Source: Dickeya dadantii NCPPB 898
GTDB taxonomy: Bacteria > Pseudomonadota > Gammaproteobacteria > Enterobacterales > Enterobacteriaceae
Assembly (NCBI RefSeq): GCF_000406145.1
Contig: NZ_CM001976.1
Span: 837,260-869,259 of the forward strand
Direction: 5' to 3'
Length of the DNA stretch: 32,000 nucleotides
Shown here one piece after another: positions 1-32,000 of this stretch. A model generated the notes under the pieces. The model was not told the DNA's origin, made no database searches, and worked only from the letters and a program-made list of their open reading frames with translations. Numbering within the stretch: position 1 is the first letter of the stretch; each line of letters opens with the position of its first letter. The position numbers were made by a program, and so were the translations under genes.

Positions 1-138
1 CTTGGGGTGTGGTTGACAACATAGGGCGCTACCTCGTTAATGTCCGTCCGGCTCTGGCCGGATGGCGCTGGATTTCTCTGGTAGCTCGCTATTATGTGAA
101 TATTTTCAGGGGTGGCAACAAAGGGAAAAACAGGAAAA

Positions 139-407
139 GGTGAACAAAAAACAGTCGGAGATTGCCACCAATTCCGATGATTACTGAATATTGCCCAATG
201 TTTGCCAATATTCCTTATTCGATAAAAATCAAATTATTGGTGGCTATTTATATGGCCTGAATTGATAGTAAAAAACATCTGAAAACCGCTCGCCAGAAAA
301 AAGCGCCAACAATTCAGGTGAACAGTGTGAACACCGGGTGATGAGTGTTATATCCACTCTTCATCCCTTTGTCTGTTGATTTATCTGATTTTTCTATCAG
401 GTGAAGA
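139..407 (+). repeat. Cluster of GGTGAACA octamers (reverse complement TGTTCACC), resembling P4 alpha-protein iterons
   Basis: Perfect GGTGAACA occurs at 139-146 and 317-324. There are 7/8 copies at 326-333 (TGTGAACA) and 400-407 (GGTGAAGA). All are in the same orientation. As I recall it, TGTTCACC is the type I iteron of P4 ori/crr. Confidence 0.4.
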
Positions 408-473
408 GTGGTTAACAGTTTTATAAAAGTGTGGCGGTTGATAGAGGGAGGCAACCTGTCATAAACCCGGTCT

Positions 474-491
474 TGTGTGGGAATGGGCACA
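474..491 (+). promoter_or_regulatory. TGT-N12-ACA dyad, Ogr/Delta-type activator site of P2/P4 late promoters
   Basis: TGT (474-476) + 12 nt + ACA (489-491), about 75-90 nt upstream of the ATG at 566. This motif class is centred near -55 in P2 late promoters and in P4 Psid. Confidence 0.35.
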
Positions 492-565
492 ATCGGCCCA
501 GATAGCGGCGTTGTGTGGTGAATTGCACCATAGCAGCCAGATGATAACCCATACAGAGAACGACC

Positions 566-1330
566 ATGAGCCAGACAACGCCACAAAGCAATAATCCGGT
601 TGATATCCCGGATGTTCTGAAAAAAATGACTGACACTTACCTGAAGAAGCGAGAAGCACACCTCGCTAACGCCAGTGAACTGGATAACATCACGACGGCG
701 ATGATGCGAGCCAACGCGCAGCAGGCCGCTACCAAAGCAGAAAATCAGCTTTCTGATACCGAATGGCGCACCCGTTTTCTTAAAGCGCGTGGGGAAATGA
801 CGGAGGAACTGAAGGCCCAGCAGTTAAAGCGTCTGGCACAGCGTGAACTGGCGCACGAGTATGATGGGTTGCTGGCGCAGTTGGAAATCGACCAGCTCCG
901 GCAGCAGGCAACGTGCCATGCATCGGCCAAAGCGTGCTGTCATGCACATGCCAGCGCGCTGCGTGATTACGCCGAGTGGGAATTAAGCCAGGCGTTAGAC
1001 CGTATTAGTACAGCGCTGATTCGGGCTATCACGTTAAAGCGGCACATGCTGAGTATCACCACGTCTGAATTTACCGAAGGACTTTCCTATCAAAAACCCG
1101 ATAAGGTGGTCATGGAACAGGTGGTCAACTGCCTGATAGCCAAGTCGAATAACTATCGCTTTGAAATGGACAACGAGCCAGTCTTGTCCGTGCTGGGGCT
1201 TGATTCACCTTCGTTGCCACATGCAGATTTTCCCCCCGTGGCAAATCCGATCGGCCGAATGAATTTTTTCCGCGACTTAAAAGAAAAAGAGGCTGCGTTA
1301 ACAACGCGCGGGCGCAATATGGTGGATTGA
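566..1330 (+). CDS. Hypothetical protein with a helical Q/A/L/E-rich N-terminal half, in the late-gene position of the satellite (possibly Sid/Psu-like, unverified)
   Basis: A 254-aa ORF with an ATG start, followed by a clean rho-independent terminator. It lies downstream of the TGT-N12-ACA motif. I recognise no catalytic motif. Confidence 0.6.
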   Translation: MSQTTPQSNNPVDIPDVLKKMTDTYLKKREAHLANASELDNITTAMMRANAQQAATKAENQLSDTEWRTRFLKARGEMTEELKAQQLKRLAQRELAHEYDGLLAQLEIDQLRQQATCHASAKACCHAHASALRDYAEWELSQALDRISTALIRAITLKRHMLSITTSEFTEGLSYQKPDKVVMEQVVNCLIAKSNNYRFEMDNEPVLSVLGLDSPSLPHADFPPVANPIGRMNFFRDLKEKEAALTTRGRNMVD

Positions 1331-1377
1331 ATTAATTAGCCGAATTATCATTTCATTAATTTTAATATCAGCATATC

Positions 1378-1403
1378 GCCCGCCATCGCGCGGGCTTTTT
1401 TTT
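1378..1403 (+). terminator. Rho-independent terminator
   Basis: Stem GCCCGC (1378-1383) pairs with GCGGGC (1390-1395), followed by a T8 run at 1396-1403. Confidence 0.65.
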
Positions 1404-1560
1404 GAGGTTTTTCTCTGGCTAGCGATTTTTTGATCGTGCATGTGTACAGTGCATGAATTTGCATGTGGAACTTACCTCTCAATTTGCCCTGTCGCGCCAG
1501 TGCTGGTGTGGCCTGAGCTTCTCCATGCAACTGCATGAAAACCGCTACATGAAGCGGGTA

Positions 1561-1576
1561 GGCGTGGCGGGGGCAC
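1561..1576. other. cos-like motif (P2/186/P4 cohesive-end type)
   Basis: GGCGTGGCGGGGGCAC. The first 12 nt equal my recollection of the phage 186 cos end (GGCGTGGCGGGGAAAGCAT; P2/P4 is GGCGAGGCGGGGAAAGCAC). The AAA is missing here. Its position between the late gene and the hotspot/int fits P4 prophage order. Confidence 0.4.
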
Positions 1577-1604
1577 AATTGCGCGCTACCCTCCATGATT
1601 ATTT

Positions 1605-4046
1605 TTAACCCCGAGAATTATCGATAGCGCGTTTGACATTTTCAAAAGAAGGATCACCCATTTTTAGGGCTTCGTTCATGTCAAAATAGTTAGGTTTGTT
1701 TATGATTTTATTCCAAGTAGTGGATAAATAAATTTTAAAAGCATTGGCACGATTGTATCGATCTTCAATGTTAAATGATTCACATGATGTACGCATGCTA
1801 TTAACTATTTCAGGGTTAAATATAGGTGTATCGAAGAGCATTGCGTCAAGATAAGCGAAATCACTAATCCAACGTTTTAGATGATATTGTCCTATTGATG
1901 TTGTTCTAAATTTAGTTGGCATATCACCAATTAAGCCTGTTTCATCTTCTTCAAATGTGAAGCGTTGAGAGGTTTCAATGAGTTTTTTGTTTGTTGATTT
2001 TCTTAATGCATTTTCTGTTTGCTTAGGTATGAAACCTAAATTTTGCATTTCTTCAATTATTTTTCTTGTCTCGCAGAATCCATCTCGATCCTGTATTTCA
2101 CTTTTTTCAGATAAAAAAGATACGATCAATGGCACTAAAAAATGTTCTGACTCATCAGCAATAGAAATATCAAACATGTTCATCGCTAGAGAGGTATTGG
2201 GGTCGAAATGTGAAAAATCTCCTAACAATGCCTGTTTTGAGAATTCGTGTACTGGTATTTGATATCGTCCTTCCTTCTCATATGTGTGAATTATTTTTTC
2301 TGCTTCTACATTGGGGCTTCCAATAAATCCAGTAATGAAGCTTAACGCTTGCCGTACATTACCTCCTGTTATGTTTTCGATGAACTCACCAAGTGCTTTG
2401 TTTTTTCTTAACGAATCAAGAAGTACTTTTATAAATATTGAAAGATTATCTATATGTATTCTGACGAATTCAGCTTGTTCTAAAGGTATTTTACCTTCAG
2501 ACATTTCTAGAGCGAATTGAAGACGTTTATCAAGAACTTGGTCTATTCTTGGTGGGGATATAGTAAATACCTTGTGTGGATATGCAGTTAATGCACCAGA
2601 GGATTTTGATTTAAAAAAAGTTTGCGGCCGAACAGATATAAACACTAATGAATTCCATTCTTTTGCTAACTCTTGAGAGATGACGAATGCTCTTTGCTGG
2701 GTGTCAAAGTCACGTTGATCTGCATTATCTAAACAGATAATGATCTGTCTTTTATTTTGTTTTGATATATGACCTATTGAATTTTTTAGATGTTCATCCT
2801 TGTTGTTGATTTTGTTTTCGAGCATTTCAGTTTGTTTTTCTTCATATTTCTCTCTGTTTTTTTCTCGTAATCCTCCCCATATACCCGTTGAGAATCTCTG
2901 AATTTCTCTTGAATATACACCTTTGACAAATTTAATTTCTGTAATGTCAGTTTTATATTTTTCTAATAACTGGTTTTCAATCTCGTTGAGAATGAATATT
3001 TTAAGATTTTCAGCTAAAGTTGCGTTTGCCCCTAAATCAATATATAAATATATTGCTTCATTGAATTCTTTATATGCACTTGAATAAATCAGGTTTTTTA
3101 CGAAGGATGTTTTACCAACGCCAACGTCGCCTATCAAAACAATGGGGCGTTTTGATAACGCTTCAGCCATTATGCTTGGATCAAGTCCCTGTTCTTTACG
3201 ATCTGGTTTTACTGATGTGATTTGAGGTGATGATTCGCTATCGCTAAATAAAGCTGCATACCGTGCTTGCAGCATTTCTTTACTTAATAATGCATACTTA
3301 GAAAGTGCACCACTTTCGCAATAACACTTTTGATAGAACACATCTTCAATCTCTTTACTTTCAAGTACATCTTGGATTATTAATTCGGATATTTGACGAA
3401 GAGAGGTTTGTAAGTCGCTTGCATATCTAACTTTTGGATATGTGGCTAGATACGATGATAATTTATTCGGAATTCCTCTTGTATCAGATGTGAGATATTT
3501 CATTAATTTCTGTTCTTTTATCCCATAATATGAAATCATATTCCATACGAGAGTAAAATTAATCAGCATGCTTTCTAAACTTTCAAAGACTAAGGCTTTT
3601 CCTTCTAGGGGGGAACAACCATTTTGATTGCTTGCAATGAATGAAATATACTGATGTCCGTTGGTAGCTATAGCAATTGGAGTGCCTCTGGATGAACAAT
3701 AATTTTGAACCTGCCGTATTGCATCGCCTAAGTCTTCATTTGATTTTAATAAGGTTGAAATGTCTATTGTGTTTTTTGTTGACAGTCCAGCAGGTATTTC
3801 AAATGCCCTGCCTTCTCTCTTTGCCTCAACAATAACCTGCCTCGGATTTCCTAATTCATAATCTGTAAATGTTTTTTCCTCATAGCTTTCTACTTCAACT
3901 TGATCCTCTGGCCATGCGAGTACATTGGTTATTATCTTATTTATAATATGGTGCCTCGTTTGAGCTTCATTTCTAATTTTATCACTATCATTATAGACAG
4001 CGACCAGTTCTTTCAATGCACTCTCACATTCAGCCATATTATTCAT
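1605..4046 (-). CDS. PD-(D/E)xK (HsdR-N/Mrr-like) nuclease domain fused to a P-loop NTPase; candidate single-gene antiphage protein
   Basis: An 813-aa ORF with AGGA 7 nt upstream of the ATG. The N-terminus reads NEAQTRHHI...DYELG...VIVEAKREG...ATNGHQY, an HsdR N-terminal-like nuclease pattern. The middle has Walker A LIGDVGVGKTSF and Walker B-like IIICLDNADQ. It is AT-rich (a sampled line is about 33% GC) compared with its neighbours. Confidence 0.85.
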   Translation of the reverse strand: MNNMAECESALKELVAVYNDSDKIRNEAQTRHHIINKIITNVLAWPEDQVEVESYEEKTFTDYELGNPRQVIVEAKREGRAFEIPAGLSTKNTIDISTLLKSNEDLGDAIRQVQNYCSSRGTPIAIATNGHQYISFIASNQNGCSPLEGKALVFESLESMLINFTLVWNMISYYGIKEQKLMKYLTSDTRGIPNKLSSYLATYPKVRYASDLQTSLRQISELIIQDVLESKEIEDVFYQKCYCESGALSKYALLSKEMLQARYAALFSDSESSPQITSVKPDRKEQGLDPSIMAEALSKRPIVLIGDVGVGKTSFVKNLIYSSAYKEFNEAIYLYIDLGANATLAENLKIFILNEIENQLLEKYKTDITEIKFVKGVYSREIQRFSTGIWGGLREKNREKYEEKQTEMLENKINNKDEHLKNSIGHISKQNKRQIIICLDNADQRDFDTQQRAFVISQELAKEWNSLVFISVRPQTFFKSKSSGALTAYPHKVFTISPPRIDQVLDKRLQFALEMSEGKIPLEQAEFVRIHIDNLSIFIKVLLDSLRKNKALGEFIENITGGNVRQALSFITGFIGSPNVEAEKIIHTYEKEGRYQIPVHEFSKQALLGDFSHFDPNTSLAMNMFDISIADESEHFLVPLIVSFLSEKSEIQDRDGFCETRKIIEEMQNLGFIPKQTENALRKSTNKKLIETSQRFTFEEDETGLIGDMPTKFRTTSIGQYHLKRWISDFAYLDAMLFDTPIFNPEIVNSMRTSCESFNIEDRYNRANAFKIYLSTTWNKIINKPNYFDMNEALKMGDPSFENVKRAIDNSRG

Positions 4047-4071
4047 TTTTAAATCCTATGTTTATGAGAAA

Positions 4072-5271
4072 TCATTTATTTTGGCGATTATCAACAAAAA
4101 ATCCCCACCATTCCATCAGTTCTATACGCTGTTCAAAGTAAGTAGAGCGGTTATAAGCTCGTCTAACCTCATTCTTATCACAATGCGCTAACGCCGCTTC
4201 AATCACATCAGGATTAAAACCGGTTTCATTCATGGCGGTGCTGGCTATTGAGCGTAAACCATGAGCAACCAGTTTTCCACCGTAGCCGATGCGTTTTAGT
4301 GCTGCGTTGGCGGTCTGGCTGTTCATCGGCTTTTTAGGATCGTTACGGCTGGGGAAAACATACTCCCGGTTGCCGCTTATAGGGCGCATGATGTCGAGCA
4401 GTTCCAGCGCCTGTTCGCTGAGCGGCACAATATGATCGCGCTTGGCTTTCATTCTTTCAGCCGGAATGCTCCACGTTTTTTTCTCGATATCGATCTCAGC
4501 CCATGCTGTGGCGGAGGCTTCAGCCGGGCGGATAAGTGTCAATAATTGCCATTCCAGCAAGCAGCGGGTAGGAATGGAGAGGTTAGACATCGCAATGGTG
4601 CGCATCAGCGCGGGTAGCTCTTCTGGCCGAATGGTCGGCATATGCTGTTTTTTGGGGCGTTCAAAGGCCATACCAATGCCGGAGGCGGGGTTAGCATCAA
4701 TCAGCCCGGTGTTAACCGCGTAAACCATAATTTCGTTGATGCGTTGTACTAACCGCCTGACGGTTTCCAGTGCGCCACGGGCTTTAATCGGCTCCAGCGC
4801 CTGTATCAGTGTGCGGGCTTTGATTTGTTGCACGGGGATATTTTCAATCGCCGGGAGCACGTCTTTTTCCAGTGACCGCCAAATGTCTTTGGCGTGATCC
4901 GCACTGACTTTGGTCTGCTTCAACGTGAACCAATTACGTGCCACATTGATGAAGATGCTTTCTACCGCTATTTGCGCTTCTTCGACTTCCTTAGCCACTT
5001 TTTCCTGTGGGTCTATTCCTTTGGCTAACAAGGACAGTTTTTCGTCTCTCATGGCGCGGGCATCGGCTAATGACAATGCCGGGTAAGCGCCAAAACCAAT
5101 CATGGTACGTTGGCCTGTGGTTGGTTTCTGGTAACGGAACCGCCACAGTTTTTTCCCGGTGATTTTGACTAAGAGAAATAACCCGTTGCCGTCATGCAGC
5201 GTCAGGTCTTTGTCTGCCGCTTTGGCTTTTTGCACTTCGGTATGGGTGAGGGGGCGGGTTGTCCGTGCCAT
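4072..5271 (-). CDS. int: P4-type (CP4-57/IntA-like) tyrosine integrase
   Basis: The N-terminus MARTTRPLTHTEVQKAKAADKDLTLHDGNGLFLLVKITGKKLWRFRYQKP is typical of P4-family integrases. The C-terminal catalytic region reads HGLRS...LAHCDKNEVRRAYNRS. The start was chosen at ATG 5271 (AAGGA upstream), not at the ORF-track start 5400. It lies next to the tmRNA 3' repeat on the same strand. Confidence 0.9.
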   Translation of the reverse strand: MARTTRPLTHTEVQKAKAADKDLTLHDGNGLFLLVKITGKKLWRFRYQKPTTGQRTMIGFGAYPALSLADARAMRDEKLSLLAKGIDPQEKVAKEVEEAQIAVESIFINVARNWFTLKQTKVSADHAKDIWRSLEKDVLPAIENIPVQQIKARTLIQALEPIKARGALETVRRLVQRINEIMVYAVNTGLIDANPASGIGMAFERPKKQHMPTIRPEELPALMRTIAMSNLSIPTRCLLEWQLLTLIRPAEASATAWAEIDIEKKTWSIPAERMKAKRDHIVPLSEQALELLDIMRPISGNREYVFPSRNDPKKPMNSQTANAALKRIGYGGKLVAHGLRSIASTAMNETGFNPDVIEAALAHCDKNEVRRAYNRSTYFEQRIELMEWWGFFVDNRQNK

Positions 5272-5385
5272 TGGGAGATATCCTTGATGATTGGTATACG
5301 CCTTTTGGTATATATCGTACCGTATACCAATACGTATACCAATAATCAGCGGATTTAGCCGGATATCGTCGGACAATGACGGAAA

Positions 5386-5420
5386 CAAAAAAGCCCGCAA
5401 ACCTAGGTGGGATGCGGGCT
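5386..5420 (-). terminator. Rho-independent terminator downstream of the tmRNA 3' fragment
   Basis: An 8-bp stem: AGCCCGCA (5392-5399) pairs with TGCGGGCT (5413-5420). On the minus strand it is followed by a T-run (plus-strand AAAAAA, 5386-5391). Confidence 0.6.
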
Positions 5421-5455
5421 TTAAGGACTTTCCCGGACGTATCCGGATATGTAAG

Positions 5456-5488
5456 TGGTGGAGCTGGCGGGAGTTGAATCCGCGTCCG
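5456..5488 (-). other. ssrA (tmRNA) 3'-terminal 33-nt fragment; attachment-site repeat between two islands
   Basis: The reverse complement reads CGGACGCGGATTCAACTCCCGCCAGCTCCACCA. That is one mismatch from my recollection of the E. coli ssrA 3' end (CGGACGCGGGTTCAACTCCCGCCAGCTCCACCA). The tmRNA body is absent to the right. Confidence 0.8.
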
Positions 5489-5494
5489 CATTTG

Positions 5495-5510
5495 ATTCAA
5501 CTAGTTGAAT
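5495..5510. repeat. Perfect 16-bp palindrome ATTCAACTAGTTGAAT at the ICE end
   Basis: ATTCAACT (5495-5502) plus AGTTGAAT (5503-5510). The same octamer AGTTGAAT also occurs inside the tmRNA T-arm copy at 5472-5479. Confidence 0.7.
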
Positions 5511-5541
5511 TATAAGATTTATTTTTATTAAGGTTCGAGCT

Positions 5542-5561
5542 CGTGCATTTTACGTGCATTT
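5542..5561 (+). repeat. Tandem CGTGCATTT repeats, candidate arm-type integrase sites
   Basis: CGTGCATTT occurs at 5542-5550 and 5553-5561, an 11-bp periodicity. The repeats lie between the att core and the 3' end of the ICE integrase gene. Confidence 0.3.
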
Positions 5562-5629
5562 CCCGGTTTTGCCGGTGCTGTCGGGACGCATTGGGTGAGG
5601 ATGAAAAACGAGGCTGGGGGACGCGATGT

Positions 5630-6805
5630 TCATTGTATGTTGAATTCGCGCCCCGCATTCCCGTCATAATCGGACAGGTAAGAACCGTAGTGACGAAAGA
5701 GCATTTCGGGTCCTTTGTGGCCCATTTGTGCGGCTAGCCAGAACAGGTTGGCACCTCGGCTGATGTGCCGGGTGGCAAAGGTGTGGCGGGTCTGATAGGG
5801 ATTGCGGTAGCGTATTCCGGCTTTTTGGAGCGTGGGAACCCAGGCTTTCTTCCTGATGGCATCTGCGCCTGCCCACGGTGCGCCGGTTTTCGGATCGTCA
5901 AACACGAATTTGCTACGCATAAGCGTGAACGGTTTTTGCTCCTCAAGAGCGGTTAACGCTTCCGTGTCCAGATCGACACTACGGCGGCCAGCCTTGGTTT
6001 TGGTTTCTTTGATAACGCCAACAACGCGGGCAGATTTGACGTTAACGCGTTTTCCGGTGAAATCAATATCTTCCCAGCGTAGCGCACAGAGTTCAGAGCT
6101 GCGCATACCGGTATGAAAGGCAAATCGAAACAGGTTTTCCCACTGCTTGTTGCCTGCGGCGATATAGATGGCCGTTGCTTCTGCTGGGGAAAACGGGTCG
6201 ACCTCATAATGACGGCCGCTATTCAACGGCCTGCTTGTCTGGTATCTGGCCGCGCTGACCAATTTTACCGGGTTAACCTCGATCAGCCCATCTGTGACGG
6301 CTTCATCAAGCGCACTACGCAGAAATGAGAGGCGATTCCTGGTGGTTTTCAGGGTTGTTTTTTGCTGACTGATCCAGTTTTTGAGGATTGCTGGGGTCAG
6401 GCTTGTTACTGGCAGCTTATGCAGTGCAGACAGCACTGAACGGCACTTTTTATACCCCACAAGGGTGGACGGTGAAAGATTCCGGTTTTTACAGATCGTC
6501 AGATACTCATCCAGATAGTCAATAACAGCCCGGCGACGGGTGATGGAGCCAAAAATCTTTAGCTTTCTGGAGTGAGGGAAATAATCGATGTAAGCAAAGC
6601 TCTCAGCCGCGATTTTATTCTGGATCTCGCCCAGTAGTCGTTCGGCATATTTGATGGTTTTCGTGTTCACGTCCATCAATGACAAGGGCTCCCGGCACAG
6701 CAGCCCTTTATAGGTAAAGGTCATCACCAGTGTGGAGCCGGTTTTGTGCTGGCGAAGGGTTATACCTCTGGGAAGTGATAGGGATCTCTGTTCTTTCTGG
6801 CCCAT
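5630..6805 (-). CDS. int: Tyrosine integrase, lambda-like, with an N-terminal arm-binding-type domain
   Basis: A 391-aa ORF with GGAGG 7 nt upstream of the ATG. The C-terminal part contains HTGMRSSEL...YQTRHTFAT...MGHKGPEMLFRHYGSY (R..H-R-Y catalytic pattern). It is transcribed toward the att junction, as lambda int is. Confidence 0.9.
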   Translation of the reverse strand: MGQKEQRSLSLPRGITLRQHKTGSTLVMTFTYKGLLCREPLSLMDVNTKTIKYAERLLGEIQNKIAAESFAYIDYFPHSRKLKIFGSITRRRAVIDYLDEYLTICKNRNLSPSTLVGYKKCRSVLSALHKLPVTSLTPAILKNWISQQKTTLKTTRNRLSFLRSALDEAVTDGLIEVNPVKLVSAARYQTSRPLNSGRHYEVDPFSPAEATAIYIAAGNKQWENLFRFAFHTGMRSSELCALRWEDIDFTGKRVNVKSARVVGVIKETKTKAGRRSVDLDTEALTALEEQKPFTLMRSKFVFDDPKTGAPWAGADAIRKKAWVPTLQKAGIRYRNPYQTRHTFATRHISRGANLFWLAAQMGHKGPEMLFRHYGSYLSDYDGNAGREFNIQ

Positions 6806-6969
6806 TTGGCAACCTCCGTTAAGTCTATCCAGCGTTCTTTCACTCCATCAACTTTTAATACCTGGACGCCTTCAATCCATACTCCCCTTTGTATCCGTTT
6901 GTTAATGGCATCCAGCGATTCACCGGACTCCCGGCAGTAGGCTGAAATGGGTATGCAATCCAGGTTCAT
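6760..6969 (-). CDS. xis: Excisionase-like small DNA-binding protein (putative Xis)
   Basis: A 69-aa reading from ATG 6969 (GGAGG 6 nt upstream): MNLDCIPISAYCRESGESLDAINKRIQRGVWIEG... Its 3' end overlaps the int start by 46 nt, as in lambda xis-int. The longer ORF-track start at 7104 lacks a Shine-Dalgarno (SD) site. Confidence 0.55.
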   Translation of the reverse strand: MNLDCIPISAYCRESGESLDAINKRIQRGVWIEGVQVLKVDGVKERWIDLTEVAKWARKNRDPYHFPEV

Positions 6970-7362
6970 CGATCGCCTCCGGTTGGTGCATTTGCGCTTG
7001 CCTGACGAGTCATACGTTTGGGCCCGCGGCAAGTCTTCACGGCTGCCATTCGTCATCCTTTCCTGCTCGTCTTCGAATAAGGCGACCGCAGAGGGGATCA
7101 TCATGCAAAAAAGCGCAGTTGAACAAAACCGGTCAGGGCGTATACCAGCGTAAGGAGGATAGGTAACGGTGAAGACGGAATGTCAGGGGGAGAATGAAGG
7201 CGGCCTTGCTGTCTCGCCCATCGTACCACGGCGTTCTCGCCGTCAAGGGCGGCGCGCGCGTTGCGCGCTGGCGGCAAAGCCGTCTGCGACCCTGTGACGG
7301 CGTGCGCTGCGCCGTGCTGCGTCGGCTCCGGGCAATGTCGCCCGAGCAACCGGAGTATTGTC

Positions 7363-7872
7363 ATGTCACAACCCACGTTCTCTTTGTTGACCGCGCCACT
7401 GCTGGTGCGGGATACACACGGGCTTTATCTGCCGGCGACGACTGAGCAAATCTTGCTGGCGGCACGTCAGGCCATAGACTGCAAAATGCCTTTAGGCACG
7501 GAGTTCACGTCAGCGAGCCAGACCCAGGCGTACCTGTGCGCCAAGCTGGCCGGGTTTGAGCGCGAAGTGTTCGCGGTGCTGTTTCTCACGACACGACACC
7601 GCCTCATTGAGTATGCCGAACTGTTTTACGGCACCCTTGCTACCACTGCGGTGTACCCGCGCGAAATCGTCAGAAAAGCGCTGAGCTGCAATGCCGCGGC
7701 GGTGATCCTGGCGCACAATCACCCGAGTGGAAATACGGAGCCGAGTCAGGCCGACCTGATGCTGACGCGCCGGGTCAGTGCGGCGCTGGCACTGGTGGAC
7801 GTGCGGGTTCTGGATCACATCATTGTGGGCGGTAATGACACGTTGTCATTTGCTGAACGGGCATTACTGTGA
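7363..7872 (+). CDS. radC: RadC-like JAB-domain protein
   Basis: Contains the JAMM motif AHNHPSG..EPSQAD and the C-terminus LDHIIVG. The start is at ATG 7363 with GGAG upstream, and a strong terminator follows. Confidence 0.85.
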   Translation: MSQPTFSLLTAPLLVRDTHGLYLPATTEQILLAARQAIDCKMPLGTEFTSASQTQAYLCAKLAGFEREVFAVLFLTTRHRLIEYAELFYGTLATTAVYPREIVRKALSCNAAAVILAHNHPSGNTEPSQADLMLTRRVSAALALVDVRVLDHIIVGGNDTLSFAERALL

Positions 7873-7876
7873 CCGT

Positions 7877-7898
7877 GGGGGCGTGAGCCCCCTTTTTT
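7877..7898 (+). terminator. Rho-independent terminator after radC
   Basis: GGGGGC (7877-7882), loop GTGA, GCCCCC (7887-7892), then T6 (7893-7898). Confidence 0.75.
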
Positions 7899-8467
7899 GC
7901 GGTGGCCTGCCCCTGACTGGATACCCCGTCATTCGGCGCAGCGCTGTGACTCGCCATGATGTGCTGCATCAGGTTGTGTGGCCGTGCATCGTCCCCGACA
8001 CTGGTGATCGACTGCCGTAAGGTCGTGAAGGCGGCGTGGCCGATATGCCGGCAGCCTGGCTACGACGTTGCGTTGCGTGATGACTTCTGCCGTTGCCCGG
8101 TGAGGTAAGGTGCTGTCGCCCGTCATGGGAACAGCGTGAGGCTGACACTGGCGTGGCGAATCGGTAACGCCGTTGTGTCGGTCAGGTGCGTTAGTCATGG
8201 TGCCTTTCGGGAGCGGTAGGGCCATACGTCCTTGTGTCGTTGTGAATCCTGACGGGTGGCACGGCTACGCCTCGGGCCTGATGGCCGCAACCAGCAAGCA
8301 CCAGCAATGTCCCCGGCGCCAGCGCCTTCCTCGCGCAGCAAATTCCTGGCGTTTGCTGGTCCTTCACGGTGTTACGGCCGCAGGTGCGGCCAGCCCGGTC
8401 CCCGTCTGTCGGCTCACAACAAGGACGCGATGGCGCGACCTTGATGAACCCGAAAGGAGAAATGATC

Positions 8468-8780
8468 ATGGCTAACATCGGCACCTTCACCGCCCAGACA
8501 AACGGTTTTACCGGCACGGTTCACACCCTGACCCTTAACGTCAAGGTGAAGTTTGTTCCCAATGACCGAAGCGGCGACAGCGTCCCACGATTACCGCATC
8601 CAGACGGCAGGCGGTTACGACATCGGCGCAGCGTGGAAAAAAATCAGCCAGGCCGAACGGCCTTACCTGTCGGTCACGCTCGATGACCCGTCCCTTCCGG
8701 CGACCATTTACGCCCGCCTGATCGAGGACGATGACGGCACCTATAACCTGATTTGGTCGCGCAGCAAAGCGACGGTTTAA
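8468..8780 (+). pseudogene. DUF736-family gene with a frameshift (or a sequencing error)
   Basis: The N-terminal half [37 protein letters not shown] is in one frame (AAGGAG upstream). The C-terminal half [60 protein letters not shown] is in another. The switch is near 8579-8585. Joined together they have typical DUF736 length and pattern. Confidence 0.7.
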
Positions 8781-8948
8781 CGAAAACACAGCACCCCGCC
8801 GAATGGCGGGGTAGCCACCGGTAGAGAATGGGCCACACCATCGGCTTTTCCGCTCAACGCCAAGCGGACATGGCAGACCCTGATCGGGTATTGCGGCATA
8901 TGTGGGATGTGCTGCGGTCGAGGATAGTGAAGGGAAAAGCCTGTCCGC

Positions 8949-9075
8949 GATTCTGTGTAATCAGACGGACGGTGGTTACGATGTAGATGCTGTGCGGAAA
9001 AAATCAGCTAGATCGAACCGTTCTATAATCTCGGTAACCCTCAATGAGCTATCTCTATTACGCCCATGAACATGC
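8949..9075 (+). pseudogene. Decayed fragment of a second DUF736 copy
   Basis: By eye this aligns with 8589-8730: shared blocks are CAGACGG, GGTTACGA, GGAAAAAAATCAGC, TCGGT, ATTACGCCC. It contains stop codons. It ends exactly where the AT-rich cargo begins. Confidence 0.5.
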
Positions 9076-9148
9076 TACCTACAGCCAATTAGCGAAATGC
9101 TGTTGCTTACCGTTGATTTATAAAGAGCCAACACAGCTAATTTAAAAA

Positions 9149-9784
9149 TTATTTTTCCATAAATAATCCATACGGATTTAGATAGCCTACATAGGTCGGT
9201 TTTTTTTTGTAATGAGTTGTATTGCAAGACCACCTTAAGGCGGAATAACCAGCCATAATTCGATGTCCAACCCATCTTTCATCGATCAATTTAAAACCGC
9301 TTGGTTTATTCAAAAGTAATAAACTGCCCATGAATTTTATCCATTCATGATTTTTTATTAACCTGTTTCCATAAGCATGGAAAGACCTACCGCTATTAAA
9401 AATGTAAAAGCTTAAATTCCAATGGGATGCTAAGTCTCTTAGTGGTGTGCTATCAATTATACCTCTATCAACATTACCAAAATCGATTAATGGAATGTGA
9501 TGTTCCGAGCCAAAGTCAAAAAGTTGTGAATGGAGTGCTAACTCTTCACCATGTTGTAAATTTGCTATCATATCTAATAAAGTTTGTTCGTTAAGTTGCC
9601 ATATCGGTAGGCTAAAAATATATCTCTCATCAGTAAAGCTTTGAGGTAAATAACGGTACTTACTAAATGTAAGAGAAATGCTACTAGACACGACACTATT
9701 CTTTATCTGGGTTTCTATAAGATTAGTCACCCATAATATTGGATGCCTACTAAAAAATGGATAATTTGTTAGTAATTCGTTCAT
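9149..9784 (-). CDS. Hypothetical protein, partner of the dGTPase; weak archaeo-eukaryotic primase (AEP)/PrimPol-like motif pattern
   Basis: A 211-aa ORF whose ATG lies 5 nt after the dGTPase stop. Motif-like strings are HIPLIDFGNVD, FNSGRSFHAYG and KLIDERW. It is AT-rich like the dGTPase gene. Confidence 0.75.
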   Translation of the reverse strand: MNELLTNYPFFSRHPILWVTNLIETQIKNSVVSSSISLTFSKYRYLPQSFTDERYIFSLPIWQLNEQTLLDMIANLQHGEELALHSQLFDFGSEHHIPLIDFGNVDRGIIDSTPLRDLASHWNLSFYIFNSGRSFHAYGNRLIKNHEWIKFMGSLLLLNKPSGFKLIDERWVGHRIMAGYSALRWSCNTTHYKKKPTYVGYLNPYGLFMEK

Positions 9785-9789
9785 TTTAT

Positions 9790-11298
9790 TTATACCTTTA
9801 TACCTTTAAGCATATGATACATTTCCATTGCAAATTGATCTGTCATGCCGGAAACAAAATCAACTATAAGGTGGACGCGAAGTTTCCATTCGATAGTACT
9901 ATCAATTGACTCTAATCTGTTTTTGATTTTTTCTTCAGAATAACCAGGGTCATTTAATGGCAAATCTAATAAAGATGTTTTATATGCATTGAGATGCTTA
10001 GAAGGAAGCCTGTTGAATAAGCGTCTTTGAATGTCTAAATTGTTTTTTCTGATTTTTTTGTTATCTTTTGTTAATAGGAGTGAAAAATCGTTTTTTGAAA
10101 GTGATAATAATTGTAAGTATTCATCCAATATCCCTTTTATTATAGAAAATCCTGATAACTCCATTCTTTCGGCTTCTTCAGAGGTGAATAAGTATTGAGA
10201 TGTATAATCTTTAAGGATTTTCAATAGATTGTATTCGAAATCTGATTCTGAAATTAATTCTTTATTATATTGTGATTTTATAAGGCTGTCATATTTTTCC
10301 ACAAAGCGAAGAGCAACTTGTTCTACGAGATAATTAGAGAGCTTTGTTTTAAAAGATAAAAAACTACCAATCGGTGAGTTCGGAGTAACAGATAAACTGT
10401 TAATTAATTCTTCGCATATTTTTTCTTGTTTGGGGATGGAATTTTTGAGATCTGAAAGTTTTTTGGTTGTAAATTCTTTGAAGTTTTCAAAAGAAATTAT
10501 TTTTTTCTCTATACCATCTTCAATGTCGCTTATGCAATAAGATATGTCATCTGAAGCCTCCATTAAAAAACCCAGAGGGTGTCTTGAATTAGGTGGCATG
10601 TCAAGGCTTTTCCAAGCTCCTTCTATTATATTCTTTTCGCTGCAGAAGTATCCGATTTTTTTACTAAATGGTTTTTCGGAATTAATGCTTTTAGGACAAA
10701 ATGTATACTTAAGGAAGGCAGCTAGTTGTGTATATGTTAAATTGAGTCCATAATATCCGTCCTCTCCCTGTAAGCGAGTTATAACTCTCAGACCCTGAGG
10801 GTTGCCGTCAAAATTATTTATATCACAAAGTAAATCATCAAATTCTTCATTATTTAATTCTTTATTTATTGATGTTTTAATTGATTTTTTTATTTCGTCA
10901 GATTTACTCCACTTTACTATTGCGGACTCACCAAAGTGACCAAAAGGTGGATTGCCAATATCATGCATTAAACATGCGGTTTCTACAATATTGGAAATTG
11001 TTAGGTTGTTTTTCATCCAGAGGTTTTTTATTGAACTATCGATTCTATCGGCTGCTAATATTTTTTCAAAAATAGAGGCTACTAAATAGCGGCCTATATG
11101 TGAAACTTCGATTGAGTGGGTCAAGCGAGAACGAACAGAAGAATTACTTTCTAATGAGAATACTTGAGCTTTCTGCTGTAATCGTCTAAAAGCTGCAGAA
11201 TATATTAACCTTGCTCGATCACTTTGAGTGGCTGCAAGAATTGATGAGTGATCTGCACTAGACTTTCTATATCTATCCGTTTTAATTAATTTATCCAT
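9790..11298 (-). CDS. dGTP triphosphohydrolase-family HD-domain protein (Dgt-like)
   Basis: A 502-aa ORF containing SDRARLIYSAAFRRLQQKAQVF, RSRLTHSIEVSHIGR and CLMHDIGNPPFGHFGE, the canonical dGTPase-family motifs. GGAG lies upstream of the ATG. Confidence 0.9.
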   Translation of the reverse strand: MDKLIKTDRYRKSSADHSSILAATQSDRARLIYSAAFRRLQQKAQVFSLESNSSVRSRLTHSIEVSHIGRYLVASIFEKILAADRIDSSIKNLWMKNNLTISNIVETACLMHDIGNPPFGHFGESAIVKWSKSDEIKKSIKTSINKELNNEEFDDLLCDINNFDGNPQGLRVITRLQGEDGYYGLNLTYTQLAAFLKYTFCPKSINSEKPFSKKIGYFCSEKNIIEGAWKSLDMPPNSRHPLGFLMEASDDISYCISDIEDGIEKKIISFENFKEFTTKKLSDLKNSIPKQEKICEELINSLSVTPNSPIGSFLSFKTKLSNYLVEQVALRFVEKYDSLIKSQYNKELISESDFEYNLLKILKDYTSQYLFTSEEAERMELSGFSIIKGILDEYLQLLSLSKNDFSLLLTKDNKKIRKNNLDIQRRLFNRLPSKHLNAYKTSLLDLPLNDPGYSEEKIKNRLESIDSTIEWKLRVHLIVDFVSGMTDQFAMEMYHMLKGIKV

Positions 11299-11327
11299 TT
11301 ATTATCTCCAGAGTTAATTTTGACTCA

Positions 11328-11356
11328 TTATTATTGATTCTGTTTTTTATGTGCAA
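11328..11356 (-). promoter_or_regulatory. Candidate sigma70 promoter of the dGTPase operon
   Basis: On the minus strand: TTGCAC (11351-11356), a 17-nt spacer, then TAATAA (11328-11333), about 30 nt upstream of the ATG. Confidence 0.3.
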
Positions 11357-11680
11357 TTATCTATTGTAGTCGAATAATTCTAACAGAAAAAGTTTTTTTT
11401 GCTACTGCATGATAGATATCTCGTTGGCCAAGTTAAACTCAAGTGGAGTTCTTCCTATAAAGACTGACTCTATGATTAATATCCAAAGTGAGATGATTAA
11501 ATAGCTGTGCGGAATAGTGCTCCACTTTCGGCCAGCTCTTGCAGGGTAAGGCGTTGGAGCTGTTTTCTCTGTCTGGCTGTTCTACATAAGGCCTCGGATG
11601 TGTTGCCCTTACGCAACATGCCACATGTCAGTAAACGGTAGGTGTAGCGGTATTAGCCGCAGCTATTTAGGCTGTGTCCC

Positions 11681-12050
11681 TTAACTTAACAGTCGCTTCA
11701 AAAATAACCGGACAACACCCAGTTTAAGTATACTCAAGTAGTTTCTGGCTGTTCTTTCCGGGCGGGTGGCAATACGGCGATGTTCGTTCAGCCAGGCCAA
11801 GGCTGGGCAAAACAGCGTTCAACGACGTTGCGCTTTTTATACCACCGGATATCGAGTTTTCGCCGTTTCTCCCGGCTGGATTTTTCATTCGACCTGAACG
11901 GAATAACGGTTTTTATTCCTTTTATTGTCAGCTTTAAATCACCTCCTCGAGAGGTGGTGATTGTTTTTAAGATAATAACGTGGCTACTGACTTCGCATTA
12001 CGACAACTTCGATCAGACTCACGGCGCTATCGATCTTAATCGGCATTCTG
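11681..12050 (-). pseudogene. IS5-family transposase 3' remnant, frameshifted
   Basis: Minus-strand translation gives GIKTVIPFRSNEKSSREKRRKLDIRWYKKRNVVERCFAQ. After a frame break it continues NEHRRIATRPERTARNYLSILKLGVVRLFL and then stops (11681-11683). This matches the YKxRNxVERxF...RRIATRY pattern of IS5-family transposases. Confidence 0.55.
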
Positions 12051-12241
12051 CCGTTTGACGCTTATCCCCCTGACTGGAACGGTCATGATCCCGGGTACGG
12101 TTTCGGGTAAGGTCGTAAACGCTGGCGTGACGGGTCATGCCATTAACACCCACTAATGATTTGTATTATCGGCTTCTCTTTTGTCAATGGTCCTTTCAAT
12201 GCCTGTGGTGATGAACACGGTTTCTGACAGGAGAAAGTATC

Positions 12242-13039
12242 ATGACGCCTCATCCCTCCGGGCATTGCCGCCCTATTGCCGCTTACCTTTACGTTTTACA
12301 TCTTGATGGCCCCGCGCTGGCCTGGGAATACCTGCGCCGAAATCCGGATTACCGCTGTGACTGGCTCCACCGCCCGCGTCGGGCCGGTGGAGCCCAACGC
12401 TGGGGCCTACGCCTGTGGGAAGATCCGTCCCTGGATGCGCGTGAGGCGCATCCCGTCTGGTATCCCGACCCTGACAGCGTTGTGCTGCTTTACCCGGATG
12501 CCGACCCACCGCCCGATGCCCCAGTTTTCGCCTTCTGGCACATGCCGGGTCGTCATACGCTGGTGCATGATGGCCGACGTTTACTGCTGTTGACGCGCTG
12601 GCCCGGCGGTTGCCTGCGGCTGGTGTGTGTACCGATGCCGGCTGATGGCATGGCGTATGTCTGTGCCGTCAGGGGCGGTGTGTTGCTGCGTTCCCGTTAC
12701 CGGCCATTAGCGGCCGCGTTGAGTCACGGGGCGGAAAGGCGCAATGCAGTACCGGATAGGATGGTTTGTCCCCGGCCTTCCCCCACCGCATTGCGGGAGT
12801 TACATACCCTGCAGGCGCTGGATGCGTCGCTGGCTGGTGCTTCCTTGCGTGACGTGGCGGCCGGTTTAATGGGCGCGGAGGGCCTTGCTGACGCCTGGCA
12901 CGCGGATAGCGGCCTCCGCTCCCGAGTCCGGCGGCTGGTCTCTCGCGGCAAGCGGCTGATGTGGGGCGGGTATCGCTGTCTTGTTTCCCCGTCCGTGGCT
13001 GGGAAGGGCCGTTCTGTTTCCGGCGCAAAACGGCCCTGA
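12242..13039 (+). CDS. DUF6499/DUF2285-type ICE transfer activator (FseA-like), single fused ORF
   Basis: A 265-aa ORF with AGGAGAA upstream. The N-terminal motif LAWEYLRRNPDYRCDW is the pattern I associate with this family. It sits immediately upstream of the excisionase-HTH and repA, as in Tn4371/ICEMlSym-type cores. Confidence 0.55.
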   Translation: MTPHPSGHCRPIAAYLYVLHLDGPALAWEYLRRNPDYRCDWLHRPRRAGGAQRWGLRLWEDPSLDAREAHPVWYPDPDSVVLLYPDADPPPDAPVFAFWHMPGRHTLVHDGRRLLLLTRWPGGCLRLVCVPMPADGMAYVCAVRGGVLLRSRYRPLAAALSHGAERRNAVPDRMVCPRPSPTALRELHTLQALDASLAGASLRDVAAGLMGAEGLADAWHADSGLRSRVRRLVSRGKRLMWGGYRCLVSPSVAGKGRSVSGAKRP

Positions 13040-13122
13040 GCAGGCGAACGTATTTTTTCGAGACTGTCTCCGTTTGGCTGCGCTGGCGTGGCTGACCCTG
13101 TTGACTACTGGAGGTTGATCCT

Positions 13123-13419
13123 ATGCGCCCTGTTCCTGTTCGCCCTGATGTTGCTGTTGCGGTTACGCCGCAGCCTGCCCGTTCCCCGCAGCCGCCCCGT
13201 TATCTGACCAACGACGAAGCGGCTGCCTATCTGCGATTATCACCGCGCACGCTGGAAAAGCAGCGGGTCATTGGTGGTGGGCCGCGCTTTCGCAAATTTG
13301 GCCGCCGTGTCATGTATGCGGTATCGGATCTGGATAGCTGGGCTAATCAGCACAGCTTTGAAACCACGTCCGATCCTGACTATGCCGAGTACCACTCGGC
13401 CGACAGCCGTGTACGCTGA
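13123..13419 (+). CDS. Excisionase-family (MerR-type) HTH protein, RdfS-like
   Basis: A 98-aa ORF with GGAGG upstream. Core sequence: YLTNDEAAAYLRLSPRTLEKQRVIGGGPRFRKFGRRVMYAVSDLDSWA. Confidence 0.7.
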   Translation: MRPVPVRPDVAVAVTPQPARSPQPPRYLTNDEAAAYLRLSPRTLEKQRVIGGGPRFRKFGRRVMYAVSDLDSWANQHSFETTSDPDYAEYHSADSRVR

Positions 13420-13430
13420 ATGGCGGCGCG

Positions 13431-14258
13431 TTGGCCGCACGTCTGATGTCCGGTTCGCTCGACCTGTTCCAGGCATTGCCGGGACGCATGGCACCGCGCG
13501 ATGCCCGGGATCTGATGGCGTATCCCTTCTTTTCCCTGTCGAAATCACGCCGCACGGTGCCGATCGAGTATGGCATCGGTACCGTGAGGATCCGGGTGGA
13601 AGGTACTGCCGAACAGGGTATTGCCACCATCTGGGACGCCGACATTCTGATCTGGGCGGCCAGCCAAATCGTCGAAGCCCGCGACGCGGGCATTCCGACG
13701 TCACGCCGGATGCGGGCCACGCCCTACGAGATCCTGACTTTTATCGGTCGTGGCACTTCGCAGCGGGACTATCAGCGGCTGAAAGCTGCCCTCGACCGGC
13801 TGCAGTCCACTACTGTTGCCACCTCGATTCGAGCCGAAAGTGGACGGCGGTTACACCGTTTCTCCTGGCTCAACGAATGGCACGAGCGAACCGATACCCG
13901 GGGCATGTCGCTGGGCATCGAGCTGATCCTGCCGGACTGGTTTTACGCCGGTGTTCTCGATGCGGCGCTGGTCCTGACCATCGATTCGGCTTACTTCCGA
14001 CTGACCGGTGGGATCGAGCGCTGGCTGTATCGTCTGGTGCGCAAACATGGCGGCCGACAGGCTGCTGGGTGGCGGTTCGATTTTCGCCATTTGTACCGCA
14101 AATCCGGCAGCGCAGCCCGGTACAGCGATTTCGCCTGCGATCTGCGCACGCTGGTGGCCCGCCAGTCCCTGCCGGGGTATGTGCTCGGTATCGGGCGTTT
14201 GCCGGGAGGCGGGGAGCTACTCACGTTCCGGCCGGTGTCATCCGCAGCACGGGGATAA
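13431..14258 (+). CDS. repA: Replication initiator protein A (RPA family)
   Basis: Contains DLMAYPFFSLSKSRR...GIATIWDADILIWAASQIVEA...YEILTFIGR..S.RDYQRLKAALDRLQST, which fits the RepA family of these ICEs. The start is uncertain: TTG at 13431 or ATG at 13446. Confidence 0.75.
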   Translation: MAARLMSGSLDLFQALPGRMAPRDARDLMAYPFFSLSKSRRTVPIEYGIGTVRIRVEGTAEQGIATIWDADILIWAASQIVEARDAGIPTSRRMRATPYEILTFIGRGTSQRDYQRLKAALDRLQSTTVATSIRAESGRRLHRFSWLNEWHERTDTRGMSLGIELILPDWFYAGVLDAALVLTIDSAYFRLTGGIERWLYRLVRKHGGRQAAGWRFDFRHLYRKSGSAARYSDFACDLRTLVARQSLPGYVLGIGRLPGGGELLTFRPVSSAARG

Positions 14259-14282
14259 CCTGGGAAAAAACGGTGAAGACGG

Positions 14283-14346
14283 TCGTGCTATCAGGCGCAC
14301 GGGCTATCGTGCTATCGAGCGTACCCCCCTCGTGCTATCAGGCGCA
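14283..14346 (+). repeat. Three iteron-like direct repeats TCGTGCTATC(A/G)(G/A)GCG
   Basis: Copies at 14283-14299, 14307-14321 and 14330-14346, spaced 24 and 23 bp apart. They begin 25 bp after the repA stop, in a segment with no credible ORF. Confidence 0.6.
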
Positions 14347-14568
14347 TCGGCGAGCCCGTATCCCGCTGTTGGCGCGGGTTTGGCATCGCGCTAACGGTTC
14401 TAACATAAAAAAACTAACGAATTGTTGGGGACGGCGATACCGGTGGATAACCGGTAAACGGCACGCCCAGACCGCTGGCAGAAAGCCGTGGTTCAACACC
14501 CTGAGTCCTTGCAGGACGGGCGGCAACATCACCGCAAAAGAGCGCGGATGGCAGGAGAACATACCCCG

Positions 14569-15114
14569 ATGAGCATGACACATCACGTCCGGTGGGGATC
14601 GCCTTCACTGTGGCTGGCGGGCCTGTCGTTATCCGGTCTGGTTTCACTGGCCTGGGCAGCGGTGGGGGACGTTACGCCGTATCTGGTCTACAACCCGACG
14701 GACAGTATTGCCCCAGGCTGGTATCGCCTTCAGCCGCTTCGCCCGCCATTGCCACCGCTGTCTGTCGGCAGCGTGGTACTGGTGTCGCCTCCGGTTGAGG
14801 CCGCACTGCTGGCCGCGCAGCGTGGTTACCTGCCAGCGGGAGTGCCACTGCTTAAACCGATTGGGGCTATGGCACCCCAACAGGTGTGTGTTATCGCCGA
14901 CACGGTGCGTATTAACGGCGTGGTTGTGGCTCGCGTGCTGCGGGCCGACCGGCTGGGGCGGCCGTTATCGGCCTGGCCGGGCTGCCGGCACCTGTATCCA
15001 GGCGAGGTGTTCCTGCTGAGCACCACGAACCCGGCATCGTTTGACAGTCGTTATTTTGGACCGGTACCGATGGCCTCTGTGCGGGGAGCGGCACAACCCC
15101 TGCTGACAAGGTAG
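14569..15114 (+). CDS. traF: Conjugative signal peptidase TraF (S26 family-like)
   Basis: An N-terminal TM segment (LWLAGLSLSGLVSLAWAA) is followed by YNPTDSIAPGWY...GEVFLLSTTNPASFDSRYFGPV. It sits between repA and the relaxase. The start is uncertain: 14569, 14548 or 14488. Confidence 0.7.
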   Translation: MSMTHHVRWGSPSLWLAGLSLSGLVSLAWAAVGDVTPYLVYNPTDSIAPGWYRLQPLRPPLPPLSVGSVVLVSPPVEAALLAAQRGYLPAGVPLLKPIGAMAPQQVCVIADTVRINGVVVARVLRADRLGRPLSAWPGCRHLYPGEVFLLSTTNPASFDSRYFGPVPMASVRGAAQPLLTR

Positions 15115-15115
15115 C

Positions 15116-15314
15116 GGCTTACGGCTGAACAGCGCGTCGTGGAATAGACGAAGGGCAGGGCAAGATAAAAGGGGGCGACACGCGGTGACGCCGACATGCC
15201 GTCTGCACACGGGGAAAGGGCGGCACGCATCCGGTGTGCTGGCGTGCTGTGGAACCACTAATTGATTATTAATCATGGCTATTTCCTGTGCTGACAAGTA
15301 GCTGGGAGGAAGTG
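15116..15314 (+). promoter_or_regulatory. traF-relaxase intergenic region, candidate oriT/promoter
   Basis: Bounded by direct repeats TGCTGACAAG(G)TAGC (15101-15115 and 15289-15302). It contains the inverted repeat GCACGC/GCGTGC (15224-15229 / 15242-15247) and the AT palindrome TGATTATTAATCA (15263-15275). Confidence 0.3.
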
Positions 15315-17255
15315 ATGAGCCAGAAGCATGATGAGCGTTTTACCCCTCGTCCGGGCAGGCCGAAGCAGCATGGCGATGCCTTTGTACGTCAGGTGGCTCG
15401 CCAGATAAACAAGGCCGGTATCAGGACCGCTAAAAATGGGCGACGCCCCGGTGCCCGACTGGGGCGCGGCCAGGTTGCTGCGCGATTTGCCCATGATGCC
15501 TATTCACCAGACTGGCGGCGTGTGACGATAAAGACCCGGCTGGTAAATCTGACGAAAGCCGGTGCCCGTTCAATATCCACACACCTGCGTTATATCGAGC
15601 GTGACGGTGTCGGCCGACAGGGGGAACCGGGTCAGGCTTATGGCCCACTGACCGATCACGCCGATTGGGATGCGTTCGAGCTACGCGGACGTGAAGATCG
15701 GCATCAGTTTCGCGTTATCGTTTCGCCTGAAGACGCGGAGTCTCTCGACGATTTGCGAACCTATACCCGTCAACTGATGGTGCGTATGGAAGCCGATCTG
15801 GGCACCCGGCTGGACTGGGTGGCGGTGGATCACTGGAATACCGATAATCCGCACACCCATATTGTATTGCGGGGCAAAGACGAGACCGGCAGAGATCTGA
15901 TTATTTCGCGGGATTATATTGCCGAGGGGATGCGGTTGCGGGCCGCGGCATTGGCTACGGAATGGTTGGGGCCGCGCACCGAGCTGGAAATGCAGCAAAC
16001 CCGCCAGCATGAAGTGGAGCAGGCGCGGTGGACGGGGCTGGATCGTACGCTTCAGCGTCTTGCCGACAACGGCCGGGTGCATACTGCGAAGCTTTCAGCG
16101 TCATCCTTGCGACACCAGCGGCAGCTGCTGATTGGCCGACTACAATATTTAGCGCGGATGGGGCTGGCATGTGAGCAGACGCCCGGTGTCTGGGACGTAC
16201 AGGCAGACGCGGAAAAGACGCTGAGAGCGATGGGTGAGCGTGGCGATATCATCCGGGCTATGCAACGCGCCATGCACGGTCAACCCCGTGAGCTGGCGGT
16301 GTTCCAGCCCGGTGAAGACCCTCATCCACTCATCGGCCGGGTGGCCGGTAAAGGGTTGGCTGATGAACTGTATGACAGAGGATATCTGGTGATTGACGGT
16401 GTGGACGGCAAGGCTCACTACGTGGTGTTGCCGCCCGGCGCCGATCTAGCGCAGTTTCCTAGTGGTTCGGTGGTGGCGGTGAACGGGGCCGCTATCCGCC
16501 AGACTGACCGGAATATTGCAAGTCTGGCGTCCGCGGGTATCTATCGCACCGAACATCATCTGAGGGTAGCACAGCACCGGGATGACGGTTTCGATCCACA
16601 TGACGAGGTGGCTTTCCATGTGCGCCGGCTGGAGGCGTTACGCCGGGCAGAGATTGTCGAGCGTGTGACACAAGGTGTCTGGCGAATTCCTGACGATTTG
16701 CCTGAGCGTGGCCGTCAGTACGATTTACAGCGTCTGGCTGGTGGGGCTGCTGTCTCGCTGCAATCACCCTTGCCGGTTGAACGCCAGATCCGGGCAATCG
16801 GGGCGACCTGGCTCGATCAGCAGTTGCTCAGTGGAAACCTATCGCCGGATGTACGTGGCTTTGGGTGCGAGGTGCGGGCAGCGCTCCGCCAGCGTGTTGA
16901 CTTTCTTATCTCGCAAGGGCTGGCGGTACAGGAAGGGCAACGAGTGCGCCTGGTGCGTAACCTGCTGGCGACACTGCGCCAGCGTGAGCTGGAGAAAACT
17001 GCGCAGGATATTGCCCGGGAAACCGGACTGGTATATCGCCCCGCGACTGACGAGCAATGTATAAGCGGTATCTACCGACGCAGTTTGTTACTTGCCAGCG
17101 GGCGCTACGCGATGCTGGATGACGGGCTGGGCTTCAGCCTGGTGCCGTGGAAACCAGTCATCGAACCACGGCTAGGTCAGTCAATGACGGCGACCATCCG
17201 TGGTAACCGTGTGGCCTGGGAATTCAGCCGGCAGCGGGGACCGGCTATTGGCTGA
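15315..17255 (+). CDS. Relaxase/mobilization nuclease (DUF3363, RlxS/VirD2-like)
   Basis: Contains RLVNLTKAGARSISTHLRYIERDGV, DRHQFRVIVSPEDA and DWVAVDHWNTDNPHTHIVLRGKDE (histidine triad region). ATG 15315 has GGAGG 5 nt upstream. Confidence 0.85.
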   Translation: MSQKHDERFTPRPGRPKQHGDAFVRQVARQINKAGIRTAKNGRRPGARLGRGQVAARFAHDAYSPDWRRVTIKTRLVNLTKAGARSISTHLRYIERDGVGRQGEPGQAYGPLTDHADWDAFELRGREDRHQFRVIVSPEDAESLDDLRTYTRQLMVRMEADLGTRLDWVAVDHWNTDNPHTHIVLRGKDETGRDLIISRDYIAEGMRLRAAALATEWLGPRTELEMQQTRQHEVEQARWTGLDRTLQRLADNGRVHTAKLSASSLRHQRQLLIGRLQYLARMGLACEQTPGVWDVQADAEKTLRAMGERGDIIRAMQRAMHGQPRELAVFQPGEDPHPLIGRVAGKGLADELYDRGYLVIDGVDGKAHYVVLPPGADLAQFPSGSVVAVNGAAIRQTDRNIASLASAGIYRTEHHLRVAQHRDDGFDPHDEVAFHVRRLEALRRAEIVERVTQGVWRIPDDLPERGRQYDLQRLAGGAAVSLQSPLPVERQIRAIGATWLDQQLLSGNLSPDVRGFGCEVRAALRQRVDFLISQGLAVQEGQRVRLVRNLLATLRQRELEKTAQDIARETGLVYRPATDEQCISGIYRRSLLLASGRYAMLDDGLGFSLVPWKPVIEPRLGQSMTATIRGNRVAWEFSRQRGPAIG

Positions 17256-17290
17256 GGTGTTGTGTCCTGGAGGCGGACAGGTTTAATGGC

Positions 17291-17620
17291 TTACTGCGGC
17301 GTAATCAACAGCGTCGAGTTGGGGTTGTTTTTCTTGTACCGGTGGTACTGCAAAATCAGTGTTGCCAAATCGTCATCCACGGCATAGAAATAAGCTTCAG
17401 GTACATCCAACACTGCTGCGAACCGGCAAACCAGTTTGAAGTCGGGCGCATGGGTTTCCTTCTCATACTGACTGACTCGCGCACCTGCCGACTCTTCATC
17501 AATCCCGGCCTGTCTTCCTAGCTCTGCCTGGGTTAACCCCACATTGACCCTTGCCAGCCTCAAGCGTTTACCAATCACCGTGTTACCTTGTCTGTTTATC
17601 AAACGATGATTGATTATCAC
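17291..17620 (-). CDS. XRE-family HTH repressor, paralog A
   Basis: Contains IGKRLRLARVNVGLTQAELGRQAGI...VSQYEKETHAPDF. It aligns along its length with the ORF at 22022-22360. GTG start. Confidence 0.75.
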   Translation of the reverse strand: MIINHRLINRQGNTVIGKRLRLARVNVGLTQAELGRQAGIDEESAGARVSQYEKETHAPDFKLVCRFAAVLDVPEAYFYAVDDDLATLILQYHRYKKNNPNSTLLITPQ

Positions 17621-17654
17621 GGTATCGTGGCTACGCTTCTTGAAAAAATCCTTT

Positions 17655-17680
17655 AAAAATAAAAGTAATACTTTATTTTT
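17655..17680. promoter_or_regulatory. Operator-like AT palindrome (copy A)
   Basis: AAAAATAAAAGTAATACTTTATTTTT with the perfect core AAAGTA-A-TACTTT. It is near-identical to the palindrome at 22402-22426. Confidence 0.5.
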
Positions 17681-17941
17681 GTACTTTTTTTGGTCTTAAA
17701 TAAAGTAATTCTTAGTGATAAAAAGGATTACTAATGATGACCGCGTTTATGTGGAGAGTGTCGGTTTGGCTGAGACCTAGCCGATTTTTGAGCGGAATTA
17801 TGAAATTGCTGTGCGACGCGCCCTTGCTGGTGAAGAGCATAATGCAGAGATTCATAAAGCCCTCCCTAGGCAACCAGCACCACGGCCAGTAGACTCAGAA
17901 GTAGCCAAGCAGCACATAGAGCGATTGAAAAGGATGCTGAA

Positions 17942-17960
17942 GGGCGGTAAATGACCGCCC
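17942..17960. terminator. Hairpin between convergent reading frames (bidirectional terminator candidate)
   Basis: GGGCGG (17942-17947) pairs with CCGCCC (17955-17960), flanked by A/T runs. It lies 9 nt from the methyltransferase stop. Confidence 0.5.
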
Positions 17961-17968
17961 TTTATTAG

Positions 17969-19270
17969 CTAGGCGATGTGATTTCTCTGTCTTGTTTTTT
18001 CTTGTATTTCAATGATTTGAAAGCTAAAATTACTATATTTTTCACTGACCAATTGGAGTCTTTTCTCTGTAATGTCTGAGATTTTATTAAAACCCATTTT
18101 TCTAGCTAGATGTTTGACTGGAATTTCACAATCAGATTCCATCAGAATGCATTTTCTTTTCCCTCTGTCAGTTTCATTCAGTTCCGCAACTGCGTGAGCG
18201 GTCGTTCCTGAACCAGCAAAAAAGTCGAGGATAAGTGCATTATCAGATGAGCAAACATCAATTATTTTTTTTATGTAAGAAAGTGGCTTAGGCGTATCAA
18301 ACACCTTCCCGCCGAATAGCTTATTAATTTCATTTGTAGCTCTCTCTGTGTAGAAGTCGGTCTCACTCCAAAGAGAGCGAACTTTCGTTCTTTTTTCCTT
18401 TGCAGCATCGCCAGAGTAGTTTTTGACGTAAATAACCCCATTTTTACTAGCGTAAAGCTGCCAAGCTCTTTCTCTCGCTGTGTCGGCTCCCCAAAGCCAG
18501 CGTCTGTCTATACCTTTTGAATCTACTGGATAGGTGATCTTCCAATTATCAATAGGATCAACGGAAACCTCCCCACTTTCAGGATTATAATAGAGTGGGT
18601 AGAACATATTTGGTCTATCTGATTTTAGGCTAGCTTCACCCTTCTTGCGGAAAAGTCCATCGATGCGATATCCACCAAATTTATCTTGCTTATCGTAGCT
18701 TGTTTCATCAGCCTGACCGCGAAGAAAAGCTTTATCCGATTTCCCATAAATCATCAAATACTCATGGTTAGATGCAAGATTCTTTTTGCTCCCTTTACCA
18801 TTTTTCGATCTGCATACGATTACATTACCAATGAAGTTTTCCTCTCCAAAGATGCAATCCATAAGTATCTTAAGGTAGGCGCATTCATAGTCATCAATAC
18901 TAATAGCTATAACGCCTGAATCCTTTAGTATCTCTCTAGCTGCAACTAGACGAGACAGCATAAACGTCATCCAACTCGAGTGAGTACCAAAATGCCCACT
19001 AGAATCAGACTTTCTAGAATCATTGTATAGAAATTTCGAGCCTGTATTGTACGGGGGATCAATGTAACAAAAGTCCACAATCCCAGGGCTGCGTAACGCA
19101 ATTTCTTTAAGGTATGGTAAGTTGTCGCCAACAAAGAGGGTTGTGTCAGCTTCGCGCCGTTCTTGTACAGCATCACAGACTTCCCTCTCACTAAGAGGCA
19201 GATAATGTTGGGGCTCAAACCCAAGCTCTCTCTCTAACTTGCTGATTTTTATATCCATTATTGATAACAT
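17969..19270 (-). CDS. Beta-class N6-adenine/N4-cytosine DNA methyltransferase
   Basis: A 433-aa ORF. Motif IV (IDPPYNTG) is N-terminal and motif I (LDFFAGSGTTAHA) is C-terminal, the beta-class order. GAGGG lies upstream of the ATG. Confidence 0.85.
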   Translation of the reverse strand: MLSIMDIKISKLERELGFEPQHYLPLSEREVCDAVQERREADTTLFVGDNLPYLKEIALRSPGIVDFCYIDPPYNTGSKFLYNDSRKSDSSGHFGTHSSWMTFMLSRLVAAREILKDSGVIAISIDDYECAYLKILMDCIFGEENFIGNVIVCRSKNGKGSKKNLASNHEYLMIYGKSDKAFLRGQADETSYDKQDKFGGYRIDGLFRKKGEASLKSDRPNMFYPLYYNPESGEVSVDPIDNWKITYPVDSKGIDRRWLWGADTARERAWQLYASKNGVIYVKNYSGDAAKEKRTKVRSLWSETDFYTERATNEINKLFGGKVFDTPKPLSYIKKIIDVCSSDNALILDFFAGSGTTAHAVAELNETDRGKRKCILMESDCEIPVKHLARKMGFNKISDITEKRLQLVSEKYSNFSFQIIEIQEKTRQRNHIA

Positions 19271-19336
19271 ATCAAACCCTCTCTATTCGAGGTATTATAA
19301 CAAGATTTGATTCTAATTTTAACAGAAGGATAAGGG

Positions 19337-20959
19337 ATGCGGCTTCGTACTAAAAATCTTGAAACTTCGGAGCAGCTAGCGGAGTTTGATCAATGGCTTA
19401 CTGCGAAGCTCGAGAGAATCAAAGATAGTGAAAAATTCAACACTGAAATAAACTCACTCTGTGAGTGTATTCATTCTATATCATGTTACCTTGATAACTT
19501 TTCTAGCTATCAATCGTGTAATATTGAAAGTTTGTGTGAGGCAGTAATAAGTGCCAGCGACGAACTAATAATTGGCGATTCATTTGTTGATGATGAGCAA
19601 AATGTTGCTAATTTTTATGAGGCATTTTTTAATCTGCTATTTTTGACGTCTGGTGCTACAGATAACAACCTTAAGAATCACTTTCTTATAAAGCTAAAGG
19701 AAGATGACATAAAACCTCTTATACCAAAAAGAGGCTCATCACAAAAAAACATAAGATTCCGCTTGAATGTAATTCCACCAATGACAAAATCTGATTTTAT
19801 TGCAAAATCATTAGCTTCATGTTTTGTGGGGTCTCATAGGTGTTATGTTTCCTATGTTAAAACAGAACCTGTTTTTGATCTAAGGCTATACCTAAAAGTA
19901 TTGCTGAAGGAATATACAAGTTTAATTTTGGAAGATAACGAAGAAACGATGCAGTTTTGGGCTGTTTGTCGTTCATTCATGGATTTAGATAGACTTTCAA
20001 ATGACTTGCCACTTGGTAAATATTTACTCAATTCCTGTACGATCTTCAAGGTAAGAGGGAGCGTATCAGCTTCTGGTGGTCACATAACAGAAGATATCCT
20101 TCGGGAAAAACTAGCTGGAATGGGTCTTCGGCCTCACTCTGACTTCAATGTAAATGATGTGACTATAGGTGAGGAGGAAATTGTTGAAGATGGAAAAAGG
20201 AAAAAAAAGACACGGGCATATGATTTTATTCTTCCCTATAAAATAGATGGCTGGGAACCTAAGCCTAAACTATTTATTCAATCACAGTTTTATGCGGGTG
20301 ATTCTGGAAGCGTTTCTCATAAAGTTGTAGACCAAACACAAAGCTCTAGAAAATTTACTTTGGAGAAATATCCATCCGCAAGATTTGTGGAGTATCTTGA
20401 TGGTGCAGGTTACTACGCATCATTACGTGGCGACCTTGCTCATATGTTGTCATTTGAAGATACAGCCTCTTTTTTTCAAGTGAAAAGCATTTTAGTGAGG
20501 CTGCGACGGGAGTTACAAAATATTGCGTTTCTAACTCCTATTGAGTTTGAGCACGCAATTATAATGAGCGACGATGCTTCAAAGGAGTCTGTTTTTCGTG
20601 CACTAAAAGAAGATGGTTATCCGGTCGAAGAAATAAATCGAATTGCGTCTGTATGTAATGACCTTGGTTATGTTTTAGAGAATGGAGATAGGTTAGAAAT
20701 AGCTCCTAGTCGAATAGATATAGCCAGAAGACTATTGATTTTGGATGTCACTGCTAATAATTCATACAAAATAAATGATGTTCAGAGAGCGAGCTTAAAA
20801 TACCTGCTTGTACCTGGTTATGGTGCAAATCAAGCTATACTTGAGTCAGAATTGTCTCATCTTGTTTGTTCTATATGCAAGCAGTGTTTAATTACTGCAC
20901 CAGTATTCGCTGATGACATTGAATGGCTGTTAGATGAGGGAGTTTTTAAGCGGCGATAA
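19337..20959 (+). CDS. Hypothetical 540-aa protein divergent from the methyltransferase; candidate restriction endonuclease
   Basis: Shares a 66-bp divergent intergenic region with the MTase and has the same AT-rich composition. A possible degenerate PD-(D/E)xK-like stretch is RAYDFILPY...KLFIQSQFYAGDSGSVSHK. No helicase or NTPase motifs were seen. Confidence 0.7.
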   Translation: MRLRTKNLETSEQLAEFDQWLTAKLERIKDSEKFNTEINSLCECIHSISCYLDNFSSYQSCNIESLCEAVISASDELIIGDSFVDDEQNVANFYEAFFNLLFLTSGATDNNLKNHFLIKLKEDDIKPLIPKRGSSQKNIRFRLNVIPPMTKSDFIAKSLASCFVGSHRCYVSYVKTEPVFDLRLYLKVLLKEYTSLILEDNEETMQFWAVCRSFMDLDRLSNDLPLGKYLLNSCTIFKVRGSVSASGGHITEDILREKLAGMGLRPHSDFNVNDVTIGEEEIVEDGKRKKKTRAYDFILPYKIDGWEPKPKLFIQSQFYAGDSGSVSHKVVDQTQSSRKFTLEKYPSARFVEYLDGAGYYASLRGDLAHMLSFEDTASFFQVKSILVRLRRELQNIAFLTPIEFEHAIIMSDDASKESVFRALKEDGYPVEEINRIASVCNDLGYVLENGDRLEIAPSRIDIARRLLILDVTANNSYKINDVQRASLKYLLVPGYGANQAILESELSHLVCSICKQCLITAPVFADDIEWLLDEGVFKRR

Positions 20960-21164
20960 ATATTATTAGGGAGTTGTTTGAGGCTAAGTTGTATTAGTGT
21001 GATTACCAAAGGATACTGACGGAATAATTACCGGACGATTTTGTCGTTATCACACTATCAACGCCCTTCGATTCAGGCAAAGTCTTTTGCGGTGTTAGAT
21101 AGCGATTCCACTTTGACTAACCTAAGGGCGAGAGTGTGAACTAATTGTTAAGTTGAAGTCAGTG

Positions 21165-21625
21165 CAGCCAGTCGCACATCCAGAATTTTTTCCAGATATG
21201 AACTGCTCATGCCCGCAAATTGCTGCTTCTTCCGTAAGCTTGCTTTTCAGCTAGTTTCCGCTCGCAATATGTTCTGCGCGGTGTCCCGTAACTATTTTTT
21301 GTACAGTTCAGCATTGCTATAACTGTGCAAAAAAACGCTTTTAAGCGATAAAGAATGACCAAAAGAGACGGATATTTAACCAAAAATAAAATCTCGGAAA
21401 TGATTCTTGCAGCACTTTTTAGCGTATAGGGAGGTTAAGGGACAGACCCTAATATCGGAGGGGCACCTCGATATATCTGGCAGGCATCATCATTCATCAC
21501 AACATACAGAATCCAGTGCAGGCTATTTTCAATCGCCCAATGCCCCCAGATTGCTCTGGCGTTAGCTCTGTCGAACTGATGTAGTAGCGATACTCCATCG
21601 GAATTTTTTCCATTTTTTCAAAACT
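21165..21625 (-). pseudogene. ISAs1-family (H-repeat-type) transposase C-terminal remnants, frameshifted
   Basis: Minus-strand translations give [11 protein letters not shown]. After a frame break they give [32 protein letters not shown]. Further downstream there is NILRAETS*KASLRKKQQFAGMSSSYLEKIL. These match the HWxIENxLHWxLDV...DD pattern. Confidence 0.55.
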
Positions 21626-21639
21626 GTTTCCCCCGCCCG

Positions 21640-21945
21640 GCGACATCATGCATCGACTATCTCATCCAACCCGCCGCGCAGGCGTTCTTCCGCTCGGTTA
21701 GGTATCAGTACTGGGGTGTCCCTTAGAGGATGCGCGTGAATGGGTAGAGCGTTTTATCGGGTGGTCAACGGCACCGAGGTGAAGATCGTGCGCTGCTGAA
21801 AAATCGGGAAGAGGTGTATCAAAAAACAAAAGCGCAACACTCAGAACGCTGGTCAGGCAGGACAAGGAAATGGTAGCCGACAGACGAGGTCATGCTGAAT
21901 CCAGAACGGAAAAAAACAGACAGTCTAAATCAACTGGGGCGCTAA
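21640..21945 (+). pseudogene. IS3-family transposase (OrfB) C-terminal remnant, frameshifted/deleted
   Basis: Translated pieces are AQAFFRSVRYQYWGV, SLEDAREWVERFIGW and GEDRALLKNREEVYQKTKAQHSERWSGRTRKW...EVMLNPER. They lie in different frames with stop codons. Confidence 0.5.
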
Positions 21946-22021
21946 CTATCTTGACACTTACCGATACCGAGCAACAGTATTTTAGGTAATGCTCAGGGGG
22001 CGGAATTAGTAAAGAGGCTGC

Positions 22022-22360
22022 TTACTGCCCATGTTCCAGCCAGAAAGCTGCACCAAACACCGCATCAGGATGTACTTTTTTATGATAATGATATTGCAGG
22101 ATAATTAGTGCCAACTCTTCATCTCTTGCATAGAAGTAAGCTTCGGGGACATCGAGAACCGCAGCAAACTGACAGACCAGACCAAAGTCTGGCTCATTGA
22201 CTTCCCTTTCATACTGGCTGATACGCGAACTGGCGGTTTCTTCATCCAGACCGGCCCGACATCCAAGCTCAAGCTGCGTTAAGCCTGCGTTGACTCTGGC
22301 CAGTTTCAGTCGTTTCCCGATCACGGCGATATCCCAATCATCTAAATGGCATGATGGCAT
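22022..22360 (-). CDS. XRE-family HTH repressor, paralog B
   Basis: Contains IGKRLKLARVNAGLTQLELGCRAGL...ISQYEREVNEPDF...AAVLDVPEAYFYA. It is divergent from a Ner-like gene across an operator region. Confidence 0.8.
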   Translation of the reverse strand: MPSCHLDDWDIAVIGKRLKLARVNAGLTQLELGCRAGLDEETASSRISQYEREVNEPDFGLVCQFAAVLDVPEAYFYARDEELALIILQYHYHKKVHPDAVFGAAFWLEHGQ

Positions 22361-22401
22361 TATCTCTGCCGCTAACGGTTCTTTCTTAAAGATTATTTTT
22401 C

Positions 22402-22426
22402 AAAAATAAAGTTAAACTTTATTTTT
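22402..22426. promoter_or_regulatory. Perfect 25-bp palindromic operator candidate (copy B)
   Basis: AAAAATAAAGTT-A-AACTTTATTTTT, with 12+1+12 perfect symmetry, between the divergent XRE and Ner-like genes. Confidence 0.55.
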
Positions 22427-22499
22427 GGTTGATATCTAATCTTAAAATAAACTATCCTTTATTATGGAAAGTAACTCTTTATCTTGAGAGGTGCAGTGA

Positions 22500-22805
22500 A
22501 TGAGCTCTATTCAAAGGCATGGCTTGGCTGACTGGCATTCTGCCGACATTATTGCCGGGCTTCACAAACGGGGAACCACAATGGCTGCTGTGTCGCGGGC
22601 GGCGGGGCTGAATTCCTCCACACTGGGTAATGCGCTTAATCGTCCGTGGCCTAAAGGGGAGCAACTGATTGCTGATGCACTGGGGGTGCCACCCTATGAG
22701 ATTTGGCCGAGCCGTTATTTTGACGAACAGGGGCGGCTAATCCCACGCGTTCCCCGCTCTCGGCTCCGGTCTGAACAGGAAGAAACCCCCGCGCCCGATA
22801 GTTAG
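22500..22805 (+). CDS. Ner/Nlp (SfsB)-like DNA-binding regulator
   Basis: DWHSADIIAGLHKRGTTMAAVSRAAGLNSSTLGNALNRPWPKGEQLIADALGVPPYEIWPSRY closely parallels E. coli Nlp and phage Mu Ner as I recall them. Confidence 0.85.
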   Translation: MSSIQRHGLADWHSADIIAGLHKRGTTMAAVSRAAGLNSSTLGNALNRPWPKGEQLIADALGVPPYEIWPSRYFDEQGRLIPRVPRSRLRSEQEETPAPDS

Positions 22806-22981
22806 CCGTATCTGTGTCCATCGGGGTAAGCAGGGGCTGCTATAAGAATGCCCTGATAATGCCTGAATCGTCTTATCAGTGTGAGTTCTGTTCAACTTTG
22901 TGCTAACGCGCTTTCCTACACTCAGTATTCCGTGGCCCGATGCCGGGCCACCTGTTCGATGATGAGATGTAGGTATCGGGT

Positions 22982-23884
22982 ATGGAGCTTCGCCATCTTC
23001 GTTACTTTCGGGCGGTTGCAGAAGAACTGCACTTTGCCCGGGCGGCGGAACGGCTGCATATTGAGCAGTCACCGTTGTCCCGTGCCATCAAGGAACTGGA
23101 AGACGAGCTGGGGGTGAAACTGTTTGTGCGCACCACCCGCAGTACCCGGCTGACTCGCACCGGTAAGTTGTTTTTGGACCATGTCGCCCGGGTGTTCGCG
23201 GTGTTGCAACAGGCACGCGACAGCGTGCAGTCCGTAGCCAACGGTTACCATGACCAGTTGCGCATTGCGCTGTCAGACGGCATTACCCCTGTGCGCTTGT
23301 CAACCTTACTGGCGCTGTGCCGCCAGGAAGAACCCGAGGTGGATATTCGTCTGTTTGAAATGCCGCTCTTTCAGCAAATTCAGGGATTGCAGGATGAACT
23401 GTACGATGTGGGTTTTGCCTTGTCTGATGCAGTGGGCGAGCATATCACTGCTGAACCGGTCTGGGCCGAACCATTAATGGTGGCCGTTCCTGCCCGACAT
23501 CCTTTACTGGCCTACAGCCAGATCCCGTTGGACGAAGTGCTGCGTTACCCGTTGGTGTTGTGTGACCCGAGAGTGTGTGAAGGGCATGCTCGTCAGGTGG
23601 CGCGGGTTTTGCGTTGTTCTGCGCAGGAGCCGTTGATTGTCGAACAGGTTATCTCATTCGACCTGATGATGACCCTGGTTTCCGCCGGGTTTGCACTGGG
23701 GTTGGCTGATGTTTCTCATATTGCGGCTAGCCGGGCTTTTGGAGTGGTGGCTCGCCCACTGGCCGGGAAAACCCCCATGATGACCACCTATCTGTTGCGC
23801 CATGCCGGAGATCCGCCAGAAACGGTGGCCCGCTTTATCGAGCGGCTTGACGCGCTGGCGTGGGCGGACGATAACATCGCCTGA
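22982..23884 (+). CDS. LysR-family transcriptional regulator
   Basis: The N-terminus MELRHLRYFRAVAEELHFARAAERLHIEQSPLSRAIKELEDELGVKLF is a canonical LysR HTH. Length is 300 aa. Confidence 0.9.
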   Translation: MELRHLRYFRAVAEELHFARAAERLHIEQSPLSRAIKELEDELGVKLFVRTTRSTRLTRTGKLFLDHVARVFAVLQQARDSVQSVANGYHDQLRIALSDGITPVRLSTLLALCRQEEPEVDIRLFEMPLFQQIQGLQDELYDVGFALSDAVGEHITAEPVWAEPLMVAVPARHPLLAYSQIPLDEVLRYPLVLCDPRVCEGHARQVARVLRCSAQEPLIVEQVISFDLMMTLVSAGFALGLADVSHIAASRAFGVVARPLAGKTPMMTTYLLRHAGDPPETVARFIERLDALAWADDNIA

Positions 23885-23921
23885 TGTTATCACCTGATTC
23901 GACGACTATCGGAGGATCCTC

Positions 23922-24182
23922 ATGCGTAATCTTATGTTTTCATTTCGTGTTTTCTTATGCATCGTGCTGTGGTGTATCGGCAGTGGCGCCGTACCGGCAA
24001 CGGAGACGGTAGAGTCATTACTGGCTAACCCGAAGCGATTAAAGGAACTGCGCCAGCAGTGCCATGACGACTGGGAGCGCGTGGGGAATGCGTTGTGCAA
24101 TCGAGTCGGGCATGCCACCACCAAACAGTTTCTGGGGACGGGAACCCCCTACACGCCACCAAAAACGCCGCCCAAATTCTGA
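23922..24182 (+). CDS. Small secreted protein, EexN/TrbK-like entry-exclusion candidate
   Basis: An 86-aa ORF with GGAGG 6 nt upstream. It has a signal-peptide-like N-terminus (FRVFLCIVLWCIGSGA) and two Cys in the mature part. It lies just upstream of traG. The C-terminus shares FLGTGTPYTP with TrbJ. Confidence 0.5.
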   Translation: MRNLMFSFRVFLCIVLWCIGSGAVPATETVESLLANPKRLKELRQQCHDDWERVGNALCNRVGHATTKQFLGTGTPYTPPKTPPKF

Positions 24183-24399
24183 GTCGTCGCCATCATCACA
24201 AAAATCACTCCCGGCACCCGCTACGCCCGGTTACGCCATGGCGGGTTGCACTGTGCTCACGTTCTCCCCTGTACGCATTGTGACTTTTTGCTCCCTGATT
24301 GAGTCGGGAACGGTCTTTGCACTGGGCTGAGCCCGCACCGATGCTCTCTCGCAGGCGGCATAACCGTTGTGCCGCCTTGAGGGCGAGAAGGGGGCGGCA

Positions 24400-26349
24400 A
24401 TGCAGGGGCAGGGCATACTGGTAGGGCAGGTTGCGGTGGTGTTCAGTGTCGTTGTTGCCGGTGTGTGGTACGCCACACAATGGACCGCGGCAGCGCTGGG
24501 GTATTCCCCGCGCCTGGGCTCCCCGTGGTTCGAGGGCATTGGCGTGCCCGTTTATCCACCGTGGCGGCTGTTTGAATGGTGGTTTCTGTTTGGTGGGTAT
24601 GCGCCGCGTATCTTTGATATCGGTGGTGCCATCGCGGGTGGCAGCAGTTTACTGGCCTCAATGGTGGCGATGACCCTGTCGGTATGGCGTGCCCGTTCGT
24701 CCCGACATGTCACGACCTACGGTTCGGCACGCTGGGCCAGGGCACAGGATATTCGTCGGGCGGGGTTGTACCGGCCGTCGGGGCTGTTCCTCGGACTGCA
24801 TAACGGGCAATATCTGCGTCACGAGGGGCCGGAGCATGTGCTGGCGTTTGCCCCCACCCGTTCAGGGAAAGGCGTCGGGTTGGTGGTGCCCACACTGCTG
24901 AGCTGGTCAGCCTCCGTCGTGGTGCACGATATCAAAGGCGAGAACTGGCAACTGACGGCAGGCTGGCGCGCCCGCTTCAGCCACTGTCTGCTGTTCAACC
25001 CGACCGACACCCGCTCGGCGGCTTACAATCCGTTGCTGGAGGTGCGGCGTGGTGCACATGAAGTGCGCGACGTGCAGAATATCGCCGATATTCTGGTGGA
25101 CCCGGAAGGGGCGCTGGAGCGGCGCAACCACTGGGAAAAAACCAGCCATGCGCTGCTGGTAGGGGCCATTCTGCATGTGCTTTATGCACAGGAAGACAAG
25201 ACCCTGCGCGGCGTCGCCAATTTTCTCTCCGATCCAGACTGTCCGTTTGAGATCACGCTGTATCGGATGATGACCACGGCACATCTGGGCGATGCGCCGC
25301 ACCCGGTGATTGCCTCGGCGGCCCGCGAGGTCCTCAATAAATCTGACAACGAGCGCTCCGGCGTCTTGTCCACCGCCATGTCCTTTCTGGGGCTGTACCG
25401 CGACCCGACCGTAGCGGCGGTGACCTCGCGGTGTGACTGGCGCATCGCCGACTTGATCGCGGCCCGTCATCCGGTGTCGCTGTATCTGGTGGTGCCACCA
25501 TCGGATATCAGCCGCACCAAACCGTTGATTCGGCTGATCCTCAACCAGATTGGCCGTCGGTTGACGGAGTCGCTGGAAGACGCTGACGGTAGCACCCGAC
25601 GGCATACCTTGCTGCTGATGCTGGACGAATTCCCGGCACTGGGGCGGCTGGATTTTTTCGAATCGGCGCTGGCGTTTATGGCCGGTTACGGTCTGCGCGC
25701 ATTTCTGATTGCCCAGTCGCTTAACCAGATTGACAAGGCCTACGGCCCGAACCACGCGATTCTGGACAACTGCCATGTGCGAGTGGCCTTTGCCACCAAC
25801 GACGAGCGCACGGCTAAACGCATTTCCGACACACTGGGCACCGCCACGGAGCTGCGTGCCCAGCGCAACTATGCCGGTCATCGGCTGGCCCCCTGGCTGG
25901 GGCACCTGATGATTGCGCGTCAGGAATCGGCCCGGCCATTGCTGACACCCGGTGAGGTGATGCAGTTGCCCGCCAGTGACGCCATTGTGATGGTGGGCAG
26001 CCAGCCGCCGATCCGCGCCAGAAAGATGCGCTACTTCGCGGATGCCAACTTTCAGTCGCGTGTTCTCCCGCCGCCGTCGCTGACAGACGGTCATTACACC
26101 GATGTGCCTGAGCCCAGACCGGATGACTGGCGCGATCTGCGCCTTCCGACGGTGCCGGTGCCTCCTGGGATGACCGGACTGGCTGACGATGACAGGGAAG
26201 GGCACCCATCAGCCGGACAAGACGAGATCACTGTCCCCATGCCGGCGTCGGTGGCACCGGCCAGCGACCTGTCGTGGCTGTCGGATGACACGGTGAACCG
26301 GTTCCTTACACGATCCACGTCGGCTCCGGAAAGGGGGGAAGCACCATGA
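24400..26349 (+). CDS. traG: Type IV coupling protein TraG/VirD4
   Basis: N-terminal TM segments are followed by Walker A APTRSGKGVGLVVP and Walker B region LLLMLDEFPALGRL. ATG 24400 has AAGGGGG upstream. Confidence 0.9.
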   Translation: MQGQGILVGQVAVVFSVVVAGVWYATQWTAAALGYSPRLGSPWFEGIGVPVYPPWRLFEWWFLFGGYAPRIFDIGGAIAGGSSLLASMVAMTLSVWRARSSRHVTTYGSARWARAQDIRRAGLYRPSGLFLGLHNGQYLRHEGPEHVLAFAPTRSGKGVGLVVPTLLSWSASVVVHDIKGENWQLTAGWRARFSHCLLFNPTDTRSAAYNPLLEVRRGAHEVRDVQNIADILVDPEGALERRNHWEKTSHALLVGAILHVLYAQEDKTLRGVANFLSDPDCPFEITLYRMMTTAHLGDAPHPVIASAAREVLNKSDNERSGVLSTAMSFLGLYRDPTVAAVTSRCDWRIADLIAARHPVSLYLVVPPSDISRTKPLIRLILNQIGRRLTESLEDADGSTRRHTLLLMLDEFPALGRLDFFESALAFMAGYGLRAFLIAQSLNQIDKAYGPNHAILDNCHVRVAFATNDERTAKRISDTLGTATELRAQRNYAGHRLAPWLGHLMIARQESARPLLTPGEVMQLPASDAIVMVGSQPPIRARKMRYFADANFQSRVLPPPSLTDGHYTDVPEPRPDDWRDLRLPTVPVPPGMTGLADDDREGHPSAGQDEITVPMPASVAPASDLSWLSDDTVNRFLTRSTSAPERGEAP

Positions 26350-26786
26350 GTCAGTATCGCCTGAATCTATTTATCCCACCTGAACACGCCCGGCGGCTGG
26401 ACGAGCTGGCGACCCGAAAAGGGGTCTCGAAATCCTCCATTGTCGCGGCTGCTCTGGCCGCCTGGCTGTCGCCGGATGCGGGAGGGCAACGGGACAGCCT
26501 CCTGAGCCGGCGACTGGATCAGCTGTCACGCCAGTTTGGGCGGCTGGAGCGCGATCAAACCATTCAGATTGAAACGCTGGCGTTGTTTATCCGCTACTAC
26601 CTGACCGTCAGCCCGCCAGTGGCTGACGCCCATCAAGATGCCGCCAACGCACAAGGCCGTGCGCGTTTCGGGCAGTTTGTTGAGCAACTGGGCCGCCACT
26701 TGCTGCGCGGACACAGTCTGGTGCAAGACGTCTGTCGGGAACTTCAGCCCGACACGTCAGACGAGACGACGCAGGAGATGCCATGA
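26346..26786 (+). CDS. CopG/ribbon-helix-helix family protein
   Basis: A 146-aa ORF with an ATGA overlap with the traG stop. The N-terminus YRLNLFIPPEHARRLDELATRKGVSKSSIVAAAL is RHH-like. Its position between traG and trbB is conserved. Confidence 0.65.
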   Translation: MSQYRLNLFIPPEHARRLDELATRKGVSKSSIVAAALAAWLSPDAGGQRDSLLSRRLDQLSRQFGRLERDQTIQIETLALFIRYYLTVSPPVADAHQDAANAQGRARFGQFVEQLGRHLLRGHSLVQDVCRELQPDTSDETTQEMP

Positions 26787-27793
26787 GCAACATATCTGCG
26801 GACGATACGATGTGTGCATCCCGTACGCGCCACCGACATATGCTGTACAGCGCACTGGGGCCGCTGATTGCGGCAGCGCTGGACGATCCCGATGTGGTGG
26901 AGATCATGCTTAATCCAGATTGCACCTTGTGGGTGGATCGGTTGTCCACCGGCCTGGCTCCGCTGGAGGGGGGGATGTCTGCTGCCGAGGGGGAACGCAT
27001 CATCCGACTGGTGGCGGCCCATGTCGGTACCGAGGTGCATCGCCACCGGCCGCTGCTGACGGCGGAATTGCCGGAGACCGGTGAACGCTTTGAAGGCATA
27101 CTGCCGCCGGCAGCGCCTGGACCGGCGTTCGCCTTGCGTAAGCGCGCCGTCGGCGTGATCCCGCTGGCGCGCTATGTCGCCGACGGGATGATGACCGCCG
27201 CGCAGGCCGGGGTGTTGCGTCAGGCGGTACGTGAGCGACAAAACATTCTGATTGCCGGGGGCACCAGTACCGGGAAAACCACGCTCGCCAACGCCCTGCT
27301 GGCCGAGATTGCCGAGACCGGCGATCGGGTGCTGGTGCTGGAAGACACCGTGGAGCTGCAATGTGTGGCACGCGATCAGGTGCCCCTGCGTACCCGGCCG
27401 GGTGTGGTGAGCATGGCCGAACTGGTGCGTACCACGCTGCGGTTGCGCCCTGATCGCGTTATCGTCGGTGAAGTCCGTGGCGGCGAGGCGCTGGACCTGC
27501 TCAAGGTCTGGGGAACCGGTCACCCCGGCGGGATAGCCACCCTGCACGCGGGGTCTGCGCTGGGGGCATTGCTGCGGCTGGAACAACTGATCCTCGAAGT
27601 GGCGATCACCCCGCCCCGGGCGCTGATCGCCGACACCATCCACCTGATCGTACACCTGACCGGGCGTGGGCAGGCACGCCGTATCGCCTCGCTGGTCCGG
27701 GTGACCGGCTTTGACGGCTCGCACTACCAGCTCAGTAACCTTGGCTCTCCCGGTCCTGCGGTATCGACACCCTTACCCGGAGGCTCATCATGA
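26783..27793 (+). CDS. trbB: P-type conjugative transfer ATPase TrbB (VirB11 family)
   Basis: Contains Walker A GGTSTGKTT, LEDTVEL, RPDRVIVGEVRGGEA and GHPGGIATLHA. It has an ATGA overlap with the upstream gene. Confidence 0.9.
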   Translation: MSNISADDTMCASRTRHRHMLYSALGPLIAAALDDPDVVEIMLNPDCTLWVDRLSTGLAPLEGGMSAAEGERIIRLVAAHVGTEVHRHRPLLTAELPETGERFEGILPPAAPGPAFALRKRAVGVIPLARYVADGMMTAAQAGVLRQAVRERQNILIAGGTSTGKTTLANALLAEIAETGDRVLVLEDTVELQCVARDQVPLRTRPGVVSMAELVRTTLRLRPDRVIVGEVRGGEALDLLKVWGTGHPGGIATLHAGSALGALLRLEQLILEVAITPPRALIADTIHLIVHLTGRGQARRIASLVRVTGFDGSHYQLSNLGSPGPAVSTPLPGGSS

Positions 27794-28137
27794 TGCTCCC
27801 GTCTGCTCTTCGCTTTTCCGCACGCTGGCTCGTTCGACGTAGTCTGCCTGGAGCCGTGCTGGCCGTCAGCCTGTTGTGGGGGCTGACGGCCTACGCCAGT
27901 GGTTCAAGTATGCCGTGGGAGTCGCCGCTGCAGTCGATCCTGGAATCCATACAGGGGCCGGTGGCGCGCATTATCGCGGTCATCATCATTATCACCACCG
28001 GGCTGGCGCTGGCCTTTGGCGATACCTCGGGCGGATTTCGCAAGCTGATCCAGATCGTGTTTGGGCTGTCGATTGCCTTTGCCGCCTCCTCGTTCTTTTT
28101 GTCATTTTTCAGCTTTGCCGGCGGGGCGGTGGTATGA
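27790..28137 (+). CDS. trbC: TrbC/VirB2-family pilin
   Basis: A 115-aa ORF with a long signal peptide and two hydrophobic segments (IIAVIIIITTGLALAF; IVFGLSIAFAASSFF). Confidence 0.8.
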   Translation: MMLPSALRFSARWLVRRSLPGAVLAVSLLWGLTAYASGSSMPWESPLQSILESIQGPVARIIAVIIIITTGLALAFGDTSGGFRKLIQIVFGLSIAFAASSFFLSFFSFAGGAVV

Positions 28138-28406
28138 GTGACGAATACACGTTGTTACCCGGCTTTGACGTACCGCTGCACCGCTCGCTGACCGAGCCGA
28201 TCCTGCTGGGGGGCGCACCGCGCACGGTGGCGATTGCCAATGGCACGCTGGCCGCCGCCGTCGGGCTGGGGTTGCAGCTGTGGTTGCCGGGGCTGGTGCT
28301 GTGGGTGATTGGGCATACGCTGGCAGTCTGGGGCGCGCGGGAGGATCCGCAGTTCATGACGGTGTTTGCCCGGCATATCCGCCACCCGTCGTTGCTGGAT
28401 GTCTGA
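28134..28406 (+). CDS. trbD: TrbD/VirB3-family protein
   Basis: A 90-aa reading from ATG 28134 (ATGA overlap with the trbC stop): PLHRSLTEPILLGGAPR plus a TM hairpin. Confidence 0.8.
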   Translation: MSDEYTLLPGFDVPLHRSLTEPILLGGAPRTVAIANGTLAAAVGLGLQLWLPGLVLWVIGHTLAVWGAREDPQFMTVFARHIRHPSLLDV

Positions 28407-28416
28407 GGGGCGTACC

Positions 28417-30867
28417 ATGCTGAACCTTGCCGAATACCGTCAGCGCCCGGCCTTACTGGCCGACTGGCTGCCGTGGGCGGGGCTGGTGGCACCCGGTGTG
28501 GTGCTGAACAAGGACGGGTCGTTCCAGCGCACGGCCCGGTTTCGCGGGCCGGATCTGGACAGTGCCACCCCCGGCGAACTGATCGCCATGGCCGCCCGCC
28601 TGAATAACGCCCTGCGCCGTCTTGGCAGCAACTGGGCGCTGTTTACCGACGCCGAACGGCGACCTGCCGCCGCGTATCCGCATTCCCGCTTCCCCGAGGC
28701 GCTCTCCTGGCTGGTGGACGAAGAGCGACGTGCCGCGTTTCAGGTGGCGGGTGGCCATTTTGACAGCCTGTACCACCTCACCCTGTGGTATCTGCCGCCG
28801 GAGGACGTGCGGTCACGCACGATGGCCTGGTTATACGAAAACACCCCGTCGGGGCGTGTGGACTGGCGGGAACGGCTTACGGCCTTTGGGGCGGAAACCG
28901 ATCGCCTGTCTGACCTGTTGACCGGCGTCATGCCGGAACTCGCCTGGCTGGATGACAGCCAGACGCTGACCTACCTGCATGGCACGGTATCGACCCGGCA
29001 TTACCGGCTTGGCGTGCCGGCGGTGCCGTTCCATTTGGATGCCTTGCTGGCCGACAGCCCGATGACGGGCGGAGTAGCCCCGATGCTGGGCGACCAACAC
29101 CTGCGGACGATCACGGTGCGGGGATTTCCGTCCTCCACCTGGCCGGGCATGTTGGACGACCTGAACCGGCTGGGGTTTGCCTACCGCTGGTCGGTGCGTT
29201 TTCTGTTCATGGACAAGGCGGAGGCGGAAAAAGTGCTGGCCCGCCTGCGCCGACAGTGGTTTGTGAAACGGAAAAACGTGGCGACACTGCTGCGCGAGAC
29301 CGTGTTCCAGCAGGAAAGTCCGCTGGTGGATAACGATGCTGGCAACAAGGCGGCCGATGCCGATGCGGCGTTACAGGCGCTGGGCAGCGATCAGGCGGCG
29401 TTTGGTTACGTCACCACCACCGTGACCGTATTGGCCGATGAGGCGGAGGACGCGGAGGAAAAACGGCGACAGACCGAGCAGGTGATCCAGGGGCGGGGCT
29501 TCGTGACCTGTCCGGAGCGGCTGAACGCGGTGGACGCCTGGCTGTCGTCGGTGCCCGGCCAGGTGTATGCCAATGTGCGCCAGCCGATCATTTCCACCCT
29601 CAATCTGGCGCACCTGATCCCGCTGTCGGCGGTCTGGGCCGGGCCGGAGAACAATGCTCACCTTGACGGGCCGCCACTTATCGTGACCCGGACCGATGGC
29701 GCCACGCCGTTTCGGCTGGTGACGCACATTGGCGACGTGGGGCATACGCTGGTGGTGGGGCCCACCGGGATGGGCAAATCGGTGCTGCTGGCCATGCTGG
29801 CGATGCAGTTTCGTCGCTATCCCGGCTCGCGCGTATTTCTTTTTGATGTCGGCCGCTCGTTGCGGGCCGCCACGCTGGGGCTGGGGGGCGAGCATTATGA
29901 TCTGGGAGCGGACGGGGCGATCGCGTTTCAGCCGCTGGCCCGAATCGATCAGGCGGGCTGGCGTCGCTGGGCGGTGGAGTGGGTGGCAGGACGGGCCCGG
30001 CAGGAGGGGGTGACCGTGGGGCCGGAAGAGAAGGCTGCCATTTGGTCGGCGCTGGAGAGCCTGGCGGGTGCGCCGGTTGAACAGCGTACCCTGACCGGCC
30101 TGTCGGTCCTGTTGCAGTCGCTGACGTTGCGTCAGGCACTGGCGCCGTATGTGCTGGGCGGGGCGTACGGCAACCTGCTGGATGCCGATCGGGAACGGCT
30201 GGGCGACGCTGATGTGCAGTGCTTTGAAATGGAGGCGCTGATGCCCAGCAAGGCCGCGGTACTGGCGGTGCTGGAATACCTGTTCGCCCGGCTGGAAAAC
30301 CGTTTTGACGGCGCGCCGACGCTGTTGCTCTTGGATGAATCCTGGCTGTTTCTTGATGAACCGGTGTTTGCGGCGCGTATCCGGCAGTGGCTCAAGACAC
30401 TGCGCAAGAAAAACGTCAGTGTGATATTCGCCACCCAGTCGTTGGCGGATATCCAACGCTCTGCCCTGGCACCGGCCATCATCGAAAGTTGCCTCAGCCG
30501 GATTTTCCTGCCCAATCCACAGGCCAGCGAACCCCAGATCCGGGTCATCTATGAGGGGTTTGGTCTTAACGCCCGGCAGATAGCCATGCTGGCTGCCGCA
30601 GAGCCCAAACGGGATTACTACTACCAGTCCCGACAGGGCAACCGCCGGTTCGATCTCGATTTGGGGCCGGTGGCGCTGGCGTTTGCCGCGGCGGCCTCAC
30701 CACAGAGTCAGCGTGATATAGACCGCCTGCTGGCACAGGACCCTCGTCCGGATTTCGCCAGCGCCTGGTTGCGTCACCGGGGGCTGGCGTGGGCGGCCGA
30801 CCTGCTGCCGGGGTTTACTCCAGCAGCGCAGCCGATTTCCTCTCCACCGTGCAGGGGGACACCGTGA
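28417..30867 (+). CDS. trbE: Conjugative ATPase TrbE (VirB4 family)
   Basis: Starts MLNLAEYRQRPALLADWLPWAGLV. It has Walker A VVGPTGMGKSV and Walker B LLLLDESW. GAGGGG lies upstream of ATG 28417. Confidence 0.9.
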   Translation: MLNLAEYRQRPALLADWLPWAGLVAPGVVLNKDGSFQRTARFRGPDLDSATPGELIAMAARLNNALRRLGSNWALFTDAERRPAAAYPHSRFPEALSWLVDEERRAAFQVAGGHFDSLYHLTLWYLPPEDVRSRTMAWLYENTPSGRVDWRERLTAFGAETDRLSDLLTGVMPELAWLDDSQTLTYLHGTVSTRHYRLGVPAVPFHLDALLADSPMTGGVAPMLGDQHLRTITVRGFPSSTWPGMLDDLNRLGFAYRWSVRFLFMDKAEAEKVLARLRRQWFVKRKNVATLLRETVFQQESPLVDNDAGNKAADADAALQALGSDQAAFGYVTTTVTVLADEAEDAEEKRRQTEQVIQGRGFVTCPERLNAVDAWLSSVPGQVYANVRQPIISTLNLAHLIPLSAVWAGPENNAHLDGPPLIVTRTDGATPFRLVTHIGDVGHTLVVGPTGMGKSVLLAMLAMQFRRYPGSRVFLFDVGRSLRAATLGLGGEHYDLGADGAIAFQPLARIDQAGWRRWAVEWVAGRARQEGVTVGPEEKAAIWSALESLAGAPVEQRTLTGLSVLLQSLTLRQALAPYVLGGAYGNLLDADRERLGDADVQCFEMEALMPSKAAVLAVLEYLFARLENRFDGAPTLLLLDESWLFLDEPVFAARIRQWLKTLRKKNVSVIFATQSLADIQRSALAPAIIESCLSRIFLPNPQASEPQIRVIYEGFGLNARQIAMLAAAEPKRDYYYQSRQGNRRFDLDLGPVALAFAAAASPQSQRDIDRLLAQDPRPDFASAWLRHRGLAWAADLLPGFTPAAQPISSPPCRGTP

Positions 30868-31598
30868 TGAAAACTGTGTGGCTTGTCATCCTGCTGGCGT
30901 TGCTGCCGCTGCGTCCAGCGCAGGCACTGACGGTATTTGATCCTGCCAACTATGCGCAGAACACGCTGAGCGCCGCCCGGGCATTGGATCAGATCAACAA
31001 TCAGGTCATCCAGTTGCAGAACGAGGCGCAGATGCTGATTTATCAGGCCCGCAACTTGACTAGTCTGCCGTTCACGGTAACCGATCAACTGCGTACCACG
31101 CTGGCGGGCACGGACCGGTTGATCGCCCAGGCGCGTGGACTGGCCTATGAGGTGCAGCGCATGGACTCGGATTTTGCGCGGCTCTACCCCGAACAGTATG
31201 CCGCCACGGTGGGCCACGATCGCCTGTATCAGGATGCCCGCGCGCGCTGGGTCAACACGCTGGCAGGCTTGCATACCGCTTTGCAGATGCAGGCACAGAT
31301 GGTGCAGAGCCTGTCGGCGGACGAAAGCACGCTGTCCGCGCTGGTCGGGCAAAGTCAGGCGGCCACCGGTGCCCTGCAGGCCATGCAGGCGACAAACCAG
31401 TTGCTGGCGTTGCAGGCGAAACAAACGATGCAAGGCCAGCAGCTCCAATTGACGCAGGACCGGGCGGTTGCGCTGGAGTTGGCGCGACAGGCAGCGGCGG
31501 TTGAACGCGGCCGGGAAATCACGCGACGTTTTCTGGGTACGGGAACCCCTTACACGCCGCAGCCGGTGAACTTTTACGGTAAGGACGGCGGTGAGTGA
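30867..31598 (+). CDS. trbJ: P-type conjugative transfer protein TrbJ (VirB5-like)
   Basis: Signal peptide MKTVWLVILLALLPLRPAQA, then LTVFDPANYAQNTL and a coiled-coil body. It has a TGATG overlap with the trbE stop. Confidence 0.85.
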   Translation: MKTVWLVILLALLPLRPAQALTVFDPANYAQNTLSAARALDQINNQVIQLQNEAQMLIYQARNLTSLPFTVTDQLRTTLAGTDRLIAQARGLAYEVQRMDSDFARLYPEQYAATVGHDRLYQDARARWVNTLAGLHTALQMQAQMVQSLSADESTLSALVGQSQAATGALQAMQATNQLLALQAKQTMQGQQLQLTQDRAVALELARQAAAVERGREITRRFLGTGTPYTPQPVNFYGKDGGE

Positions 31599-32000
31599 TG
31601 GACGATGTGTCGGTGATTGACCGCTTCCTCGATACCTTTTCGACCTACATCGACTCTGGGTTTGGGTTGGTTCGCGGTGAAGTCTCCTTTCTGACCGCCA
31701 CGCTGGTGGCGATCGACATGACGCTGGCGGGGTTGTACTGGGCGCTGTCGCAGGCGGGCGGGCAGGGAGAGGATGTGATGGCACGGCTGATCCGCAAGGT
31801 GCTCTATGTCGGCGCGTTTGCTTACATACTCAACAACTTCAACGGGCTGTCGGGAATAGTGTTTCGCTCATTTGCCGGGCTGGGCCTGCAGGCCGGTGGC
31901 GCGGCGTTGACTCTGGCGACGTTTTTACAACCCGGGCGGTTAGCCAAAACCGGTATAGAGACGGCTGCCCCTCTGCTGCATCAAATCGACCGCTTGAGTG
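31598..32000 (+). CDS. trbL: TrbL (VirB6-like), 5' partial, runs off the window
   Basis: Starts MDDVSVIDRFLDTFSTYIDSGFGLVRGEVSFLTATLVAIDMTLAGLYWAL. ATG 31598 overlaps the trbJ stop. The frame stays open to the end of the window. Confidence 0.8.
   Translation, partial: MDDVSVIDRFLDTFSTYIDSGFGLVRGEVSFLTATLVAIDMTLAGLYWALSQAGGQGEDVMARLIRKVLYVGAFAYILNNFNGLSGIVFRSFAGLGLQAGGAALTLATFLQPGRLAKTGIETAAPLLHQIDRLS

Follow-up and report, generated by a model that had tools for sequence, protein, structure and literature searches.

A nuclease-AAA+ ATPase gene alone in the integrase-cos slot of a P4-like satellite: a candidate one-gene defence family

The slot between int and cos in P4-like elements is a dispensable, rapidly swapped cargo locus, and six of eight unknown cargo loci picked at random from this hotspot were protective in published tests (PMC13586616). 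Reve is a validated single-gene defence from the P4 hotspot (de Sousa et al. 2026, PMC13586616; 10.64898/2026.02.27.708500; plasmid pFD425), and nuclease-STAND proteins had already been noted in P4 hotspots (Rousset 2022, PMC9122126). Among Avs families, those whose effector is a nuclease recognise many different phage proteins, and the sensors of defence STAND proteins are typically at least 400 aa long (PMC12803255). The MADS system is an operon of eight genes (10.1101/2023.03.30.534895). Here we describe a gene from the right end of a P4-like satellite in Dickeya dadantii, and compare the family to which it belongs with these systems. The window that we analysed is a stretch of 32,000 nt, and the features of the satellite that lie in it are as follows.

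566..1330, plus strand: Psu-like (polarity suppression) gene, 254 aa (PHROG 6165, 5.9e-55)
~1436..1586, plus strand: P4-type cos-proximal region, from local alignment to the P4 cos region in published P4 fragments
1605..4046, minus strand: gene for an 813-aa nuclease-AAA+ NTPase (ORF list, ATG start, stop codon at 1605-1607, homologs, and PHROG 14719, 1.9e-89)
4072..5271, minus strand: P4-type tyrosine integrase gene (Arm-DNA-bind_3, Phage_int_M and Phage_integrase)
5456..5488, minus strand: att copy, the 3'-terminal 33 nt of ssrA (tmRNA), identical at 32 of 33 bases to the E. coli ssrA 3' end

An earlier note on this DNA placed the 813-aa ORF 25 nt past the integrase stop on the same strand, with an abrupt drop in GC content, and it was right on both points. 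The integrase stop codon (TGA) is at 4074-4072 and the ATG of the ORF is at 4046-4044, preceded by an AGGA Shine-Dalgarno sequence 7 nt to its 5' side. GC content along the ORF is 0.31-0.37 (~0.33 overall), compared to 0.49-0.55 (~0.52) in the integrase gene and 0.50-0.55 in the psu-like gene. The integrase has 399 aa if it starts at the methionine of MARTTRP..., which is also the length called in Dickeya and Pectobacterium loci; the mechanical ORF extends to 5400. The Psu-like gene is convergent with the 813-aa gene, with a terminator-like hairpin at 1378-1395 (terminator scan). A Pfam search of the Psu-like protein gave no match, and the equivalent position in E. coli CH4799 is annotated as psu. 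The core of the cos-proximal region, GGCGTGGCGGGGGCAC, is at 1561-1576. The att copy is the border between the satellite and an adjoining integrative conjugative element, and there is no full tmRNA or tRNA gene in the window. To the left of the Psu-like gene, the first 565 nt of the window contain no ogr/delta gene.

Of the satellite, the window includes just the right end, with int, cos and psu, and the full satellite context was taken from a near-identical Dickeya cluster member. The primase and other core genes were seen solely in Dickeya genomes that have the same 813-aa gene; those with a matching gene order carry AlpA and a 774-aa alpha-type primase. Together, the P4-type integrase, the cos region, the Psu-like gene and the ssrA att site bear out the proposal that the gene occupies the cos-int hotspot of a satellite, with the alpha-type primase expected of such an element supplied by the Dickeya genomes of the same gene order. 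In the window, and in the satellites of Dickeya, Pectobacterium and E. coli, the 813-aa gene is alone between int and cos. In Dickeya, Pectobacterium, Klebsiella and E. coli its homologs immediately follow a P4-type integrase gene at ssrA, and a Congregibacter homolog too is found right behind a P4-type integrase. The recurrence in P4 hotspots that the note had proposed as a check was therefore found, with the same slot used in Pectobacterium, Klebsiella and E. coli.

Along the protein we distinguish the following regions, all encoded on the minus strand.

3567..4046, minus strand: HsdR/RecB-type PD-(D/E)xK nuclease domain, aa 1-160 (invariant residues, Pfam, Foldseek)
3177..3566, minus strand: helical linker, aa 161-290, with a conserved C241-Y242-C243
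2547..3176, minus strand: AAA+/STAND-like P-loop core, aa 291-500 (Pfam, Foldseek, invariance)
2163..2546, minus strand: AAA+ lid or helical region, aa 501-628 (AF2 secondary structure, conservation, Foldseek)
1899..2162, minus strand: winged-helix domain, aa 629-716 (three helices and a beta-hairpin in both models)
1608..1898, minus strand: C-terminal helical bundle, aa 717-813 (domain model, conservation)

All of the motifs that had been quoted from the sequence are present: NEAQTR at aa 26-31, DYEL at 62-65, VIVEAKREG at 71-79, TNGHQY at 128-133, a Walker A motif GDVGVGKTS at 306-314, and a Walker B-like IIICLDNADQ at 435-444. These are not chance strings, because key residues are invariant across 62 homologs ranging down to 24% identity, both in the nuclease domain (E27, E53, D62, E74-A-K76, Q112, Y116 and N129) and in the NTPase (G306, G311, K312, D440, N441 and D443). 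The full-length AF2 model of the protein is moderate (pLDDT 75.6, pTM 0.52) and does not resolve the interdomain geometry.

The assignment of the N-terminus to the HsdR-N type of nuclease is supported. Besides the invariant catalytic residues (D62 and E74-A-K76, at nt 3819-3863, and Q112xxxY116 at nt 3699-3713, with E27 and E53), there are HSDR_N or HSDR_N_2 matches in 9 of 60 diverse family members (best 1.6e-5). The top Foldseek match in BFVD is a protein labelled 'Type I restriction enzyme R protein N-terminal domain' (E = 1e-3), and the family has a faint profile match to the HsdR structure 3h1t. In the linker that follows, aa 243-288 are low-confidence or disordered (AF2 pLDDT <50).

The middle of the protein had been read as a STAND/NACHT-like NTPase. 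That it is a P-loop NTPase is supported by its Walker A (G306DVGVGKTS, nt 3105-3131) and Walker B (hhhhD440-N-A-D443-Q-R, nt 2712-2744) motifs and by the Pfam matches of the family. The core also contains a sensor-1-like S-V-R473-P and, between beta2 and beta3, a helical insert of ~90 aa (aa 339-431) whose helices are soluble in the AF2 model. Pfam and NCBIfam searches with the 813-aa protein gave nothing at threshold: its matches to AAA_22, AAA_16 and KAP are all below the cutoffs (for example, 18.3 bits to KAP_NTPase, where 20 are required), as is its match to NACHT (13.8 bits, cutoff 26.7). Among the 60 diverse members, 47 match AAA_16, 45 match AAA_22 and 23 match NACHT (best 1.4e-8), with a few matching nSTAND3 or nSTAND5 and five matching an ORC-CDC6-like model. 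Sequence and profile searches of the PDB returned just generic P-loop matches, to midasin and small GTPases. By Foldseek, the top 10 matches in the PDB are all ORC4, Cdc6 or Orc1 (E from 9.5e-5 to 1.9e-3); the human ORC motor module is also among the best matches, with TnsC and DnaA-type assemblies ranking next, and no Avs, NLR or Apaf-1 entry is among the best 50. The STAND/NACHT-like label thus holds for features of the sequence, but the nearest structures are initiator-type AAA+ proteins of the ORC/Cdc6 kind, not Avs or NLR proteins.

The lid has an invariant R508 and a Cdc6-like sensor-2 motif, G562-N563-x-R565 (nt 2352-2369), that is at least 90% conserved. The last ~300 aa of the protein had been described as having no recognisable motif, but they consist mostly of the lid, with its GGNxR sensor-2, and a winged helix; the description stands for the remaining ~100 aa, an unmatched helical bundle. 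In the winged helix, a basic helix, ALR(R/K)xTNKKLIETSQR, is conserved among close relatives, and the bundle has conserved residues of its own (G719, Y721, F730, Y732, D734, D739-T-P741, R763 and Y773). The separate model of the C-terminal domain has a pLDDT of 80 and a pTM of 0.76. A Foldseek search of the PDB with the C-terminal 239 aa found nothing at E<0.01, and its weak matches are winged-helix proteins. We found no TPR, WD40 or other repeats in the ~100 aa beyond the winged helix. A sensor domain had also been proposed; the only part that could serve as one is this bundle, which is far below the size of an Avs sensor.

One explanation of this anatomy is that the protein is an immune receptor of the Avs/bNACHT type. 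Its C-terminal winged helix and bundle would bind a conserved phage protein and so release an ADP-locked, autoinhibited state; the oligomer that forms (a tetramer or another assembly) would then degrade DNA indiscriminately, leading to abortive infection. We regard this explanation as possible, with the balance against it. The order of effector, NTPase and C-terminal domain is the expected one, and the family's matches to NACHT (23/60), AAA_16 (47/60) and, in a few members, nSTAND3 or nSTAND5 point the same way. NACHT ATPases have 'DGxDE' and 'TSRP' motifs, which D440xxD443 and S-V-R473-P resemble. Precedents are the nuclease-STAND proteins of P4 hotspots (PMC9122126) and the many phage proteins sensed by nuclease-effector Avs families (PMC12803255). 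However, when we scanned the 813-aa protein and the 60 diverse members with PADLOC-DB v2 (2023) at E<=0.01, its models for Avs1-5, bNACHT and Tmn matched none of them. Foldseek favours ORC/Cdc6 over the solved Avs and NLR structures, the conserved sensor-2 arginine (G-N-x-R565) is an AAA+ feature and not a STAND one, and we saw no exchange of effectors within the family. The repeat-free ~100 aa past the winged helix are also few for a STAND sensor, which typically has at least 400 (PMC12803255).

The family is large. It comprises 1,828 clusters at 50% identity, with members in at least eight phyla, and its length is fixed, with full-length homologs of ~800-830 aa. Members are carried on satellites, islands and plasmids, including conjugative plasmids (30 plasmids counted). 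Their distribution is patchy across many phyla: for example, a search in distant mode found the family in 2 of 5,426 E. coli genomes, an E. coli megablast gave no match, and none of 50,697 deposited phage genomes contains it. This is not the distribution of a housekeeping gene, in agreement with the note. All databases label the members 'hypothetical', no model in Pfam, NCBIfam or PADLOC claims the family, and an exact-protein look-up of the 813-aa sequence returned no record. A literature search by accession, PHROG identifier and domain names, which did not take in the tables that supplement DefensePredictor and the STAND survey, found no paper on it. The prediction that the protein would belong to no named defence family held up in the PADLOC scan, where the sole match was to mad8, in the P-loop region.

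To locate family members in other genomes we used a profile from a 30-sequence alignment. No partner gene is conserved in 80 loci, where the most frequent flanking cluster is present at just 7, which bears out the one-gene layout. Among 100 representatives that are 600 aa or longer, only two, which look truncated, depart from the three-module architecture, and we found no effector-swapped relatives; the layout is fixed rather than modular. Each locus has a different replicon and different neighbours. The neighbours include Hachiman, CBASS, Mrr and type I, II, IIG and IV restriction genes, and several of the nearest are type I S or M subunits, type IIG enzymes or mad2-like methyltransferases; on a Shewanella plasmid the gene adjoins a type II RM system. 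In non-enterobacterial genomes about half of the nearest neighbours are ordinary metabolic genes, some loci have housekeeping neighbours only, and an integrase is adjacent in just 3 of the 80 species-representative loci.

These neighbourhoods bear on two further explanations. It is highly improbable, in our estimation, that the protein is an alternative nuclease subunit of nearby RM or BREX/MADS-like methylation systems and does not act autonomously. The HsdR-N-type nuclease would suit such a subunit, as would the S, M, IIG and mad2-like neighbours, the Shewanella RM system, and a similarity to mad8 of MADS in 21 of the 60 members that is the family's sole PADLOC similarity. Yet neither a methyltransferase nor anything else accompanies the gene at more than 7 of the 80 loci. 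It is the only gene between int and cos, both in the window and in the satellites of Dickeya, Pectobacterium and E. coli, and the mad8 match is confined to the P-loop. The second explanation, that the family is not immune at all and serves mobile elements in replication, partition, exclusion or addiction, or is a sporadic DNA-repair nuclease, we judge to be improbable. An ORC/Cdc6-like AAA+ module with a winged helix normally serves replication initiation or the selection of transposition targets, the family is present on plasmids and integrative elements, and it is at some loci that the only neighbours are housekeeping genes. Against this, the slot holds dispensable, swapped cargo and the satellite has its own alpha-type primase/helicase (PMC13586616). 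The counts in phages (0/50,697) and in E. coli (2/5,426), the change of replicon and neighbours from locus to locus, and the family-wide conservation of an intact restriction-type nuclease also argue against a non-immune role.

From its context and domain content, a role in defence is the most likely one for the family. Tentatively, and at somewhat less than an even chance, we propose that the protein is a self-contained, ATP-gated DNA nuclease for anti-phage or anti-plasmid defence, and its gene the cargo that a P4-like satellite bears in its int-cos hotspot. We favour defence because of the domain anatomy, in which an HsdR-type nuclease with invariant catalytic residues is fused to an AAA+ module; because the gene is solitary and fixed in architecture, has a low GC content and a patchy spread, and is found in the slot after the integrase and beside defence genes; and because six of eight unknown cargo loci of the same slot were protective (PMC13586616). 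The metabolic genes that make up about half of the neighbours outside enterobacteria, and the adjacent integrase in only 3 of 80 loci, count against it.

In an uninfected cell, the protein would be a nucleotide-bound, autoinhibited monomer. The winged helix and C-terminal module would detect a cue from an invader; the protein would then oligomerise in an ATP-dependent manner, like ORC/Cdc6, TnsC and Avs proteins, and assembly would bring the N-terminal nuclease domains together to cut DNA. With modest confidence, we prefer a feature of foreign DNA to a phage protein as the trigger, because the ATPase resembles initiator AAA+ proteins that bind DNA, the C-terminal module is highly conserved, small and free of repeats, and the architecture is invariant. 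A DNA-triggered protein would be a partner-less enzyme akin to type IV restriction or to a DNA-loaded AAA+ nuclease. It would also have to discriminate self from non-self, which counts against a DNA trigger, and the Walker B DxxD, the SxRP motif and the NACHT and AAA_16 matches fit protein-triggered sensing of the Avs type equally well.

The DNA-triggered reading can be taken further, to a proposal that we consider unlikely: that the family is a new class of compact immune nuclease, in which the ORC/Cdc6-like AAA+ module and winged helix load or oligomerise on a feature of invading DNA and the HsdR-type nuclease then fires. Modified bases, free ends, and replication or packaging intermediates are candidate features. 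If true, such an 'origin-recognition-like' restriction enzyme would need neither a methyltransferase nor a phage-protein sensor. Its mechanism would set it apart from Avs, type I-IV restriction and McrBC, and it would be widespread across bacterial phyla. More generally, the PADLOC defence models miss a large family (~1,800 clusters at 50% identity). If it protects against phages, the defence catalogue would gain a one-gene system that is very compact at 2.4 kb, and the family would help to account for P4 satellites that appear 'defence-less'. The ATPase, a hybrid of the ORC/Cdc6 and STAND types, could shed light on how nucleases and switch NTPases came to be coupled. The family may be a minimal form of the NLR-like design or, alternatively, a new partner-less way to recognise foreign DNA that requires no modification enzyme.

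Among described systems, Reve has the most similar setting. It too is a single gene in the slot right after a P4 integrase, has weak AAA_22 (PF13401) and KAP (PF07693) matches, and has the human ORC ATPase motor module as its top Foldseek match. Reve differs in its length of 586 aa, in having its Walker A motif at ~27-33, and in having no nuclease domain. Using the Reve sequence from Dataset E1 of the preprint (the pFD425 insert), we rejected identity: BLASTP and phmmer found nothing significant, and hhalign aligned 18 columns around Walker A with a probability of 10.6%. By these sequence comparisons Reve and the 813-aa family are not homologous at the family level. We also rejected the MADS component mad8: the match to it is limited to aa 299-464 (E = 1.7e-5), and our gene is solitary. 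KAP/Tmn proteins (Gao_Tmn) share the near-threshold KAP_NTPase match and a long stretch inserted between the two Walker motifs, but the insertion in our family is soluble and not transmembrane, and an N-terminal nuclease is fused to the NTPase. The nuclease has the same order of motifs as HsdR (D...ExK, QxxxY), with invariant catalytic residues, but an AAA+ module takes the place of the SF2 helicase/translocase motor (ResIII and Helicase_C are absent from the 813-aa protein and the 60 members) and there are no HsdM or HsdS partners.

The likeness to ORC, Cdc6 and Orc1 (7tjj_D, 1fnn, 5uj7_D and 2qby) extends over AAA+ base, lid and winged helix, in alignments of ~460-580 columns, and the family motifs hxFxPPRxxxhxxxLxxRL and GGNxR resemble the box VII and GDAR motifs of Cdc6. 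The Foldseek E-values are just ~1e-4, however, with TM-scores of 0.2-0.4 and 10-16% identity, and the family's D-N-A-D Walker B lacks the catalytic Glu after the Asp, N441 being invariant instead. The fused nuclease and the mobile, patchy spread also set the family apart, and nothing points to a role in replication. As modelled, then, the protein has the base, the lid with its sensor-2 arginine and the winged helix of the initiator clade, which is a resemblance of fold and not orthology. Compared to Avs proteins, the family has an ATPase nearer to ORC/Cdc6 than to any solved STAND structure, with the sensor-2 arginine retained; a nuclease of the HsdR-N/RecB type with QxxxY and not of the Mrr or Cap4 type; ~100 aa past the winged helix with no TPR-like repeats; and no observed swapping of effectors. 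What it has in common with them (SeAvs3 and EcAvs4, for example) is a single polypeptide with an N-terminal PD-(D/E)xK effector (here the nuclease with D62, E74-x-K76 and Q112xxxY116), a P-loop switch, helical and winged-helix domains and a C-terminal extension, an occurrence in both P4 hotspots and defence islands, and presumably the same logic, by which a trigger leads to oligomerisation and oligomerisation to activation of the nuclease.

Only the right end of the P4-like satellite that carries the 813-aa gene lies inside the window. Its features are as follows.

Satellite features in the window.
566-1330, convergent with the 813-aa gene: Psu-like gene, 254 aa (PHROG 6165 'polarity suppression Psu-like', 5.9e-55)
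~1436-1586, between the Psu-like and 813-aa genes: cos-proximal region, by alignment to the P4 cos region
1605..4046, reverse strand: 813-aa gene, ORF call with an ATG start
5' of the 813-aa gene, same (reverse) strand: P4-type tyrosine integrase (Arm-DNA-bind_3, Phage_int_M and Phage_integrase domains)
5456-5488, right of the integrase: ssrA-derived att copy (32/33 match to the last 33 nt of ssrA)

The cos core reads GGCGTGGCGGGGGCAC in the window and GGCGAGGCGGGGAAAGCAC in P4. PHROG 6165 alone recognizes the Psu-like protein: it has no Pfam match, and BLAST detected no similarity to the 190-aa P4-type Psu of E. coli. No ogr/delta gene is present in the 565 nt upstream of it, and the window contains no intact tmRNA or tRNA. 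Complete genomes of D. dianthicola encode a near-identical protein (in the same 90%-identity cluster) and reveal the order of the whole satellite: int, the 813-aa gene, psu-like, AlpA, small genes, a 774-aa P4 alpha-type primase (Zn_Ribbon_Prim/Toprim_3/D5_N/Pox_D5) and a second variable slot. Together with the int, cos, psu-like and att features of the window, this order bears out the placement of the gene in a cos-int hotspot that had been proposed in an earlier note, made from the sequence alone. A non-immune role in maintenance of the element is unlikely, because the satellite has a primase of its own and this slot is a dispensable, fast-exchanged cargo locus.

In two Dickeya satellite loci, the cargo of the second slot downstream of the primase (L096 18590-20036 and L097 17881-22442) differs: one strain has AbiEi/AbiEii, the other a 1,223-aa DUF4011/AAA_11 protein with KwaB after it. 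Both strains carry the same int-proximal 813-aa gene. In L096 (Dickeya dianthicola CP038499.1, 661-8591), a P2-like prophage (Phage_GPA, CI repressor, Cox-like protein and integrase) adjoins the satellite and is separated from it solely by an ssrA-like att copy (8559-8591), and the two are likely a helper and a satellite in tandem at one site.

The ORF call agrees exactly with the position and length in the earlier note. The integrase stop codon (TGA, 4074-4072) and the ATG (4046-4044) leave the 25-nt spacer described there, with an AGGA 7 nt 5' of the ATG, and the abrupt drop in GC content is evident: the ORF has 0.31-0.37 along its full length, the integrase 0.49-0.55 and the gene on the far side 0.50-0.55. 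Every peptide motif quoted was found in the translation, and the key residues are invariant in a 62-member alignment of the family in which identity falls to 24%: E27, R31, E53, D62, Y63, E74, A75, K76, Q112, Y116, N129, G306, G311, K312, D440, N441, D443 and R508. In the same alignment, conservation reaches at least 90% at R473, at G562-N563-x-R565 and at a number of C-terminal residues. On this evidence the motifs appear functional rather than accidental.

Modules of the 813-aa protein downstream of the nuclease domain.
aa 161-290: helical linker, part low-confidence (AF2 model)
aa 291-500: P-loop core (alignment and AF2 model)
aa 306-314: Walker A, in the P-loop core
aa 629-716: winged helix, three helices and a hairpin
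aa 717-813: C-terminal helical bundle, with conserved G719, Y721, D734, D739-T-P741, R763 and Y773

The N-terminus (aa ~1-160) has the invariant pattern D62...E74-x-K76...Q112xxxY116 and the secondary-structure order of the RecB-family/HsdR group, a combination that, by the established motifs of type I HsdR, we take to be a RecB-family/HsdR nuclease. HSDR_N or HSDR_N_2 was matched in 9 of 60 family members (best 1.6e-5), the top BFVD Foldseek match is annotated 'Type I restriction enzyme R protein N-terminal domain', and there is a faint profile match to HsdR 3h1t. The linker between nuclease and ATPase includes a C-Y-C motif at aa 241-243 (window 3318-3326), which could serve as a metal or redox site or as a regulatory hinge; family-wide, C241 and Y242 each show conservation of at least 90%. 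In the AF2 model, aa 243-288 have pLDDT <50.

The P-loop core contains a helical insertion of ~90 aa, a Walker B of the form hhhhD-N-A-D-Q-R, and a strand ending in S-V-R473-P. The 813-aa protein itself scores under all Pfam cut-offs (AAA_22 21.6 bits vs 27; KAP 18.3 vs 20; NACHT 13.8 vs 26.7); over the 60 members, matches were to AAA_16 (47/60), AAA_22 (45/60), ATPase_2 (25/60), NACHT (23/60, best 1.4e-8), KAP (12/60) and ORC-CDC6-like (5/60). By Foldseek against the PDB, the full-length AF2 model (pLDDT 75.6, pTM 0.52) best matches ORC4, Cdc6 and Orc1, with the human ORC motor module 5uj7 among these matches. TnsC, Clp/FtsH-type AAA+ and DnaA assemblies rank lower, and the best 50 contain no entry for Avs, NLR or Apaf-1. 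After the core, 'VFTISPPRxxxVxxKRLxFA' and 'NITGGNxR' mirror the box VII and sensor-2 (GDAR) regions of Cdc6/ORC. A separate model of aa 575-813 (pLDDT 80, pTM 0.76) had no significant match in the PDB, the best being MukF (E 0.013) and the other weak ones winged-helix proteins.

The protein thus joins a restriction-type nuclease to a switch-type AAA+ NTPase that includes a winged helix, both of them intact. The original interpretation, a one-gene sensor-effector defence protein, was largely right, with three corrections: the NTPase is more ORC/Cdc6-like than NACHT-like, defence is a candidate function, and the last ~300 aa, in which no motif had been recognized, are mostly ATPase lid and winged helix, leaving ~100 aa without assignment as a minimal sensor.

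Family members are numerous and widespread. A word-indexed search gave 1,098 matches, of which the best 120 are all ~790-865 aa long or fragments and nearly all labelled 'hypothetical'. An exhaustive search of 50%-identity representatives gave 1,828 clusters at E<=1e-3, of which 515 also pass E<=1e-30, with full-length members of ~800 aa down to 27% identity. Among species-representative genomes, the hosts include Alpha-, Beta-, Gamma- and Deltaproteobacteria, Nitrospirota, Bacteroidota, Actinomycetota, Planctomycetota, Acidobacteriota, Fibrobacterota and Bdellovibrionota. All three modules are present in each of the 100 representatives of at least 600 aa, bar two that are apparently truncated.

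The recurrence of homologs in P4 hotspots, a point raised in the earlier note, was found in other genera. The order in Pectobacterium atrosepticum SCRI1043 is smpB, P4-type int, homolog, Ogr/Delta; in Klebsiella the homolog follows an integrase region that itself follows smpB, and the stretch just upstream encodes, in some strains, Hachiman (HamA and helicase) and a further DEAD helicase. E. coli CH4799 (RefSeq) has ssrA, integrase, 'P-loop NTPase family protein', 'phage polarity suppression protein' and an ogr/Delta pseudogene. The gene is present in only 2 of 5,426 complete E. coli genomes. In Congregibacter, a distant gammaproteobacterium, the homolog is directly 3' of a P4-type integrase, in an island that also holds an MmeI-type enzyme, an SNF2 helicase with a cytosine methylase, and AlpA. 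An integrase similar to those of the window adjoins the family gene in only 3 of 80 loci, so the P4 slot is one of several homes for the family.

Further contexts are CBASS with NERD (Vibrio parahaemolyticus) and a reverse transcriptase (Desulfobulbus). The 137 nearest neighbours include recombinases (six Phage_integrase, two Resolvase, and transposase) and restriction or defence genes (three Mrr_cat, type I S and M, type IIG, type IV, PDC-S02 and NA-iREase1), the remainder being ordinary metabolic genes. Clustering of 563 flanking ORFs from the 80 loci revealed no partner gene, with no cluster in more than 7 loci. The family occurs on 30 plasmids, 14 of them conjugative; on one of the 30, from Shewanella, the gene has IS30 and a type II RM system as neighbours. 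None of 50,697 deposited phage genomes carries a member. The gene is solitary, mobile and AT-rich, and is found in cargo and defence contexts. A distant paralogous branch (~25% identity, 834 aa) is carried by several conjugative IncFIB/IncFII Klebsiella plasmids (L095), for example in K. pneumoniae NZ_CP138703.1 (55651-58155), near IS110 and an arsenic-resistance operon.

Beyond the att copy (window 5456-32000) comes another mobile element, an integrative conjugative element that lies in tandem with the satellite.

Features of the neighbouring element.
5630-6805: second integrase
7261-7872: RadC
9149-9784, reverse strand: 211-aa AEP-like primase-domain protein (PF24387, 3.2e-39), directly downstream of the dGTPase gene
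9790-11298, reverse strand: dGTPase-type defence gene (PADLOC dGTPase 5.2e-70; HD and HD_assoc domains)
12242-13039: RovC-like regulator
15288-17255: DUF3363 relaxase-like protein
17969-19270: N6/N4 DNA methylase
24367-26349: TraG/VirD4 coupling protein

Its large ORFs at 13271-14572 and 19337-20959 have no Pfam match. The element includes a second AT-rich block (9149-11298, reverse strand, GC ~0.31), whose dGTPase and AEP-like genes may form a two-gene variant of dGTPase defence; no PADLOC model matches the AEP-like protein.

We suggest that the 813-aa protein would act as an ATP-gated nuclease, in which trigger-dependent oligomerization of the AAA+ module would juxtapose the nuclease domains. 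An Avs-like alternative, with a phage protein as trigger, is plausible given that Walker B and sensor-1 are NACHT-like and that the overall layout is tripartite. We lean slightly towards a DNA feature as the trigger, because the closest folds are those of AAA+ proteins that load on DNA in initiation or transposition, the protein keeps a sensor-2 Arg, its C-terminal module is very small and is shared by different phyla with its conserved residues, the architecture is invariable, the nuclease is of restriction lineage, and a specificity of the DNA-modification type would spare the P2-like helper of the satellite. Since six of eight random unknown P4 cargo loci were protective in published tests (PMC13586616), the 813-aa gene is likely to have a phenotype.

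The suggestion that the protein lies outside the named defence families was supported by PADLOC-DB v2, which covers Avs1-5, bNACHT, the Gao, Millman, Vassallo and Rousset systems and PDC candidates: the sole match, in the 813-aa protein and 21 of 60 members, is a weak one to mad8. MADS is an eight-gene operon (preprint 10.1101/2023.03.30.534895), and we rejected it because the match is confined to the P-loop region and there is no eight-gene operon at the 813-aa gene. The most serious candidate for identity was Reve, a single-gene P4-hotspot defence system, for which the supplement of its preprint (10.64898/2026.02.27.708500) lists AAA_22, KAP and, as top Foldseek match, the human ORC motor module, all hints that it has in common with our protein. 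However, the ORF of the synthesized Reve fragment (Dataset E1) encodes 586 aa, has its Walker A at residues ~27-33 and lacks a nuclease domain. BLASTP and phmmer comparisons of the two proteins gave nothing significant, and hhalign of Reve against the family profile aligned 18 Walker A columns alone (probability 10.6%). The 813-aa protein is not Reve.

Literature searches by accession, PHROG id and domain names found no paper on the family, which appears to be unnamed and experimentally untouched; it may be included, unnamed, in the tables of Lee et al. 2026 (PMC12803255), a catalogue of 589 STAND clades with a focus on sensors of at least 400 aa. Nuclease-STAND-repeat proteins have already been noted in P4 hotspots (Rousset et al. 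2022, PMC9122126), and we place the 813-aa protein as a candidate among the single-protein nuclease-NTPase defences. One more P4 gene of this kind would be no surprise to a specialist; an ORC/Cdc6-like design with almost no sensor could hide a new mode of recognition.

Follow-up and report, generated by a model that had tools for sequence, protein, structure and literature searches.

The main question of nucleotide-depletion immunity, of which bacterial dGTPases and human SAMHD1 are examples, is how a potentially self-toxic enzyme is kept off before infection. Stand-alone anti-phage dGTPases, such as SpdGTPase of Shewanella putrefaciens, were reportedly described by Tal et al. in 2022. Clover (bioRxiv 2025) is the first bacterial answer to the question of control. 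It includes two genes, the dGTPase CloA and the nucleotidyltransferase CloB, whose dinucleotide product p3diT restrains CloA; the activating cue is dTTP (PMC12265719). In the case of E. coli Dgt (the optA1 / T7 Gp1.2 system; PDB 4x9e), single-stranded DNA stimulates the enzyme and blunts the T7 inhibitor Gp1.2, and over-expression of Dgt can restrict T7 (PMC9478638). Here we describe a dGTPase gene of Dickeya dadantii coupled to a second gene of a different kind, and we compare it with these systems. We refer to the whole stretch of 32,000 nts that was analysed as the window.

The dGTPase gene (9790..11298, minus strand) encodes a 502-aa protein, a Dgt-type dGTP triphosphohydrolase and putative effector. 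The second gene (9149..9784, minus strand), which we call the partner, encodes a 211-aa AEP-like protein (PF24387), a putative regulator or nucleotidyltransferase; its Pfam label is “primase 1D-like”, the source of which was not traced. The dGTPase stop codon TAA is at 9790-9792 and the partner ATG is at 9782-9784, with a spacer of 5 nt. The list of open reading frames and the reading of the sequence agree on this compact two-gene layout, as the earlier note had it. The junction between the two genes (9791..9806, minus strand) is an 8-nt tandem repeat, (AAGGTATA)x2, that includes the dGTPase stop codon, after which comes the partner ATG. Longer arrays of the repeat, with 5 and 9 copies, are found in two Dickeya relatives and result in spacers of 29 and 61 nt. 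A promoter and terminator scan of the locus gives counts no better than those of shuffled sequence.

Both genes are found in an AT-rich cargo segment (9070..11660) between the DUF736 gene (8553-8780) and the RovC/DUF2285-like regulator gene (12242-13039) of a Tn4371-like ICE, which also includes two integrases (4072-5400 and 5630-6805), RadC (7261-7872), RepA, an HTH_17 gene and an S26 peptidase. The cassette has a GC content of 32.4% (with a range of 0.28-0.35 along the cargo segment) versus 60-62% in the flanks, which bears out the description of an AT-rich pair within a high-GC ICE. The borders are also as described. On one side there is a truncated DUF736-like ORF (8902..9069, plus strand), whose translation is similar to the C-terminal portion of the DUF736 ORF product. 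On the other side, upstream of the dGTPase, there is an insertion-sequence end remnant (11668..11930, 263 nt), for which the term “IS debris” is reasonable because it shares 74% identity with the end of an insertion sequence of the DDE_Tnp_1 kind found in Dickeya CP162670. The closest relatives of the locus are two Dickeya ICEs with 97-99% DNA identity, where the cassette has the same placement as in the window, close to repA. One of these sites is interrupted in D. chrysanthemi Ech1591, which has an IS110 at the point corresponding to window position 11660/11661. No protein on record is an exact match to the 211-aa sequence. The window also has a second island, which bears a methyltransferase.

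By sequence comparison, the 502-aa protein is a Dgt-type dGTPase with intact catalytic residues. It scores 466.8 bits against the NCBIfam “dGTPase” model NF003429 (cutoff 405) and 315 bits against TIGR01353 (cutoff 152), and the PADLOC dGTPase model matches it at 5e-70. When 29 sequences are aligned, E. coli Dgt amongst them, neither the metal ligands (H61, H112-D113 and D250) nor the H121/E124 dyad show any variation, so that the dGTPase/HD hallmarks read from the translation are all there. The score against the anti-phage dGTPase model NF041026 is 194 bits, below the cutoff of 400, and therefore this dGTPase belongs to a clade other than that of the stand-alone anti-phage dGTPase; NF003701 also stays below its cutoff (176 versus 383 bits). 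The stand-alone enzymes (NF041026 / PRK05318) are likewise HD-domain dGTP triphosphohydrolases found in defence contexts, but they are shorter (about 430-460 aa versus about 500 aa here) and consist of a single gene, whereas here a second gene is present in 74/80 loci. Amongst PDB sequences, the best match is E. coli Dgt (4x9e, 249 bits), which is 34% identical and passes the same NCBIfam equivalog model; CloA (9p8t) scores 179 bits. Unlike the gene described here, the E. coli gene stands alone, as a core gene flanked by mtn and degP.

The partner matches the Pfam family PF24387 “AEP-like” with an E-value of 3.2e-39, and has no match in PADLOC (where we found no model for this family), NCBIfam or PHROG. 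It has an AlphaFold2 model with a pLDDT of 88, for which the top Foldseek matches in the PDB are the polymerase domain of LigD (LigD-Pol 2r9l, probability 0.91), PriS (9f28) and PRIM1 (8d0b). In BFVD, it matches viral primases with probabilities up to 1.0. These fold matches to primases are weak, with TM-scores of 0.35-0.46 in the PDB and BFVD together. Based on the predicted structure, the partner is a primase-fold, AEP-like protein, in agreement with the earlier proposal of a PrimPol-like pattern, and the three peptides on which that proposal was based (HIPLIDFGNVD, FNSGRSFHAYG and KLIDERW) are all in the 211-aa translation.

Across 221 partner sequences, we find nine residues, all polar or aromatic, that do not vary (S86, D101, H136, Y138, D168, R170, W171, H174 and R184). 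Because of this, and because the mean pairwise identity of the partner (0.38) is about equal to that of the dGTPase (0.40), we conclude that the partner is under strong constraint. The conserved polar residues are E81, D101, the stretch S131-G-R-S-x-H136, and D168-x-R-W-x-G-H-R. The residues S131-G132-R133-S134-x-H136 and D168 are invariant or nearly so, and in the model the former are placed at a strand-loop-strand and D168 at a strand/helix boundary. In their order and spacing, D101, the S-G-x-x-x-H loop (131-136) and D168 resemble motifs I-III of the AEP superfamily. The equivalences for motifs II and III are drawn only from order, spacing and predicted secondary structure. A profile search against all PDB sequences reports only a spurious halogenase match, and an hhalign comparison with the primase of Clavibacter phage CMP1, one of the structural matches, reports nothing. 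Because we found no sequence or profile link to characterised AEPs, the motif equivalences stay inferential.

The partner departs from the AEP superfamily in motif I. Other AEPs have two acidic residues there (DxD or DxE), while in the partner D101 is invariant and position 103 is Gly, Ser or Ala in 169/221 sequences, the three commonest residues, none of them acidic. The second acidic residue is missing from all 221 members of the family, none of which has a DxD motif, and the first motif is thus as degenerate as had been suspected from the single sequence. Without the second acidic residue, canonical two-metal catalysis is uncertain. Residue E81, which is E or D in 217/221 sequences, might compensate for it. 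The partner is about 190-230 aa long, with no helicase, zinc-binding or PriCT domains. Some members of the family bear a C-terminal Mrr_cat nuclease-type domain and are still downstream of a dGTPase. In summary, what the partner shares with LigD-Pol, PriS, PRIM1 and the plasmid and phage primases are the top PDB and BFVD fold matches and the AEP-like name given by the Pfam curators. It differs in that no sequence or profile similarity to characterised AEPs is detectable, and in that it sits with a dGTPase and not with replication, repair or CRISPR genes, the latter as in the CRISPR-associated Prim-Pol.

The two genes almost certainly form one functional unit. In a survey of 80 independent species genomes that takes the AEP-like gene as its anchor, a dGTPase gene comes immediately before it in the same orientation in 74 genomes, more than expected by chance. 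The six exceptions include two cases with no upstream DNA on the contig and four distant AEP-like family members without any dGTPase nearby. The commonest spacing between the two genes is a 4-nt overlap, and the pairwise distances of the dGTPase and the partner correlate (r = 0.77, Mantel p = 0.001). The tight coupling seen in one genome is thus a conserved property of the pair. In the reverse survey, in which 80 metagenome loci are anchored on the dGTPase, the partner is present in 27/80, and all loci with at least 42% identity to the dGTPase in the window (7/7) carry it. In a neighbour-joining tree, built without support values and with deep branches that are very short, 83/90 partner-linked dGTPases are in one clade with only two solitary members; Dgt of E. 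coli K-12 is in a different clade of 35 tips, all solitary. A search for signature residues in the partner-linked dGTPases finds three weak positions (G184, F316 and T318), too few for an interface proposal.

The cassette is horizontally mobile and self-contained. Its GC content is below that of the flanks in 58/58 loci, by a mean of 11.6 points. It is found in more than a hundred bacterial species, and it has a patchy distribution with approximately 96 matches in 185,579 species genomes. The AEP-like family includes about 1,000 clusters at 50% identity (E-value of 1e-10 or lower), in Proteobacteria and beyond. Amongst 72,556 plasmid records, only one megaplasmid carries the cassette, and no match was found in 50,697 phage records; we rejected a phage or plasmid origin for that reason. 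A blastn search of 5,426 complete E. coli genomes found no copy. We also considered a third conserved component. Clustering of 571 neighbouring ORFs did not identify any, the best cluster being present in 7/80 loci, and we rejected it. An Mrr_cat neighbour or fusion is only occasional. The immediate neighbours amongst the loci include type I and type II restriction-modification, RmrA, MADS, Mokosh, BrxL, DruA and dCTP deaminase, and further a reverse transcriptase, integrases, transposases and toxin genes. The survey of genomic neighbourhoods proposed in the earlier note thus finds the pair together, in mobile and defence-rich contexts; the enrichment in defence genes is qualitative, with no background control, and several of the loci are amongst housekeeping genes. 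That note had named two outcomes, open to computation, as damaging to a two-component system, a partner family with no conserved linkage to dGTPase genes and a partner that belongs to a well-known unrelated family, and we found neither.

Clover is one of the closest described systems. In both cases, an HD-domain dGTPase comes first with a small accessory gene (about 200-260 aa) immediately downstream, and both occur in defence islands. The HD motif and dyad of CloA (H117-D118, H126 and E129; PMC12265719) have the same spacing as H112-D113, H121 and E124 of the dGTPase in the window. The partners are different: CloB is a nucleotidyltransferase of the Pol-beta superfamily with a GG..RD..DxD motif, whereas the partner here is AEP-like. 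In sequence, the dGTPase described here is closer to the hexameric E. coli Dgt (249 bits) than to the octameric CloA (179 bits). For a direct comparison, 373 aa of CloA rebuilt from the PDB alignment led to a 51%-identical homologue on a Phaeobacter plasmid. There, a 259-aa gene is downstream of the dGTPase with an 8-nt spacer, and its product is Pol-beta-like with a weak PolyA_pol match. An hhalign comparison of the AEP-like family with this CloB-type protein has a probability of 0.07. We rejected the identification of the partner with CloB, as the Phaeobacter protein is Pol-beta-like and unrelated to it. None of the loci collected for either survey has a CloB-like gene.

The literature that we searched, including a survey of AEP families (PMC5862659) and a 2026 survey of dGTPases (PMC13519002), does not mention any pairing of a dGTPase with an AEP or a primase-like protein. 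The view of dGTPase defence as a single-gene system only does not stand, because Clover has already been described (PMC12265719), and for the same reason this cassette is not the first two-component dGTPase system. As for the suggestion that the system is undescribed, what survives is that the partner family is unrelated to CloB and that the pairing was not found in the literature. The cassette is probably an undescribed relative of Clover with a different kind of regulatory partner.

Our best reading, which we regard as an even call, is that of a two-gene nucleotide-depletion cassette for anti-phage or anti-mobile-element defence, with the dGTPase under the control of its primase-fold partner. 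By analogy with the known systems, the pair is likely to act in defence through dGTP depletion. The dGTPase would be the effector, converting dGTP into deoxyguanosine and triphosphate and starving the DNA replication of the invader. The partner, translationally coupled to it, would be a dedicated regulator, and here the logic of a partner in control of a potentially toxic dGTPase is borrowed from Clover. We infer the defence role, the physical or allosteric contact, the catalysis by the partner and the direction of the regulation, which may be restraining or activating.

How the partner would act, and whether in defence at all, are the points on which the explanations differ. An enzymatic mode, in our view the likeliest, is suggested by the cases of CloB, whose p3diT restrains CloA, and of E. 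coli Dgt with its response to single-stranded DNA; we tentatively propose, on this analogy, that the partner may be an enzyme producing a regulatory nucleotide. It would perform only the first priming step, perhaps on phage or single-stranded DNA, and thereby make a small 5’-triphosphorylated di- or oligonucleotide. As an allosteric ligand of the dGTPase, this product would determine the threshold of dGTPase activity. The more specific proposal, an AEP enzyme reduced to a stand-alone signalling synthase with a dinucleotide product as the allosteric switch of a Dgt-type dGTPase, is rather doubtful. The conserved residues E81, D101, D168, H136, H174, R133, R170 and R175 and the S-G-R-S loop are typical of nucleotide or metal sites, and in Clover, the only characterised analogue, the partner acts enzymatically. 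Both points argue against a non-enzymatic partner, that is, a degenerate primase fold that acts as a sensor or adaptor and switches the dGTPase by contact, either by binding phage DNA, a replication intermediate or a phage protein, or by shielding the dGTPase from Gp1.2-type inhibitors. We think this two-gene defence variant unlikely. It is favoured by the missing second acidic residue of motif I, and by the small size of the partner with none of the usual accessory domains. Engagement with DNA is suggested by the Mrr_cat fusions and by an Mrr_cat gene next to the pair, and the overlap of stop and start codons suggests that the two proteins are made in near-stoichiometric amounts, as one would expect of a complex. 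In addition, DNA-bound Dgt is not fully inhibited by Gp1.2 (PMC9478638).

Two other explanations place the cassette outside of the regulation of a defence dGTPase. The pair could be an accessory module of DNA metabolism or repair, in which the partner does PrimPol-like repriming or gap filling and the dGTPase tunes the local dNTP pool or sanitises guanine nucleotides. The dGTPase does pass a housekeeping Dgt model, the best structural match of the partner is a domain of a repair enzyme, some loci have housekeeping flanks (including the small subunit of ribonucleotide reductase twice), and in Ralstonia the pair has a gene for an ATP-dependent DNA ligase at a distance of about 6 kb. However, no Ku, ligase or helicase is conserved beside the pair, the linked dGTPases are apart from the solitary housekeeping clade, and the patchy distribution, together with a foreign composition throughout and carriage on ICEs or small islands near restriction-modification, BREX, Druantia and toxin genes, makes this explanation improbable. 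It is highly improbable that the cassette serves its mobile element, with the partner as a primase for conjugative or ICE replication and the dGTPase as a means of excluding other elements or competing with them. The majority of the 80 loci lie outside any recognisable ICE, and the two genes travel together among unrelated contexts, nearly absent from plasmids and absent from phages; moreover, the partner has no helicase or origin-binding domain. This is so even if the pair is ICE cargo near repA in the window and in two Dickeya genomes, and if many AEPs are primases of mobile elements, as in the viral and plasmid matches.

Returning to the reading of a nucleotide-depletion cassette with a regulatory partner, the cassette looks like an independent solution to dGTPase control. 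The dGTPase lineage involved is the one that contains the classical E. coli Dgt, known to respond to single-stranded DNA. If the partner is indeed a reduced AEP that makes a signal, the AEP superfamily would gain its first role in immune signalling, and the Clover logic would have been invented a second time, by convergence, with a catalytic fold unrelated to that of CloB and a motif I that has, unusually, a single Asp. A catalytic partner would extend the chemistry of the primase superfamily to signalling and would make for a compact two-gene system, present in strains of Vibrio cholerae, Klebsiella, Yersinia and Dickeya. A non-catalytic sensor would be a case in which the primase fold is reused to read out phage replication.

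The cassette lies on the minus strand, where a 502-aa dGTPase ORF (9790..11298 in the ORF list) is followed by a 211-aa partner ORF (9149..9784). Read in the sequence, the dGTPase stop codon is at 9790-9792 and the partner ATG at 9782-9784, which leaves a 5-nt spacer. The cassette segment has 32% GC against 60-62% in the surrounding DNA, and it is bounded by a truncated DUF736-like ORF (8902-9069) on one side and by a 263-nt stretch resembling an insertion sequence end (11668-11930) on the other. Judged by gene content, the element around it is a Tn4371-type integrative conjugative element (ICE), with two tyrosine integrases, RadC and DUF736 on one side of the cassette, and a RovC/DUF2285-like regulator, HTH_17, RepA and an S26 peptidase on the far side. 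The earlier note had described a tight operon in an AT-rich block of a high-GC ICE, flanked by IS debris and a truncated DUF736 copy, and this description is confirmed, coordinates included.

Over 12.3 kb, the window shares 97.5% identity with an ICE of Dickeya CP162670, D. chrysanthemi Ech1591 also has a close relative, and in both of these ICEs the identical slot holds both cassette genes. Exactly at the junction between the dGTPase stop and the partner start lies an 8-nt tandem repeat, AAGGTATA (window 9791-9806, minus strand), whose copy number differs among these near-identical cassettes: two in the window (5-nt spacer), five in CP162670 (29 nt; positions 9953-9992 of that locus, L165) and nine in Ech1591 (61 nt; 9923-9994 of L164). 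The dGTPase protein is the same in spite of these differences, and the repeat might modulate how strongly the partner is expressed. In Ech1591, an IS110-family transposase is inserted directly upstream of the dGTPase (L164 6964-7986, corresponding to window position 11660/11661), and it could have changed cassette expression there.

Other parts of the ICE also deserve mention. Its DUF736 gene seems frameshifted (8369-8780), with an N-terminal half ORF at 8369-8686 and a C-terminal half ORF at 8553-8780; the gene is whole, 103 aa, in the Dickeya relatives, and the split may reflect a pseudogene or an error in sequencing. The same ICE has a second AT-rich cargo island (17500-22500) with a minus-strand N6/N4 DNA methyltransferase (17969-19270; PADLOC MTase_III, 1e-80) and, divergent from it, a 540-aa ORF (19337-20959) without Pfam or PADLOC match, a candidate partner in restriction or another form of defence. 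A third AT-rich stretch, adjoining the second integrase (4072-5400), carries a minus-strand 813-aa ORF (1605-4046) with only weak AAA_22 and mad8-like ATPase matches; this ORF suggests a further island integrated in tandem with the ICE.

The pairing of the dGTPase with its partner is real. A forward survey, in which each of 185,579 species was represented by a single genome, turned up 96 relatives of the small protein. In 74 of the 80 loci examined, a dGTPase is immediately upstream on the same strand. Of the six exceptions, two are loci whose contig has no DNA upstream of the gene, and the other four are distant true orphans (L053, L076, L078 and L080, from Bacteriovoracia, Saccharibacteria and unclassified MAGs) with no dGTPase within 6 kb, near which genes such as DTW, DUF4238 with a SEC-C motif and radical SAM are found. 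Among the surveyed loci, the commonest spacing between the two genes is a 4-nt overlap. The reverse survey, 80 metagenome loci anchored on the dGTPase, finds the partner at 27 loci (48 are without it, and 5 have no downstream DNA), including 7/7 of those whose dGTPase is at least 42% identical to that of the window. The two proteins co-vary, their pairwise distances being correlated (r = 0.77, Mantel p = 0.001), and they are similarly conserved (mean identity 0.40 for the dGTPase and 0.38 for the partner). A neighbour-joining tree of 143 dGTPases places 83 of the 90 partner-linked sequences in one clade, together with only two solitary ones, and E. coli K-12 Dgt in a 35-tip clade that is all solitary. 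We take this separation as indicative rather than proven, because the deep branches are short and there are no support values.

By sequence, the 502-aa protein is assigned to the dGTP triphosphohydrolases and, among these, to the type represented by E. coli Dgt. It scores 467 bits with NCBIfam NF003429 (cutoff 405) and 5e-70 with the PADLOC dGTPase model, and only 194 bits with NF041026, the curated anti-phage dGTPase model (cutoff 400). The nearest solved structure is E. coli Dgt (249 bits), against 179 bits for CloA (9p8t), the dGTPase of the Clover anti-phage system. The dGTPase/HD hallmarks noticed earlier hold up, as the metal ligands and H/E dyad (H61, H112-D113, H121, E124 and D250) are invariant in an alignment of the window protein, 27 partner-linked homologues and E. 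coli Dgt. In four or five AEP-anchored loci (L008, L028, L045, L058, and L003), the dGTPase is split or frameshifted and the AEP-like ORF is whole; this would be compatible with the dGTPase as the component that carries the cost, or could reflect assembly errors.

The only Pfam family matched by the partner is PF24387, "AEP-like / archaeo-eukaryotic primase 1D-like" (E 3e-39), and it has no match in PADLOC, NCBIfam or PHROGs. An AlphaFold2 model from 36 homologues is confident (pLDDT 88, pTM 0.84). Among PDB entries it is most similar to the LigD polymerase domain, P. abyssi PriS and human PRIM1, and among predicted viral structures to primases of phages and plasmids, but all of these matches are weak (TM 0.35-0.46); sequence and profile comparisons with characterised AEPs found no link. 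An AEP fold is a reasonable assignment for the model, as the PrimPol-like resemblance had suggested, although for a very divergent family. Across 221 distinct family members, S86, D101, H136, Y138, D168, R170, W171, H174, L183, R184 and P196 are invariant, and E81, S131, G132, R133, S134 and R175 nearly so. The order D101 ... S-G-R-S-x-H136 ... D168 resembles AEP motifs I-III, and the first motif is indeed degenerate, its second acidic residue being absent in 221/221 members (most have Gly, Ser or Ala at position 103). Chiefly because of this missing residue, canonical catalysis is doubtful. The family counts about 1,600 clusters at 50% identity at E <= 1e-3, about 1,000 at E <= 1e-10 and 286 at E <= 1e-30.

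The earlier note regarded dGTPase defence as a single-gene system. This is outdated, since Clover, described in a 2025 preprint, already has two genes: CloA, a dGTPase activated by dTTP, and CloB, a Pol-beta-superfamily nucleotidyltransferase whose product p3diT (pppdTpdT) restrains CloA and whose active-site mutants are toxic (PMC12265719). Using as query a CloA fragment recovered from a PDB alignment, we find a homologue with 51% identity on a plasmid of Phaeobacter; the gene that starts 8 nt after it encodes a 259-aa protein with a GG..RD..DVD Pol-beta signature and a weak PolyA_pol match. This CloB-type protein is unrelated to the AEP-like family (hhalign probability 0.07), so we reject the partner as a CloB, and the loci collected in both surveys contain no CloB-like gene. 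Single-stranded DNA bound to E. coli Dgt stimulates the enzyme and weakens the effect of the T7 inhibitor Gp1.2 (PMC9478638). A survey of AEP families from 2018 is silent on dGTPases (PMC5862659), and a 2026 survey of dGTPase architectures covers domain fusions and mentions no primase or operon partner (PMC13519002). Our full-text literature search found no description of a dGTPase + AEP-like pairing, and none of the PADLOC 2.0 models covers the partner.

A two-gene nucleotide-depletion defence, a function we infer, has the best support; in this reading, the Dgt-type dGTPase would be the effector and the primase-fold protein its dedicated regulator. As a minimal AEP, the partner might make a short triphosphorylated oligonucleotide or present DNA to the dGTPase; we propose this because the Clover partner makes a 5'-triphosphorylated dinucleotide and ssDNA stimulates E. 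coli Dgt. Chemically, such a dinucleotide is the first-step product of primer synthesis by primases. The acidic, His, Arg and Ser residues that are invariant point to a putative active site for nucleotides. The gap in motif I keeps a non-catalytic DNA sensor in play as an alternative, and so do C-terminal Mrr_cat (PD-(D/E)xK nuclease-type) domains fused to a few partner proteins (P0092, at L081 1028-2068, and P0088), which still follow a dGTPase. In Ralstonia, a separate Mrr_cat + Zn-ribbon gene is directly upstream of the pair (L172 5442-6401), and together with the fusions it hints that the partner acts on or near DNA.

A role in repair or in ICE replication is less likely than nucleotide-depletion defence, given the patchy distribution, foreign composition and varying contexts of the cassette, and the lack of a conserved Ku, ligase or helicase partner. 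The cassette is in 0/50,697 phage records and 1/72,556 plasmid records, and blastn detects none in 5,426 complete E. coli genomes. Its GC is below that of the flanks in 58/58 loci (mean difference 11.6 points). No third gene is conserved beside the pair, the largest neighbour cluster being present in 7/80 loci. In a qualitative listing, defence and mobility genes often adjoin it and are diverse: type I and type II restriction-modification components, RmrA, MADS, Mokosh, BrxL, DruA, dCTP deaminase and reverse transcriptase, as well as NERD, RhuM, SymE, integrases and transposases; some neighbours are ordinary housekeeping genes.

Thus the observation in the earlier note is confirmed and its interpretation partly supported: the pair is conserved as a two-component dGTPase variant, but dGTPase defence with a second gene was already known. 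The system is best classed as a Clover-like dGTPase + accessory enzyme, in which the partner has another fold and the dGTPase belongs to another lineage. The cassette is conserved, represents a sizeable family, and is compact and directly testable.
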